A stretch of 64,000 nt of DNA from Escherichia coli (GTDB taxonomy: Bacteria; Pseudomonadota; Gammaproteobacteria; Enterobacterales; Enterobacteriaceae), in NCBI RefSeq assembly GCF_011045215.1, contig NZ_CP049201.1; one strand, written 5' to 3'. How positions within the stretch are numbered: the first letter of the stretch is position 1; the number at the start of each line of letters is the position of its first letter. Positions 1-64,000 of the stretch are shown here, in pieces. The translations under genes were made by a program, and so were the position numbers. The notes under the pieces were generated by a model that saw nothing but the letters and a program-made list of their open reading frames with translations, made no database searches and was not told the DNA's origin.

Positions 1-420
1 TCTGAACCGTGGCTGGAAGACGAGCTGGTGGTTTTCGCCGCGCCGACTTCGCCGTTGGCCCGTGGTCCGGTCACCTTAGAACAGCTGGCCGCTGCGCCGT
101 GGATCCTGCGTGAACGCGGTTCCGGCACGCGGGAGATTGTCGATTATCTGTTGCTGTCACATTTACCGAAGTTTGAGATGGCGATGGAATTAGGTAACTC
201 CGAGGCAATCAAACATGCGGTGCGTCATGGGTTGGGAATTAGTTGCCTGTCGCGACGTGTGATTGAAGATCAATTGCAGGCAGGCACATTAAGTGAAGTT
301 GCGGTCCCTCTGCCGCGCCTGATGCGTACGTTGTGGCGTATACATCATCGGCAAAAACACCTTTCCAACGCGCTACGGCGCTTTCTGGACTATTGCGATC
401 CCGCAAATGTGCCGCGTTAA
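1..420 (+). CDS. yeiE: LysR-family transcriptional regulator, C-terminal part (5' end lies outside the window)
   Basis: Open frame runs from the window edge to the stop at 420; translation looks like a LysR effector-binding domain; sits upstream of lysP as in K-12. Confidence 0.65.
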
Positions 421-624
421 GTTGCTGTACAAGAACATGCTGGTGCTGTGTCGATTTCGTGACGCAGCGCCTTCAGCATGCATTCGCCAGAAAAGAGATT
501 GGCTGCTTTACTTATAATCCCTGGGCGATCATGAAGGTGTCTTATAACCGTGTATTTCTGCCGGAAGGATTGCCAATCGTCTGCTACAATCGCGCCTCAT
601 TTTTTAGATGGATAGCATTTTTGT

Positions 625-2094
625 ATGGTTTCCGAAACTAAAACCACAGAAGCGCCGGGCTTACGCCGTGAATTAAAGGCGCGTCACCTGACGATGATTG
701 CCATTGGCGGTTCCATCGGTACAGGTCTTTTTGTTGCCTCTGGCGCAACGATTTCTCAGGCAGGTCCGGGCGGGGCATTGCTCTCGTATATGTTGATTGG
801 CCTGATGGTTTACTTCCTGATGACCAGTCTCGGTGAACTGGCTGCATATATGCCGGTTTCCGGTTCGTTTGCCACTTACGGTCAGAACTATGTTGAAGAG
901 GGCTTTGGCTTCGCGCTGGGCTGGAACTACTGGTACAACTGGGCGGTGACTATTGCCGTTGACCTGGTTGCAGCTCAGCTGGTCATGAGCTGGTGGTTCC
1001 CGGATACACCGGGCTGGATCTGGAGTGCGTTGTTCCTCGGCGTTATCTTCCTGCTGAACTACATCTCTGTTCGCGGCTTTGGTGAAGCGGAATACTGGTT
1101 CTCACTGATCAAAGTCACGACAGTTATTGTCTTTATCATCGTTGGCGTGCTGATGATTATCGGTATCTTCAAAGGCGCGCAGCCTGCGGGCTGGAGCAAC
1201 TGGACAATCGGCGAAGCGCCGTTTGCTGGTGGTTTTGCGGCGATGATCGGCGTAGCTATGATTGTCGGCTTCTCTTTCCAGGGAACCGAGCTGATCGGTA
1301 TTGCTGCAGGCGAGTCCGAAGATCCGGGGAAAAACATTCCACGCGCGGTACGTCAGGTGTTCTGGCGAATCCTGTTGTTCTATGTGTTCGCGATCCTGAT
1401 TATCAGCCTGATTATTCCGTACACCGATCCGAGCCTGCTGCGTAACGATGTTAAAGACATCAGCGTTAGTCCGTTCACCCTGGTGTTCCAGCACGCGGGT
1501 CTGCTCTCTGCTGCGGCGGTGATGAACGCAGTTATTCTGACGGCGGTGCTGTCAGCGGGTAACTCCGGTATGTATGCGTCTACTCGTATGCTGTACACCC
1601 TGGCGTGTGACGGTAAAGCGCCGCGCATTTTCGCTAAACTGTCGCGTGGTGGCGTGCCGCGTAATGCGCTGTATGCGACGACGGTGATTGCCGGTCTGTG
1701 CTTCCTGACCTCCATGTTTGGCAACCAGACGGTATACCTGTGGCTGCTGAACACCTCCGGGATGACCGGTTTTATCGCCTGGCTGGGGATTGCCATTAGC
1801 CACTACCGCTTCCGTCGCGGTTACGTATTGCAGGGACACGACATTAACGATCTACCGTACCGTTCAGGTTTCTTCCCACTGGGTCCGATCTTCGCATTCA
1901 TTCTGTGTCTGATTATCACTTTGGGCCAGAACTACGAAGCATTCCTGAAAGATACCATTGACTGGGGCGGCGTAGCGGCAACGTATATTGGTATCCCGCT
2001 GTTCCTGATTATTTGGTTCGGCTACAAGCTGATTAAAGGAACCCACTTCGTACGCTACAGCGAAATGAAGTTCCCGCAGAACGATAAGAAATAA
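625..2094 (+). CDS. lysP: Lysine-specific permease (APC family amino acid transporter)
   Basis: 489 aa ORF, highly hydrophobic multi-helix protein; length and position next to cirA match K-12 LysP. Confidence 0.9.
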   Translation: MVSETKTTEAPGLRRELKARHLTMIAIGGSIGTGLFVASGATISQAGPGGALLSYMLIGLMVYFLMTSLGELAAYMPVSGSFATYGQNYVEEGFGFALGWNYWYNWAVTIAVDLVAAQLVMSWWFPDTPGWIWSALFLGVIFLLNYISVRGFGEAEYWFSLIKVTTVIVFIIVGVLMIIGIFKGAQPAGWSNWTIGEAPFAGGFAAMIGVAMIVGFSFQGTELIGIAAGESEDPGKNIPRAVRQVFWRILLFYVFAILIISLIIPYTDPSLLRNDVKDISVSPFTLVFQHAGLLSAAAVMNAVILTAVLSAGNSGMYASTRMLYTLACDGKAPRIFAKLSRGGVPRNALYATTVIAGLCFLTSMFGNQTVYLWLLNTSGMTGFIAWLGIAISHYRFRRGYVLQGHDINDLPYRSGFFPLGPIFAFILCLIITLGQNYEAFLKDTIDWGGVAATYIGIPLFLIIWFGYKLIKGTHFVRYSEMKFPQNDKK

Positions 2095-2113
2095 GTTTCT
2101 CCCTTCCTTGCTA

Positions 2114-2141
2114 AGCCCTCTCAACCGAGAGGGCTTTTTCA
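2114..2141 (+). terminator. Rho-independent terminator downstream of lysP
   Basis: Hairpin agccctctc-aacc-gagagggct followed by a TTTTT run. Confidence 0.6.
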
Positions 2142-2189
2142 ATTCCATTTCCCTTACAAATCATGCGGATATAAAATTTAACATTTGGA

Positions 2190-2218
2190 TTGATAATTGT
2201 TATCGTTTGCATTATCGT
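2190..2218 (+). promoter_or_regulatory. Putative Fur box(es) in the cirA promoter
   Basis: tgataattgttatcgtttgcattatcgtta resembles overlapping GATAATGATAATCATTATC-type Fur sites, about 170 bp upstream of cirA; cirA is classically iron/Fur regulated. Confidence 0.5.
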
Positions 2219-2385
2219 TACGCCGCAATCAAAAAAGGCTGACAAATCAGAGGCTGGTCCGGCTTTCTGGGATGATCACCTGCATACAAATAAGTCCACC
2301 GCGATGCTGCCGTACGCAAGGGGACGTGAAGAAGATGTGAGCGATAACCCATTTTATTTTCGTAGTTACCTCATGGAGATATGGA

Positions 2386-4365
2386 ATGTTTAGGTTGAAC
2401 CCTTTCGTACGGGTCGGGCTGTGTTTGTCCGCTATTTCTTGTGCATGGCCTGTGTTAGCGGTCGATGATGATGGCGAAACGATGGTTGTCACTGCATCTT
2501 CCGTTGAACAAAACCTTAAAGATGCACCCGCCAGTATCAGCGTCATTACCCAGGAAGACCTGCAGCGAAAACCGGTACAGAATCTGAAGGATGTCCTCAA
2601 AGAAGTGCCTGGCGTACAACTGACGAACGAAGGGGATAACCGTAAGGGCGTTAGTATTCGTGGTCTGGACAGCAGCTACACCCTGATTCTTGTCGACGGT
2701 AAACGCGTTAACTCCCGCAATGCCGTCTTCCGCCACAATGATTTCGATCTGAACTGGATCCCGGTCGATTCCATCGAACGTATTGAAGTGGTCCGTGGCC
2801 CGATGTCGTCGCTGTACGGTTCCGATGCGCTCGGCGGTGTAGTGAATATCATCACCAAAAAAATCGGTCAGAAATGGTCGGGTACCGTTACCGTCGATAC
2901 CACCATTCAGGAACATCGCGATCGCGGTGATACCTATAACGGTCAGTTCTTTACCAGTGGACCATTAATTGATGGTGTGCTGGGAATGAAAGCCTACGGC
3001 AGCCTGGCAAAACGTGAAAAGGATGACCCGCAAAACTCAACGACCACCGATACCGGAGAAACGCCGCGTATTGAAGGATTCTCCAGCCGCGACGGCAATG
3101 TCGAATTTGCCTGGACACCGAATCAAAATCACGATTTTACTGCCGGATACGGTTTCGACCGTCAGGATCGTGATTCCGACTCGCTGGACAAAAACCGCCT
3201 GGAACGCCAGAACTACTCCGTCAGCCATAATGGGCGTTGGGATTACGGCACCAGCGAACTGAAATACTACGGTGAGAAAGTCGAGAACAAAAACCCTGGC
3301 AACAGCAGCCCGATAACTTCCGAAAGCAATACGGTCGACGGCAAATACACGTTGCCGCTGACGGCGATTAATCAGTTTCTCACGGTTGGCGGTGAATGGC
3401 GTCACGACAAACTTAGCGATGCGGTGAACCTGACCGGGGGAACCAGCTCCAAAACGTCTGCCAGCCAGTACGCGCTGTTTGTGGAAGATGAATGGCGGAT
3501 CTTCGAGCCGCTGGCGCTGACGACCGGCGTGCGTATGGACGATCACGAAACCTACGGTGAACACTGGAGTCCGCGTGCCTACCTGGTTTATAACGCCACC
3601 GACACCGTAACGGTGAAAGGGGGCTGGGCGACGGCATTTAAAGCACCTTCTCTGTTGCAACTTAGCCCTGACTGGACGAGCAATTCCTGCCGTGGCGCAT
3701 GTAAGATTGTGGGTAGCCCGGATCTGAAACCAGAAACCAGCGAAAGTTGGGAGCTGGGGCTTTACTACATGGGTGAAGAAGGCTGGCTGGAAGGGGTTGA
3801 ATCCAGCGTTACCGTTTTCCGTAACGATGTGAAAGATCGTATCAGCATCAGCCGTACGTCTGACGTCAATGCTGCACCAGGCTACCAAAACTTTGTCGGT
3901 TTTACAGCGAACGGTGTGCCGGTATTTAGCTACTACAACGTTAACAAAGCACGTATTCAGGGCGTGGAAACCGAGCTGAAAATTCCGTTCAACGATGAAT
4001 GGAAACTGTCACTCAACTACACCTACAACGATGGTCGTGATGTCAGCAACGGCGAAAACAAACCGCTATCCGATCTGCCGTTCCATACCGCTAACGGTAC
4101 GCTGGACTGGAAACCGCTGGCGCTGGAAGACTGGTCATTCTATGTTTCTGGTCACTATACCGGGCAGAAACGAGCCGACAGCGCGACGGCTAAAACACCG
4201 GGCGGTTATACCATCTGGAATACCGGCGCGGCCTGGCAGGTGACTAAAGACGTCAAACTGCGCGCAGGCGTGCTGAACCTTGGCGACAAGGATCTCAGTC
4301 GTGACGACTACAGCTATAACGAAGACGGACGTCGTTACTTTATGGCAGTGGATTATCGCTTCTGA
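2386..4365 (+). CDS. cirA: TonB-dependent outer-membrane receptor for catecholate siderophores / colicin I receptor
   Basis: 659 aa ORF with N-terminal signal peptide, TonB-box-like ETMVVTAS, and C-terminal ...[10 protein letters not shown] ending in an aromatic residue typical of OM beta-barrels. Confidence 0.9.
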
Positions 4366-4396
4366 TGAGAAGATGCCCGGCGAACCGGGCGGACTT

Positions 4397-5266
<870 letters not shown>

Positions 5267-5490
5267 TCATCATACCGTTTATTCAATGTGCTGTGAGTAA
5301 CTTTCACTTCCGTATTTGCATAACGATGTTTTAACATCTGCTGATGAAAGGCAGCGGCAATTACAATAATTATCGCTGTGAATACTGGATTATGTGCGCC
5401 GCCTCACGCACAATAATCAGGCTGTAAATCAGCTTAATAACTTTGCCCCCACGCAGGGCGGAGGCGTCACACCTGCAGGAGAAATCATAA

Positions 5491-6159
5491 ATGCCATCAC
5501 TCAGTAAAGAAGCGGCCCTGGTTCATGAAGCGTTAGTTGCGCGAGGACTGGAAACACCGCTGCGCCCGCCCGTGCATGAAATGGATAACGAAACGCGCAA
5601 AAGCCTTATTGCTGGTCATATGACCGAAATCATGCAGCTGCTGAATCTCGACCTGGCTGATGACAGTTTGATGGAAACGCCGCATCGCATCGCTAAAATG
5701 TATGTCGATGAAATTTTCTCCGGTCTGGATTACGCCAACTTCCCGAAAATCACCCTCATTGAAAACAAAATGAAGGTCGATGAAATGGTCACCGTGCGCG
5801 ATATCACTCTGACCAGTACCTGTGAACACCATTTTGTTACCATCGATGGCAAAGCGACGGTGGCTTATATCCCGAAAGATTCGGTGATCGGTCTGTCAAA
5901 AATTAACCGTATTGTGCAGTTCTTTGCCCAGCGTCCGCAGGTGCAGGAACGTCTGACGCAGCAAATTCTCATTGCGCTACAAACGCTGCTGGGCACCAAT
6001 AACGTGGCTGTCTCTATCGACGCGGTGCATTATTGCGTGAAGGCGCGTGGCATCCGCGATGCAACCAGTGCCACGACAACGACCTCTCTTGGTGGATTGT
6101 TCAAATCCAGTCAGAATACGCGCCACGAGTTTCTGCGCGCTGTGCGTCATCACAACTGA
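5491..6159 (+). CDS. folE: GTP cyclohydrolase I
   Basis: 222 aa ORF, length and neighbourhood match FolE. Confidence 0.9.
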
Positions 6160-6175
6160 TTTAAAGGCAGGAACC

Positions 6176-7333
6176 ATGGAGCGCAACGTCACGCTCGATT
6201 TTGTTCGCGGCGTCGCCATTCTGGGGATCCTGCTATTAAACATCAGCGCCTTTGGGCTACCAAAGGCGGCTTATCTTAATCCCGCCTGGTACGGTGCTAT
6301 TACGCCGCAGGATGCATGGACCTGGGCATTTCTCGATCTCATCGGCCAGGTGAAATTCCTCACGCTTTTTGCGCTGCTGTTTGGTGCGGGCCTGCAAATG
6401 TTGCTGCCCCGTGGCAGACGCTGGATCCAGTCGCGGTTAACGCTATTAGTCTTGCTGGGCTTTATTCACGGTTTATTGTTCTGGGACGGCGATATTCTGC
6501 TGGCTTACGGGCTGGTGGGCTTAATCTGCTGGCGGCTGGTGCGCGATGCGCCATCGGTAAAAAGCCTGTTTAATACCGGCGTCATGCTTTATCTGGTGGG
6601 GCTTGGCGTTTTGCTGTTATTGGGGTTGATTTCCGATACCCAGACCAGCCGCGCCTGGACGCCGGATGCATCGGCTATTTTGTATGAAAAATACTGGAAG
6701 CTTCACGGCGGCGTTGAAGCGATCAGTAATCGTGCCGATGGTGTTGGCAACAGTTTACTGGCACTGGGCGCACAGTATGGCTGGCAACTGGCAGGGATGA
6801 TGCTCATTGGTGCGGCGCTGATACGCAGCGGCTGGCTGAAAGGGCAGTTCAGCTTACGTCACTATCGTCGTACTGGTTTTGTGCTGGTGGCGATTGGGGT
6901 GACCATTAACCTTCCTGCCATCGCCCTGCAATGGCAGCTGGACTGGGCGTATCGCTGGTGTGCCTTCTTACTTCAAATGCCGCGGGAACTGAGTGCGCCG
7001 TTTCAGGCGATTGGCTATGCGTCGCTGTTTTATGGCTTCTGGCCGCAATTGAGCCGCTTTAAGCTGGTGCTTGCGATCGCCTGCGTCGGACGGATGGCGC
7101 TGACCAACTATCTATTGCAAACGCTGATTTGTACCACGCTTTTTTACCACCTCGGTTTGTTTATGCATTTTGACCGCCTGGAGCTGCTGGCGTTTGTTAT
7201 TCCGGTATGGCTGGCGAATATCCTCTTCTCTGTTATCTGGCTGCGTTACTTCCGCCAGGGGCCGGTGGAATGGCTCTGGCGTCAGTTAACTTTGCGTGCT
7301 GCCGGACCGGCAATATCTAAAACATCAAGATAA
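6176..7333 (+). CDS. yeiB: Inner-membrane protein, DUF418 family
   Basis: Track ORF 6047..7333 overlaps the folE 3' end; the internal Met (MERNVTL...) at 6176 gives 385 aa, which is the K-12 YeiB length. Polytopic membrane protein. Confidence 0.75.
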   Translation: MERNVTLDFVRGVAILGILLLNISAFGLPKAAYLNPAWYGAITPQDAWTWAFLDLIGQVKFLTLFALLFGAGLQMLLPRGRRWIQSRLTLLVLLGFIHGLLFWDGDILLAYGLVGLICWRLVRDAPSVKSLFNTGVMLYLVGLGVLLLLGLISDTQTSRAWTPDASAILYEKYWKLHGGVEAISNRADGVGNSLLALGAQYGWQLAGMMLIGAALIRSGWLKGQFSLRHYRRTGFVLVAIGVTINLPAIALQWQLDWAYRWCAFLLQMPRELSAPFQAIGYASLFYGFWPQLSRFKLVLAIACVGRMALTNYLLQTLICTTLFYHLGLFMHFDRLELLAFVIPVWLANILFSVIWLRYFRQGPVEWLWRQLTLRAAGPAISKTSR

Positions 7334-7474
7334 CGATCTGGATCACATTCGTTAACAAAACGGCTGTAACCGTTTCCATTGCTGTGACTCGATTCACGAA
7401 GTCCTGTATTCAGTGCTGACAAAATAGCCGCCAGCAAGCAGTCATTTACTGCAATCTCATAACAGGTAGTGAAT

Positions 7475-8515
7475 ATGATCACCATTCGTGATGTAGCGCG
7501 TCAGGCTGGCGTCTCTGTGGCAACGGTTTCCCGGGTGCTCAATAACAGCACGCTGGTCAGTGCCGATACGCGTGAAGCAGTAATGAAAGCCGTGAGTGAG
7601 CTGGATTATCGGCCAAACGCCAATGCCCAGGCGCTGGCAACTCAGGTTAGCGACACCATTGGCGTGGTGGTGATGGACGTTTCTGATGCGTTTTTCGGCG
7701 CGCTGGTAAAAGCGGTGGATCTGGTCGCCCAGCAGCATCAGAAATACGTGCTAATCGGCAATAGCTATCATGAAGCGGAAAAAGAACGTCACGCCATTGA
7801 GGTGTTAATTCGCCAGCGTTGTAATGCGTTGATTGTTCACTCAAAAGCATTGAGTGACGATGAACTGGCGCAATTTATGGATAACATTCCCGGTATGGTG
7901 TTAATCAACCGCGTTGTGCCGGGGTACGCCCATCGTTGCGTTTGCCTGGATAATCTCAGCGGTGCCCGAATGGCGACGCGCATGTTGCTGAATAACGGTC
8001 ATCAACGTATTGGTTATCTTTCTTCCAGTCACGGCATTGAAGATGACGCCATGCGTAAAGCAGGCTGGATGAGTGCGTTGAAAGAGCAGGATATTATTCC
8101 GCCGGAAGGCTGGATTGGCACTGGCACGCCGGACATGCCGGGCGGTGAGGCGGCGATGGTTGAACTGCTGGGGCGCAATCTACAACTTACCGCTGTATTT
8201 GCTTATAACGACAATATGGCCGCTGGCGCACTGACAGCATTAAAAGATAATGGCATTGCGATTCCGTTACATCTCTCAATCATCGGTTTCGATGATATTC
8301 CCATCGCCCGTTACACCGACCCGCAATTAACGACCGTGCGTTATCCCATTGCTTCAATGGCTAAATTAGCCACCGAACTGGCCTTGCAGGGTGCAGCAGG
8401 CAATATTGATCCTCGTGCCAGCCACTGTTTTATGCCGACGTTAGTGCGTCGCCATTCTGTCGCAACGCGCCAGAATGCGGCGGCGATCACTAACTCAACA
8501 AATCTGGCGATGTAA
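7475..8515 (+). CDS. galS: LacI/GalR-family repressor (mgl/gal isorepressor)
   Basis: N-terminal HTH ([24 protein letters not shown]) plus periplasmic-binding-protein-like sugar domain; directly upstream of mglBAC. Confidence 0.85.
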
Positions 8516-8527
8516 CCGCTTTCAATC

Positions 8528-8543
8528 TGTGAGTGATTTCACA
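8528..8543. promoter_or_regulatory. Putative CRP binding site in the galS-mglB intergenic region
   Basis: tgtgagtgatttcaca is a perfect TGTGA-N6-TCACA palindrome; the mgl promoter is known to be cAMP-CRP dependent. Which promoter it serves was not resolved. Confidence 0.4.
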
Positions 8544-8794
8544 GTATCTTAACAATGTGATAGCTATGATTGCACCGTTTTAACGTTGTAACCCGTATGT
8601 AACAGTGAATAATCACTTTCACCGAGGTAATAGCGTCATAACAACAATTAAAGCCGTTTTCTGGAGCGTTACCGGGCATGGAAGAACGAATTTTACAAAG
8701 TGAGCTTCGGCGTTCAGTAACACTTCATTAACTCTACTGCCCCGCCGAGCATTTATCTCAAGCACTACCCTGCATAAGAAAAACCGGAGATACC

Positions 8795-9793
8795 ATGAAT
8801 AAGAAGGTGTTAACCCTGTCTGCTGTGATGGCCAGCATGTTATTCGGTGCCGCTGCACACGCTGCTGATACTCGCATTGGTGTAACAATCTATAAGTACG
8901 ACGATAACTTTATGTCTGTGGTGCGCAAGGCTATTGAGCAGGATGCGAAAGCCGCGCCAGATGTTCAGCTGCTGATGAATGATTCTCAGAATGACCAGTC
9001 CAAGCAGAACGATCAGATCGACGTATTGCTGGCGAAAGGGGTGAAGGCACTGGCAATCAACCTGGTTGACCCGGCAGCTGCGGGTACGGTGATTGAGAAA
9101 GCGCGTGGGCAAAATGTGCCGGTGGTATTCTTTAACAAAGAACCGTCTCGTAAGGCGCTGGATAGCTACGACAAAGCCTACTACGTTGGCACTGACTCCA
9201 AAGAGTCCGGCATTATTCAGGGCGATTTGATTGCTAAACACTGGGCGGCGAATCAGGGTTGGGATCTGAACAAAGACGGTCAGATTCAGTTCGTACTGCT
9301 GAAAGGTGAACCGGGCCATCCGGATGCAGAAGCACGTACCACTTACGTGATTAAAGAGCTGAACGACAAAGGCATTAAAACTGAACAGTTACAGTTAGAT
9401 ACCGCAATGTGGGACACCGCTCAGGCGAAAGATAAGATGGACGCCTGGCTGTCTGGCCCGAACGCCAACAAAATCGAAGTGGTTATCGCCAACAACGATG
9501 CGATGGCAATGGGCGCGGTAGAAGCACTGAAAGCACACAACAAGTCCAGCATTCCGGTGTTTGGCGTCGATGCTCTGCCAGAAGCGCTGGCGCTGGTGAA
9601 ATCCGGTGCACTGGCGGGCACCGTACTGAACGATGCTAACAACCAGGCGAAAGCGACCTTTGATCTGGCGAAAAACCTGGCCGATGGTAAAGGTGCGGCT
9701 GATGGCACCAACTGGAAAATCGACAACAAAGTGGTCCGCGTACCTTATGTTGGCGTAGATAAAGACAACCTGGCTGAATTCAGCAAGAAATAA
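8795..9793 (+). CDS. mglB: Periplasmic galactose/glucose-binding protein
   Basis: 332 aa ORF with signal peptide ending ...AHAADTRIG; first gene of the ABC transporter operon. Confidence 0.9.
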
Positions 9794-9801
9794 GACTGAT
9801 T

Positions 9802-9824
9802 GGGCGCAGTCTATTACTGCGCCC
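9802..9824 (+). other. Intra-operon stem-loop between mglB and mglA
   Basis: Hairpin gggcgcagt-ctatt-actgcgccc immediately after the mglB stop; may act as an RNA stabiliser or partial terminator giving differential expression. Confidence 0.45.
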
Positions 9825-9853
9825 TTATTGTATGACCAACAAGGTAAAATTAT

Positions 9854-11374
9854 ATGGTCAGCTCAACGACTCCGTCCTCCGGGGAATACTTGTTGGAAAT
9901 GAGCGGTATCAGCAAGTCCTTTCCTGGTGTTAAGGCACTTGATAACGTTAATTTAAAAGTCCGGCCACATTCTATCCATGCATTAATGGGGGAAAACGGT
10001 GCAGGAAAATCGACATTATTAAAATGCCTGTTTGGTATTTATCAAAAAGACTCCGGCACCATTTTATTCCAGGGTAAAGAGATCGATTTTCATTCTGCCA
10101 AAGAAGCACTGGAAAATGGTATTTCGATGGTACACCAGGAGTTAAACCTGGTATTACAACGTTCGGTGATGGATAACATGTGGCTGGGGCGATATCCCAC
10201 CAAAGGCATGTTTGTCGATCAGGACAAAATGTACCGCGAAACCAAAGCGATTTTTGATGAACTGGATATTGATATCGATCCGCGTGCGCGCGTTGGCACA
10301 TTATCCGTTTCGCAAATGCAGATGATCGAAATCGCCAAAGCGTTTTCCTATAACGCGAAAATTGTGATTATGGATGAACCGACTTCTTCGTTAACCGAAA
10401 AAGAGGTCAATCATCTATTCACTATTATTCGTAAATTAAAAGAGCGCGGCTGCGGCATTGTCTATATCTCGCATAAAATGGAAGAGATCTTCCAGCTATG
10501 TGATGAAGTCACGGTACTGCGCGACGGTCAGTGGATAGCCACCGAACCGCTGGCAGGGCTGACGATGGACAAGATCATCGCCATGATGGTTGGGCGTTCT
10601 CTGAACCAACGTTTCCCGAATAAAGAAAACAAACCCGGCGAAGTGATCCTCGAAGTGCGTAACCTCACGTCGCTGCGCCAGCCGTCGATTCGCGATGTCT
10701 CGTTTGACCTGCATAAAGGGGAGATCCTCGGTATTGCCGGACTGGTGGGGGCGAAACGTACCGATATTGTTGAGACGTTATTTGGTATTCGCGAGAAATC
10801 GGCTGGCACCATTACGTTGCACGGCAAAAAGATCAATAACCATAATGCCAACGAAGCCATAAACCACGGATTTGCACTGGTAACTGAAGAGCGCCGCTCA
10901 ACGGGAATTTATGCCTATCTGGATATTGGCTTTAACTCGTTAATTTCCAATATTCGCAACTACAAAAATAAAGTTGGTTTACTGGATAACTCGCGGATGA
11001 AAAGCGATACCCAGTGGGTCATTGATTCGATGCGGGTAAAAACACCGGGGCATCGGACGCAAATAGGTTCGCTCTCAGGTGGCAATCAGCAAAAAGTGAT
11101 TATTGGTCGCTGGCTGTTAACGCAACCAGAAATATTAATGCTCGATGAACCGACGCGCGGTATTGATGTTGGGGCGAAGTTTGAGATTTATCAGTTAATT
11201 GCCGAACTGGCGAAGAAAGGCAAGGGGATTATTATTATCTCCTCTGAAATGCCAGAGTTGTTAGGGATAACAGACCGTATTCTGGTTATGAGCAATGGCC
11301 TCGTTTCCGGAATTGTCGATACAAAAACAACAACGCAAAACGAAATTCTGCGTCTTGCGTCTTTGCACCTTTAA
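9854..11374 (+). CDS. mglA: Galactose/methyl-galactoside ABC transporter ATP-binding protein (duplicated ABC domain)
   Basis: 506 aa ORF with Walker [10 protein letters not shown] and a second ABC half with signature LSGGNQQK. Confidence 0.9.
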
Positions 11375-11389
11375 GATTAGGGGCTTCCC

Positions 11390-12400
11390 ATGAGTGCGTT
11401 AAATAAGAAAAGTTTTCTTACTTACCTGAAAGAGGGCGGTATTTACGTCGTTCTTTTAGTTTTGCTGGCGATTATTATTTTCCAGGACCCAACATTTTTA
11501 AGTCTGTTGAACTTAAGTAATATTCTCACCCAGTCATCGGTGCGTATTATTATCGCGCTCGGCGTGGCAGGGTTAATTGTCACCCAGGGGACCGACCTTT
11601 CTGCAGGTCGTCAGGTGGGGCTGGCGGCAGTAGTAGCGGCGACGTTATTGCAGTCCATGGATAACGCCAACAAAGTGTTCCCGGAAATGGCGACGATGCC
11701 GATTGCGCTGGTTATTCTGATTGTCTGTGCCATTGGTGCGGTGATCGGTTTGATCAACGGTCTGATTATCGCTTATCTCAACGTGACGCCGTTCATTACC
11801 ACGCTTGGCACGATGATCATCGTCTATGGCATCAACTCGCTCTATTACGACTTTGTCGGGGCGTCGCCAATTTCTGGTTTTGACAGTGGCTTCTCTACCT
11901 TTGCTCAGGGCTTTGTCGCGCTGGGGAGTTTCCGTCTCTCTTACATCACCTTCTACGCGTTGATTGCGGTGGCGTTCGTCTGGGTGTTGTGGAACAAAAC
12001 CCGCTTCGGTAAGAACATTTTTGCCATTGGCGGTAACCCGGAAGCGGCAAAAGTATCTGGTGTCAACGTCGGCCTGAACCTGCTGATGATCTACGCGTTG
12101 TCTGGTGTGTTCTATGCCTTCGGCGGGATGTTAGAAGCCGGACGTATCGGTTCTGCCACCAACAACCTCGGCTTTATGTATGAACTGGATGCTATCGCGG
12201 CGTGCGTGGTAGGCGGTGTATCGTTCAGCGGCGGTGTGGGGACGGTGATTGGCGTGGTGACCGGGGTAATTATTTTTACCGTCATCAACTATGGCCTGAC
12301 GTATATCGGCGTAAACCCATACTGGCAGTACATCATCAAAGGGGCGATTATTATCTTCGCCGTAGCGCTGGATTCACTGAAATACGCGCGTAAGAAGTGA
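11390..12400 (+). CDS. mglC: Galactose/methyl-galactoside ABC transporter permease
   Basis: 336 aa polytopic membrane protein immediately after mglA. Confidence 0.9.
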   Translation: MSALNKKSFLTYLKEGGIYVVLLVLLAIIIFQDPTFLSLLNLSNILTQSSVRIIIALGVAGLIVTQGTDLSAGRQVGLAAVVAATLLQSMDNANKVFPEMATMPIALVILIVCAIGAVIGLINGLIIAYLNVTPFITTLGTMIIVYGINSLYYDFVGASPISGFDSGFSTFAQGFVALGSFRLSYITFYALIAVAFVWVLWNKTRFGKNIFAIGGNPEAAKVSGVNVGLNLLMIYALSGVFYAFGGMLEAGRIGSATNNLGFMYELDAIAACVVGGVSFSGGVGTVIGVVTGVIIFTVINYGLTYIGVNPYWQYIIKGAIIIFAVALDSLKYARKK

Positions 12401-12452
12401 TATGATTGTGGTCCGCATTCGGTCATAAACGCACATAACATCATGATCTGTG

Positions 12453-12870
12453 TGGTTTTGTAGGCCGGATAAGGCGTTCACGCCGCATCCGGCGACAGGA
12501 GCCAAATGCCGGATGCAACGCTGGCGCGTTTTATCCGGCCTACAATGAGCTCAACATACTGATTTGTATGGTTTTGTAGGCCGGATAAGGCGTTCACGCC
12601 GCATCCGGCGACAGGAGCCAAATGCCGGATGCAACGCTGGCGCGTTTTATCCGGCCTACAATGAGCTCAACATACTGATTTGTATGGTTTTGTAGGCCGG
12701 ATAAGGCGTTCAAGCCGCATCCGGCGACAGGAGCCAAATGCCGGATGCAACGCTGGCGCGTTTTATCCGGCCTACAATGAGCTCAACATACTGATTTGTA
12801 TGGTTTTGTAGGCCGGATAAGGCGTTCAAGCCGCATCCGGCGACAGGAACCAAATGCCGGATGCGTCTCT
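12453..12870. repeat. Tandem BIME/REP array, about 3.6 copies of a 116-bp unit
   Basis: Unit beginning tggttttgtaggccggataaggcgttca(c/a)gccgcatccggcgacagga... recurs at 12453, 12569, 12685 and 12801 with near-perfect identity; each unit holds two inverted REP palindromes. Confidence 0.85.
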
Positions 12871-12874
12871 GGTT

Positions 12875-14116
12875 TTACAACGTTACCGGGTGTTCTTTCT
12901 CGCCTTTCTTAAACTTCACTTCCCCGAGCTCAATACAACCCACCGGGCAGACGTGACCACAAAGCAGACAACCCACACATTTCTCGGTATTACAATGCGG
13001 TGTGCGGGTTTTCTCGCTCCATTCCATCGCCTGGTGACCGCCGTCGTAACAGGAAATATAACAGCGTCCACAGCCAACACATTTATCAAGATTGATACGG
13101 GGATAGACAATATAACTGCGGTCTAAATCTTCCGCCGGGACAATATTGTTATTCGCCAGACCTACCATCTCCTGCAACGAATCAAATCCCTGATCGGCGA
13201 GATAATGCGATAACCCGCTCGCCATATCTTCTACGATGCGATAGCCGTACTGCATAATGCCGGTGGTGACCTGTAACGTTGCTGCGCCGAGCAATAAAAA
13301 CTCCGCCGCATCCTCCCAGGTTTCAATGCCGCCGATACCGCTGATTGGGAAATCGCGCAGTTCTGGATGGGTGCGCATTTGCTGAATGAAGCGCAGGGCG
13401 ATCGGTTTTACCGCTTTACCGGAATATCCGGAAATACTCGATTTTCCGTTAACGATCGGCATACCGATTTTCTGATTAAGATCGATATTGGTGATGGATT
13501 TAACAGTGTTAATCGCCGCAATGCCATCTGCGCCGCCGCGCTTCGCCGCCAGCGCCACTTCGCACATATCACCGATATTCGGCGTCATCTTCGCCAGCAT
13601 TGGCAGCGTGGAACCCCGTTTCACTGCCCGACAATATTTTTCTACCAGCTCCGGGCTTTGCCCGACATCGCTACCCATCGCATGAGAAGTCATTTGCGGA
13701 CAGGAGAAGTTACACTCGATCATATCCGCGCCAGCTTCTTGCACCAGGCGCGCCAGCTCCTCCCATTGCTGCTCATTTTCCCCCATGATCGAAGCGATCA
13801 ATACTTTGTCCGGGTAATCTTCCTTCAGCCGACGCAGGGCGGCCAGATTCTCTTCCAACGGATGTTCAGCAATCTGCTCCATATTTTTGAAGCCGATAAA
13901 ACCGATATCTTCTTTCACCAGATGATCAAAACGCGGCGAGACTTCGTTGGCGATAAAAAAGCCGATCGTTTTAAACACCACGCCGCCCCAACCTGTGTCG
14001 TAGGCTTTGGCACACATCTCATAGCAGTTGCCTACCGGCGAAGAAGAGAGGCAGAACGGGTTGGGAAACTTCACGCCGCAAAAAGTAATCGAAAGATCTT
14101 TCGTTAACATGAGCAA
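12875..14116 (-). CDS. preA: NAD-dependent dihydropyrimidine dehydrogenase subunit PreA (DHOD-like TIM barrel plus 4Fe-4S ferredoxin domains)
   Basis: 413 aa ORF with C-terminal Cys clusters ([23 protein letters not shown]); overlaps the preT stop by 13 nt. Confidence 0.85.
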
Positions 14117-15342
14117 GCTCCCTCTAAATAGTGATGAATCGCCTCGGCGGCTTCTTTCCCGGTTTTCACGGCATAGACCACGGTTTTGTCACCCTCAACA
14201 ATATCGCCAGCAGCAAAGACTTGCGGATCGCGGGTCTGATAATTTTGTGTTTTGATGGTGTTACGCTGCGGCTCTAACTCCGCAAAGGCATCCAGTCTGG
14301 CATGCTGACCGACGGCGAGAATAATTTTATCTGCCACCATCGTCAGTTCGCCCGATAACCGTACATGCTTAAATGTGACTTTATTGCCTTCCACGGCTAC
14401 TGGCGTGAATCCATCGATGATCGAAACGCCCAGCTCCCGGGCGCTGGCAAACTCTTTTTCGCTTGCCGGAAACTCATCTAACTCTTCACGCGCTACGCAA
14501 GTTACCGCCTGACAGCCGAGAACTTTCAGCGTGCTGGCTACGTCCATCGCGACATCACCGCCGCCGATAATTAATGCGCTTTGTGGAATGCTGATATCGC
14601 CTTGCGCCTGTCGTGCACGTAGCAGGAAGTCGACGGCAATCTCAACGTCGCTATGCTCAAACAGCGGTAGCCCGGAACCGCTTGATAACCCCACGGTGAC
14701 CAGTACCGCGCGGTTTTCCGCTTTCAGTTGCTCCAGGGTGAGTGTTTTACCGATTTCGTTATTGCACTTAATGGTCACGCCCATTTTTTCAATACGGGCG
14801 ATCTCTGCATCCAGCACTGATTGCGGTAACCGGAATTGCGGAATACCGTTACGCAACCAGCCACCGGGGTGCGCTTCTTTCTCATAAATCGTGACGTCAT
14901 AACCCTGGTTTGTCAGTGTCACACTGGCCTGCAACCCGGCAGGACCTGCGCCAATAATCGCGACTTTGCCGAGCGTTTTAGTACCGGGCTGATAAATTTC
15001 CATCCCGGTTTGTTGTTCAAAATCAGTAACAAAACGCTGTAAGCGGCCGATATCAATGGGAGCATCAACCCCGGCACGGGTACAACCGCTTTGGCATAAT
15101 TTCTCCGTCGGGCACACTCTGGCACAAACGGCACCGAGGGCATTATTTTCGCGAATTGTCTCGGCAGCGCCTTTAAAATTACGAAAGTAGATTGAGCGAA
15201 TAAATTTCCCCGGATCGGTCTGTGCCGGGCAAGCCTGACTACAGGGAGCGTCGTGACATAATAAACAGCGAGAGGCTTCTTTAATCGCCAGTAAAGGCGT
15301 AAGAGCCGGAGTGAGTTCATCCAGATAATTTTGTTGCGGCAT
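14104..15342 (-). CDS. preT: Dihydropyrimidine dehydrogenase subunit PreT (FAD/NAD(P)-binding oxidoreductase)
   Basis: 412 aa ORF with Rossmann motif IIGAGPAG and an N-terminal Cys-rich region. Confidence 0.85.
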
Positions 15343-15535
15343 GTGATCTTCCTTAATGCTATGAGTAATTAAGGCGAACGCTAAATAAATATTGCGTGCT
15401 GATATTAAGGCTATGCGCGTGGGGAAATTTAAACTGTGAAAGGATTCACAAATAGCTGCGGTTCAGAATGTTATATCCGCAGCTTATTGAGTGTAGTAAT
15501 AATTATTCTCAATAATTAACAGAAAAGAGAAAATA

Positions 15536-17531
<1,996 letters not shown>

Positions 17532-17660
17532 GGCGTTGCCTCATAATCATGTAATGGGATAACAGTTTACGAACCCGTTATGGCTTTATATGTGATCTGA
17601 ATCTCATTAATTATGCAACGCGTGAAACTTACATCAAAAATGCGCGACGCATCGCAAATT

Positions 17661-18787
<1,127 letters not shown>

Positions 18788-18989
18788 TTAATTCGTAAAA
18801 CGTGCTACCGATCACATTAAGAAATCAGCGCTTATTTTTTCGCTCCCCGGTATTACGCAATGAGCAGCGAACTCAGGCATACATCAAGCATAGAGAGGGA
18901 TTGCAGTTTGCAGCAATCCCTCTTTGCAGACCTTTAATCCGCTGACCATAGGCGCTAACATAGCGCCTCATTTTTTTGCGGGTGATGAT

Positions 18990-19940
18990 ATGCGTGTGTT
19001 ACTGGCACCGATGGAGGGTGTGCTTGATTCTCTGGTGCGTGAATTGCTGACCGAAGTTAACGACTACGATCTGTGCATCACCGAGTTCGTCCGCGTGGTG
19101 GATCAACTGCTGCCGGTAAAAGTCTTTCATCGCATTTGCCCTGAGTTACAAAACGCCAGCCGGACACCATCCGGTACGCTGGTGCGCGTTCAGTTGTTAG
19201 GTCAGTTCCCACAATGGCTGGCAGAGAACGCCGCCCGTGCGGTGGAGTTAGGTTCCTGGGGCGTGGGTCTCAATTGCGGCTGCCCGTCGAAAACGGTCAA
19301 CGGTAGCGGTGGTGGGGCGACGTTACTCAAAGATCCTGAACTCATCTACCAGGGGGCAAAAGCGATGCGTGAAGCTGTACCGGCGCATTTGCCCGTCAGC
19401 GTGAAAGTGCGTCTGGGCTGGGACAGCGGTGAGAAGAAATTTGAAATCGCCGATGCGGTTCAACAGGCTGGCGCTACGGAGCTGGTGGTGCATGGGCGGA
19501 CAAAAGAGCAGGGTTACCGCGCGGAGCATATTGACTGGCAGGCGATTGGCGAGATTCGCCAGCAGCTGAATATTCCGGTGATTGCCAACGGTGAAATCTG
19601 GGACTGGCAGAGTGCGCAACAATGCATGGCGATCAGCGGCTGCGACGCAGTGATGATTGGTCGCGGGGCGCTCAATATTCCCAACCTGAGCCGGGTAGTA
19701 AAATATAACGAACCGCGAATGCCGTGGCCGGAGGTGGTTGCTTTGCTGCAAAAATATACCCGTCTGGAAAAGCAGGGCGATACCGGGTTATATCACGTAG
19801 CGCGGATTAAACAGTGGTTGAGTTATTTGCGTAAAGAATACGATGAAGCAACGGAATTATTTCAGCATGTTCGGGTGTTGAATAATTCCCCTGATATTGC
19901 AAGGGCTATTCAGGCAATTGATATCGATAAGCTGCGATAA
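18990..19940 (+). CDS. dusC: tRNA-dihydrouridine(16) synthase
   Basis: Dus-family TIM-barrel flavoenzyme; internal start [11 protein letters not shown]... fits better than the track start at 18924. Confidence 0.85.
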
Positions 19941-20029
19941 TAGTGGAATCGCAGTTTATCAGAGACAATGAATCGCTTATTCAGCTTCATCATCTTGTTG
20001 CGCTCCTTTCATGAGCTAAGCCACATATT

Positions 20030-20240
20030 GCCACTGGCGCAAGGAGCGCGCAGGGGGAGGACAATCGCCTCCTCCCCCTGCACCCCCGGGCTCTGGCGAA
20101 CAAAATCGCCGCTGCGCGGTACCTTCAGCTTATCCCCTTCGGCTACCGGGTCGGGCGCGAGGAAACGTCCTTGTAAGACGCGCCCTCAGCCCACATCCAT
20201 GTGGGCTGCCCCGGCCTTCGGGGAACGCTTCAGCAATTTT
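20030..20240. repeat. GC-rich palindrome-dense intergenic element of unknown class
   Basis: Several perfect hairpins in about 210 bp: cagggggagga-caatcgcc-tcctccccctg, ggcgcg...cgcgcc, gcccaca-tcca-tgtgggc, cccg-gcctt-cggg. Confidence 0.4.
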
Positions 20241-20327
20241 GACGCCACCAACACCGGAGCTGTTTGCAAATCAAGTACACAAAATATCTAGTTCCTGACC
20301 TGACAACTTATATGTCATATCTGATTT

Positions 20328-20411
20328 TTAAAATATCATCTTAAATACGCCAGTCACCACCAGTAGCCCAATCAGGAAAATAATCAATACAGCCCAGAGT
20401 ATAATTTTCAT
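20328..20411 (-). CDS. yohP: 27-aa small hydrophobic membrane protein
   Basis: Reverse-strand ORF MKIILWAVLIIFLIGLLVVTGVFKMIF with SD aaggaa 7 nt upstream; matches my recollection of E. coli YohP. Below the ORF-track size cutoff. Confidence 0.55.
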   Translation of the reverse strand: MKIILWAVLIIFLIGLLVVTGVFKMIF

Positions 20412-20634
20412 TGGCGTTCCTTTATTTGTGAGTGCTGAATAAGTATAGGAAAAAACGAAGCCCTTTGCCGTTATCCATAAACGATTAAGATAAATCGGAA
20501 GATATCATTCGCTTAGTGTATATTTTTCTGGATATGTCGTTTTATTGCTACTGATGTATTGCCACGCGAAACTAAAAAATATATCGCAACACACGGTAAT
20601 CTCCGCGCACCTTTTCTTACCTGATTATTCCCCC

Positions 20635-22071
20635 ATGAATCGTGATTCCTTTTATCCAGCCATCGCCTGTTTTCCGCTGTTACTGATGCTGACCGGGTGT
20701 GCGCCTATGCATGAAACCCGCCAGGCGTTAAGCCAGCAAACGCCCGCTGCACAAGTTGATACCGCATTACCCACGGCGCTGAAAAATGGTTGGCCAGACA
20801 GCCAATGGTGGCTGGAGTATCACGATAATCAGCTCACTTCCTTAATTAACAATGCACTACAGAACGCACCGGATATGAAGGTGGCTGAACAGCGCATTCA
20901 GCTAGCTGAAGCCCAGGCGAAGGCAGTTGCTACTCAGGATGGTCCGCAGATCGACTTTTCTGCGGATATGGAGCGGCAAAAAATGTCGGCAGAAGGGCTA
21001 ATGGGGCCGTTTGCTCTGAACGATCCGGCCGCAGGTACGACCGGTCCGTGGTACACCAACGGAACTTTTGGCTTAACGGCGGGCTGGCATCTCGATATCT
21101 GGGGAAAGAATCGGGCGGAGGTTACTGCCCGCCTGGGTACGGTTAAAGCACGGGCGGCGGAACGCGAGCAAACCCGCCAATTGCTGGCTGGCAGCGTAGC
21201 CCGCCTGTACTGGGAGTGGCAAACCCAGGCGGCGTTAAACACGGTCTTGCGGCAAATCGAAAAAGAGCAGAACACCATTATCGCGACCGATCGCCAGCTA
21301 TATCAGAACGGGATTACTTCTTCAGTTGAAGGTGTGGAAACCGATATTAATGCCAGCAAAACCCGGCAGCAGCTCAACGATGTCGCGGGGAAAATGAAAA
21401 TTATTGAGGCACGGTTAAGCGCACTTACAAATCACCAGACAAAGTCATTGAAGCTTAAACCGGTCGCGTTGCCGAAAGTGGCAAGCCAGCTTCCTGATGA
21501 ACTGGGGTACTCCTTACTGGCCCGGCGGGCAGATTTGCAGGCGGCGCACTGGTACGTTGAGTCATCGCTAAGCACCATTGATGCGGCAAAAGCGGCATTT
21601 TATCCTGACATCAACCTGATGGCCTTTCTGCAACAGGATGCGTTGCACTTAAGCGATCTGTTCCGTCATTCCGCGCAGCAAATGGGTGTTACGGCAGGCC
21701 TGACGCTACCCATTTTCGATAGTGGTCGTCTTAACGCCAATCTCGATATCGCAAAAGCCGAAAGCAACTTGTCTATCGCCAGCTACAACAAAGCGGTGGT
21801 TGAAGCGGTAAATGACGTGGCGCGGGCGGCCAGCCAGGTTCAGACACTGGCGGAGAAAAACCAGCATCAGGCGCAAATTGAGCACGATGCCTTGCGTGTG
21901 GTAGGTCTTGCGCAGGCGCGCTTTAACGCGGGCATCATTGCTGGTTCCCGCGTCAGCGAAGCCAGAATCCCCGCGCTGCGTGAGCGGGCCAATGGCCTGT
22001 TATTGCAAGGGCAGTGGCTGGATGCCTCCATTCAACTCACTGGTGCGTTGGGCGGGGGTTACAAACGCTGA
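20635..22071 (+). CDS. mdtQ: Outer-membrane efflux factor lipoprotein (NodT/OprM family)
   Basis: Internal start MNRDSF... gives 478 aa with lipobox LLLMLTGC; OMF-like coiled-coil/barrel composition. Confidence 0.75.
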   Translation: MNRDSFYPAIACFPLLLMLTGCAPMHETRQALSQQTPAAQVDTALPTALKNGWPDSQWWLEYHDNQLTSLINNALQNAPDMKVAEQRIQLAEAQAKAVATQDGPQIDFSADMERQKMSAEGLMGPFALNDPAAGTTGPWYTNGTFGLTAGWHLDIWGKNRAEVTARLGTVKARAAEREQTRQLLAGSVARLYWEWQTQAALNTVLRQIEKEQNTIIATDRQLYQNGITSSVEGVETDINASKTRQQLNDVAGKMKIIEARLSALTNHQTKSLKLKPVALPKVASQLPDELGYSLLARRADLQAAHWYVESSLSTIDAAKAAFYPDINLMAFLQQDALHLSDLFRHSAQQMGVTAGLTLPIFDSGRLNANLDIAKAESNLSIASYNKAVVEAVNDVARAASQVQTLAEKNQHQAQIEHDALRVVGLAQARFNAGIIAGSRVSEARIPALRERANGLLLQGQWLDASIQLTGALGGGYKR

Positions 22072-22123
22072 TGATATGTGCCTTCTATACTTAACGTTTA
22101 TTCAGCGTTAAGTGGAGAACTCG

Positions 22124-22885
22124 ATGGCACAGGTCGCGATAATTACCGCCTCCGATTCGGGGATCGGCAAAGAGTGCGCGTTATTACTGGCGCAGCAGGG
22201 GTTTGATATTGGCATTACCTGGCACTCAGATGAAGAAGGGGCAAAAGATACCGCGCGTGAGGTAGTTAGCCACGGCGTACGTGCGGAGATCGTGCAGCTG
22301 GATCTCGGTAAACTGCCAGAAGGTGCGCAGGCGCTGGAGAAACTCATTCAACGGCTGGGGCGTATTGATGTGCTGGTGAATAATGCGGGCGCAATGACCA
22401 AAGCGCCGTTTCTTGATATGGCTTTCGATGAGTGGCGCAAGATTTTTACCGTTGATGTCGATGGTGCATTTTTATGCTCACAAATTGCGGCCCGCCAGAT
22501 GGTGAAACAAGGGCAGGGCGGTCGCATCATCAACATTACGTCGGTACATGAACATACGCCGCTGCCGGATGCCAGCGCCTACACAGCCGCTAAACATGCG
22601 CTCGGTGGGTTAACCAAAGCGATGGCGCTGGAGCTGGTCAGGCATAAGATTTTGGTGAACGCAGTCGCGCCTGGGGCGATCGCCACGCCAATGAATGGCA
22701 TGGATGACAGCGACGTGAAGCCCGACGCGGAGCCTTCGATTCCTCTGCGGCGTTTTGGTGCAACGCATGAGATTGCCAGCCTGGTAGCGTGGCTGTGCTC
22801 AGAGGGCGCAAATTACACCACCGGGCAGTCGTTGATAGTGGATGGCGGCTTTATGTTGGCGAATCCGCAGTTCAACCCAGAATAG
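22124..22885 (+). CDS. yohF: Short-chain dehydrogenase/reductase
   Basis: TASDSGIGK Rossmann motif and YTAAK catalytic motif. Confidence 0.8.
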   Translation: MAQVAIITASDSGIGKECALLLAQQGFDIGITWHSDEEGAKDTAREVVSHGVRAEIVQLDLGKLPEGAQALEKLIQRLGRIDVLVNNAGAMTKAPFLDMAFDEWRKIFTVDVDGAFLCSQIAARQMVKQGQGGRIINITSVHEHTPLPDASAYTAAKHALGGLTKAMALELVRHKILVNAVAPGAIATPMNGMDDSDVKPDAEPSIPLRRFGATHEIASLVAWLCSEGANYTTGQSLIVDGGFMLANPQFNPE

Positions 22886-22928
22886 CGCAGTGAGGTGCGT
22901 GGTTATTTCAATGGGTAAAATTTTGGTA

Positions 22929-23006
22929 GGCATGATAAGACGCACAAGCGTCGCATCAGGCATGGTGCCCCGGATGTCGGATGCGGCGCGAACGCCTTAT
23001 CCAGGG
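22929..23006. repeat. BIME (two REP palindromes)
   Basis: ggcatgataagacgcacaagcgtcgcatcaggcatg plus cggatgtcggatgcggcgcgaacgccttatccagg between convergent yohF and yohD. Confidence 0.6.
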
Positions 23007-23014
23007 CAATGGTT

Positions 23015-23593
23015 TTACGCCTGATTATCCGGCTTTTTCTTCCCGCGTCGTTTCAGCCACCAGCGCACGCCTACCACCAGAACCACGACCAGAATCAACC
23101 AGACCCAGTGCTTCAAATGCTGGTCGAGATTGTGCAACCACGGCGCAATCACCTGACCACCAGCGTAACCGATAGTGGTAAAAATCAACGCCCAGGCAAA
23201 TGCGCCGAGAATATTCAGTGGCAGAAAGATTTTCGGCGGCAGCAGGCTGGCACCAATCAGCGTCGGGCCAATCACCCGAAAGCCATACATAAAACGCGTA
23301 CCAATGACAAACAGATACGGATGGCGTTGGATAAGTTTCTGCGCCCGCTCAATTTTATCCTGATGTTTCGAGAAACGGCGTAACAGCTTGCCGCCAAACC
23401 GCCGTCCGCACAGATAGAGCACCTGGTCGCCAATCATGCCGCCAAGCGCCACAGAAAGTACCACCAGCGGGAACTTTAATAGCCCCTGATGCGCCGCAAC
23501 GCCTCCCAGCAAAGTCACGGTTTCACCTTCCGCCAGGCTACCGATCACCAGCGCGGCATAACCATATTGTGAGATGAGTGTATTGAGATCCAT
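23015..23593 (-). CDS. yohD: DedA-family inner-membrane protein
   Basis: Internal start MDLNTLISQYGYAALVIGSL... gives 192 aa; DedA-like. Confidence 0.75.
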   Translation of the reverse strand: MDLNTLISQYGYAALVIGSLAEGETVTLLGGVAAHQGLLKFPLVVLSVALGGMIGDQVLYLCGRRFGGKLLRRFSKHQDKIERAQKLIQRHPYLFVIGTRFMYGFRVIGPTLIGASLLPPKIFLPLNILGAFAWALIFTTIGYAGGQVIAPWLHNLDQHLKHWVWLILVVVLVVGVRWWLKRRGKKKPDNQA

Positions 23594-23762
23594 AGGCCAG
23601 TCTGTCTCCCTTTGGTTGCCTGTAAGCATACACCCTGTAAATCATTCACGCTGAAAAAGGACATACATAAGACGGTGCAAATTACATGAGCGAACAAAAA
23701 ATAATCACAAGCTGACTTATACTTGAACTGTCAGGTTCATGAACTCACAACAAGGGGGCGGT

Positions 23763-24350
23763 ATGAGCCATGTCTGGGGACTGTTTTCCCATCCCGATCG
23801 TGAAATGCAGGTGATTAATCGCGAAAACGAAACGATTTCTCACCATTACACCCACCACGTTTTGCTGATGGCGGCGATTCCGGTGATTTGCGCCTTCATT
23901 GGCACTACACAGATTGGCTGGAATTTTGGCGATGGCACTATCCTGAAGTTATCCTGGTTTACCGGACTGGCGCTGGCTGTCCTGTTTTATGGCGTTATGC
24001 TCGCTGGGGTCGCGGTGATGGGGCGGGTCATCTGGTGGATGGCGCGTAATTATCCGCAGCGTCCGTCACTTGCGCACTGCATGGTCTTCGCGGGCTACGT
24101 TGCAACTCCGCTGTTTTTAAGCGGTCTGGTGGCGCTTTATCCGCTGGTCTGGTTGTGTGCGCTGGTCGGCACGGTGGCACTGTTTTACACCGGTTACCTG
24201 CTTTACCTTGGTATTCCGAGCTTCCTGAATATCAACAAAGAGGAAGGCCTTAGCTTCTCCAGTTCGACGCTGGCGATTGGCGTGCTGGTACTGGAAGTGC
24301 TGCTTGCCCTTACCATTATACTATGGGGCTACGGTTATCGTTTGTTCTAG
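23763..24350 (+). CDS. yohC: Yip1-family inner-membrane protein
   Basis: Internal start MSHVWGLF... gives 195 aa polytopic membrane protein. Confidence 0.7.
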   Translation: MSHVWGLFSHPDREMQVINRENETISHHYTHHVLLMAAIPVICAFIGTTQIGWNFGDGTILKLSWFTGLALAVLFYGVMLAGVAVMGRVIWWMARNYPQRPSLAHCMVFAGYVATPLFLSGLVALYPLVWLCALVGTVALFYTGYLLYLGIPSFLNINKEEGLSFSSSTLAIGVLVLEVLLALTIILWGYGYRLF

Positions 24351-24523
24351 AAAGTTCTTTGACGTTGCATTGCTGGCGTAAATGTCAGCAATGCAGCATT
24401 TCCTCACGATTCTCCTTTGACGATCGCACTTTTTGCTCGTTATGATGGCGTCGCTAGCCTCAGTAAATCCTTACTCCGGCGGTGCGCAACCCGTGCGCGT
24501 GAACCACTATCTGAATGCTCATC

Positions 24524-25456
24524 ATGCCGAAATTTCGAGTTTCTTTATTTAGCCTGGCCCTGATGCTGGCTGTGCCTTTGGCACCGCAGGCCGTTGCGAA
24601 AACGGCAGCCGCTACCACCGCTTCACAACCGGAAATTGCCTCCGGTAGCGCGATGATTGTTGATCTGAATACCAACAAAGTGATCTATTCGAACCACCCG
24701 GATCTGGTGCGTCCGATTGCGTCTATCAGCAAATTAATGACCGCGATGGTTGTGCTGGATGCACGACTGCCGCTGGATGAAAAACTAAAAGTGGATATCA
24801 GCCAGACGCCGGAGATGAAAGGGGTCTATTCGCGCGTACGACTGAACAGCGAAATCAGCCGTAAAGATATGCTGTTGCTTGCGTTGATGTCTTCAGAAAA
24901 CCGCGCGGCGGCAAGCCTTGCGCACCATTATCCCGGTGGTTACAAAGCCTTTATTAAGGCGATGAATGCGAAAGCGAAATCGCTCGGAATGAACAACACG
25001 CGCTTTGTTGAACCGACCGGATTGTCGGTGCATAACGTTTCAACCGCCCGTGACTTAACCAAACTGCTTATTGCCAGCAAACAATATCCGTTGATCGGGC
25101 AGTTAAGTACTACCCGGGAAGATATGGCAACCTTCTCTAACCCGACGTATACGCTGCCGTTCCGCAATACTAATCATCTGGTGTATCGCGATAACTGGAA
25201 TATCCAGCTAACCAAAACCGGCTTTACCAATGCGGCGGGCCATTGTCTGGTGATGCGTACGGTTATCAATAATAAACCGGTGGCGCTGGTAGTGATGGAT
25301 GCGTTTGGCAAATATACCCATTTTGCCGATGCCAGCCGCCTGCGTACCTGGATTGAAACCGGTAAAGTGATGCCTGTTCCGGCAGCAGCGTTGAGCTATA
25401 AAAAACAAAAAGCCGCCCAAATGGCGGCGGCGGGGCAGACGGCACAGAACGATTAA
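24524..25456 (+). CDS. pbpG: D-alanyl-D-alanine endopeptidase (PBP7)
   Basis: Signal peptide, SISKLMT (SxxK) and SENRAA (SxN) penicillin-binding motifs. Confidence 0.85.
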
Positions 25457-25460
25457 GTGA

Positions 25461-25497
25461 ATTACGGATGGCGATACTCTGCCATCCGTAATTTTTA
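25461..25497. terminator. Bidirectional rho-independent terminator between pbpG and dld
   Basis: Hairpin attacggatggc-gatactct-gccatccgtaat followed by TTTTT. Confidence 0.6.
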
Positions 25498-27210
25498 CTC
25501 CACTTCCTGCCAGTTTTTCCGCTTACTGGTTTTACCGATCCCCGGATTCATACTGTTGGTCGGATCGTTCTCGCGATAAAACTTCTGCAACGTCTCCGGT
25601 GCTTTATACAAATGACCGACGTTATGCTCGGCAGGGTATTGCGCACCGCGCTGCTGAAGCAGTTCCAGCATCTGTTCTTTCAACGCATGCACATCCACGC
25701 CTTTTTTCACTATGTAATCCTGATGGAAGACATAGCACATAAAATGGCCGTAATAGAGCTTGTGCACCAGCTGGCTGTCGATCTCCGGCGGTAAATGCTC
25801 ATACCACTCGGTGTCGTTACGCCGCAGAGCGATATCCAGCGCCAGAATGTCTTCGACTTCATCGGAATGCACCGCCTGATAACGAATTGCTGCGCCCGCA
25901 GCGGCGAAACGGTGTAAAAACGCTTTGCTGCCTTCCTCCGGCGTACAGACAAAGAAATCGCCCTCGGCCTGTTTGAAATAATCCACCAGCCACGATTTGG
26001 CTTCACCAACGCCATCGCCCGCCATTTTTAACAGCAGATGATGCTCGTATTTATCGCGCCAGTTTTTCATGCGCGGCGGTAAATGGCTGGGGAACAGGTG
26101 ACCGAATTTTTGCATCGCACGGTCAGTAAAATGCGGACGGAAGAATTTCACTTTCTCCAGCATCGCATCGGTGCGTCCCTTGAGATTAAAGAAGAACGGC
26201 ATCTTGTCGGTGCCTAACTTATCAATCATCAGGAAGGTGTCTTTGCCGTATTTTTCCGCAATATCGTAGATATCCCGGTGCATATATTCCCCGGCAACCG
26301 GCAGATTTTCGAAGTTAGCCAGAATATGACGGCGGATTTCGGTCAGCACTTCCGGCTGGTTGGTGCCGATATAAAACACCTGCTGATTTTTTTCCGCTTC
26401 GAAGGTATCAAGACGTACTGCAAAGACGGCCAGCTTCCCGGCGCAACCAGAAGATTCAAATAACCGATCCGGATCGGCGTTATAACGTGCGGGCGTGTCG
26501 GCTTCAATATCACGAACGCGGTGGACATAGTCATAATCGTGGGCGTGACGACCATCGTGACGCACATCGTCATCTTTGATGCGATCGTCATCCAGCTTGC
26601 TAAGGATCTGCTCCGGCGTTTCGCCCAGATCAATCCCGAGATGGTTCACCAGCGTCAGCTTGCCATCTTCATTTATACGCGCGAATAACGACATTTCGGT
26701 ATACGCCGGGCCACGTTGCACCAGCGAGCCGCCGGAGTTGTTACAAATACCGCCGATGACCGATGCGCCTATACACGATGATCCAATCACCGAGTGCGGT
26801 TCGCGTCCCAGCGGTTTGAGGGCTTTTTCCAGCGAATAAAGCGTGGTGCCCGGATAGGCCAGCACCTGTTCGCCCTTGCCGAGAACGTGCAGCTTGTCGA
26901 GACGCAGGGTGCTGATGATAACGACATCTCGATCATAGTCGTTACCGTTTGGCGTCGATCCTTCGGTCAGGCCTGTATTGGCAGCCTGCATCAGAATAAT
27001 TTTGTCGGCGGTGACGCAGGCTTTCAGCACCCGCCACAATTCCAGTAGTGAGCCAGGGAAAACGACAGCCAGCGCGTCGCCCTGACCAGAACGGAAGCCC
27101 TTGCGATAGCGGGCCGTTTTTGCGGGATCGGTGAGCAGGTGTGAATGACCGACCAGACGGGCAAGTTCATTCAAAAAGGCTTTATTATCAGTTGTTGTCA
27201 TGGAAGACAT
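25495..27210 (-). CDS. dld: FAD-dependent D-lactate dehydrogenase (membrane-associated, respiratory)
   Basis: Internal start MSSMTTTDNKAF... gives 571 aa, the K-12 Dld length. Confidence 0.85.
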   Translation of the reverse strand: MSSMTTTDNKAFLNELARLVGHSHLLTDPAKTARYRKGFRSGQGDALAVVFPGSLLELWRVLKACVTADKIILMQAANTGLTEGSTPNGNDYDRDVVIISTLRLDKLHVLGKGEQVLAYPGTTLYSLEKALKPLGREPHSVIGSSCIGASVIGGICNNSGGSLVQRGPAYTEMSLFARINEDGKLTLVNHLGIDLGETPEQILSKLDDDRIKDDDVRHDGRHAHDYDYVHRVRDIEADTPARYNADPDRLFESSGCAGKLAVFAVRLDTFEAEKNQQVFYIGTNQPEVLTEIRRHILANFENLPVAGEYMHRDIYDIAEKYGKDTFLMIDKLGTDKMPFFFNLKGRTDAMLEKVKFFRPHFTDRAMQKFGHLFPSHLPPRMKNWRDKYEHHLLLKMAGDGVGEAKSWLVDYFKQAEGDFFVCTPEEGSKAFLHRFAAAGAAIRYQAVHSDEVEDILALDIALRRNDTEWYEHLPPEIDSQLVHKLYYGHFMCYVFHQDYIVKKGVDVHALKEQMLELLQQRGAQYPAEHNVGHLYKAPETLQKFYRENDPTNSMNPGIGKTSKRKNWQEVE

Positions 27211-27405
27211 TTTCCACTCCTTGTGGTGGCGAAAAAATATCACAAACTAGAATAGCGCCTTGTATGACAATTCAGCGAGTGAATATTTTGAAAATTCAGA
27301 CAATAAACTGAGCATTCTTTTTCTCTCTCCATCATGCTTATGGCAAACTACGGTTTTTGCACCATTTTCGCTGCCACGTCGGGCAACAAAGGAAGAAAAA
27401 TCCAT

Positions 27406-29703
27406 ATGAAATGGCTATGTTCAGTAGGAATCGCGGTGAGTCTGGCCCTGCAGCCAGCACTGGCGGATGATTTATTCGGTAACCATCCATTAACGCCTGA
27501 AGCGCGGGATGCGTTCGTCACCGAACTGCTTAAGAAAATGACAGTTGATGAGAAAATTGGTCAGCTGCGCTTAATCAGCGTCGGCCCGGATAACCCGAAA
27601 GAGGCGATCCGCGAGATGATCAAAGACGGTCAGGTTGGGGCGATTTTCAACACCGTAACCCGTCAGGATATCCGCGCCATGCAGGATCAGGTGATGGAAT
27701 TAAGCCGCCTGAAAATTCCTCTTTTCTTTGCTTACGACGTGCTGCACGGTCAGCGCACGGTGTTCCCGATTAGCCTCGGTCTGGCCTCGTCTTTTAACCT
27801 CGATGCAGTGAAAACGGTCGGACGTGTCTCTGCTTATGAAGCGGCAGATGATGGCCTGAATATGACCTGGGCACCGATGGTCGATGTCTCGCGCGATCCG
27901 CGCTGGGGACGTGCTTCCGAAGGTTTTGGCGAAGATACGTATCTCACCTCAATAATGGGTAAAACCATGGTGGAAGCGATGCAGGGTAAAAGCCCGGCAG
28001 ATCGCTACTCGGTGATGACCAGCGTCAAACACTTTGCCGCATACGGTGCGGTAGAAGGCGGTAAAGAGTACAACACCGTCGATATGAGTCCGCAGCGCCT
28101 GTTTAATGATTATATGCCGCCGTACAAAGCGGGGCTGGACGCAGGCAGCGGCGCGGTGATGGTGGCGCTGAACTCGCTGAACGGCACGCCAGCCACCTCC
28201 GATTCCTGGCTGCTGAAAGATGTTCTGCGCGACCAGTGGGGTTTTAAAGGCATCACCGTTTCCGATCACGGTGCAATCAAAGAGCTGATTAAACATGGCA
28301 CGGCGGCAGACCCGGAAGATGCGGTGCGCGTGGCGCTGAAATCCGGAATCAACATGAGTATGAGCGACGAGTATTACTCGAAGTATCTGCCTGGGTTGAT
28401 CAAATCCGGCAAAGTGACGATGGAAGAGCTGGACGATGCTGCCCGCCATGTACTGAACGTTAAATATGATATGGGATTGTTTAACGACCCATACAGCCAT
28501 TTGGGGCCGAAAGAGTCTGACCCGGTGGATACCAATGCCGAAAGCCGCCTGCACCGCAAAGAAGCGCGTGAAGTGGCGCGCGAAAGCCTGGTGTTGCTGA
28601 AAAACCGTCTCGAAACGTTACCGCTGAAAAAATCCGCCACCATTGCGGTGGTTGGCCCGCTGGCGGACAGTAAACGTGACGTGATGGGCAGCTGGTCCGC
28701 AGCCGGTGTCGCCGATCAATCTGTTACTGTGCTAACAGGGATTAAAAATGCCGTCGGTGAAAACGGTAAAGTGCTGTATGCCAAAGGGGCGAACGTTACC
28801 AGTGACAAAGGCATTATCGATTTCCTGAATCAGTATGAAGAAGCGGTCAAAGTCGATCCGCGTTCGCCGCAAGAGATGATTGATGAAGCGGTGCAGACGG
28901 CGAAACAATCTGATGTGGTGGTGGCTGTGGTCGGTGAAGCTCAGGGGATGGCGCACGAAGCTTCCAGCCGTACCGATATTACTATTCCGCAAAGCCAACG
29001 TGACTTGATTGCGGCGCTGAAAGCCACCGGTAAACCGCTGGTGCTGGTGCTGATGAACGGGCGTCCGCTGGCGCTGGTGAAAGAAGATCAGCAGGCTGAT
29101 GCGATTCTGGAAACCTGGTTTGCGGGGACTGAAGGCGGTAATGCAATTGCCGATGTATTGTTTGGCGATTACAACCCGTCCGGCAAGCTGCCGATGTCCT
29201 TCCCGCGTTCTGTCGGGCAGATCCCGGTGTACTACAGCCATCTGAACACCGGTCGTCCGTATAATGCCGACAAGCCGAACAAATACACTTCGCGTTATTT
29301 TGATGAAGCTAACGGGGCGCTTTATCCGTTCGGCTATGGTCTGAGCTATACCACTTTCACCGTCTCTGATGTGAAACTTTCTGCGCCGACCATGAAGCGT
29401 GACGGCAAAGTGACGGCCAGCGTGCAGGTGACGAACACCGGTAAACGCGAAGGGGCCACGGTAGTGCAGATGTACTTGCAGGATGTGACGGCTTCCATGA
29501 GCCGTCCAGTGAAGCAGCTGAAAGGCTTTGAGAAAATCACCTTGAAGCCGGGCGAAACTCAGACCGTCAGCTTCCCGATTGATATCGAGGCGCTGAAGTT
29601 CTGGAATCAACAGATGAAATATGACGCCGAGCCTGGCAAGTTCAATGTCTTTATCGGCACTGATTCCGCACGCGTTAAGAAAGGCGAGTTTGAGTTGCTG
29701 TAA
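27406..29703 (+). CDS. bglX: Periplasmic beta-glucosidase (GH3)
   Basis: Internal start MKWLCSVGIAVSLALQPALA (signal peptide) gives 765 aa; GH3 architecture. Confidence 0.85.
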   Translation: MKWLCSVGIAVSLALQPALADDLFGNHPLTPEARDAFVTELLKKMTVDEKIGQLRLISVGPDNPKEAIREMIKDGQVGAIFNTVTRQDIRAMQDQVMELSRLKIPLFFAYDVLHGQRTVFPISLGLASSFNLDAVKTVGRVSAYEAADDGLNMTWAPMVDVSRDPRWGRASEGFGEDTYLTSIMGKTMVEAMQGKSPADRYSVMTSVKHFAAYGAVEGGKEYNTVDMSPQRLFNDYMPPYKAGLDAGSGAVMVALNSLNGTPATSDSWLLKDVLRDQWGFKGITVSDHGAIKELIKHGTAADPEDAVRVALKSGINMSMSDEYYSKYLPGLIKSGKVTMEELDDAARHVLNVKYDMGLFNDPYSHLGPKESDPVDTNAESRLHRKEAREVARESLVLLKNRLETLPLKKSATIAVVGPLADSKRDVMGSWSAAGVADQSVTVLTGIKNAVGENGKVLYAKGANVTSDKGIIDFLNQYEEAVKVDPRSPQEMIDEAVQTAKQSDVVVAVVGEAQGMAHEASSRTDITIPQSQRDLIAALKATGKPLVLVLMNGRPLALVKEDQQADAILETWFAGTEGGNAIADVLFGDYNPSGKLPMSFPRSVGQIPVYYSHLNTGRPYNADKPNKYTSRYFDEANGALYPFGYGLSYTTFTVSDVKLSAPTMKRDGKVTASVQVTNTGKREGATVVQMYLQDVTASMSRPVKQLKGFEKITLKPGETQTVSFPIDIEALKFWNQQMKYDAEPGKFNVFIGTDSARVKKGEFELL

Positions 29704-29777
29704 TGCTTTAGCAAGGGCGCGACGTTTGCGCCCTTTGCCTGATGTTCATATCTTAACTTGCTGAATTTTCGCCCTTT

Positions 29778-29811
29778 GTAGGCCGGATAAGGCGCTCGCG
29801 CCGCATCCGGC
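29778..29811. repeat. REP element
   Basis: gtaggccggataaggcgctcgcgccgcatccggc downstream of bglX. Confidence 0.6.
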
Positions 29812-29954
29812 AGGAAACGCCGGACCGAATATGCCTCTTAAGTATTTATCTGATTCAGCAACTGAATCCGTCCGCTCAGGCTAACTCTGTCATTATCAAC
29901 TATGCTTTTCTCTTAATTCGCTGAAAACAACAGTAAAAGAATGAGGAAAGCATC

Positions 29955-30872
29955 ATGCCACTCTCAAAGGTCTGGGCAGGTTCACTGGTTATGTTGGCAG
30001 CCGTGAGCCTGCCGCTACAGGCAGCTTCTCCCGTTAAAGTCGGTTCAAAAATCGATACTGAAGGCGCGCTGCTCGGCAATATCATTTTGCAGGTACTGGA
30101 AAGCCACGGCGTACCGACGGTCAATAAAGTGCAACTCGGAACGACTCCTGTGGTGCGCGGGGCGATTACTTCCGGTGAACTGGATATCTATCCGGAATAT
30201 ACCGGTAATGGCGCTTTCTTCTTTAAAGATGAAAACGATGCGGCATGGAAAAACGCGCAGCAAGGTTACGAGAAAGTCAAAAAACTCGATGCAGAGCAAA
30301 ACAAGTTAATCTGGCTGACGCCCGCACCTGCAAATAACACCTGGACCATCGCCGTGCGTCAGGATGTGGCAGAGAAAAACAAACTCACTTCGCTTGCTGA
30401 CCTGAGTCGTTATCTGAAAGAGGGCGGCACCTTCAAACTGGCAGCCTCGGCAGAGTTTATCGAACGCGCCGATGCCTTACCCGCGTTTGAAAAAGCCTAT
30501 GGCTTTAAGCTCGGTCAGGATCAGTTGCTGTCACTGGCCGGCGGCGACACGGCGGTAACGATTAAAGCCGCTGCCCAACAAACATCCGGCGTTAATGCGG
30601 CGATGGCTTACGGTACCGACGGCCCGGTCGCGGCACTGGGGCTGCAAACCTTAAGCGATCCGCAAGGCGTGCAACCTATCTACGCGCCTGCGCCAGTGGT
30701 GCGTGAATCGGTGTTGAAGGAGTATCCGCAAATGGCACAGTGGCTACAGCCAGTCTTCGCCAGCCTCGATGAAAAGACGTTACAGCAACTGAATGCCAGT
30801 ATTGCCGTTGAAGGACTTGATGCCAAAAAAGTGGCTGCCGACTACCTGAAACAAAAAGGGTGGACGAAGTAA
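29955..30872 (+). CDS. osmF: Periplasmic glycine betaine/osmoprotectant-binding protein
   Basis: 305 aa with signal peptide; first gene of a four-gene ABC transporter cluster. Confidence 0.8.
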   Translation: MPLSKVWAGSLVMLAAVSLPLQAASPVKVGSKIDTEGALLGNIILQVLESHGVPTVNKVQLGTTPVVRGAITSGELDIYPEYTGNGAFFFKDENDAAWKNAQQGYEKVKKLDAEQNKLIWLTPAPANNTWTIAVRQDVAEKNKLTSLADLSRYLKEGGTFKLAASAEFIERADALPAFEKAYGFKLGQDQLLSLAGGDTAVTIKAAAQQTSGVNAAMAYGTDGPVAALGLQTLSDPQGVQPIYAPAPVVRESVLKEYPQMAQWLQPVFASLDEKTLQQLNASIAVEGLDAKKVAADYLKQKGWTK

Positions 30873-30878
30873 TTACCC

Positions 30879-32036
30879 GTGGCTTATTTCCGTATTAATC
30901 CTGTTCTGGCGCTGCTGCTGTTGCTGACGGCAATCGCAGCGGCGCTGCCGTTTATCAGTTACGCGCCTAATCGTTTAGTCTCGGGTGAGGGGCGTCATCT
31001 CTGGCAGCTGTGGCCGCAAACGATCTGGATGCTGGTGGGCATCGGTTGCGCCTGGCTGACAGCCTGTTTTATTCCCGCTAAAAAAGGCAGCATTTTTGCA
31101 CTCATTCTGGCGCAATTCGTCTTCGTATTGCTGGTGTGGGGAGCTGGAAAGGCGGCGACCCAACTGGCGCAAAATGGCAGTGCGCTGGCGCGTACCAGCC
31201 TCGGCAGTGGTTTCTGGCTGGCTGCGGCGCTGGCATTGCTGGCCTGTAGCGATGCCATCCGCCGAATCTCCACGCATCCGCTGTGGCGCTGGTTGTTGCA
31301 TATGCAGATTGCCATTATTCCGCTGTGGTTGCTGTACTCCGGTACGCTTAACGATCTCTCGCTAATGAAAGAATACGCTAACCGTCAGGATGTGTTTGAC
31401 GACGCGCTGGCACAACATCTGACGTTGCTATTTGGTGCGGTGCTGCCTGCGTTAGTGATTGGTGTGCCGTTGGGCATCTGGTGCTACTTTTCCACCGCGC
31501 GGCAGGGGGCGATTTTTTCTCTGCTCAATGTCATTCAGACCGTGCCTTCGGTGGCGCTATTTGGCCTGTTGATTGCGCCACTTGCCGCGCTGGTTACGGC
31601 CTTTCCGTGGCTCGGGAAGCTCGGCATAGCAGGAACCGGAATGACACCCGCACTGATTGCGCTGGTGCTCTATGCCTTGCTGCCGCTGGTGCGCGGCGTG
31701 GTAGTCGGCTTGAACCAGATCCCGCGCGATGTGCTGGAGAGCGCCAGAGCGATGGGCATGAGCGGGGCGCAGCGTTTCCTGCATGTTCAGTTACCACTGG
31801 CGTTACCGGTATTTCTGCGCAGCCTGCGGGTGGTAATGGTGCAAACTGTAGGCATGGCGGTGATTGCGGCGTTAATCGGCGCAGGCGGGTTTGGTGCGCT
31901 GGTTTTCCAGGGGCTGCTAAGCAGCGCCATTGATTTAGTGTTGCTGGGGGTGATCCCGGTAATTGTCCTGGCGGTGCTGATCGATGCGCTGTTCGATTTA
32001 CTTATCACACTGTTGAAGGTGAAACGTAATGATTGA
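30879..32036 (+). CDS. yehY: Osmoprotectant ABC transporter permease
   Basis: 385 aa polytopic membrane protein; 8 nt overlap with yehX. Confidence 0.8.
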
Positions 32037-32955
32037 ATTTAGCCATGTCAGCAAACTGTTTGGCGCACAAAAAGCCGTTAACGATCTCAATCTCAATTTT
32101 CAGGAAGGGAGTTTTTCGGTGCTGATTGGCACATCTGGCTCCGGCAAATCCACCACCCTGAAAATGATTAACCGCCTGGTGGAGCATGACAGCGGAGAGA
32201 TCCGCTTTGCCGGAGAAGAAATTCGCTCGCTGCCAGTACTGGAGTTGCGCCGCCGTATGGGCTATGCCATTCAATCTATTGGCCTGTTTCCCCACTGGAG
32301 CGTGGCACAAAACATTGCCACCGTGCCGCAATTACAAAAATGGTCGCGGGCGAGGATTGACGATCGTATCGACGAATTAATGGCGCTACTGGGGCTGGAG
32401 TCAAATTTACGTGAGCGTTATCCACATCAGCTTTCCGGTGGTCAGCAGCAACGTGTGGGAGTGGCGCGTGCACTGGCTGCCGATCCGCAAGTCTTACTGA
32501 TGGATGAACCTTTTGGCGCACTGGACCCGGTAACGCGCGGCGCGTTGCAACAAGAGATGACGCGCATTCACCGTTTGCTGGGGCGCACTATTGTGCTGGT
32601 CACTCATGATATTGATGAGGCGCTACGGCTGGCAGAACATCTGGTATTGATGGATCACGGTGAAGTGGTGCAGCAGGGGAATCCGCTGACGATGCTGACT
32701 CGTCCGGCGAATGATTTTGTCCGCCAGTTTTTTGGACGTAGTGAACTGGGTGTGCGCCTGCTTTCGTTACGTAGTGTGGCGGATTACGTGCGTCGCGAAG
32801 AACAAGCAGAAGGTGAGGCACTGGCAGAAGAGATGACGCTACGCGATGCGCTCTCTCTGTTTGTCGCGCGGGGATGCGAGGTGCTGCCGGTGGTGAACAC
32901 GCAGGGCCAGCCTTGCGGCACGCTGCATTTTCAGGATCTGCTGGTGGAGGCGTAA
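32029..32955 (+). CDS. yehX: Osmoprotectant ABC transporter ATP-binding protein
   Basis: Walker [10 protein letters not shown], signature LSGGQQQRV, Walker B LLMDEP. Confidence 0.85.
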
Positions 32956-32959
32956 GCGT

Positions 32960-33691
32960 ATGAAGATGTTGCGCGATCCGCTGTTCTGGCTCATTGCTTT
33001 GTTTGTGGCACTGATTTTCTGGCTGCCTTACAGCCAGCCGCTGTTTGCTGCCTTGTTCCCACAACTGCCACGACCCGTTTATCAGCAAGAAAGTTTTGCA
33101 GCTCTGGCACTGGCTCATTTCTGGCTGGTGGGAATTTCGAGTTTGTTTGCGGTGATCATTGGTACTGGTGCCGGAATTGCTGTCACTCGCCCGTGGGGCG
33201 CGGAATTTCGCCCACTGGTGGAAACTATTGCCGCCGTTGGACAGACTTTTCCGCCCGTCGCGGTGCTGGCGATCGCCGTTCCGGTGATCGGGTTTGGTCT
33301 GCAACCAGCGATTATCGCCTTGATCCTTTACGGTGTGCTGCCCGTCCTGCAGGCGACACTTGCCGGGCTGGGAGCGATTGATGCCAGCGTGACAGAAGTT
33401 GCGAAAGGTATGGGAATGAGTCGTGGTCAGCGACTGCGTAAGGTCGAGCTACCGCTGGCGGCTCCGGTGATTCTGGCGGGCGTGCGAACTTCGGTGATTA
33501 TCAACATTGGTACGGCGACGATCGCCTCAACGGTAGGGGCCAGCACGCTGGGTACGCCCATCATCATCGGGCTTAGCGGATTTAATACCGCGTATGTGAT
33601 CCAGGGGGCGTTACTGGTGGCACTGGCGGCGATCATCGCAGACCGCCTGTTTGAAAGGCTGGTGCAGGCGCTTAGCCAGCACGCAAAATAA
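32960..33691 (+). CDS. yehW: Osmoprotectant ABC transporter permease
   Basis: 243 aa membrane protein, completes the transporter. Confidence 0.8.
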
Positions 33692-33838
33692 AGGTATAAC
33701 CTGCGAGCATGACGCCACCAATTCCGCCTAACGCCATAAACAGGAACAGGGCGATGACCCCAATTTTAGCTATGCGCATAATGCACTCCTTATGTTAACG
33801 AAAGGATTGTACAGTAAAGCGCATTTGTTAACGAATCA

Positions 33839-34570
33839 TTAAATGCCGAGTGGGAAAATATCATAGCCTTGTTCTTGCCAACTGGTGAGTTGCTGTTGTT
33901 GGGCGGAGGTTCGATTTTCACCGCACCACACCAGCAATGTACGGCCTTCGAACAGTTCAGGGCGTAGTTGATTGAGCGAGTGGGCGAGGACATCAATGCG
34001 CCATCCTTGTTGACTGGCAATCCAGCCCTCCAGCCACAGACGGGTGGTATCGTGAATATTCCAGCCAACCACCAGCGCATCTTTACCCTGTTTTTTACGT
34101 GCCGAAGCCAGACAGATGGCGATGTAGTTGATCAGTACGCCGTCGAGGATCGCCAGCAGCGCCTGGAGAGTCGGTTGTTGGCACTGAAGCCGTCGGCGCA
34201 GAGGAATAAACAGATGCGTGGTGAGCGTCTGGGCGGGGTAATCCTGACCGCGCTCTTTGATCCACGTTCGCAGGCTATGCAGATTGCCGCTTTGCAAGTA
34301 AGTCAGTAATGTTTCTTGCTGATCGCGCCAGCCGTTCTGCACATCAACATTTTCATTACTGAGCAGCATTTTAACTTTGCTGACCTGCACGCCGTTGTCG
34401 ATCCAGCGTTTGATCTCGCGGATCCGGTCAATATCGGCATCGTTGAACAGCCGATGACCGCCGTCTGTCCGTTGCGGTTTCAGCAATCCGTAACGCCTCT
34501 GCCACGCGCGTAACGTGACAGGGTTAATATCACAAAGCAACGCCACTTCACCAATTGTGTAAAGCGCCAT
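33839..34570 (-). CDS. mlrA: MerR-family transcriptional regulator (curli/csgD regulator MlrA)
   Basis: N-terminal MerR HTH (MALYTIGEVALLCDINPVTLRAWQRRYGL); 243 aa. Confidence 0.8.
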   Translation of the reverse strand: MALYTIGEVALLCDINPVTLRAWQRRYGLLKPQRTDGGHRLFNDADIDRIREIKRWIDNGVQVSKVKMLLSNENVDVQNGWRDQQETLLTYLQSGNLHSLRTWIKERGQDYPAQTLTTHLFIPLRRRLQCQQPTLQALLAILDGVLINYIAICLASARKKQGKDALVVGWNIHDTTRLWLEGWIASQQGWRIDVLAHSLNQLRPELFEGRTLLVWCGENRTSAQQQQLTSWQEQGYDIFPLGI

Positions 34571-34791
34571 CGTCTCACCCTTGCTCGCGAGGTCCCGGTT
34601 TAACTTTAGACGCAGTTTTGCGAACCAGGTAGTTTTACCCGTTTTTTGTGCATCTATAGGGTGATTTTATTTTTGCCAGGCGATTTTGAGTGATCGTACT
34701 CACGAATTCTCATTTTTCTGCAAGAGTTCAAAGAAAGTTAAACGCAGGCAATGTATGTTACGCGTTTTAAAGGGAAGTGTGGTTTGCGGGT

Positions 34792-36477
34792 ATGTACGAT
34801 TTTAATCTGGTGTTGCTGCTGCTTCAGCAGATGTGCGTTTTTTTAGTCATTGCATGGTTAATGAGTAAAACGCCATTATTCATACCGTTAATGCAGGTCA
34901 CGGTTCGTCTGCCGCATAAATTTCTCTGCTACATCGTCTTTTCCATCTTCTGCATCATGGGCACCTGGTTTGGGTTGCACATTGACGATTCTATTGCCAA
35001 TACCCGTGCGATAGGCGCGGTAATGGGCGGCTTACTCGGCGGTCCGGTCGTCGGTGGGCTGGTTGGCCTGACCGGCGGGTTACATCGATATTCGATGGGG
35101 GGCATGACCGCGCTAAGTTGCATGATCTCGACCATCGTTGAAGGATTGCTCGGCGGCCTGGTACACAGCATCCTGATCCGTCGCGGGCGCACTGATAAAG
35201 TCTTTAACCCCATTACCGCTGGTGCCGTCACGTTCGTCGCTGAAATGGTGCAAATGCTGATCATCCTGGCGATCGCCCGACCTTATGAAGATGCGGTGCG
35301 TCTGGTGAGTAATATTGCTGCGCCAATGATGGTCACCAATACCGTCGGCGCGGCGCTGTTTATGCGTATATTGCTCGATAAACGCGCGATGTTTGAAAAA
35401 TACACTTCGGCTTTTTCTGCCACTGCGCTGAAAGTGGCAGCCTCGACGGAAGGCATTTTGCGCCAGGGGTTTAACGAAGTGAACAGCATGAAAGTGGCAC
35501 AGGTGCTGTATCAGGAGCTGGATATTGGTGCAGTCGCGATTACCGATCGAGAGAAATTGCTGGCCTTTACCGGAATTGGTGACGATCACCATTTACCCGG
35601 CAAACCGATTTCTTCGACTTACACCTTAAAAGCGATTGAAACCGGTGAAGTGGTCTACGCTGATGGCAACGAAGTACCTTATCGTTGCTCTTTGCATCCG
35701 CAATGCAAACTGGGGTCGACGCTGGTAATTCCGTTGCGTGGTGAAAATCAGCGGGTGATGGGCACCATCAAATTGTATGAAGCCAAAAACCGTTTATTTA
35801 GTTCAATCAACCGCACGTTGGGTGAGGGGATTGCGCAATTGCTTTCGGCGCAGATCCTTGCCGGGCAATATGAGCGGCAAAAAGCGATGCTCACCCAGTC
35901 AGAGATCAAACTGCTTCACGCCCAGGTGAATCCCCATTTTTTGTTTAATGCGCTTAACACCATTAAAGCGGTGATCCGCCGCGACAGCGAACAGGCCAGC
36001 CAGCTGGTGCAGTATCTTTCCACTTTTTTCCGCAAAAACTTAAAGCGGCCTTCGGAGTTTGTTACTCTCGCCGACGAAATTGAACATGTGAACGCTTATC
36101 TGCAAATTGAAAAGGCGCGCTTCCAGTCGCGGTTGCAGGTCAACATTGCTATTCCGCAAGAATTATCCCAGCAGCAATTGCCCGCGTTTACCCTGCAACC
36201 GATAGTGGAAAACGCCATTAAACATGGGACATCACAACTGCTGGATACAGGGCGAGTGGCAATCAGCGCCCGACGTGAGGGGCAACATTTGATGCTGGAG
36301 ATCGAAGACAATGCCGGTTTGTATCAACCGGTAACCAATGCCAGTGGGCTGGGGATGAATCTGGTGGATAAGCGTTTACGTGAACGGTTTGGCGATGACT
36401 ATGGGATAAGCGTCGCCTGTGAGCCTGATAGTTACACCCGAATAACGTTACGACTACCATGGAGGGACGAGGCATGA
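34792..36477 (+). CDS. btsS: LytS-type sensor histidine kinase (pyruvate-responsive BtsS)
   Basis: 5TM-LytS N-terminus, GAF-like middle and His-kinase region ([16 protein letters not shown]). Confidence 0.8.
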
Positions 36478-37193
36478 TTAAAGTCTTAATTGTCGATGAT
36501 GAACCGTTAGCACGGGAGAACCTGCGCGTATTTTTGCAGGAGCAGAGCGATATTGAAATCGTTGGAGAGTGTTCAAACGCCGTGGAAGGGATCGGCGCGG
36601 TGCATAAACTGCGCCCGGATGTGCTGTTTCTCGATATCCAGATGCCGCGCATCAGTGGTCTGGAAATGGTGGGGATGCTTGACCCGGAACATCGTCCGTA
36701 TATCGTTTTTCTCACCGCGTTTGACGAATACGCTATTAAAGCCTTTGAAGAACATGCCTTTGATTATCTGCTGAAGCCAATTGATGAAGCGCGACTGGAG
36801 AAAACGCTGGCGCGATTGCGTCAGGAGCGCAGCAAGCAGGATGTTTCGTTGTTACCGGAAAATCAACAGGCGCTGAAATTTATCCCTTGTACGGGGCATA
36901 GTCGGATTTATTTGCTGCAAATGAAAGATGTGGCATTTGTCAGCAGTCGGATGAGCGGTGTCTACGTTACCAGCCACGAAGGGAAAGAGGGCTTTACCGA
37001 ATTGACATTACGTACCCTGGAAAGTCGTACACCACTACTGCGCTGCCATCGTCAGTATCTGGTTAACCTCGCGCATTTACAGGAGATTCGTCTGGAAGAT
37101 AACGGCCAGGCCGAGTTGATTTTGCGTAATGGCTTAACCGTGCCGGTCAGCCGCCGTTATCTGAAAAGCTTAAAAGAGGCGATTGGCCTGTAA
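36474..37193 (+). CDS. btsR: LytTR-family response regulator (BtsR)
   Basis: Receiver domain ([11 protein letters not shown]...DIQMP) plus LytTR DNA-binding domain; ATGA start/stop overlap with btsS. Confidence 0.8.
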
Positions 37194-37239
37194 AAGACTG
37201 CTAAAATGGCTTTTTGCCTCATCAACACCTGAAGGCCTC

Positions 37240-37710
37240 ATGCTAAGTAACGATATTCTGCGCAGCGTGCGCTACATTTTGAAAGCCAATAATAATGACC
37301 TGGTGCGTATTCTGGCGCTGGGTAATGTCGAAGCCACCGCGGAACAGATCGCCGTCTGGCTACGTAAAGAAGACGAAGAGGGTTTTCAGCGTTGTCCGGA
37401 CATTGTTTTGTCGTCATTCCTCAATGGCCTGATTTATGAAAAACGCGGCAAGGATGAGTCTGCTCCGGCACTGGAGCCGGAACGTCGCATTAATAACAAC
37501 ATCGTGCTGAAAAAATTACGCATCGCGTTTTCGCTGAAAACCGATGACATTCTGGCGATCCTCACCGAACAGCAGTTCCGCGTTTCGATGCCGGAAATTA
37601 CAGCGATGATGCGCGCACCGGATCATAAAAACTTCCGCGAATGCGGCGATCAATTTTTACGTTATTTTCTGCGTGGACTGGCAGCGCGCCAGCATGTGAA
37701 GAAAAGCTAA
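37240..37710 (+). CDS. yehS: DUF1456 protein
   Basis: Internal start MLSNDILRSV... gives 156 aa (the K-12 YehS length); shows an internal duplication-like pattern. Confidence 0.6.
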   Translation: MLSNDILRSVRYILKANNNDLVRILALGNVEATAEQIAVWLRKEDEEGFQRCPDIVLSSFLNGLIYEKRGKDESAPALEPERRINNNIVLKKLRIAFSLKTDDILAILTEQQFRVSMPEITAMMRAPDHKNFRECGDQFLRYFLRGLAARQHVKKS

Positions 37711-37750
37711 GACGGGTATGGCGGCCATGCGAAACATGGCCGCCGACAGA

Positions 37751-38212
37751 TTATTTCACTTCTTTAAAACCAGCGGCTTTCATCACCTGTTCCATTTGCG
37801 CCATAGTGATACCTTTTTTGGCATCTTCAGCAGAAACGTTGATTCCTGAAATACCCTGCAGGGCTTTAAAATCCACTTTTTCCATATCGATAGTCACGTT
37901 TTCCTGCGCGTAGGTATCGGTATAGGTTAATTTTTCTTCAACACCCGCGATGTTTTTGTATTTGGCGCTTAACGGCTCAAGTGTCTTGGCAGCATCTTCT
38001 TTGGTGGTAGCACCAATGGAGGCAAATTGAATTTTGGTTTCAGAAGATTGCTTAAGCACCTTGTCACCTTTGTAGACATAGGTAATGGCAATTTCAGTGC
38101 CGTTCAGATTGGCGCTGAATTTCTTCGATTCTTCTTTGTCACCGCAGCCAGCAAGAGAGAAAACCAGAACAGATGCAACAACAAGGGAAAACAGCTTATT
38201 GAAAGCCTTCAT
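37751..38212 (-). CDS. yehR: Lipoprotein (DUF1307)
   Basis: Signal peptide with lipobox LAGC; 153 aa from internal start MKAFNK.... Confidence 0.65.
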   Translation of the reverse strand: MKAFNKLFSLVVASVLVFSLAGCGDKEESKKFSANLNGTEIAITYVYKGDKVLKQSSETKIQFASIGATTKEDAAKTLEPLSAKYKNIAGVEEKLTYTDTYAQENVTIDMEKVDFKALQGISGINVSAEDAKKGITMAQMEQVMKAAGFKEVK

Positions 38213-38336
38213 GTAAAACTCCATTTTATTTAATCAAGGAACTGGTGACTCTCACCAGGGGCTATATAGGATATGCCTAATACCGTGGCGTGAGCAGTCC
38301 GGAACTGGAGTAGAACTCTTAGTAAAAAGCACTATT

Positions 38337-40340
38337 TCATCCTTGTTGCTGAAGCATGGGGAATAATTGTTCGCACAGCAAAACACCGTTATTCATTGCT
38401 TCTACCCGTGCCTCGCTTTCTGTATTACGAAATTGTCCCAACACATGTGCCAGCCGATAAAAACCCACCGCGGTGAGGTCATTCGCCAGCAACTCTGCCT
38501 GACCAATAGCACTCTGTTCCTGATAGCGCCAGCCGTTATGGAGCAGTTGAATAAGTAATGCCTGGCAGCGCATCAGCAACTGATGAGCAGTAGACGGCAC
38601 AGGCAGAACGCTGGCAGAAGGTAGTGATGCCACCACAGGCGCAGTTTCTGCGTCCAGCGCCCAGGCACGAGTCTTTGTCATCATTACCTGTGGTTCCAGT
38701 GTCAATTGCCCATCAACAAAACTGACAAAGCCAGAAACCAGACACACGGGGTCGTCTGTTTGTTGCAAAAGCGCCGCCATGCGTTCAACGGCATAAGGCG
38801 CGCTGGCTGAGGCTGGCAGTGATAACGTCAGCAGATTATCTTCACCTTCGCCGCTGATTACCTGCGCATCCAGCGTTTGGCGGCTGCTATCCCAACCGAG
38901 TGAAATACACTCAGCGACCGGCAGAATAAATAAGTTATCGACCTGATTAAGAGGCCGTATGCAGGCGGGGGGACGCTGGCGTAAATATTCCCGCAAAGCC
39001 ACAATGCCCGGCTGGCGCAACGGCGCGCTCAACATTTGCCAGGCATCTGGCGACAGTGGAACAACACTACTCAAGCGGTTACGGGTCGCGAACAGCAGTT
39101 CGCCTTCGGCACTGCGACGCGCTGCTTGTGAAACAATTTGTCCACCTGCCAGTGCGCCAGCCTGAAAACTAAACAGCCGACGTTTTGCCGCGGGAGCGTT
39201 TTCTTGTTCGCTTCTCGGCCAACTACGCGAAAGATGCAAAATACTGCCGGTGTCGGGATCGGTAAACCAGATGCGTAAACCATAATGCTTAATATCCTGC
39301 CAGCAACGCATACCTAAAGACACCAGCCGCAGATGATCAAGCTTTGCTTCTCCGGCAATGCCAGAGCCAACGCCCGTGCGCCACGGCACAGGAGGAACTT
39401 CACCAACACTGTCGCGCCGGGCCATCTCTTGTGCGCAATTTAATCGACTGTTTAATGCCGCAAGCTGACGTAAGCATTCTCCGGCATGATAGTGGCTGGC
39501 GCGAGTGTGGAAGGCATCAACGCTTGCCCGTAGCTGTCGTAGTGATTCACTCACCCATCGCCAGTTGCAGCGTTCCGCCGCCTGCTGTGCGCGGCTGAAA
39601 GCGGCCTCGTAATGGATTGGCGGCTGGCTGATGCCGCCCAGCCATAATGCCTGACTTAATTGCTGAACATATTGACGACATGTTTTGCCTTCTTCGCTGG
39701 CAAACGGATCGTCAGATGATGTGACGTGTTCGCTGCGCATCTGCCAGATTAAATGAGTAAATTCCGCTTGCTGAGTTTTGGCCTCGACGAAGGCCTGCAC
39801 AGCCAGTACGACATGTTCGCAAAGTGTGCCTTCAATACAATCACAGCGGGCGAAGCGAATGCTGCTGCGGGAATAAAAACGCACATCACTCATCGGTAAG
39901 CGGGCTGAGGGAATTTTGCCAGGCGCACAGAACAACTCAATGGTGATGCCTTTAGCGACCAGCGCCTGTGCGCGTTTGCGGGTGGCATCGGGAAGGGTAG
40001 CCAGTTCTTCCAGCCAGATTGCCGGATCCCATTCCTCTTCTTTTCCCGTAGGCTGGGCGGTAGCACAAAGTCGTTGATAACTTAACACCAGCATCACGCG
40101 ATGACGGCACATGCCGCTGGCCCCGCAGCTGCACTGAGCCTCTTTCAGTGCCTGGCCGTTCGCCAGCTGGGTACGGACACCGTCACTGAAGGTGGCGATT
40201 AAAGCGCCGTTCTCATGGCTGATCTCCGGGACGTTGCCATTTTCCAGTTCCTTAAGACTGCGCTTAACAAAACCGGCATTGCTTAACGCTGTCAGGGCCT
40301 GCGGTGTCAGTTCTAATAATTCCGGACGTAGTGAATTCAT
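38337..40340 (-). CDS. yehQ: SWIM zinc-finger protein, last gene of the yehLMPQ module
   Basis: Two CxC-x(n)-CxH SWIM-type motifs (CSCGASGMCRHRV and CDCIEGTLCEHVV) near the N-terminus. The start is uncertain: ATG 40340 makes an ATGA overlap with the yehP stop, ATG 40364 is the alternative. Confidence 0.7.
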   Translation of the reverse strand: MNSLRPELLELTPQALTALSNAGFVKRSLKELENGNVPEISHENGALIATFSDGVRTQLANGQALKEAQCSCGASGMCRHRVMLVLSYQRLCATAQPTGKEEEWDPAIWLEELATLPDATRKRAQALVAKGITIELFCAPGKIPSARLPMSDVRFYSRSSIRFARCDCIEGTLCEHVVLAVQAFVEAKTQQAEFTHLIWQMRSEHVTSSDDPFASEEGKTCRQYVQQLSQALWLGGISQPPIHYEAAFSRAQQAAERCNWRWVSESLRQLRASVDAFHTRASHYHAGECLRQLAALNSRLNCAQEMARRDSVGEVPPVPWRTGVGSGIAGEAKLDHLRLVSLGMRCWQDIKHYGLRIWFTDPDTGSILHLSRSWPRSEQENAPAAKRRLFSFQAGALAGGQIVSQAARRSAEGELLFATRNRLSSVVPLSPDAWQMLSAPLRQPGIVALREYLRQRPPACIRPLNQVDNLFILPVAECISLGWDSSRQTLDAQVISGEGEDNLLTLSLPASASAPYAVERMAALLQQTDDPVCLVSGFVSFVDGQLTLEPQVMMTKTRAWALDAETAPVVASLPSASVLPVPSTAHQLLMRCQALLIQLLHNGWRYQEQSAIGQAELLANDLTAVGFYRLAHVLGQFRNTESEARVEAMNNGVLLCEQLFPMLQQQG

Positions 40341-41473
40341 GACTGAAGATTCTCCGCAAGCCATGATGCCAGCTCGCCCGGTGTCATGGCGGCTATTTGT
40401 GCGCCGACATTTACCAGCGCCTGGGCCGTATCGTGGTCATAGCAAGGCGTTGCTGTGCTATCGAGCGCTGCCAGTCCCAGCACTTTGATGCCGCTCTGGA
40501 CACACTTTTTCACCTGATGCGTCAGTAATGATGATGAACCCCCTTCGTAAAAATCGCTCACGAGGATAATGACGCTTTTCGCTGGTTGTTCAATAAGTTG
40601 CCGACCATATTCCACGGCACTGGCGATATTGGTTCCGCCGCCTAATTGCACTTTCATTAATAACTCTACCGGATCGGCAACGTCTGCCGTGAGATCAACC
40701 ACGCTGGTGTCAAACGCCACCAGATGGGTACGAATGCCGGGTAACTGCCATAAACAGGCCGCCATCACCGCAGAGTGGATCACCGAATCGACCATCGAGC
40801 CGCTTTGATCAACCAGTAAGACCAGTTGCCATTGTTCGCTTTGGCGTTTAATGCGGCTGTTAAAGCGGGGGGATTCGATATACAACTTGCCGTGTTGCGG
40901 GTGCCAGTGTTGCAGGTTGGCGCGCAGAGTACTTTTGAAATCAAAGTTTCGCGCCAGTGGAATAAATGAGCGGCGACGGCGATCGCGGACACCAGAAAAA
41001 GCCTGACGAACTTCCTTTGCCAGTCGAGCCATAATTTCTTCAACAACCTGGCGCACTATCCGGCGGGCGGCAGCCAGTACTTCGGGATTCATCAGATGTT
41101 TGGTGTGCAAAACGGCGCGTAGCAGGCTTTCAGAAGGCTGCATACGTTCCAGCACGTCGAGATTCGTCACCACATCTTCAATGCCATAGCGCAGTACGGC
41201 ATCGCTTTCCAGCCGCTCAATCACCTGTTGCGGAAACAGCGTGTGAATACTGTTGATCCACTCAGGGGTGGTGAGATTTGAGCCACCTAATCCACCGGAG
41301 CGTTCACCACGCTGGAGCCGTTCAGGATCGCGCCCATACAGCCACTCCAGCGCGTGGTCTACCTGCCGGGCATTGTCATCCAGCCCACAAAGGGTCGTTT
41401 CTGCCGCTTCGCCAAGAATTAATCGCCAGCGTTGTAGCTCACGGGTAGTCAGAAGATCGTTCAGTTCAGACAT
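40337..41473 (-). CDS. yehP: von Willebrand factor A (VWA) domain protein
   Basis: MIDAS-type motif LVLLVDQSGSM...T...D and a VWA-like fold signature; internal start MSELNDLL gives 378 aa and an 8-nt overlap with the yehM stop. Confidence 0.7.
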   Translation of the reverse strand: MSELNDLLTTRELQRWRLILGEAAETTLCGLDDNARQVDHALEWLYGRDPERLQRGERSGGLGGSNLTTPEWINSIHTLFPQQVIERLESDAVLRYGIEDVVTNLDVLERMQPSESLLRAVLHTKHLMNPEVLAAARRIVRQVVEEIMARLAKEVRQAFSGVRDRRRRSFIPLARNFDFKSTLRANLQHWHPQHGKLYIESPRFNSRIKRQSEQWQLVLLVDQSGSMVDSVIHSAVMAACLWQLPGIRTHLVAFDTSVVDLTADVADPVELLMKVQLGGGTNIASAVEYGRQLIEQPAKSVIILVSDFYEGGSSSLLTHQVKKCVQSGIKVLGLAALDSTATPCYDHDTAQALVNVGAQIAAMTPGELASWLAENLQS

Positions 41474-43745
41474 GGAAAACTCCCCAGTGTTGCAGCGATG
41501 CCAGTGCCTGCTGTTCGAGTTGTTGATGATGTGCAATGGCTTGCGGAGGATAATGCAACGGCATTTGCAGCGCTGAAACAGGAAGCTGCGCAAGCTGGTA
41601 ATGCTCAAGCACCTGATGCGCCAGTGTCCCGCGTTCTCGTGGCGGTAGCCAGGCCATCGCCGCGCGCAAATCGGGCAAGGCGTTAATAAAATCGTCGTCA
41701 CTCAGTTGATTTAAATGACTACTGAAACCGGCGATAAATGCTGGTTGGCAGGCCAATTGATGACGGGCGAGCGCCAGCAAACCGTGCAGCGCCTCGCCGG
41801 ATTGTGCCGGGGATAACTGCGCCAGCATCGTCAGCGCCGCTTCGGCACTGGCGTTGGGATGTTCCAGACGCATCAGTGCGCCAAGAGCCGCGCCGCGATC
41901 CAGCGCCGGGACATGAATCGCCTGACTGCGGCGCTCCAGTAAGGCTACCGCCGCAGAAAGAAAAACGCCGGGTAAATTAACGCCGCTATGTAGATCGCGC
42001 AGGATATGGCAAAGCGCCTGCCAGCTATGCATGTGAGCGTGAAACTCCTTTTCATCTGGTCTGCCGTTAGATTCACACAGCCACAGCGTGCGATCGATAG
42101 CCGCGCATAACGTCGTTTGTAATATCTGCGCGCCTTGCATACCGCTAATTTCATCCAGCCGCCATAAGGCATATAGCACTTCCAGCGCCTGGCCCATTTC
42201 GGCAAATTGATTTTCCTGGGCGATTAATAATGTGAGTTGCTCCAGTAATTGCTCACTAAAGCTCGCCAGGCCCGCTAACGCCGCCTGGCTTAGACATGCG
42301 GTAATGCTGCCGATTCCACCCGCGTCCAGCATATCGGCTTCTAATTTATTGCGTGCGGCTTCCTGGAGCGTGGCACCAAAGCAGGCGGCCTCAATTAATG
42401 CCGCATGCTGGCTAAGCGGCTGGGTTAATTTCCACTGTTCTTCACCGTTACCCGCAAGCGTCAGTGTACTTCCGTGCTGGCGCACAATGCCGGGAATCTC
42501 CAGTATTGCCAGCCGATGTAACACCTGACTTTGCGCTAGTCCATTGGGGTTAAAGCGATTTAAGGTAAGCTCCACCGGAAGAGAGATTGCGGTACGTTCC
42601 AGTTCGCAGGTGACATCTTTTGGCAGAGGCGGTTGTGGCGTAGAAGGGGCAAGTTTACCGAATCCGTCACCCGCTAATGTGTCTATCAACGTTAGCAGAA
42701 TCGGATCGGTGTCGGGATGAATAACTCCGCGATAGCTCCACGGCAACGGCGCGTTCAGGGCTTCTTTAATCAGCGAGCCTGCTATGGCATCCAGCCAGTC
42801 AGTGCGTAACGGTAGTTTATGTCCGCGCAACTGTGCCAGCGCCATCGCATGCAGATGAGCGGCAGCCATATCCGCGGTCGAAGCAGGCAAGTGGTGTTGG
42901 CGCAAACGGGTAAGAACCGTTTTTAGCAGTTGTTCTCCCGCCTGCTGTAAGCCCCACTGCCAGCACCAGCTTTGCCAGACCGGGGCAGGCATTCCTGAAA
43001 GGTATCCTGCCAGCACATCAAGGCGCTTTTCACTGTAGGGTGTGAGATAACAACCTGTAACGGCATCTGCCAGCGAGGGCAATTCTGGCTTGTTAATGTC
43101 CTGCGGGCATTCGCGCCACATTTTTGCCAGTGCCGGAGCGTGCCAGCCACCGCAGACGACTAACACGTCGCCATTATTTTGCTGCACCGCCCATGCAATC
43201 CAGCGAGCCATAAAGGCTTCGCGCTGACGATTGAGTGCATCGCCGGGGAAATCGCCCCGCAGTTGGGCAAAATAGTGCGCCAGTGCAGAGGGTAATGCAG
43301 TTTGCTGGCTTTCATCTTCGAACAAGTGATCCCACAGGGTATCGCTGTTATCCATGCGGGAGGCACGCAGCAGCAAGGTCTGGCTTTCCTCTTGCGTTTC
43401 AGGCGAATCGTCCTCTTCTTCACTCTGTGCCCAGCAAGGCAAATCGATGAAGTAAGTTTGTGCCTGAATACGACGAGCGGCTTGTAGCGCCTGCCACTCC
43501 GGCGAAAATTCAGCAAATGGCGTCCAGGCACCACGCCCGGGGGCTGCACCGTCCTGATACTGGCAATAACTGTAAATAGCTACCGGAAGCTGGTGGGCTA
43601 AAAACAGTTCGTCTACCCGGTCATTAAAATCAGCCGGGCCTTCAATCAACACGTATCGTGGCCGCTGGCTTTCGATTAACGATTTCACCAGCCGGGCGCA
43701 GGCCGGACTATGATGCCGGATGCCGACAATTAACGGCTCGCTCAT
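41466..43745 (-). CDS. yehM: Large (759 aa) protein of unknown function in the MoxR-VWA module
   Basis: Internal start MSEPLIVGIRHH... sits 10 nt after the yehL stop; no domain recognisable by eye. Confidence 0.7.
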   Translation of the reverse strand: MSEPLIVGIRHHSPACARLVKSLIESQRPRYVLIEGPADFNDRVDELFLAHQLPVAIYSYCQYQDGAAPGRGAWTPFAEFSPEWQALQAARRIQAQTYFIDLPCWAQSEEEDDSPETQEESQTLLLRASRMDNSDTLWDHLFEDESQQTALPSALAHYFAQLRGDFPGDALNRQREAFMARWIAWAVQQNNGDVLVVCGGWHAPALAKMWRECPQDINKPELPSLADAVTGCYLTPYSEKRLDVLAGYLSGMPAPVWQSWCWQWGLQQAGEQLLKTVLTRLRQHHLPASTADMAAAHLHAMALAQLRGHKLPLRTDWLDAIAGSLIKEALNAPLPWSYRGVIHPDTDPILLTLIDTLAGDGFGKLAPSTPQPPLPKDVTCELERTAISLPVELTLNRFNPNGLAQSQVLHRLAILEIPGIVRQHGSTLTLAGNGEEQWKLTQPLSQHAALIEAACFGATLQEAARNKLEADMLDAGGIGSITACLSQAALAGLASFSEQLLEQLTLLIAQENQFAEMGQALEVLYALWRLDEISGMQGAQILQTTLCAAIDRTLWLCESNGRPDEKEFHAHMHSWQALCHILRDLHSGVNLPGVFLSAAVALLERRSQAIHVPALDRGAALGALMRLEHPNASAEAALTMLAQLSPAQSGEALHGLLALARHQLACQPAFIAGFSSHLNQLSDDDFINALPDLRAAMAWLPPRERGTLAHQVLEHYQLAQLPVSALQMPLHYPPQAIAHHQQLEQQALASLQHWGVFHV

Positions 43746-43755
43746 GCATCTTTCC

Positions 43756-44844
43756 TCACGGCAGGCGGTGGCGGGCTTGATAATAAGCCTGCCAGTGAGC
43801 TTCTTTATGTGTGGCGACACGCTGTTCGAAGTAACGGCGCAGACGAGCGCGATCTTCTTCGTTATCTTTGACGATGGTTCCGGCAATACAGTCCACCAGG
43901 TCGGCAGGCTCCCCCGCGCGATTCGCTAAAAACCAGGCGCGGACGCCCACGGCGTGGGCCACGTTCACGGCTTCAGCGGTGGACATAATCGCTGTTAGTG
44001 TATCCATTGACGTTTTCTTTTCGCCGTTGGCACGCAGATCGCGGAAGGTGCGGACCAGTAACTCCAGTACCGCGTCAGGCACTTTATGCGGAATACCGCT
44101 ATGGGCCAGCAAACGCGCCGAAGCACTGGCGACAAGCTCCAGCTCTTGGGCGAAATCCATAATCGGAAAGACAGTTTCAAAATCGAAGCGACGCTTTAGC
44201 GCAGCACTCATTTCATTGACGCCGCGATCGCGGGTATTGGCAGTGGCAATAATATTAAAGCCTTCTCGCGCATAGAGCTGACTGGCTTCACCAGTGAGTT
44301 CCGGCACCGTCATCACCCTGTCAGAAAGCATACCTAACAGACAGTCTTGCACTTCCAGCGGTGTACGCGTTATCTCTTCAAAACGGACGATTTTGCCGTC
44401 GCGCATTCCCTGGTAAAGCGGGGCAGGGACCAGCGCTTCCGTTGATGGACCATGATTGATAAGCAGGGCGTAGTTCCAGCCGTACTTGATTTGATCTTCG
44501 GTAGTAGATGCGCCGCCCTGGATGGTTAACCCGGCATCGCCGCTAATAGAGGTTGCCAGTAATTCAGACAGGAGAGATTTTGCGGTGCCAGGTTCCCCCA
44601 CCAACATCAAACCGCGTCCGGTGGCAAGAGTGACTAACATACGTTCGACAGCGGAGGGACTAATCACCACTTTACGGCTAATATTTTGCGCGCTATCGCC
44701 AAGGATAAAAGCACGGGCCGCAGGCAAACTTAACTGCCAACCGGGCGGGCAAGGTGCGTTATCATTTTGTTTTAATTTTGCCAGTTCATCGGCGTATAAC
44801 ACAGCAGCAGGCGGACGCTGCAGATGATTATTCTGCGGTGACAT
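43756..44844 (-). CDS. yehL: MoxR-like AAA+ ATPase
   Basis: Walker A GEPGTAKS is encoded at 44575..44598 (read directly from the DNA); Walker B-like and sensor regions follow; internal start MSPQNNH... preceded by an SD gives 362 aa. Confidence 0.8.
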   Translation of the reverse strand: MSPQNNHLQRPPAAVLYADELAKLKQNDNAPCPPGWQLSLPAARAFILGDSAQNISRKVVISPSAVERMLVTLATGRGLMLVGEPGTAKSLLSELLATSISGDAGLTIQGGASTTEDQIKYGWNYALLINHGPSTEALVPAPLYQGMRDGKIVRFEEITRTPLEVQDCLLGMLSDRVMTVPELTGEASQLYAREGFNIIATANTRDRGVNEMSAALKRRFDFETVFPIMDFAQELELVASASARLLAHSGIPHKVPDAVLELLVRTFRDLRANGEKKTSMDTLTAIMSTAEAVNVAHAVGVRAWFLANRAGEPADLVDCIAGTIVKDNEEDRARLRRYFEQRVATHKEAHWQAYYQARHRLP

Positions 44845-44952
44845 ATATTCATCCCTGAAATGTATTAATGAAATAAACGATATTTTACGCGCAATAAATG
44901 TTTGGCGCATTAGTTGTTTGAGCGAAAAATATCTGGAAAGCAGATTACAGTA

Positions 44953-44990
44953 AATAAAAAAACCTGCTGGTGAGGCAGGTTCTTTTATTT
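44953..44990. terminator. Bidirectional rho-independent terminator in the yehK-yehL intergenic region
   Basis: 7-bp stem aacctgc/gcaggtt flanked by an A run upstream and a T run downstream, so it gives a U tract on either strand. Confidence 0.5.
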
Positions 44991-45276
44991 ACTATTTTCA
45001 GGCCTAACACCACAGCCTGTGCAACATCGTGTTCCAACGAACGAATTATAACCACGGCTGGACCCCGTTGCAATTAAGATAATGAGATTTATAATCCAGA
45101 CCGTTGGGACGTTGCGCCGGATCGAACCTATTTCAAGTCCTGGCTACCGGACGGGTGGTGCTGCAGGTGGTGCCCTGATCCGGAGTGCAACATCGTGGTC
45201 CAACATACGTAAACCAGTATCGACAGGCAGTGTAAGGGTAAGGTGCTGGTGTTGCGCTCCTTAATAAGGAGAGCGG

Positions 45277-45366
45277 ATGGACTCGCTGACACAAAAGTTA
45301 ACCGTGCTCATTGCTGTACTGGAGCTATTAGTAGCTCTGTTACGTTTGATTGATTTGTTGAAGTAA
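45277..45366 (+). CDS. Unannotated 29-codon hydrophobic/amphipathic peptide ORF (candidate small toxin-like membrane peptide)
   Basis: ATG preceded by SD aaggag (5 nt spacing); MDSLTQKLTVLIAVLELLVALLRLIDLLK; putative promoter ttgcaa-N16-tataat at 45068..45095; hairpin aaggggga-N7-tccccctt at 45389..45411. Confidence 0.35.
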   Translation: MDSLTQKLTVLIAVLELLVALLRLIDLLK

Positions 45367-45475
45367 CGGGCAAATTGAAACGCATCTAAGGGGGAAAACC
45401 GCTTCCCCCTTTAATAAAGCTATACTCGTCATACTTCAAGTTGCATGTGCTGCGACTTGAATTATCTAGAGTATA

Positions 45476-45793
45476 TTATTCTATTTCTTGGTTGAATATA
45501 TTCTGTAGTTCACGATTAAAAATTGCTATTACAGTTTCAGGTGATTCACCTCGTAATTTCCGCTCATCAATACACTCATCTCTTATATAAATCAACGCAT
45601 CATTTATTAGCGGGTCAGCATCTTCTCGATCACGTTGATGAAATGTTGGATGTAGCCGGAATCGCTCCAGTCGATAGACGGAACCTGTAAATAATTCAGA
45701 GCATTTATGGATCTCAAGTCTGAAGGAAAACGGATCTTCAGGTACAGGGACCTCATAATCGTAAATAGCAACCAGCTCTTTTTGCACGATCAT
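45476..45793 (-). CDS. yehK: Small acidic protein of unknown function
   Basis: 105 aa ORF 60 bp downstream of yehI on the same strand. Confidence 0.6.
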   Translation of the reverse strand: MIVQKELVAIYDYEVPVPEDPFSFRLEIHKCSELFTGSVYRLERFRLHPTFHQRDREDADPLINDALIYIRDECIDERKLRGESPETVIAIFNRELQNIFNQEIE

Positions 45794-45853
45794 CGCTTTC
45801 CCCGCTGGTAAGTCGTGTTGATAACGGGCAGTTGCATCACTGCCCGCTGTGTT

Positions 45854-48800
45854 TTAATGGAAAATGACGTCAGCTGCGCTTAACGCCTCACTCAAATCAA
45901 ACACATCGAGTTCGGCAAAAGTGACGGATTTATTGTTACGGTAAACCCGAAGAGAATGGAAGCTCATCAGCGCTTTGCTATCAGCACTGTAGTGGTTAAA
46001 ACCGGGTGAAAACTTAAGGACCAGCCGGTACTCACCCAGGTCATAGACAAATGCGTCCTCATAGCCTGACTCCCAGCCTTTGTATCGCATTCCCATAAGT
46101 TGCCCAACGGTAGCGGATTTACCTTCCCAGCGAGTCAGGCTGTTACTGGTTGACTCGTCAGGTGTGAGCAGCACCGTGCGGCGCGACAACTGGCGAAAAG
46201 GCGGCATAATTTCGTAATCGGCAAAAAGCTGTGCAAATTCACTGCGCATTTCTACTGTCATTTCTAACGGGTGGGCAATGCCAATCAGAGCGTCCGCAGG
46301 CAGGTCAATTGGCTCATCTTGCGCATTGCAGAACTCCCCCTCTGCGGCCACACGAAAGGCGTTGAGTAAACAACGCGGTTCATTTGCCGGATAAACCCCC
46401 CATATTAATCGCTGGGTAACCAGACGGGTAAAGGGATGATTAACAAACAGAGAATGAAAATCTGCCAGCGACCAGCGTCGGGTGGTACGTAGGGCCGTTT
46501 CAAGACGCGGGAGCAGGTTTTTGCTCACCTGAGTGGCATCTTTTTTTAGCCCTTTTAGTTGGGCCAGTGCCTCGGGCGCTTTCAGTTGATCGTCATCGGC
46601 GCGCAACCGGGGAACGCTTTTCTGGCGAACGTTTTGCTGATCAAAGATAATCGGGTTGAGGTTTTCATCGAAGCGAACGGTAAACTGCCGGGGACCAAAA
46701 TCAAAAATCAACGCCTGCGGATCATCAAGGCCAAGGGTTGGGACTAATCTGTCCGCTAGCTCTTCCTGGCTTAGCCCGCGATTTTCTGCGACCACCTGAA
46801 GAAATTCCGCCGCGTTATCACGTAAGGGGCGGGATTTAGCCCGTTGCGATATATGATGCAGCTGTATCAGCGCCATATCATTATTCATCAGGGTAAGGAT
46901 GTTCAGGCCGCTGACAGCACGGGCAGATTTGCCTTCTTGTGGCCAGGCGAGGATCTGTGTCGTCAGATCCCGTGCCGTGCTTTCGTCACCAAAGAGACTT
47001 AACGCCAGAAATGCCCAGTTGTCTTTTGCGGGGGCACCAGCTTGTTGCCACGCAGTGAAGAGATCCCAGGCAAAAGCTGCCAGCGTTTGTGGCTGGCAGA
47101 ACGTTTTCAGTTGTTCCAGCCCGCTATAAAAACGTCCCCCCTGGGTAAAGCGCAGCATTTCGCCGAAAATTTCCAGAGCGTCATCGGTAACAGTTTGATT
47201 ATTAGTGATAAGGCGCGGCCTGGACCACATTTGCGGATGCCAGAAATCAGGGGCTTTTGGAATGCGTGCCGGGTAAATCTCTATTGGACTCTGTTTAAGT
47301 AATTGTTCCAGGGCAGGCCATAGATCTGTACGCTGCCAACGATTGGCTAAAGTTTGTAGCAATTCGCCATGCCCATGTTCGTAAAGTAAACGCAGGGCAA
47401 GTAATGCAGCTTCGCTTTTATCGCTGGATTTGGTGAAGACAAGAGGGATAAGTGCAGTAGCCGTATGTTCCGGCCAATGTAAAATCCACTGGCGAGCCAG
47501 ATTACGCTGGCCCGCAAAACGGTGCCAGACGCGGGCAATGGGCAGGGCCAGTTCTGTTGCGCCGAAATTTAAAATTAACGGAAATGTTTCTTTTGGACGA
47601 TGTGAAAAAGCCAACAGCAGACCTGGTAGCGCATCCAATCCGAGGATACTGAGAAAATAGTCCTCACCCGCGAACAGATGCTTTTTCTCATTGATACGCA
47701 GCCAGAAGGTCAAAGCTATCTCACGCGGCAACTGTGCCAATAAATACAGGTTCCAGACACTCTTTTCCGGACGATAACGTGAGTAGTTGTCATTTTCCCA
47801 TATGTTAATTAACGCTTCTACGTGACCACTGCGAAGCGCCTGTTCTGCTAATGGTGCTTCCGGGGAGTTCCAGCCATTCAGGATCTCTTCAACCCGCCCC
47901 TGGTAGTAATGCCACTCAACAATGAGTGAATTGCGTGCAGCATCCAGTTTTCCGGGGAGTATATAATTCAAAAACAGCCATACATCATCCCCAAAACCCA
48001 GTTCCTGTAATACAACTCGCCCACTTTTTTGTTCCATGCGTTCCGCAAGAGATTCCGTGCTGAAATAACGGGCAGGCTCAGTGGCGGCAAGCCTCTCTCG
48101 TTCGCCTGGTTGCCAGTAAACTTGCGGAGTTAATTCGAGCCGTGCCAAATCAAGACGTGGAGCTGTCATTTTTTTCTTACTACGCCACGGTGGTGAAACG
48201 AGGATTTCAGGCAGATTGCTGTTATCGGTGCCATCAATAACCGGTTTTGGCAGTGCCGATAAATAACTCTTCAGCACTGCCCTGGCTTGAGTACTTAACC
48301 ACGGCATCACTTCTGCTGCCAGTTGTGGCTGCGATGCCATCAGCGTTTGTAACAGCGTACGCCAGTATTCATCGCGTGCTTTTTGCTGTGCAGGCAGCTT
48401 TTTGTCTTCGATGATTGGATAACCAGGGCGGGCTGGTGGTTCTGTTAACGCCAGCAGTTCTGCCAGTGCGGCGAGCGTCGCATGGGGGAAGTTTTTATGG
48501 TATTTAGCTACACGTTGCAGGCTGGGTTTGTTTTTATCAGCCACCAGTAGCAAGGTGCGGATGACTTGCGGATGGTTAATTTGTACCAGCAGACTGCCGC
48601 AATCTTCTTTATAGGCATACATCGCGAGGCGCGGAATGGCTGCCAGTCCTTGTTCGCGCAAAAGGGCGGCGCAGGCCGCGTAGCCGAAGTGGTTTTCATG
48701 CGACATGTAGCTGGCTTCTCGATCGCTAAATATATCCTGGCTCCAGTAGTGTTCGAGTTTTCTCACCGCTGTGGGGTCATTAGCTACAACTTTTAACCAC

Positions 48801-49486
48801 TCCTTAGAATGAAAATGAGTTCGCGGGCATTCAAGGCCTACCAACTCATTGGCTATTTCTGGTTTTTCCGGGAGGATCAGCGCAATAAAAGGGCGGCGAA
48901 CTTTGGTTATTCCTGGTAGTGCGGCAATGAGTTTGTCGGCGCAACGCTGCCAGCAGCTTTCCTCTGCCAGAGAGAGGTGTTTACGCAGTCGGAGATCGAA
49001 TTCGTTATAGGTTTCTGAGCGATAACCATAGCCATAGTCCTCGTTCTGATACTGCAATGTGACTACCAGAGGATCACTCTCATAACACCGTGCAATAAAC
49101 TGGCGTGCAATCACCACCTCAGTCGCATATTCCAGCCCCTCTTGTTGGACGATTTCGTCGAGCAACTGTTGGCTGTCATTTTGCGCGATACAGGCTAGCG
49201 CCGCCATTGTCCGGGCCGGGATTGAGGGTTTGTGTTCGCCGATCAAGTTGATGGCCTGCGTGATGGCGGACTGCCACTCCAGTGAAAAATTTTCATAACG
49301 CCAGACAATGTTTTTTTTCTTCTCAGCTTTTTGTAGCAATTCATCACCCAGTGTCTGAATGATGCTTTCAGTGATAACAGGCACTGGTTCGCCCGGCCAA
49401 TTGCGATGGCTGAGTGGTGTTTTACCCTTTTTATATTTCAGTTCCAGTTGGGCGTTATCAGCCAGCCACGGTAATTCCTTGTCCAT
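45854..49486 (-). CDS. yehI: Giant DUF4132-family protein (MolR paralog lacking the N-terminal WGR segment)
   Basis: 1210 aa; C-terminal ~450 aa aligns by eye with the C-termini of the two upstream paralogs. Confidence 0.8.
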   Translation of the reverse strand: MDKELPWLADNAQLELKYKKGKTPLSHRNWPGEPVPVITESIIQTLGDELLQKAEKKKNIVWRYENFSLEWQSAITQAINLIGEHKPSIPARTMAALACIAQNDSQQLLDEIVQQEGLEYATEVVIARQFIARCYESDPLVVTLQYQNEDYGYGYRSETYNEFDLRLRKHLSLAEESCWQRCADKLIAALPGITKVRRPFIALILPEKPEIANELVGLECPRTHFHSKEWLKVVANDPTAVRKLEHYWSQDIFSDREASYMSHENHFGYAACAALLREQGLAAIPRLAMYAYKEDCGSLLVQINHPQVIRTLLLVADKNKPSLQRVAKYHKNFPHATLAALAELLALTEPPARPGYPIIEDKKLPAQQKARDEYWRTLLQTLMASQPQLAAEVMPWLSTQARAVLKSYLSALPKPVIDGTDNSNLPEILVSPPWRSKKKMTAPRLDLARLELTPQVYWQPGERERLAATEPARYFSTESLAERMEQKSGRVVLQELGFGDDVWLFLNYILPGKLDAARNSLIVEWHYYQGRVEEILNGWNSPEAPLAEQALRSGHVEALINIWENDNYSRYRPEKSVWNLYLLAQLPREIALTFWLRINEKKHLFAGEDYFLSILGLDALPGLLLAFSHRPKETFPLILNFGATELALPIARVWHRFAGQRNLARQWILHWPEHTATALIPLVFTKSSDKSEAALLALRLLYEHGHGELLQTLANRWQRTDLWPALEQLLKQSPIEIYPARIPKAPDFWHPQMWSRPRLITNNQTVTDDALEIFGEMLRFTQGGRFYSGLEQLKTFCQPQTLAAFAWDLFTAWQQAGAPAKDNWAFLALSLFGDESTARDLTTQILAWPQEGKSARAVSGLNILTLMNNDMALIQLHHISQRAKSRPLRDNAAEFLQVVAENRGLSQEELADRLVPTLGLDDPQALIFDFGPRQFTVRFDENLNPIIFDQQNVRQKSVPRLRADDDQLKAPEALAQLKGLKKDATQVSKNLLPRLETALRTTRRWSLADFHSLFVNHPFTRLVTQRLIWGVYPANEPRCLLNAFRVAAEGEFCNAQDEPIDLPADALIGIAHPLEMTVEMRSEFAQLFADYEIMPPFRQLSRRTVLLTPDESTSNSLTRWEGKSATVGQLMGMRYKGWESGYEDAFVYDLGEYRLVLKFSPGFNHYSADSKALMSFHSLRVYRNNKSVTFAELDVFDLSEALSAADVIFH

Positions 49487-49495
49487 GCTCTTTCC

Positions 49496-52400
49496 TTATT
49501 CAAACAGGGCTTCAATATCGTTAATTAGCTCGCTGGCGGTGATGGCATCGAGTACGGAGAACAGCGCTTCCTGTGTTGAATTACTCCCCCAGCCATAGCT
49601 TTCCGCTTTGCCTTCCCATAGCCACAGCTTGCTTAAGAGCTGCTCAGCGCTAAGTTCGGCTGGTGACATACCCACTGCAAAGCCTTCATCGATTTCCATG
49701 ATTAACGACCAGCGGCCCAGAGGTTTGATCATCCAGCCGATCCAGCCTCCATCCTGTGGTTCGCCCTTTATCCAGCCTTTATTCGCCAGCCCCATTACCC
49801 GACCGCTCGGGCATTTTCTGCCTGCCCAGCGGGTCAGTTCGCTGGCGTTGCGCTCGGCTTCTGTCAGGGCGTAACTGTTACGGTCAAGCTGGCGGAACGG
49901 TGGTAACAGTTCGTAGTCGGCAAAAAGCTGACCAAAGGCGGCAGCATCCGTCGGTGATATTTCCAGAACGTGAGGAATACCAATAGAGATATCGCCTTCC
50001 GGCAGGGTGAAAAGATCATCGTCAGCGGTGCTGTAGCTGTTATCTTCCGCTACGCGAAAGCAAGCCTGCAGCTGGTTTTCGGCGCTATAAACGCCCCAAA
50101 TCAGACGGCGGGTTAAGTGGCGAACCAGCGGATGCTCAACCAGGAAGAGCTGAAAGTTTTCCGGTGACCAGCGGCGACGCAGGCACATGGCGGATTCCAG
50201 CCTTGCTACCTGCTGGGCGGCGACGGTACGCGCATCTTTTTTCAGCAGTTTGTAGCGGTTAACAGCATCGTTCGCCTGTGATTCATCATCGCTTTTGTTT
50301 GGTTTGGGCAGGTCTTTCAGACGGCTGCCAGAAACATCACGCACAAACGGTTTTAAGGTTTCATCAAAGCTGACGGTGAACTGGCGTGAGCCGAAATCCA
50401 GCAGCAACGAACCGTTATCATCCAGACCGAGATCCGGTGCTAACCGATCTTCAAGCTCTGCCACCGTGAGTTCGCGGCTTTCGGCAATGTCGGCAATTTT
50501 TTCTTTTGCCCGCTCCTGTAATGCTTTGAATTTCAGTTTCTGGGCAATACCGTTAAGCTGCATCAGGGCGATATCACTACCGATAGCGGCGAGAATATCC
50601 AACCCAACGGTGGCGCGTTTATGCTGGGATTCACCAGGCCAGGCGCGTATTAATGGCGTCAGTTTGCGGGCGGTGTCATCGTTACCAAGAACGCCTAACG
50701 CAGTGAACGCCCAACTCTCTTTCGACGGTGCGCCCGCAGTCAGCCAGGCGGTAAACAGATCCCAGGCAAATTCAGCCAGTGAGTCGGCGGTACAGGCATC
50801 TTTCACCTGCAATAATCCCGGATACAGGGCCTCTTCCTGAGGGAAGCGGAGCATTTCACCGAGGTGCTGGAGTGCGCTATCTGGCAGTACCTTGCTGCTA
50901 TTTTTGAGTTTCGGGCGAGTCCATAATGGAGGTTGATAAAACAACGGTAAAGGGGGGATTTTCGCCGGGTATTTACCCACAGGACTGTTGTCGTTATTTT
51001 TATTTTGAGTTTCCCAGGGCGGCGAGACTAGTACCATTGGTAGAATTTCTGAGTTTGCAAAATCTTCATTGCGACTATTCAGCAATTGCTGACATTGTTG
51101 CAATAAATTTACCGCTTGCGACGATAATCCGATGACTAATTTTTCGACCAATAAAGGATTTGCATTAAGTAATGAAACCAGCAACGTATGTTTGCGTTTA
51201 TCATCTTTTTTTACCAATGCTTCGGCTAATGCCGCTATCGTGGCAGAAGGAAAATTTTCGGCACTTTTTATTAGTCGTTCATAACAGCGTTTATTAGTAT
51301 CGGCGGCTTCGATGAGTGCCGTAATGGCCAACGGATGATTAATACATTTCAGTACGTCACCGCAATTATCTTCTTCAGCATAGGGAGCCAGGCGAGCCAG
51401 TGCCGCTATACCTTGCTCCCGTAATACCGTAGCTGACCAACTGGCACCATAGGTGTTAAATACATCAATGTATTGATAGTTCTCCAGTATTTCGAGCGTG
51501 AATGGATCTGTCGCTACCAGTTTCAACATTTCAAGTTGTGGAACATCTGCGACCTGGTGTAAACGATGTACGATCTCATGGGCCACTTCGGGTATTTCTG
51601 GCATTAAAATGGCAATTAACGGTTGGCGATAGAGTGATATATCTGGTAACGCAACGAGTAATTTTGCAATGCAATTTTGCCATACTTCTTCTTCTGCTAG
51701 TGATAAATGTTTACGCAGACGTAAACTAAATTTGTCGTTATTCCTTCTATAACTGTCCTTGCTGCTATCTGCATAATTAATAAAGAAAGTCAAATGTTCA
51801 TCTTTATAGTCAAAATCGAAATCAATTTGCCACCAGAAGATGACAGTTTCAGTTGCGTATTCGATACCGAAGGTGCTTACAATTTCATCCAGCAACTCGG
51901 ATGAGGTTTCATCATTCCAGCCCTGACAAAAACATATTTCCAGAAAAGTAAGTACCGCCATAGTACGCGCGGGTATCTTAGTCTTTTGGGCCTTAATTAA
52001 GCTGATTGCCTGGCTAATCGCATCAGCCCATTCATCAGAGCATGAGCTGTAATCGAAAGTCAGATTTTTATAATAATGATAAGTACGATTTGCCAATCGG
52101 GAAATTAAATTTTGTTTCTCGGGTTTGGTTGGTTTTTTTACTGGCTCTCCCGGCCAAAGGCGGTGGCTGAGGGCATGGCGGGCAATATTCGGGGGAAGAA
52201 TAATGGGATCGTTGTCTGCCAGCCAGGGTAAACCATTAGTTGCTGCCTGGCGATTTATTGAGGCTTTTTCCTCTGTGACCAGGACTTTCTTTGCTGAGGC
52301 ATCATGTGAGTGAGCGTTAGCGTCTACTTGCTCCACATACCCCTTCTTCACCTTCTCCGCAATCAGCTTCAGTGCTGCTTTTTCCGCCGCCGCAGTATCT

Positions 52401-52528
52401 GCAAAGCTTTTTACCTGACTTTGCCCGTTGGTACCGACTTTACCCCAGTTAATATGCAGCTCGTTTCCCTGCTGCTCCACCGCCCAGAATTTATGTGATT
52501 TTTCGTCCTGATAAATATAGGTTTTCAT
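49496..52528 (-). CDS. WGR-domain / DUF4132 protein, middle MolR-family paralog
   Basis: 1010 aa; N-terminal 65 aa nearly identical to the upstream paralog; C-terminal half ~70% identical to it; central part AT-rich and divergent. Confidence 0.75.
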   Translation of the reverse strand: MKTYIYQDEKSHKFWAVEQQGNELHINWGKVGTNGQSQVKSFADTAAAEKAALKLIAEKVKKGYVEQVDANAHSHDASAKKVLVTEEKASINRQAATNGLPWLADNDPIILPPNIARHALSHRLWPGEPVKKPTKPEKQNLISRLANRTYHYYKNLTFDYSSCSDEWADAISQAISLIKAQKTKIPARTMAVLTFLEICFCQGWNDETSSELLDEIVSTFGIEYATETVIFWWQIDFDFDYKDEHLTFFINYADSSKDSYRRNNDKFSLRLRKHLSLAEEEVWQNCIAKLLVALPDISLYRQPLIAILMPEIPEVAHEIVHRLHQVADVPQLEMLKLVATDPFTLEILENYQYIDVFNTYGASWSATVLREQGIAALARLAPYAEEDNCGDVLKCINHPLAITALIEAADTNKRCYERLIKSAENFPSATIAALAEALVKKDDKRKHTLLVSLLNANPLLVEKLVIGLSSQAVNLLQQCQQLLNSRNEDFANSEILPMVLVSPPWETQNKNNDNSPVGKYPAKIPPLPLFYQPPLWTRPKLKNSSKVLPDSALQHLGEMLRFPQEEALYPGLLQVKDACTADSLAEFAWDLFTAWLTAGAPSKESWAFTALGVLGNDDTARKLTPLIRAWPGESQHKRATVGLDILAAIGSDIALMQLNGIAQKLKFKALQERAKEKIADIAESRELTVAELEDRLAPDLGLDDNGSLLLDFGSRQFTVSFDETLKPFVRDVSGSRLKDLPKPNKSDDESQANDAVNRYKLLKKDARTVAAQQVARLESAMCLRRRWSPENFQLFLVEHPLVRHLTRRLIWGVYSAENQLQACFRVAEDNSYSTADDDLFTLPEGDISIGIPHVLEISPTDAAAFGQLFADYELLPPFRQLDRNSYALTEAERNASELTRWAGRKCPSGRVMGLANKGWIKGEPQDGGWIGWMIKPLGRWSLIMEIDEGFAVGMSPAELSAEQLLSKLWLWEGKAESYGWGSNSTQEALFSVLDAITASELINDIEALFE

Positions 52529-52540
52529 TGTTAAATCCTT

Positions 52541-55500
52541 TTAATCAAACAGTGATTCAATGTCGTTAATCAGCTCGCTGGCGGTGATGTCGTCGAGCAT
52601 GGAGAAAGTGGGTGAGGATTGTTTACCATAGCGATCATAAGGGGCGGTGATTTTTACGCTTTCGACAGGCAGCAGGTCGCTATACCCCGTTTCGCCATAA
52701 ATTAATGAAAAAGGTTCCGTTTCAAGTTCGAGAGCACCATAAGGGGTAGATTTGCGCATCGCATAGACGCTGCCGCTTTCTTCCAGACGTTGCCAGCCTC
52801 GGCGTTCCAGCCCGACAATGCGTCCGGCCTGGCAGAGACGTCCGTTCCAGCGTGACAATTCATGGACATTACGTTCGTTATCAGCAAGGTGGTAACTACC
52901 ACGTTCGAACTGTTGGAAAGGGGGAAGCAGTTCGTAATCAACGTAAATTTGCCTGAATGCAGCGGCGGATTCAGGGGGGATTTCCAGCACATGCGGTATA
53001 CCGATGTTTCCTGCTGGCAGCGTGAATAACTCATCCTGCGCATCGCTGTAAGTGCTGTCTTCTGCCACGCGAAAACAGGTGATAAGAGCGTTTTCATCGT
53101 TATAACCCCCCCATAACAGCCGTCGGGTTAAGTGACGTACCAGCGGATGCTCCACCAGAAACAGGCGGAACTGCTCTGCCGTCCAGCGTCTGCGCTGGCA
53201 CATAGCCTGTTCCAGACGGGTAATTTGCTGGCTGGCGATAGCACGAACATCTTTTTTCAACTGTTTGAAGAGATTAACTGCGTCAGTTGCCAGTGTTTTA
53301 TCATCGCTCTGGTTTGGCTTAGGTAAATCTTTCAGGACTTTGCCGTTTGCATCGCACACTACAGGTTTTAAGGTTTCGTCAAAACCAACGGTGAATTTGC
53401 GGGGGCCGAAATCCAGTGTCAGCGAGCCACTGCTATCAAGCCCTAAATCTGGAGCCAGGCGGTCTTCCAGTTCAGCCATAGTCAGCCCACGGTTTTCAGC
53501 AACTATGTTGATTTTCTCGCGGGCATGTTCCTGTAATGCTTTGAATTTAATTTTTCGCGCGATGCCATTAAGCAGCATTAGCGCAACATCGCTGCCAATA
53601 TCAGCTAATACATCCAGCCCGGACACCGCCCGTTTATGCTGGGATTCCCCAGGCCAGGCGCGGATAAGCGGGGTTAATTTACGCGCGGTGTCGTCATTGC
53701 CTAAAATCCCAAGCGAAGTAAATGCCCAGTTTTCTTTTGCGGGTGCGCCAGCTTCTGTCCAGGCGGTATACAGATCCCAGCCAAATTCAGCCAGTGATTC
53801 GCGGGTGAAGATTTCTCTAATGATATCCAGCCCAGCGTAGGCGGTAATGTCGCGAGGAAAGCTCAGCATAGTGCCGAGGTGGCGCATAGCGTCATCTGAC
53901 AGAGGCAGGTTGTTACTTTTAAGCCGTGGTCTGCGCCACAAGGTGAACTGATAAAAGCCGGACAGTGGGGCGATTTTAGCGGGATATTCTTCCAGTGGGT
54001 CGCTATCGAACAATGTTGCCAGCGCAGCTAAAACATCAGGTTGGTTGTATCCCTGGGCGATTTCCTCAATCGTTTCTCGCTGGTTTAAATTCACCAGCAG
54101 ACGAAGCGCCTGGCGGGCACAATCACGATCTTTTCCCTGTTTGCCCAGGGCCACAGGAAGTAGCCCGGCGGCGGCATGGCGTGGGTAGTCAGTTAGCCAG
54201 TTTCGCGCATCTTCATAAGACATTTTTTTCTGTAGCTGTTGCGCCATCGGTAAGGCCAGTTCACTGACACCGAGGAAGAAGGTGAAGAAGCACAGGCGTC
54301 GTGGATTACGTTGCAGACAGGTCATAAATGCAGGTATGGCGGCGCTACCAAAAATTGCCAGAATATTTTCCTCACCAGAGTAGTTATCTTCTTTGACTAT
54401 CTGGTTAAGAAAAGAAATGGCCTGTTGACCAGGCAGGTAACAGAGGGCCATGAGATCCCAGCTTTTGTATGCATTGTTATGGTATTGCGCAAATTCAGCA
54501 TTGAGTGCTGGAAAATCGAAGCGTAGCAGGGCATCAACGGCGCTTTGTGGGGCCGGAATTTTTTCGTATATTTTCTCTCCGCTTTCCCGCCATTTTTCAA
54601 AACCAAGATGCCACAGTATTTGTTGCTCCGGTGTAAGCGGTATTAATTGTTTCTCCCAGCTTGCTTTTTTCATCGGCGGCAGGTCGGTAAACAATGTTTG
54701 TTTTGTCGCCTGCTGTTGGGCTATTTGCTGGAAGCGGGTGACAAGGTAAGTACGGGTTAGTCTTTTGGCAATCTCGGGAGTGACATCAGAAACAGAAGGA
54801 ACTGGAAGCACAGGAAGATCAAACACAGGCGTATTTTTCTTTTTCTCTTTGGTCATCCAGGGCGGCGAAACAAGCAGTTGTGGCAACATATCCGCAGTGG
54901 CGTATTCACACACTTCAGTCACAGGTTGCAGGCGACATTCAGATAAGATGCCAGCGGCTTTGGCATTCACCCAGGGAATGACGTCGCATACTAACTCTGG
55001 CGTGGCGGTAATCAGTTTGACAAGCGCTTTACGCCACTCTTTATCTTCATGTATTGCCAGCAAAGTAGCATAAGCCGCAATAGCCGCAGCGGGATGCTTT
55101 TGACTGGCCTTGCTTAAGTATTCCAGGTGCTTTTTCTTACCAATTACACCGAGGATCAGAATTTGAATCGCATCCGGGTGATTAGTTTTCCATAGCCATT
55201 TGACAAGATTTTCAGTCTCGCTGATGCGTTCGAAGAGATAAGTGGGATTGTCAGAATGGTCTTCCGTAAACTCAAGAAGTATCCGGCTTACACCGCGCAC
55301 CCCATTATTTGCCAACAACATTGCCAGATAAGCGCGAAAATTACGAAAATCACGATACAACGGTGGGAAGTCGTATTTTTCCACTGTACTCAGAGCAGTA
55401 TCATCGGTTATCACCAGTCTTAACCAGGCCATCGCCGGGACGTTTTGGTCTGCATAGCGTAGAGCTATAGCATGGGCGATATCCGGGCGTTCAGGGAGCA

Positions 55501-56350
55501 GTAACGCCGCAAAAGGTTGCCGTGCGGGGGATAGCGTCGGAATGGCGGTGAGTACTTTATCTACACAGCGTTGCCACTCATCTTCTGAAGCGAGTGAAAG
55601 ATGATGACATAGACGTTGATGCCAACTAGGTAGCGATTCTGCTTCGTGATTAGGTGGAATGATGGTGGTTACTGCGCCTTTTACTGGTTTATATTTGAGT
55701 TGAAGGGCAAAAAGGGCGATTTCAACGGCGCTTTCCAGACCACAGCGAATGACTAAGTCATCGACCAGTTCATCTGCAGAGTAAGAGTTCCAAAAACTCC
55801 AGAGCAATGCTGCATCAGATTGCGCACTCCCTGTCTGTTGATTATCCAGAATTCGCCTTTGTAACTCAGCAAAAGCCTGCTGCCAGTTTTCAGGATAAGA
55901 GCGGTAATTGTTGTCGGGATCATATGCCCTGGTGTTATCTGCAATACGCTTCCATATCTCACCGTCTTTGCGCAGATAATTGATCTCTCTGGGGCGAGAG
56001 CGATGAGGAAAAGCAAATCGGTTAATATCGTCAGTTACCGGAATAACTGCATCATCAGCCAGCCACGGGCGTTGGTTTTTACTCTCAGGGGAAGATTCAA
56101 CTTCAGGAGTGGCTTTGGTGATGGGGGAGATATGCACGTTTGCTGAAGCATTTTCCACATAGCCTTTTTTCGTTTTCTCTGCGATCAGCTTAAGCTCCGC
56201 TTTTGCCGCTGCCGCAGCATCTGCAAAACTTTTTATCTGGCTTTGCCCTTTGGTGCCAACTTTTCCCCAACTGATATGCAACTCGTTTCCCTGTTGCTCC
56301 ACCGCCCAGAATTTATGTGATTTTTCGTCCTGATAGATAAAGTGTCTCAT
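52541..56350 (-). CDS. molR: WGR-domain / DUF4132 protein, intact MolR-like
   Basis: 1269 aa uninterrupted ORF starting MRHFIYQDEKSHKFWAVEQQGNELHISWGKVGT... (WGR-like); lies between metG and yehI, where K-12 carries a molR pseudogene as I recall. Confidence 0.75.
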   Translation of the reverse strand: MRHFIYQDEKSHKFWAVEQQGNELHISWGKVGTKGQSQIKSFADAAAAAKAELKLIAEKTKKGYVENASANVHISPITKATPEVESSPESKNQRPWLADDAVIPVTDDINRFAFPHRSRPREINYLRKDGEIWKRIADNTRAYDPDNNYRSYPENWQQAFAELQRRILDNQQTGSAQSDAALLWSFWNSYSADELVDDLVIRCGLESAVEIALFALQLKYKPVKGAVTTIIPPNHEAESLPSWHQRLCHHLSLASEDEWQRCVDKVLTAIPTLSPARQPFAALLLPERPDIAHAIALRYADQNVPAMAWLRLVITDDTALSTVEKYDFPPLYRDFRNFRAYLAMLLANNGVRGVSRILLEFTEDHSDNPTYLFERISETENLVKWLWKTNHPDAIQILILGVIGKKKHLEYLSKASQKHPAAAIAAYATLLAIHEDKEWRKALVKLITATPELVCDVIPWVNAKAAGILSECRLQPVTEVCEYATADMLPQLLVSPPWMTKEKKKNTPVFDLPVLPVPSVSDVTPEIAKRLTRTYLVTRFQQIAQQQATKQTLFTDLPPMKKASWEKQLIPLTPEQQILWHLGFEKWRESGEKIYEKIPAPQSAVDALLRFDFPALNAEFAQYHNNAYKSWDLMALCYLPGQQAISFLNQIVKEDNYSGEENILAIFGSAAIPAFMTCLQRNPRRLCFFTFFLGVSELALPMAQQLQKKMSYEDARNWLTDYPRHAAAGLLPVALGKQGKDRDCARQALRLLVNLNQRETIEEIAQGYNQPDVLAALATLFDSDPLEEYPAKIAPLSGFYQFTLWRRPRLKSNNLPLSDDAMRHLGTMLSFPRDITAYAGLDIIREIFTRESLAEFGWDLYTAWTEAGAPAKENWAFTSLGILGNDDTARKLTPLIRAWPGESQHKRAVSGLDVLADIGSDVALMLLNGIARKIKFKALQEHAREKINIVAENRGLTMAELEDRLAPDLGLDSSGSLTLDFGPRKFTVGFDETLKPVVCDANGKVLKDLPKPNQSDDKTLATDAVNLFKQLKKDVRAIASQQITRLEQAMCQRRRWTAEQFRLFLVEHPLVRHLTRRLLWGGYNDENALITCFRVAEDSTYSDAQDELFTLPAGNIGIPHVLEIPPESAAAFRQIYVDYELLPPFQQFERGSYHLADNERNVHELSRWNGRLCQAGRIVGLERRGWQRLEESGSVYAMRKSTPYGALELETEPFSLIYGETGYSDLLPVESVKITAPYDRYGKQSSPTFSMLDDITASELINDIESLFD

Positions 56351-56490
56351 TCTGCATCCCTGTAATTTTATCCAGTTAAATGCAGATGCTACCAGTATTT
56401 ATGCGGGTTAGAGAGAGACAAAATCGCAAGAAAACAACTTTAGGAATTTATAAAGAAAAGGCGCTGTCGATGCAGCGCCTTGAAGGGGGA

Positions 56491-58524
56491 TTATTTCACC
56501 TGATGACCCGGTTTAGCACCAGCATCCGGGCTTAGCAGGAAAATATCTTTCCCGCCAGGACCGGCAGCCATCACCATGCCTTCAGAGATACCGAAGCGCA
56601 TTTTACGTGGTGCCAGGTTAGCCACCATAATGGTGTGACGACCAATCAGTGCCTGCGGATCCGGGTAAGCAGAACGAATGCCGGAGAAGACATTACGCTT
56701 TTCGCCGCCGAGATCCAGCGTCAGGCGTAGCAGTTTGTCAGAACCTTCAACAAACTCTGCGTTTTCAATCAGCGCCACGCGCAGGTCAACTTTGGCGAAG
56801 TCGTCAAAGGTGATGGTTTCCTGAATCGGATCATCTGCCAGTGGGCCAGTAACTGGCGCGGCAGCTGCTTTCACTTCTTCTTTAGACGCTTCCACCAGTG
56901 CTTCAACCTGCTTCATATCGATGCGGTTATATAGCGCCTTGAACGGATTCACTTTGTGGCCCAGCAGCGGTTGCTGGATACCATCCCAGGTCAGTTCCGT
57001 ATTGAGGAATGCTTCTGCACGCTCGGTCAGTTTCGGCAGTACCGGCTTCAGGTAAGTCATCAGCACGCGGAACAGGTTTATGCCCATCGAGCAAATTGCC
57101 TGCAGGTCAGCATCGCGGCCTTCCTGTTTCGCTACCACCCACGGAGCCTGTTCATCGACATAGCGGTTAGCCAGATCAGCCAGCGCCATAATTTCGCGCA
57201 CTGCTTTACCAAATTCGCGGCTTTCCCACGCTTCACCAATCACTTCAGCGGCATCAGTGAAGGTTTTGTACAACTGCGGGTCAGCCAGTTCGCTTGCCAG
57301 CACACCGTCAAAACGCTTGTTGATAAAGCCCGCATTACGAGAGGCCAGGTTAACCACTTTATTAACGATATCGGCATTCACGCGCTGAACGAAATCTTCC
57401 AGGTTGAGATCGATATCATCAATGCGCGAAGAGAGTTTCGCAGTGTAGTAGTAACGCAGGCTGTCGGCGTCAAAATGATTCAGCCAGGTGCTGGCTTTAA
57501 TAAAGGTACCGCGAGACTTGGACATTTTCGCGCCGTTCACCGTCACATAGCCGTGAACAAACAGGTTGGTCGGCTTGCGGAAGTTGCTACCTTCCAGCAT
57601 TGCTGGCCAGAACAGGCTGTGGAAGTAAACGATATCTTTACCGATGAAGTGGTACAGCTCGGCGGTGGAGTCTTTCTTCCAGTATTCATCGAAGCTTACG
57701 CTATCGCCGCGCTTGTCGCACAGATTCTTGAAAGAACCCATATAGCCAATCGGTGCGTCCAACCAGACGTAGAAATATTTGCCCGGCGCGTTCGGAATTT
57801 CAAAACCGAAATAAGGGGCATCGCGGGAGATATCCCACTGTTGCAGGCCAGATTCAAACCACTCCTGCATTTTATTTGCCACCTGCTCCTGCAACGCACC
57901 GCTGCGGGTCCATGCCTGCAGCATTTCGCTGAAAGAGGGCAGATCAAAGAAGAAGTGTTCAGAATCACGCATTACCGGGGTGGCGCCAGAAACCACCGAT
58001 TTCGGCTCGATCAGTTCAGTCGGGCTGTAGGTCGCACCGCAGACTTCGCAGTTATCGCCGTATTGATCCGGGGATTTACATTTCGGGCAGGTGCCTTTCA
58101 CAAAACGGTCCGGCAGGAACATGCCTTTTTCCGGATCGTACAGCTGAGAGATGGTGCGGTTTTTAATAAAACCGTTTTCTTTCAGGCGAGAGTAGATAAG
58201 TTCTGACAACTGGCGGTTCTCTTCGCTGTGCGTCGAGTGATAGTTGTCATAGCTGATGTTAAAGCCTGCGAAATCAGTCTGATGCTCCTGACTCATTTCG
58301 CCAATCATCTGCTCCGGGGTGATACCAAGCTGCTGAGCTTTCAGCATGATCGGTGTACCGTGGGCATCGTCGGCGCAGATGAAGTTGACCTCGTGGCCGC
58401 GCATTCGCTGGTAACGGACCCAGACATCAGCCTGGATGTGCTCCAGCATATGGCCGAGGTGGATTGAGCCGTTAGCGTACGGCAGTGCGCACGTCACCAG
58501 AATTTTCTTCGCGACTTGAGTCAT
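56491..58524 (-). CDS. metG: Methionyl-tRNA synthetase
   Basis: Class I HIGH motif ([11 protein letters not shown]), KMSKS motif, zinc knuckle CPKCK...CEVCG, C-terminal tRNA-binding domain; 677 aa from internal start MTQVAKK.... Confidence 0.9.
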
Positions 58525-58655
58525 AGTAGGCATTACTTCTTAATAGTGAAAAGGGGTTAGATAGTACCAAATGGGAAAATGTTAAGTAAGTACTTCTCTA
58601 TATTCTTCAGGTAAACTATCAGCTGATGGTTTATCTATACAAAAAAGGAGTCGGG

Positions 58656-59765
58656 ATGAACGAACAATCCCAGGCCAAATCACCAGAAGCCTTGCGCGCA
58701 ATGGTCGCCGGGACACTGGCCAATTTTCAGCACCCAACCCTGAAGCATAACCTCACCACGCTGAAAGCGTTGCACCATGTCGCCTGGATGGACGACACGT
58801 TGCATGTGGAACTGGTTATGCCATTCGTCTGGCATAGCGCGTTTGAAGAGTTAAAAGAGCAATGTAGCGCCGAACTGCTGCGTATCACCGGGGCGAAAGC
58901 TATCGACTGGAAACTGTCGCACAATATCGCCACCTTAAAACGCGTGAAGAATCAGCCGGGTATTAATGGCGTGAAGAACATCATTGCGGTCAGTTCCGGT
59001 AAAGGCGGCGTGGGTAAATCCTCCACGGCGGTAAACCTGGCGTTGGCACTGGCGGCGGAAGGGGCGAAAGTCGGCATTCTGGACGCCGATATCTACGGTC
59101 CATCAATTCCCACCATGCTGGGCGCAGAAAATCAGCGTCCAACTTCGCCGGACGGTACCCATATGGCACCGATTATGTCTCATGGCCTGGCAACCAATTC
59201 AATTGGTTATCTGGTCACTGACGACAATGCGATGGTGTGGCGTGGACCGATGGCGAGCAAGGCGTTAATGCAGATGTTGCAGGAAACCTTGTGGCCGGAT
59301 CTCGACTATCTGGTGCTTGATATGCCGCCAGGCACCGGTGACATTCAATTGACGCTGGCGCAAAACATTCCAGTAACTGGTGCAGTCGTGGTCACCACCC
59401 CGCAGGACATCGCGTTGATCGATGCGAAAAAAGGCATTGTGATGTTCGAGAAAGTCGAGGTTCCGGTGCTCGGTATTGTCGAGAACATGAGTGTGCATAT
59501 TTGCAGTAACTGTGGTCACCATGAACCGATTTTCGGTACCGGTGGTGCAGAGAAACTGGCTGAAAAATACCATACACAGCTGCTGGGGCAGATGCCGTTA
59601 CACATCTCCTTACGTGAGGATCTCGATAAAGGCACGCCAACGGTTATCAGCCGTCCGGAGAGCGAATTTACCGCTATCTACCGCCAGCTGGCTGACCGCG
59701 TTGCAGCTCAGCTCTACTGGCAGGGTGAAGTCATTCCAGGCGAGATTTCCTTCCGCGCGGTCTAA
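58656..59765 (+). CDS. apbC: Fe-S cluster carrier ATPase (Mrp/NBP35 family)
   Basis: Deviant Walker A SGKGGVGKSST and CxxC motif (CSNCGH); 369 aa from internal start MNEQSQ.... Confidence 0.85.
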   Translation: MNEQSQAKSPEALRAMVAGTLANFQHPTLKHNLTTLKALHHVAWMDDTLHVELVMPFVWHSAFEELKEQCSAELLRITGAKAIDWKLSHNIATLKRVKNQPGINGVKNIIAVSSGKGGVGKSSTAVNLALALAAEGAKVGILDADIYGPSIPTMLGAENQRPTSPDGTHMAPIMSHGLATNSIGYLVTDDNAMVWRGPMASKALMQMLQETLWPDLDYLVLDMPPGTGDIQLTLAQNIPVTGAVVVTTPQDIALIDAKKGIVMFEKVEVPVLGIVENMSVHICSNCGHHEPIFGTGGAEKLAEKYHTQLLGQMPLHISLREDLDKGTPTVISRPESEFTAIYRQLADRVAAQLYWQGEVIPGEISFRAV

Positions 59766-60026
59766 CGCCTATTAACCATTCTGGTTATTCTTCATACACC
59801 GCAGAGATGTTATATTGATGCGGTGTATTTGTTTTTGCCGCATTAATGAACACTTATTTAATACTGCGAATATTCAGTGGATCTTAGTCCGAAACTGTAC
59901 AAAGTCGATTGATCGTACAGGCAATGCTTCATTATCATCCTTCGTGCTGTGTAGTGGATGTACAGCTATAGTTTGTTATGCACTCATTCTATCCAGGCAT
60001 AACCTTTACTACAGGGATAACGTTCA

Positions 60027-60308
60027 ATGAATAAGTATTGGCTGTCAGGAATTATTTTTCTTGCCTATGGATTGGCTTCTCCCGCGTTCTCTTCAGAGAC
60101 TGCAACATTAACGATTAATGGCAGGATCAGTCCCCCAACATGCAGTATGGCTATGGTTAATAGTCAACCTCAACAGCATTGTGGTCAGTTAACGTATAAT
60201 GTCGATACCCGTCATCAGGTTTCTTCGCCCGTCAAAGGTGTAACGACAGAAGTGGTTGTTGCAGGTAGTGATAGCAAACGTCGAATCGTGTTAAATCGCT
60301 ACGATTAA
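60027..60308 (+). CDS. yehE: Small secreted protein (DUF2574), upstream of the yeh fimbrial genes
   Basis: 93 aa with signal peptide. Confidence 0.6.
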   Translation: MNKYWLSGIIFLAYGLASPAFSSETATLTINGRISPPTCSMAMVNSQPQQHCGQLTYNVDTRHQVSSPVKGVTTEVVVAGSDSKRRIVLNRYD

Positions 60309-60340
60309 TTTGGCAACCTGATTTTAATTGCATTTAGAAA

Positions 60341-60378
60341 GCCGAAATCATTTATATAAATGATTTCGGCTTTTTTTA
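60341..60378 (+). terminator. Rho-independent terminator after yehE
   Basis: Hairpin gccgaaatcatttatataaatgatttcggc followed by TTTTTTT. Confidence 0.7.
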
Positions 60379-60379
60379 T

Positions 60380-60600
60380 TGATATCAACAATACCATTTA
60401 CATAAATCTACATTAATTAATAGATGCGATAAATATTTAATACTCTTAAGTATTTGTTGTATTTATATTGCAATGGTTAATTTGTTTTAAATCAATAAAA
60501 CAATATGTTTACATTGCGGCAACTTTTTTGATGTGAGAAATTTGTTTCCAAGAGATACAGACTCTTAACAACCAAAAATAAATTTTATTAAGGAACATAT
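60380..60600. promoter_or_regulatory. AT-rich curved-DNA-like promoter region of the yeh fimbrial operon (likely H-NS target)
   Basis: Roughly 80% A+T with phased A/T tracts directly upstream of yehD. Confidence 0.4.
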
Positions 60601-60601
60601 T

Positions 60602-61144
60602 ATGAAACGTTCAATTATTGCTGTCGCTGTCTTTTCTTCTTTTTTTATGAGCGCTGGAGTATTTGCTGCAGACGTTGATACCGGAACATTAACTATTAAA
60701 GGGAATATTGCAGAATCTCCGTGTAAATTCGAAGCGGGTGGTGATTCAGTAAGTATTAATATGCCGACTGTACCAACCACTGTCTTTGAAGGTAAAGCTA
60801 AATATTCTACCTATGATGATGCAGTCGGTGTAACCAGCAGCATGTTAAAAATTAGCTGCCCGAAAGAAGTTGCTGGTGTAAAACTCTCGTTGATTACCAA
60901 CGATAAAATAACTGGTAACGATAAGGCGATAGCCAGTAGCAACGATACTGTGGGTTACTATCTCTATTTAGGTGATAACAGCGATGTCCTGGATGTTTCT
61001 GCACCTTTTAATATTGAGAGTTATAAAACAGCGGAAGGTCAATATGCTATTCCGTTTAAAGCAAAATACCTGAAACTGACAGATAACTCAGTGCAATCAG
61101 GTGATGTATTATCTTCTCTGGTTATGCGTGTGGCGCAGGATTAA
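60602..61144 (+). CDS. yehD: Fimbrial major subunit (pilin)
   Basis: 180 aa with signal peptide and Cys pair typical of chaperone-usher pilins. Confidence 0.75.
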   Translation: MKRSIIAVAVFSSFFMSAGVFAADVDTGTLTIKGNIAESPCKFEAGGDSVSINMPTVPTTVFEGKAKYSTYDDAVGVTSSMLKISCPKEVAGVKLSLITNDKITGNDKAIASSNDTVGYYLYLGDNSDVLDVSAPFNIESYKTAEGQYAIPFKAKYLKLTDNSVQSGDVLSSLVMRVAQD

Positions 61145-61224
61145 TAAATAAAATTGCAAGTTTCTCCAGGTAATAAACATGGCCGCTATCCCCATGGCGG
61201 CTTTTTAATTTAAGAGGCATTAAG

Positions 61225-61899
61225 ATGAAAGGATTATTATCTTTACTCATTTTTTCTATGGTCCTTCCTGCACATGCCGGAATTGTTATCTACGGGACGC
61301 GCATTATTTACCCGGCAGAAAATAAAGAAGTTATGGTGCAGTTGATGAACCAGGGAAACCGTTCTTCGCTGCTGCAGGCGTGGATTGATGATGGCGATAC
61401 GTCGTTACCACCAGAAAAAATTCAGGTTCCTTTCATGTTAACGCCACCAGTGGCAAAAATAGGGGCAAATTCCGGCCAGCAAGTAAAAATCAAAATTATG
61501 CCGAATAAACTGCCCACTAATAAAGAAAGCATTTTTTATCTGAATGTTCTGGATATTCCACCAAATAGTCCAGAACAAGAAGGTAAGAATGCACTGAAGT
61601 TTGCGATGCAAAACAGAATCAAATTGTTTTACCGGCCGGCGGGTATTGCTCCGGTAAATAAAGCGACCTTTAAAAAGTTACTGGTAAATCGCAGTGGCAA
61701 TGGATTGGTGATAAAAAATGACTCAGCTAATTGGGTGACGATTTCGGATGTCAAAGCTAATAATGTTAAAGTCAATTATGAAACTATTATGATTGCCCCC
61801 TTAGAAAGTCAGAGTGTTAATGTCAAAAGTAATAATGCAAATAACTGGTATCTGACCATTATCGATGACCACGGCAACTATATTAGTGACAAAATTTAA
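61225..61899 (+). CDS. yehC: Periplasmic fimbrial chaperone (PapD-like)
   Basis: Signal peptide then GTRIIYP.. motif characteristic of PapD-family chaperones. Confidence 0.75.
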   Translation: MKGLLSLLIFSMVLPAHAGIVIYGTRIIYPAENKEVMVQLMNQGNRSSLLQAWIDDGDTSLPPEKIQVPFMLTPPVAKIGANSGQQVKIKIMPNKLPTNKESIFYLNVLDIPPNSPEQEGKNALKFAMQNRIKLFYRPAGIAPVNKATFKKLLVNRSGNGLVIKNDSANWVTISDVKANNVKVNYETIMIAPLESQSVNVKSNNANNWYLTIIDDHGNYISDKI

Positions 61900-61914
61900 T
61901 TGCAGGAGCTGCCT

Positions 61915-64000
61915 ATGTTGAGAATGACCCCACTTGCATCAGCAATCGTAGCGTTATTGCTCGGCATTGAAGCTTATGCAGCTGAAGAAACCTTTGATAC
62001 CCATTTTATGATAGGTGGAATGAAAGACCAGCAGGTTGCAAATATTCGTCTTGATGATAATCAACCCTTACCGGGGCAGTATGACATCGATATTTATGTC
62101 AATAAGCAATGGCGCGGGAAATATGAGATTATTGTTAAAGACAACCCGCAAGAAACATGTTTATCAAGAGAAGTTATCAAGCGGTTAGGCATTAATAGCG
62201 ATAACTTCGCCAGCGGTAAGCAATGTTTAACATTTGAGCAACTTGTTCAGGGTGGGAGCTATACCTGGGATATCGGGGTTTTTCGTCTCGATTTCAGTGT
62301 CCCGCAGGCCTGGGTGGAAGAACTGGAAAGTGGCTATGTTCCACCGGAAAACTGGGAGCGGGGTATTAATGCGTTTTATACCTCTTATTATGTGAGTCAG
62401 TATTACAGTGACTATAAAGCGTCGGGTAATAGTAAGAGTACATATGTACGTTTTAACAGCGGGTTAAATTTACTGGGGTGGCAACTGCATTCTGATGCCA
62501 GTTTCAGTAAAACAAATAACAATCCAGGGGTGTGGAAAAGCAATACCCTGTATCTGGAACGTGGATTTGCCCAACTTCTCGGCACGCTTCGCGTGGGTGA
62601 TATGTACACATCAAGCGATATTTTTGATTCTGTTCGCTTCAGAGGTGTGCGGTTGTTTCGTGATATGCAGATGTTGCCTAACTCGAAACAAAATTTTACG
62701 CCACGGGTGCAGGGGATTGCTCAGAGTAACGCGCTGGTAACTATTGAACAGAATGGTTTTGTGGTTTATCAGAAAGAGGTTCCTCCTGGCCCGTTTGCAA
62801 TTACAGATTTGCAGTTGGCCGGTGGTGGAGCAGATCTTGATGTCAGCGTGAAAGAGGCGGACGGTTCGGTAACCACCTATCTGGTGCCTTATGCAGCCGT
62901 GCCAAATATGCTGCAACCCGGCGTGTCGAAATATGATTTTGCGGCGGGTCGTAGCCATATTGAAGGGGCGAGCAAACAAAGTGATTTTGTCCAGGCGGGT
63001 TATCAGTATGGTTTTAATAACTTATTGACGCTGTATGGTGGCTCGATGGTCGCGAATAATTATTACGCGTTCACTTTGGGGACTGGCTGGAATACACGCA
63101 TTGGTGCCATTTCCGTCGATGCCACGAAGTCGCATAGTAAACAAGACAACGGCGATGTGTTTGACGGGCAAAGTTATCAAATTGCCTACAACAAATTTGT
63201 GAGCCAAACGTCGACGCGTTTTGGTCTGGCGGCCTGGCGTTATTCGTCGCGTGACTACCGGACATTTAACGATCACGTTTGGGCAAACAATAAAGATAAT
63301 TATCGCCGTGATGAAAACGATGTCTATGACATTGCCGATTATTACCAGAATGATTTTGGTCGCAAAAATAGCTTTTCCGCCAATATGAGCCAGTCATTGC
63401 CAGAAGGTTGGGGTTCTGTGTCATTAAGTACGTTATGGCGAGATTACTGGGGGCGTAGCGGCAGTAGTAAGGATTATCAGTTGAGTTATTCCAACAACCT
63501 GCGACGGATAAGCTATACCCTCGCGGCAAGCCAGGCTTATGACGAGAATCATCATGAAGAGAAACGTTTTAATATTTTTATATCGATTCCCTTTGATTGG
63601 GGTGATGACGTTTCGACGCCTCGTCGGCAAATATATATGTCTAACTCAACGACGTTTGATGATCAGGGGTTTGCCTCAAATAATACGGGATTATCAGGAA
63701 CAGTAGGGAGTCGGGATCAGTTCAATTATGGTGTCAACCTGAGTCATCAACATCAGGGAAATGAAACGACAGCTGGAGCGAATTTAAACTGGAACGCGCC
63801 GGTGGCAACAGTGAATGGCAGTTATAGTCAGTCGAGTACTTATCGACAGGCTGGAGCCAGTGTTTCAGGGGGCATTGTCGCCTGGTCGGGTGGCGTTAAT
63901 CTGGCGAACCGTCTTTCCGAAACGTTTGCTGTGATGAATGCGCCAGGAATTAAAGATGCTTATGTCAATGGGCAAAAATATCGCACAACAAACCGTAATG
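61915..64000 (+). CDS. yehB: Fimbrial outer-membrane usher (PapC/FimD family), 3' end lies outside the window
   Basis: ATG at 61915 opens a frame that runs uninterrupted to the window end (no stop, hence absent from the ORF track); usher-like signal peptide and beta-rich composition. Confidence 0.75.
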   Translation, partial: MLRMTPLASAIVALLLGIEAYAAEETFDTHFMIGGMKDQQVANIRLDDNQPLPGQYDIDIYVNKQWRGKYEIIVKDNPQETCLSREVIKRLGINSDNFASGKQCLTFEQLVQGGSYTWDIGVFRLDFSVPQAWVEELESGYVPPENWERGINAFYTSYYVSQYYSDYKASGNSKSTYVRFNSGLNLLGWQLHSDASFSKTNNNPGVWKSNTLYLERGFAQLLGTLRVGDMYTSSDIFDSVRFRGVRLFRDMQMLPNSKQNFTPRVQGIAQSNALVTIEQNGFVVYQKEVPPGPFAITDLQLAGGGADLDVSVKEADGSVTTYLVPYAAVPNMLQPGVSKYDFAAGRSHIEGASKQSDFVQAGYQYGFNNLLTLYGGSMVANNYYAFTLGTGWNTRIGAISVDATKSHSKQDNGDVFDGQSYQIAYNKFVSQTSTRFGLAAWRYSSRDYRTFNDHVWANNKDNYRRDENDVYDIADYYQNDFGRKNSFSANMSQSLPEGWGSVSLSTLWRDYWGRSGSSKDYQLSYSNNLRRISYTLAASQAYDENHHEEKRFNIFISIPFDWGDDVSTPRRQIYMSNSTTFDDQGFASNNTGLSGTVGSRDQFNYGVNLSHQHQGNETTAGANLNWNAPVATVNGSYSQSSTYRQAGASVSGGIVAWSGGVNLANRLSETFAVMNAPGIKDAYVNGQKYRTTNRN

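Follow-up and report, generated by a model that had tools for sequence, protein, structure and literature searches.

Three tandem paralogs beside metG and the repeat they share

The window is a stretch of 64,000 nucleotides from an Escherichia coli contig (NZ_CP049201.1). It includes three tandem paralogs, which we refer to as the first paralog (the one adjoining metG), the middle paralog, and yehI.

52541..56350, minus strand: first paralog CDS, 1269 aa, WGR + DUF4132, intact in the window; its body is missing from two-gene strains
49496..52528, minus strand: middle paralog CDS, 1010 aa, WGR + DUF4132, a short allele ("class A")
45854..49486, minus strand: yehI, the third paralog, 1210 aa, starting at the equivalent of residue ~95 and lying outside the repeat

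The Pfam WGR domain (PF05406) is found at residues 6-69 of the first paralog (model positions 9-77 of 79, E 1.6e-18) and at residues 7-69 of the middle paralog (model 7-77 of 79, E 1.4e-18), and a match to PDB 2ra8 over residues 2-89 (E 1.8e-19) agrees with that assignment. The C-terminal DUF4132 (PF13569) has E-values of 4.4e-49 and 8.6e-52, respectively. The locus is that of K-12 MolR/YehI, metG-molR-yehI-yehK-yehL, and each of the two window proteins combines an N-terminal WGR with a C-terminal DUF4132; unlike K-12, the window has one extra paralog. The synteny with metG and yehK/yehL is confirmed by the RefSeq annotation of a 99.9% identical strain, PapM-32-1. PADLOC defence models searched against the paralogs and yehK/yehL give only a marginal WGR_XIII match to the middle paralog (E 0.0047), NCBIfam gives only partial matches below cutoff that reflect the WGR domain, and an Rfam scan of window positions 45000-57000 finds no RNA family. 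In the N-terminal body, the first and middle proteins are 30-47% identical, which indicates that their duplication long predates E. coli.

The first and middle paralogs share a direct repeat at their 5' coding ends, and a second, shorter one at their 3' ends.

56154..56350, minus strand: repeat copy A, the first paralog's WGR domain (codons 1-66)
52332..52528, minus strand: repeat copy B, the middle paralog's WGR domain (codons 1-66)
56295..56335, minus strand: 41-nt block of exact identity in copy A, CDS nt 16-56
52473..52513, minus strand: the same 41-nt block in copy B
52541..52606, minus strand: final 66 nt of the first paralog, matching the final 66 nt of the middle one (49496-49561) at 86% identity

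A repeat search of the window pairs 52332-52529 with 56154-56351 (198 nt, 84% identity, 3822 nt from start to start). An earlier note on this DNA had described these 5' ends as almost identical; the repeat is where that note placed it, but near-identity does not hold, as 32 of 197 bases and 11 of 66 residues differ. The nucleotide alignment of 52330..52528 with 56150..56350 that the same note had called for gives 83.8%, above the 80% it took as its lower limit. This figure (165/197) comes from aligning the two minus-strand CDS starts without gaps; in that alignment the first 60 nt are 90% identical and the longest exact run is the 41 nt at CDS nt 16-56. The similarity of copies A and B is far beyond chance, since their pairwise blastn E-value is 1.4e-57. 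It stops sharply at nt ~197-202; for ~1.5 kb past the repeat there is no blastn match between the two genes, and protein identity is 36%. We rejected yehI as a third copy of the repeat: unlike the other paralogs it has no WGR domain or segment. Both copies are on the minus strand, and their exact block of 41 nt exceeds the minimal efficient processing segment of E. coli, about 23-27 bp. The block is long enough for RecA-type homologous exchange; in other three-gene strains, the exact run between the copies is 32-53 nt.

Past nt ~198, E. coli has at least four allele classes of the middle paralog, whose DNA identity to one another is only 43-55% there and returns to 85-99% in the C-terminal half. 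The window's middle paralog matches the 3' part of K-12 molR at 96% identity over its own 3' 1475 nt. Classes A-C are each found in another Escherichia species representative, and no partner for class D was found among those representatives. Mosaics also occur, such as L010, in which blocks are swapped between allele classes.

Two-gene strains carry a first/middle chimera that switches inside the repeat

We examined about 20 loci base by base. Every single gene among them that stands in place of the first and middle paralogs (n = 9, one truncated by IS1) has the 5' end of the first paralog and the body of the middle one. The switch point falls inside the 197-nt repeat in all nine, within nt 15-167, such that the upstream region and the first ~15-160 nt are first-type and everything downstream is middle-type. 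In K-12, the single gene is first-type at all diagnostic sites from -39 to nt 159, and middle-type at all of them from nt 168.

56184..56191, minus strand: where the K-12-type crossover interval, CDS nt 160-167, falls in copy A (K-12 molR stays first-type through nt 159)
52362..52369, minus strand: copy B equivalent of the same interval (K-12 molR is middle-type from nt 168)

K-12 molR thus joins ~160 nt of 5' coding sequence of the window's first-paralog type to a middle-paralog body of another allele class. Its body is 92-93.5% identical over the full length to the middle paralog of the three-gene strain KGu016, and the K-12 locus can be aligned along its whole length with KGu016 once the period of the first paralog is taken out. 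The name molR had been given earlier to the window's gene adjoining metG, which is right as to position; most of K-12 molR is instead orthologous to the middle paralog.

A breakpoint scan of the individual genes places the junction at nt 159-167 in K-12, L006, L007 and L008, at nt 135-152 in L010, at nt 141-158 in L009, and at nt 141-145 in L017. Two fusions with a class-D body have junction intervals that do not overlap, nt 146-155 in L011 and nt 15-56 in L055, a swine lineage, the latter spanning the 41-nt block. For eight single genes scanned, the chimera model leaves 3-7 mismatches in seven, versus 15-30 under an all-first or an all-middle model; for L008, which is divergent at nt 62-105, it leaves 18. 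The exact 81-mer spanning the K-12 junction occurs in 1947 genomes. The fusions are in frame, and unbroken in the majority of strains examined; the single genes of L006 and L008-L011 (3750-3795 nt) are intact ORFs. K-12 molR has a stop at codon 275 and an extra nucleotide near nt 2846, and its pseudogenisation is due to these later, secondary lesions away from the junction. The earlier suggestion of pseudogenised fusions is therefore correct as to fusion, but it is not the fusion that inactivates the gene.

For copy number, we assigned 5426 complete E. coli genomes to BLAST coverage classes; sampling in this collection is biased. The first-paralog body is present in 1643, so about 30% of sequenced E. 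coli, O157:H7 and ST131 among them, keep both parent genes. A contiguous junction of metG-upstream region, WGR segment and class-C middle body is found in 3663 of the 5426. The class-D body occurs in 156 genomes, in 75 of these as a fusion (75/5426); it is the middle paralog in three-gene strains L053 and L054, and part of a fusion in L011 and L055. The class-A fusion expected from the window's own haplotype, searched with a synthetic query of class-A body, WGR segment and metG-upstream region, is found in 0 of 5426 genomes. The class-A middle paralog is consequently always in a three-gene context, and deletion must be infrequent. Some rare deletions at the locus are IS-mediated and map outside the repeat; they do not explain the main copy-number polymorphism. 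In about two thirds of E. coli strains, one gene has been lost via recombination inside the repeat.

Outside E. coli, the order first, middle, yehI is found in Escherichia sp. E1V33, E. whittamii, MOD1-EC7003, K. oxytoca and K. spallanzanii. In E. albertii, the gene adjoining metG is first-type, on a contig that is cut short; Erwinia and Intestinirhabdus each carry just one WGR-DUF4132 gene at the locus, and K. grimontii has two genes. In the WGR segment of K. grimontii, sites at nt 69-111 are first-type and sites at nt 132-154 are middle-type, which is suggestive of a chimera; with references taken from other species, a chimera model does only slightly better than an all-middle one (68 versus 72 mismatches). 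Because other Escherichia species and two Klebsiella species carry three genes, the three-gene arrangement is the ancestral one. The proposal that repeat-mediated deletion lies behind the differences in copy number fits both the chimeras switching inside the repeat and this ancestral state; the junctions in other strains fall where it predicted, in nine of nine single genes examined, and only the rare IS-mediated deletions map elsewhere.

Concerted evolution of the WGR segment

In WGR codons 1-66, the first and middle paralogs have dN 0.079 and pS 0.54, and in the rest of the gene dN 0.17-0.98 and pS 0.58-0.85, mostly at or near saturation. Across Escherichia, the two copies have 21 polymorphisms in common versus one fixed difference, and within E. 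coli alone seven shared polymorphisms and six fixed differences, all counted in a small sample of eight first-paralog and six middle-paralog alleles. Within a genus, the WGR nucleotide identity between paralogs is 83-88% (E. coli) and 80% (K. oxytoca, where it reaches 91% in nt 61-130), and across genera the WGR identity is 72-78%, with orthologues at 74-77%. For the gene bodies the order is reversed, with 58/68% for orthologues and 44-46/62-66% for paralogs within a genome. The WGR segment thus groups by genus and the gene bodies group by orthologue. In E. albertii, the first paralog's WGR segment is middle-type in its 3' part. These population and cross-genus patterns show that copies A and B evolve in concert, most probably by gene conversion, the other process that had been proposed for this repeat. 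Parallel codon-usage shifts in Klebsiella could inflate the within-genus similarity, but the residues shared within a genus (G21D, I26L, S41T) argue against such shifts as the whole cause.

Duplicated genes that evolve in concert by gene conversion are known from tufA/tufB in Salmonella and E. coli. Like them, the WGR copies have polymorphisms in common, and paralogs within a genome are closer than orthologues across genera. Unlike in tufA/tufB, conversion would be limited to a small domain module of only ~84-88% identity, and the rest of the genes diverges freely. We looked for a recent conversion tract in the window strain and rejected it: all other E. coli pairs examined are more alike than that of the window (85-88% versus 83.8%), and synonymous sites in the repeat remain strongly diverged (pS 0.54). 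The 41-nt block as a recent conversion in this strain was rejected as well, the block being conserved in all strains and genera.

An alternative to conversion is that selection acts directly on the nucleotides of the 41-nt block, for instance because they form an unstructured A-rich translation-initiation region or some other embedded signal. In 21 sequences from four genera (Escherichia, Klebsiella, Erwinia, Intestinirhabdus), the third positions of codons 6-15 (nt 16-45) are 0.71-1.0 conserved, and 0.86-1.0 apart from codon 8, compared with about 0.3-0.8 for most later codons. The K. oxytoca first paralog is 100% identical to that of E. coli in nt 16-56, and identity across genera is beyond the reach of conversion within a genome. 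Set against this, the region has no Rfam family match and we found no specific element in it; the sample of sequences is small, and horizontal exchange may be an alternative source of the conservation. We consider nucleotide selection on the block a tentative proposal that is probably wrong, and one compatible with deletion and conversion through the repeat.

Origin of the fusion gene and its consequences

We assign a probability of roughly 85% to the reading in which purifying selection, patchy conversion and unequal recombination act together on the WGR repeat of two ancient tandem paralogs and give rise to the first/middle fusion. The first and middle paralogs are an ancient tandem pair, each made of WGR, a variable region, and DUF4132. 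Strong purifying selection on the WGR domain holds most of the nucleotide similarity, and patchy gene conversion in short tracts would keep copies A and B evolving in concert. The direct repeats, which share a reading frame and are separated by one gene length (3.8 kb), would have served as the crossover site of unequal homologous recombination. Such an exchange would remove exactly one repeat period, comprising the body of the first paralog and the start of the middle one, and would leave an in-frame first/middle fusion under the promoter of the first paralog. This "Lepore-type" fusion haplotype is now the majority state in E. coli and bears the name molR in K-12, where unrelated mutations later inactivated it. 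The comparisons above establish that the gene is chimeric, where its junctions lie and in which direction the change went; the exchange is presumably RecA-dependent. Counting against this reading, homologous recombination in E. coli at 84% identity should be rare and opposed by mismatch repair. Also, the commonest junction (nt 159-167) sits in an identity block of only 8 nt in present-day alleles, outside the 41-nt block, so the original crossover may have occurred elsewhere and then been blurred, or the exchange may have been RecA-independent, as in replication slippage.

We give almost no credence to the similarity being a mere by-product of purifying selection on the domain, with unrelated deletions and no recombination role for the repeat. 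The WGR dN/dS of ~0.08, differences at more than half of the synonymous sites (pS 0.54), an amino-acid identity (83%) equal to the nucleotide identity, and the IS-mediated deletions elsewhere in the locus would all fit, but all single genes are chimeras that switch inside the repeat with an in-frame loss of exactly one period, and both the 21 shared polymorphisms versus one fixed difference and the grouping of WGR by genus and bodies by orthologue speak against it. Also very improbable is an ancestral two-gene arrangement, from which the three-gene state would arise by insertion or horizontal gain of the first paralog's body. Two genes are the majority state in E. coli, K. grimontii has two as well, and Erwinia and Intestinirhabdus have a single one. 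Yet the same order of first, middle and yehI recurs in three other Escherichia representatives and two Klebsiella species, bodies with 30-47% protein identity place the duplication far before E. coli, and any inserted body would need to enter the WGR segment without breaking the frame and would require a three-gene donor anyway.

A variant of the preferred reading, rather than an exclusive competitor, has just one or two founding deletions, with the spread of junctions due to later strain-to-strain crossover inside the WGR segment. A single class-C founder is suggested by the nucleotides just past the junction (nt 201-700), where class-C single genes are 98-100% identical to one another and match the class-C middle paralog in the three-gene strain L005 at only 81%. 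In the mosaic L010, the flanks and 3' end are 99% identical to those of the three-gene strain L004, and few founders would also agree with the number of genomes carrying the exact K-12 junction and with the lack of class-A fusions. On the other side, the class-D body exists both as a middle paralog and as a fusion, the two class-D fusions have non-overlapping junctions, and the loss of the first paralog in K. grimontii is independent of E. coli. We regard few founders as nearly an even bet.

In humans, Lepore-type fusions of delta- and beta-globin result from unequal crossing-over between tandem paralogs. The E. coli locus resembles them in having tandem paralogs in the same orientation, a crossover in homologous coding sequence with the loss of exactly one period, and an in-frame chimera that joins the promoter and 5' end of the upstream gene to the body of the downstream gene. 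Each fusion has a single switch inside the homology, and the unfused tandem arrangement is the ancestor. It differs in being bacterial, in having its homology confined to a domain-coding module of 197 nt at 84% identity, and in that the WGR-DUF4132 fusion is now the majority allele in E. coli. The 5426-genome search, which finds one chromosomal copy of the first-paralog body per genome, turned up no reciprocal "anti-Lepore" duplication.

A broader possibility, which we find unlikely, is that the WGR repeat is the conserved left homology arm of a cassette-exchange locus, and that the WGR-variable-DUF4132 paralogs form a diversifying conflict-type sensor system with the adjacent genes yehL (AAA ATPase), yehM, yehP (vWA) and yehQ (SWIM). 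Recombination through the conserved WGR and C-terminal arms would then shuffle the specificity regions, with the loss of a gene copy as its side effect.

Recombination of this kind is already well known, and the locus is a well-supported new example, solid but unsurprising. Our literature search found no paper on the copy-number polymorphism or on the chimeric origin of molR; its coverage was incomplete, which makes it weak evidence of absence. The K-12 "molR" is not the orthologue of the gene adjoining metG in three-gene strains. It is a fusion of two ancestral genes, in which the promoter and first ~160 nt of the first are joined to the body of the second paralog, and orthologue tables, pan-genome clustering, and functional work on MolR/YehI must account for it. 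The locus is a clean natural case of a conserved domain module acting as the recombination site between otherwise diverged tandem genes, with deletion products and the apparent footprints of gene conversion visible in one population.

The repeated WGR segment

The two intervals paired by the earlier note are the ~66 opening codons of adjacent paralogs, here named first (the gene adjoining metG, which that note called molR) and middle; yehI follows them. The window is E. coli; strain PapM-32-1 matches it with 99.9% identity over an 11.2-kb query. Pfam places a WGR domain in both proteins (residues 6-69 of first, E 1.6e-18; residues 7-69 of middle, E 1.4e-18) and a DUF4132 domain at both C-termini. 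yehI is without the WGR segment; its start corresponds to residue ~95 of these proteins.

Features of the locus, in window positions. The exact block is from the ungapped comparison.
56491-58533, minus strand: metG
52541-56350, minus strand: first gene, 1269 aa
56295-56335, minus strand: 41-nt exact block, copy in first
49496-52528, minus strand: middle gene, 1010 aa
52473-52513, minus strand: 41-nt exact block, copy in middle
45854-49486, minus strand: yehI
45476-45793, minus strand: yehK

The repeat is real and sharply bounded, but contrary to the earlier note the starts are not near-identical. In an ungapped comparison they are 83.8% identical over 197 nt and 90% identical in the first 60 nt, with a longest exact run of 41 nt (nt 16-56, in CDS numbering as throughout). 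An independent repeat search reports 52332-52529 and 56154-56351 (198 nt, 84% identical, spacing 3822), and pairwise blastn of the two copies gives E = 1.4e-57. Similarity ends at nt ~197-202; blastn finds no match between first and middle in the remaining N-terminal half, where protein identity is 36%, and the C-terminal halves are ~70% identical. A second direct repeat (86% identity) is formed by the last 66 nt of first (52541-52606) and middle (49496-49561), coding for the common tail ...ITASELINDIE.LF. The window's middle paralog (49496-52528; also L018, a locus extracted from another genome, 13814-16846) is an intact ORF ~250 residues shorter than the full-length middle paralogs of other strains (1250-1264 aa); Escherichia sp. 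E1V33 also has the short form, and O157:H7-type strains have it as a pseudogene.

Between first and middle, dN is 0.079 and pS 0.54 in the repeat, compared with dN 0.17-0.98 and pS 0.58-0.85 in the rest of the gene, so that purifying selection on the domain is the source of most of the nucleotide similarity. Synonymous divergence in the repeat is also lower than in most of the remaining gene. The suggestion that the repeats may mediate gene conversion is supported by shared polymorphism and by within-genus likeness. Across Escherichia, the 197 nt include 21 sites polymorphic for one and the same pair of bases in both paralogs and 1 fixed difference (7 and 6, respectively, within E. coli only). 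Within E. coli the WGR segments of the two paralogs are 83-88% identical in nucleotides, and within K. oxytoca 80% (91% in nt 61-130), more than cross-genus orthologues at 77% (first-first) and 74% (middle-middle). In the gene bodies orthologues are the more similar: the N-terminal body is 58% identical between orthologues and 44-46% between paralogs of one genome, and the C-terminal part 68% and 62-66%, respectively. Both paralogs have G21/I26/S41 in Escherichia and D21/L26/T41 in Klebsiella, and in E. albertii the WGR segment of first is middle-type in its 3’ part. This is the pattern that concerted evolution through patchy conversion would be expected to leave, here confined to one domain module. 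No recent conversion tract was found in the window strain; among the E. coli pairs compared, its own has the lowest similarity.

Conversion within a genome cannot account for the synonymous conservation at codons 6-15. When 21 sequences of the genera Escherichia, Klebsiella, Erwinia and Intestinirhabdus are compared, third positions there are 0.71-1.0 conserved (0.86-1.0 without codon 8), compared with ~0.3-0.8 in most later codons, and nt 16-56 of the K. oxytoca first gene are identical to those of E. coli. Conservation across genera suggests a nucleotide-level constraint at the ORF start of first and middle, possibly related to translation initiation. The block region has no match to an Rfam family.

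Single genes as first/middle chimeras

Many strains carry one gene, such as K-12 molR, in place of first and middle. Aligned to the 3-gene strain KGu016, the K-12-type locus matches yehK, yehI and the entire middle gene at 93.5% identity and, in a separate alignment, the 5’ 197 nt of first and the metG side at 96.7%. K-12 molR is first-type at all diagnostic sites from -39 to nt 159, and middle-type at all from nt 168. We scanned eight single genes for breakpoints using 8 first and 6 middle alleles as references. A chimera leaves 3-7 mismatches in seven of them and 18 in L008; the non-chimera model leaves 15-30.

Switch intervals from first-type to middle-type in the breakpoint scan. L numbers are loci extracted from other genomes.
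nt 159-167: K-12, L006, L007, L008
nt 141-158: L009
nt 135-152: L010 (strain A21)
nt 146-155: L011
nt 141-145: L017

In L055, a fusion from a swine ETEC whose body is of middle-gene allele class D, the switch falls in nt 15-56, spanning the 41-nt exact block. Its exact junction sequence is present in 20 genomes, and the exact K-12 junction 81-mer in 1947. All single genes examined have a middle-type body and none a first-type one; base-by-base examination covers ~20 loci.

The proposal that the repeats mediate the deletion behind strain differences in copy number is supported by these junctions. The same proposal for pseudogenised fusions stands in part: fusions do switch inside the repeat, but they are intact and in frame in L006 and L008-L011, and the lesions of K-12 molR (W15R, a codon-275 stop and one additional base near nt 2846) are secondary. 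Homologous exchange at 84% identity is expected to be rare, being opposed by mismatch repair. At the commonest junction (nt 159-167) the identity block in present-day alleles is just 8 nt, so either the original crossover has since been blurred or the mechanism is not RecA-dependent.

Copy number, direction and number of deletions

Copy number was counted in 5426 complete E. coli genomes, a collection that does not sample the species at random. The 3-gene locus of the window is at least 80% covered in 935, and the first gene's body is present in 1643, including O157:H7 and, as inferred from its two match places with the class-D junction query, ST131. The contiguous K-12-type junction (metG upstream, WGR and middle-type body) is present in 3663, and its equivalent with a class-D body in 75. 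In 3-gene genomes the match to the K-12 junction query stops at the end of the WGR segment. Other rearrangements are IS-associated or irregular: an IS26-flanked CTX-M-15 module in place of first together with the 5’ end of middle (L016 11165-18590), a single gene truncated by IS1 with yehI and yehK removed (L017 2398-4202), and a deletion that leaves a remnant of yehI joined to truncated yehM (L012 1-3679). In the O157:H7-type 3-gene strains L003 (4395-11201) and L013 (4692-11499), the first paralog has a stop at codon 243 and the middle one is in two pieces, an ORF with the WGR segment alone and a C-terminal fragment, so the locus decays in several lineages independently of fusion.

The order first, middle, yehI occurs in Escherichia sp. 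E1V33, E. whittamii, Escherichia sp. MOD1-EC7003, Klebsiella oxytoca and K. spallanzanii; in E. albertii a first-type gene adjoins metG and the contig is cut. Since several outgroups have three genes, and the N-terminal bodies of first and middle (30-47% protein identity) are too diverged for a recent duplication, deletion must have produced the 2-gene state. In K. grimontii one middle-type WGR-DUF4132 gene lies between metG and yehI (L023 10001-17331), where K. oxytoca (L024 10001-21096) and K. spallanzanii have two such genes. This loss of first is independent of that in E. coli; scored with references from other species, a chimera fits its gene hardly better than an all-middle model (68 against 72 mismatches). 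Intestinirhabdus alba has one gene, with a WGR start joined to a yehI-type body (L026 4053-7898), and Erwinia (L025, L027) one middle-type gene immediately upstream of yehL, so that the paralogs at this locus vary from 1 to 3 across Enterobacterales. The WGR segment seems to have been lost from yehI in some lineages.

Just beyond the junction, all class-C fusions share 98-100% identity with one another and only 81% with the class-C middle gene that a 3-gene E. coli strain carries, which suggests one founder followed by recombinational spread. The class-D body is found in 156 genomes, in 75 of them as a fusion adjoining metG. Among the loci examined, it is a middle gene in 3-gene L053 and L054 and a fused gene in L011 and L055, whose junctions do not overlap. 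The fusion predicted for the window's class-A haplotype is in none of the 5426 complete genomes. We read these data as few founding deletions, of which E. coli had two or more, and then strain-to-strain exchanges that also cross inside the WGR segment.

Allele classes and significance

Just past the repeat (window 50500-52330, nt ~200-2000), the middle gene has at least four allele classes with 43-55% DNA identity within E. coli (compared in L004 4468-8229, L005 4323-8117, L011 4323-8072 and L053 4424-8173), and identity rises again to 85-99% in the C-terminal half. Classes A, B and C have partners in E1V33, MOD1-EC7003 and E. whittamii, respectively. Classes occur in mosaic combinations; strain A21 is a mosaic of three sources. 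The classes suggest long-lived, exchanged specificity cassettes, and hint at a diversifying locus with the WGR segment as homology arm.

The mechanism is already known and ordinary: classical unequal crossover between tandem paralogs, giving a Lepore-type fusion, together with concerted evolution of a single domain module. No account of it for molR/yehI turned up in the literature searchable here. The finding is useful for annotating the K-12 gene molR and for assigning its orthologues.

What the first reader, a model, noticed from the sequence alone, without database searches (positions are those of the whole stretch)
59770..64000. AT-rich yeh chaperone-usher fimbrial locus adjacent to housekeeping genes
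The GC content drops sharply after apbC. The region encodes yehE, a pilin, a chaperone and an usher, with a strong terminator between yehE and yehD and an AT-rich curved promoter region typical of H-NS-silenced cryptic fimbriae.
Basis: partly seen in the sequence, partly recalled or inferred. Interest (0 to 1): 0.3.

Follow-up and report, generated by a model that had tools for sequence, protein, structure and literature searches.

The report
Known AT-rich yeh fimbrial operon

Summary
GC falls from 0.513 (1-59769) to 0.415 (59770-64000), starting at the apbC stop codon. The lowest 500-bp stretch of the whole window (0.30) covers the yehE-yehD spacer. The genes are yehE (DUF2574), yehD (major pilin), yehC (chaperone) and yehB (usher, cut by the window end). 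An 18-bp hairpin with a T7 tail follows yehE, and its stem is kept by compensatory changes across genera. The region is 98.3% identical to E. coli K-12, and 5423 of 5426 complete E. coli genomes hold it. Published K-12 data place H-NS on the yehD/yehE spacer. They describe yehDCBA as cryptic and H-NS-repressed, and raised by SlyA or BolA overproduction. The tip adhesin's structure and pectin binding were published in 2026. Only the word "curved" fails: a wedge model predicts the promoter region to be straighter than average. The locus is old, sitting between apbC and rcnB in several genera, with no tRNA gene or flanking repeats. Side results: the "Yeh-like" (Yhl) pilus is a deeply diverged allele of this same locus (dS 0.7-1.1 against 0.008 in apbC), and YehE is a tiny family whose N-terminus resembles the pilin's. 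Verdict: already known, low interest.

The parts
58656..59765 (+). apbC (mrp), the housekeeping gene that bounds the AT-rich region on the left
   Evidence: Pfam ParA/NUBPL, E 4e-102. Annotated apbC in K-12 and in the closest genome. GC 0.538, GC3 0.619.
59794..59840 (+). hairpin (59794-59828) plus T-rich tail; probably the apbC terminator
   Evidence: Fold of 59766-59850: -21.7 kcal/mol, z = -2.9. Inverted repeat I3. Identical in all four E. coli haplotypes aligned.
59909..59938 (+). candidate sigma-70 promoter of yehE (TTGATC-18-TATCAT)
   Evidence: Consensus scan, 9 of 12 matches. Both hexamers are nearly kept in the diverged haplotype L002. It is a consensus match only.
60027..60308 (+). 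yehE, a 93-aa secreted protein of family DUF2574; function unknown
   Evidence: PF10836, E 4e-52. dN/dS 0.26 between E. coli haplotypes. Next to Yeh-type operons in every sampled lineage with enough flank except two, which hold it alone.
60336..60377 (+). intrinsic-terminator-like hairpin after yehE (18-bp stem, 4-nt loop, T7 run)
   Evidence: -24.7 kcal/mol, z = -6.9. Covariation: 87.6% of cells paired, 8 of 13 pairs with changes on both sides, 0-2 of 500 shuffles reach the observed values, slid controls 31-55% paired.
60378..60601 (+). AT-rich yehD control region (GC about 0.23), matching the H-NS-bound K-12 'promoter island' yehD/yehE
   Evidence: for composition. PMC3661553 Table 1. No sigma-70 consensus match on the + strand. 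Predicted straight, not curved.
60452..60572 (+). conserved non-coding block upstream of yehD; the core kept across genera is 60477-60532 and includes TTAAATCAATAA (60487-60498) and TACATTG (60510-60516)
   Evidence: Nearly identical between E. coli haplotypes that differ by 15-28% elsewhere. Invariant columns across 7 loci. Also recognisable in L006, where yehE points the other way.
60602..61144 (+). yehD, the major pilin (called yehA in the UTI89/Hultgren naming)
   Evidence: PF00419 above its cut-off. Annotated yehD. GC3 0.30.
61181..61202 (+). GC-rich 9-bp hairpin between the pilin and chaperone genes
   Evidence: -13.3 kcal/mol. A strong hairpin sits at this position in all 8 loci examined, with unrelated sequences and usually no U tract. 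The stem is kept in the diverged E. coli haplotype while the T tract is lost.
61225..61899 (+). yehC, the periplasmic chaperone
   Evidence: PapD_N E 4e-41 and PapD_C E 2e-8. Best NCBIfam match is StcB.
61915..64000 (+). yehB, the outer-membrane usher: first 695 of 826 codons, cut by the window end
   Evidence: Open reading frame to the window end. PapC_N and Usher domains. NF011763, 1469 bits against a cut-off of 933. Full length is 826 aa in the closest genome.

Best explanation
What it is. The region is the first 4.2 kb of the roughly 5.7-kb yehE-yehDCBA locus of E. coli. This is the gamma-4 chaperone-usher 'Yeh' pilus, called Stc in Salmonella.

Assembly (from established knowledge of chaperone-usher pili, not tested here). 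YehD pilins are folded by the chaperone YehC. The usher YehB polymerises them beneath the tip adhesin YehA, which lies just beyond the window and has been published to bind pectin.

Silencing (composition shown here; H-NS binding published for K-12 and inferred for this strain). The locus is AT-rich: GC 0.415, and 0.23 in the yehD control region. H-NS therefore binds the yehE-yehD spacer and keeps yehDCBA almost silent in laboratory culture. Overproduction of SlyA or BolA raises the transcript, and SlyA is proposed to act by antagonising H-NS.

Transcript structure (structure shown, activity inferred).
- yehE is a separate transcription unit. Its conserved hairpin and T-run ends transcription coming from apbC and yehE before the yehD promoter.
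- A second hairpin after yehD, conserved in position, probably sets a high pilin-to-machinery mRNA ratio, as in the pap and fim operons.

Origin. The low GC is an old, inherited property of a locus shared by several enterobacterial genera. It does not mark a recent insertion.
For: Identity of the locus.
- 98.3% identical to K-12 and 99.8% to strain PapM-32-1, with yehE, yehD, yehC and yehB annotated under the match. 5423 of 5426 complete E. coli genomes hold it.
- The domains fit.
- In the closest genome the adhesin's receptor-binding domain matches PDB 9N4G (YehD RBD) at 172 of 173 residues.

Composition.

H-NS and cryptic status.
- PMC3661553 Table 1 lists yehD/yehE as an H-NS-bound promoter island.
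- PMC5797941 Table 2 and text.
- PMC3559732.
- BolA induction, PMC4337573.

yehE as a separate unit.
- The hairpin is strong and covaries.
- yehE is transcribed divergently from the operon in L006 and has its own terminator-like hairpin there.
- The literature writes the operon as yehDCBA.

The locus is maintained by selection.
- dN/dS is 0.045-0.26 for all four genes.
- A non-coding block upstream of yehD is conserved.

The locus is old.
- The order metG-apbC-yehE-pilin-chaperone-usher-adhesin-rcnB recurs in L013, L015 and L017.
- There is no tRNA gene and no flanking repeat.
- Wurpel et al. report the same locus in Salmonella and Citrobacter.
Against: - All H-NS and expression data come from K-12, not from this strain.
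- No sigma-70 consensus promoter is found on the + strand upstream of yehD.
- Matches to the H-NS high-affinity motif are only mildly enriched: 10 in 4.2 kb against 76 in 59.8 kb.
- Intrinsic curvature is not predicted.
- 'Cryptic' is conditional. PMC12778044 reports yeh up-regulation in the gut of IBD patients and a role in mouse gut colonisation.
- The yehE hairpin has an AT-rich stem (5 G-C pairs of 18), and its terminator activity is untested.
- The hairpin after yehD is not better than shuffles in the window sequence itself (z = -1.3).
Confidence: 0.92

Rival explanations
1. The low-GC stretch is a recently acquired mobile genomic island inserted next to apbC.
For: Composition and third-codon-position GC are clearly atypical. 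IslandViewer and GIST flag the K-12 region as an island (PMC3661553, PMC5797941). Sequence identity to a second E. coli haplotype collapses exactly at the apbC boundary.
Against: The locus is present in 5423 of 5426 E. coli genomes. The same gene order between apbC and rcnB recurs in loci whose YehE is only 36-54% identical. There is no tRNA gene, integrase or flanking direct repeat. The literature calls it core-associated and ancestral to Escherichia and Salmonella.
Confidence: 0.04
2. The cluster is a decaying remnant: 'cryptic' because it is dead, with AT-richness and silence reflecting loss of function.
For: It is not expressed in laboratory culture. Some strains have lost it: an IS1-linked deletion in NCTC9967, and truncated YehE proteins in several lineages. 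No consensus promoter was found.
Against: All reading frames in the window are intact. dN/dS is 0.045-0.26 at dS of about 0.7-1.1. The regulatory block and both hairpins are conserved across genera. Published work shows functional pili when expressed, a pectin-binding adhesin and a gut-colonisation phenotype.
Confidence: 0.03
3. yehE is the first gene of one yehEDCBA operon, and the hairpin is an attenuator or mRNA-stability element rather than a terminator.
For: The genes share orientation and are tightly linked in most lineages. The stem is AT-rich, so termination may be partial. YehE's N-terminus resembles the pilin's.
Against: The hairpin plus T-run is kept with covariation. A 220-bp AT-rich spacer with its own conserved block lies between the hairpin and yehD. 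yehE is divergently oriented in L006 and stands alone in L010-L012 and L018. K-12 transcript data are reported for yehDCBA.
Confidence: 0.1

Closest known systems
Yeh pilus operon of E. coli K-12 (yehE, yehDCBA) and of UTI89 (there named yehABCD in transcription order)
   Same: Same locus, gene order and flanks. 98.3% DNA identity to K-12. In the closest genome the adhesin's receptor-binding domain matches PDB 9N4G at 172 of 173 residues.
   Different: Only strain-level substitutions. Beware that the two naming schemes run in opposite directions: K-12 yehD is the major pilin, whereas UTI89 'YehD' is the adhesin.
Salmonella Stc fimbriae (stcABCD)
   Same: Orthologous gamma-4 four-gene operon at the same chromosomal position, according to PMC3559732 and PMC12778044. 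The chaperone's best NCBIfam match is StcB.
   Different: A different genus. No Salmonella sequence was examined here, and the chaperone scores below the StcB cut-off (341.7 bits against 500).
Yhl ('Yeh-like') pilus of phylogroup-E E. coli (O157:H7 Sakai)
   Same: Same four-gene design plus a yehE homologue. In the genomes examined it occupies the same apbC-rcnB slot.
   Different: dS is 0.7-1.1 from the window's genes. The adhesin receptor-binding domains cannot be aligned by sequence. The window carries the Yeh form, not the Yhl form.
Other cryptic, H-NS-silenced chaperone-usher operons of K-12 (elf/ycb, sfm, yad)
   Same: AT-rich, H-NS-associated, silent in culture, and raised by SlyA overproduction.
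   Different: Different usher clades and loci. SlyA binding was shown by gel shift for elf but was not tested for yeh.
Stem-loops downstream of the major-subunit gene in the pap and fim operons (from general knowledge)
   Same: A stable hairpin directly after the pilin gene, present in all 8 Yeh-type loci examined.
   Different: Its effect on yeh mRNA has not been measured. Most copies lack a U tract.

Membership tests
Classical chaperone-usher pilus operon (gamma-4, Yeh/Stc type) | Periplasmic chaperone with PapD_N and PapD_C domains | tested here: met
   YehC: PF00345 E 4e-41 and PF02753 E 2e-8.
Classical chaperone-usher pilus operon (gamma-4, Yeh/Stc type) | Outer-membrane usher (PapC_N, Usher, PapC_C) | tested here: met
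   PapC_N and Usher domains are present, and NF011763 scores 1469 bits. PapC_C lies beyond the window end, but the gene is full length (826 aa) in the 99.8%-identical genome.
Classical chaperone-usher pilus operon (gamma-4, Yeh/Stc type) | Major subunit of the Fimbrial family | tested here: met
   YehD: PF00419, 31.2 bits against a cut-off of 25.6.
Classical chaperone-usher pilus operon (gamma-4, Yeh/Stc type) | Two-domain tip adhesin as the last gene | not testable with these tools
   It lies outside the window. In the closest genome a 344-aa YehA is present, and its receptor-binding domain matches PDB 9N4G.
Classical chaperone-usher pilus operon (gamma-4, Yeh/Stc type) | Usher falls in the gamma-4 clade | not tested
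   No tree was built. The assignment is taken from PMC12778044 and PMC3559732.
H-NS-silenced AT-rich locus | AT content well above the genome average | tested here: met
   GC 0.415 against 0.513. The spacer has GC 0.239, the lowest in the 64-kb window.
H-NS-silenced AT-rich locus | H-NS occupancy in vivo | not testable with these tools
   Published for K-12 only: PMC3661553 Table 1 and PMC5797941 Table 2.
H-NS-silenced AT-rich locus | Derepression without H-NS or with an H-NS antagonist | not testable with these tools
   Published: 3.6-fold rise on SlyA overproduction, and H-NS repression cited from Korea et al..
   Wedge-model end-to-end ratio is 0.97-0.99 for 60310-60610, at the 55th-97th percentile of the window. 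The model gave 0.25 for phased A-tracts.
Intrinsic (Rho-independent) terminator, yehE hairpin | Stable stem-loop directly followed by a U tract | tested here: met
   18-bp stem, T7 run, -24.7 kcal/mol, z = -6.9. The stem is AT-rich (5 G-C pairs).
Intrinsic (Rho-independent) terminator, yehE hairpin | Structure conserved by compensatory change | tested here: met
   8 of 13 pairs changed on both sides. The covariation score of 0.516 was reached by 0 of 500 shuffles.
Intrinsic (Rho-independent) terminator, yehE hairpin | Transcripts end there | not testable with these tools
   Needs 3'-end mapping or an in vitro termination assay.
Mobile genomic island | tRNA or integrase gene, or flanking direct repeats | tested here: not met
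   No tRNA gene in 50000-64000. No flanking repeats around the full locus in L005. No integrase gene is annotated.
DUF2574 / YehE family | Full-length match to PF10836 | tested here: met
   E 4e-52 over residues 1-93 of 93.
Fimbrial subunit (PF00419), considered for YehE | Match to the pilin domain | tested here: not met
   None of 19 family members hits PF00419, even at E <= 10. Profile-profile similarity to the YehD-type pilin covers only residues 1-42. The model has no fold match.

The most novel reading that the evidence does not exclude
YehE (DUF2574) may be a pilin-derived 'mini-subunit' handled by the chaperone, rather than a bystander. It could cap, terminate or tune Yeh pilus assembly. 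That would be a PapH-like role in an operon that otherwise has no terminator subunit.

What fits this reading:
- It has a signal peptide.
- Its N-terminal strand (TATLTINGRISPPTC) aligns with that of the neighbouring pilin (hhalign probability 95%).
- It has a conserved cysteine pair.
- Its C-terminus (R-x-IVLNRYD) ends in Tyr-Asp with alternating hydrophobic residues, like the adhesin's pilin domain (…ALINVKYD).
- It stays beside Yeh-type operons across genera, even when its orientation differs.
- It is under purifying selection (dN/dS 0.26).

What does not fit: it has no PF00419 match, no fold match, and it occurs alone in two lineages.
Probability: 0.12. Interest if true: 0.45.

Novelty: already known. 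Interest (0 to 1): 0.1.

Why it matters
For a genome scan it matters little. The locus is textbook: a core-associated, H-NS-silenced chaperone-usher operon whose regulation, distribution and adhesin structure are published. The finding is a correct call of a known feature and serves as a positive control for 'AT-rich means silenced surface-structure genes'.

The small added value lies in four details gathered here:
- Covariation supports the terminator that insulates yehE.
- The yehD control block is conserved across genera and offers a defined target for finding the natural activator.
- Yeh and Yhl are alleles of one locus, with mosaic recombinants.
- YehE shares its N-terminal strand, and possibly its C-terminal end, with Yeh subunits.

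Tried and rejected
- Rfam scan of 58000-64000 at relaxed threshold: only chance-level microRNA/snoRNA matches to the palindrome, far below gathering scores.
- Curvature: my own Bolshoy-Trifonov wedge-model script, with parameters recalled from memory and checked on phased A-tracts. It shows no curvature upstream of yehD. The only moderately curved stretch lies at the start of the yehD coding sequence (60580-60730, 4th-7th percentile).
- H-NS motif TCGATAAATT with up to 2 mismatches: weak enrichment, not diagnostic.
- Sigma-70 scan: no site on the + strand upstream of yehD, and the total count equals chance, so the promoter could not be placed. The TTA-N6-TAA match to SlyA-type sites at 60487-60498 is a lead only; yeh was not among the regions tested by gel shift.
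- RNA fold of the yehD leader region (60455-60604): not better than shuffles (z = -1.0).
- YehE structure: AlphaFold2 gave pLDDT 47 with 12 sequences and 65 with 19. Foldseek against the PDB gave nothing below E = 0.75.
- YehE by sequence against the PDB: nothing credible.
- Large proteins that matched the YehE profile are repetitive cadherin/Ig-like adhesins sharing a generic beta-strand motif, so they were rejected as relatives.
- Inverted repeat I2 (60371-60388 / 60486-60503): not conserved across genera, treated as chance in AT-rich DNA.
- One literature search on 'yehE' alone was swamped by unrelated uses of the word. Korea et al. 2010 is not held in the library, so it is cited only through papers that quote it.

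Full report
**Observation**

A composition profile shows GC of 0.53-0.55 in apbC. It falls to 0.42 at 59750-60249, reaches 0.31 at 60250-60749, and stays at 0.37-0.49 to the window end. Over the whole window, GC is 0.513 for 1-59769 and 0.415 for 59770-64000. The lowest 500-bp stretch of all 64 kb is 60301-60800 (0.30). That is about 5.5 sd below the mean of 500-bp windows upstream of the region (0.513, sd 0.039). Third-codon-position GC is 0.36 in yehE, 0.30 in yehD, 0.40 in yehC and 0.44 in yehB, against 0.62 in apbC and 0.61 in metG. The yehE-yehD spacer has GC 0.239.

**Gene content**

The reading frames and their domains are these:
- yehE, 60027-60308: 93 aa, DUF2574, E 4e-52.
- yehD, 60602-61144: Fimbrial family.
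- yehC, 61225-61899: PapD_N and PapD_C.
- yehB, from 61915: open for 695 codons to the window end, with PapC_N and Usher domains; NF011763 scores 1469 bits.

My first translation of the usher was one base out of frame, and I corrected it.

Megablast against 5426 complete E. coli genomes finds the region in 5423 of them, with yehE, yehD, yehC and yehB annotated under the match. Identity is 99.8% to strain PapM-32-1 and 98.3% to K-12. Upstream lie apbC and metG. Downstream in those genomes lie yehA (the adhesin) and then rcnB. In K-12 the low-GC stretch runs from the apbC stop codon to about the end of yehA, roughly 5.7 kb. The window therefore holds its first 4.2 kb.

**Terminator and other RNA features**

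The hairpin after yehE (stem 60336-60375, 18 pairs, followed by T7) folds at -24.7 kcal/mol. Its z-score is -6.9, and none of 200 shuffles folds as well. I then aligned the yehE-to-pilin spacers of seven loci: two E. coli haplotypes and five more distant enterobacterial loci. These were found through YehE homologues and their contigs. A hairpin plus T-rich tail is present in every one.
- 87.6% of cells are paired.
- 8 of 13 pairs show changes on both sides.
- 0 to 2 of 500 shuffles reach the observed values.
- Slid controls pair at only 31-55%.

The structure is therefore under selection; actual termination is inferred.

A second, GC-rich hairpin lies between yehD and yehC (61181-61202). In the window alone it is unremarkable (z = -1.3). 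A strong hairpin nevertheless occupies the same position in all eight loci examined, with unrelated sequences and mostly without a U tract. This fits the well-known arrangement in pilus operons, where a stem-loop after the major-subunit gene raises pilin mRNA relative to the genes for the assembly machinery. That comparison rests on general knowledge of pap and fim and was not tested here.

A hairpin with a T-rich tail right after apbC (59794-59840) is probably the apbC terminator. Rfam finds nothing real.

**Promoter region**

No sigma-70 consensus match lies on the + strand upstream of yehD, and promoter-like matches in the region are at chance level.

The spacer nevertheless contains the best-conserved non-coding sequence of the locus. 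Positions 60452-60572 are nearly identical between E. coli haplotypes that differ by 15-28% elsewhere. A core at 60477-60532 has columns invariant across genera, including TTAAATCAA and (T/C)ACATTG. It is recognisable even where yehE points the other way.

TTAAATCAATAA has the TTA-N6-TAA outline of the SlyA sites proposed in PMC5797941. That paper did not test yeh by gel shift, so this is only a lead.

The 'curved' claim fails. A wedge-model calculation bends a phased A-tract control strongly (end-to-end ratio 0.25). It gives 0.97-0.99 for 120-bp segments across 60310-60610, which is straighter than the window median. Matches to the H-NS high-affinity motif are only mildly enriched.

**What is known**

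- PMC3661553 lists the K-12 yehD/yehE spacer among 78 'promoter islands'. It is bound by H-NS in the Kahramanoglou and Oshima data sets and flagged as foreign by four of the five prediction methods listed.
- PMC5797941 lists yehDCBA as a cryptic chaperone-usher operon that is H-NS-associated and raised 3.6-fold by SlyA overproduction. It cites Korea et al. for H-NS repression and for function when the operon is expressed artificially.
- BolA overproduction induces yehD and yehC.
- PMC3559732 classes Yeh as core-associated, intact in 92% of strains, and at the same locus as Salmonella stc and in Citrobacter.
- PMC12778044 (2026) solved the adhesin's receptor-binding domain, showed pectin binding and reported a role in gut colonisation.
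- The adhesin of the genome closest to the window matches that structure (9N4G) at 172 of 173 residues.
- The two gene-naming schemes run in opposite directions. K-12 yehD is the pilin, whereas UTI89 'YehD' is the adhesin.

**Age and origin**

The order metG-apbC-yehE-pilin-chaperone-usher-adhesin-rcnB recurs in loci whose YehE is only 36-54% identical to the window's. No tRNA gene, integrase gene or flanking repeat is present. The low GC is therefore an old, maintained feature and not a recent insertion.

**Side finding: Yeh and Yhl are alleles of one locus**

- About 6% of complete E. coli genomes match the region at only 80-90% identity.
- In one of them (L002), identity to the window is about 100% through apbC. 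It drops to 72-89% shortly after the apbC stop codon (about 59850-59900) and stays low through yehB.
- Synonymous divergence (dS) is 0.72-1.09 in the yeh genes, against 0.008 in apbC and 0.096 in metG. dN/dS is 0.045-0.26.
- L002's adhesin receptor-binding domain is identical over 171 residues to PDB 8V9V, the YhlD domain of O157:H7 Sakai.
- The published 'Yeh-like' pilus therefore occupies the same apbC-rcnB slot.
- Mosaics exist. L003 switches haplotype inside yehC. L020 combines Yeh-type 5' genes with a Yhl-type adhesin.
- The two adhesins share 44% identity, and only in the C-terminal pilin domain.

**Side finding: YehE**

- The family is tiny: 32 clusters among 1.84 billion representative proteins, nearly all 87-94 aa.
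- It has a signal peptide, a conserved TATLTINGR-x3-PTC strand, a cysteine pair, a GVTTE motif and an R-x-IVLNRYD end.
- Profile-profile comparison aligns residues 1-42 with the start of the neighbouring pilin at 95% probability, and nothing more.
- No member matches the Fimbrial family.
- The structure model is only moderate (pLDDT 65) and has no fold match.
- The C-terminus resembles that of the adhesin's pilin domain.
- In two lineages the gene stands alone, without a pilus operon.
- A role as a mini-subunit in pilus assembly is possible but unproven.

**Verdict**

The feature is already known and deserves low interest.

Noticed in passing
window 59770-64000 compared with L002 (NZ_AP026090.1), L003 and L020: The published 'Yeh-like' (Yhl) pilus is a deeply diverged allele of this same apbC-rcnB locus. 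dS is 0.7-1.1 in the yeh genes against 0.008 in apbC, and the divergence starts shortly after the apbC stop codon. L002's adhesin receptor-binding domain is identical to PDB 8V9V (YhlD). Mosaic recombinants exist: L003 has a breakpoint near 61577 in yehC, and L020 combines Yeh-type 5' genes with a Yhl-type adhesin. The Yhl-type adhesin DNA occurs in 658 of 5426 complete genomes.
   Followed up: partly
window 60027-60308 (yehE); loci L006-L018: YehE (DUF2574) is a very small family of 87-94-aa proteins. Its first 42 residues align with the neighbouring pilin (hhalign 95%), and its end (…IVLNRYD) resembles the adhesin's C-terminus (…INVKYD). It is linked to Yeh-type operons in most lineages, divergently oriented in L006, and stands alone in L010-L012 and L018.
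   Followed up: partly
window 60452-60572: This non-coding block upstream of yehD is almost identical between haplotypes that differ by 15-28% around it. Its core (60477-60532) is kept across genera and includes TTAAATCAATAA, which has the TTA-N6-TAA outline of proposed SlyA sites. No binding protein is known for it.
   Followed up: partly
window 61181-61202 and the same position in L002, L006, L009, L013, L015-L017: A stable GC-rich hairpin sits between the pilin and chaperone genes in all eight loci. The sequences are unrelated and most have no U tract, so it is a conserved position rather than a conserved sequence.
   Followed up: partly
L004 (NZ_LS483303.1, strain NCTC9967): An IS1 element sits 98 bp after apbC. 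Everything from yehE to the first part of yehA is missing, which is one of the rare losses of the locus.
   Followed up: no
window 45854-56350: Three large DUF4132 genes lie in tandem on the minus strand: yehI, a 1010-aa paralogue, and a 1269-aa gene at 52541-56350 that starts with a WGR-like N-terminus. The last one is intact here but is a frameshifted pseudogene in K-12 and carries an internal stop in L002. The uncharacterised yehLMPQ cluster (AAA-type ATPase, DUF5682, VWA, SWIM) lies next to them. The third-lowest GC patch of the window (51651-52150, GC 0.38) falls in the middle paralogue.
   Followed up: no
window 62000-64000 (yehB): GC skew is strongly positive (0.13-0.21) on the coding strand of the usher gene. 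The highest predicted curvature peak of the whole window lies at about 63171, inside yehB. No function is suggested.
   Followed up: no
window 60602-61144 (yehD): The E. coli YehD pilin scores below the cut-off of the NCBIfam model named 'fimbrial protein YehD' (109.8 bits against 136). The chaperone also scores below its equivalog cut-offs, which suggests those models fit other alleles or genera better than this one.
   Followed up: no
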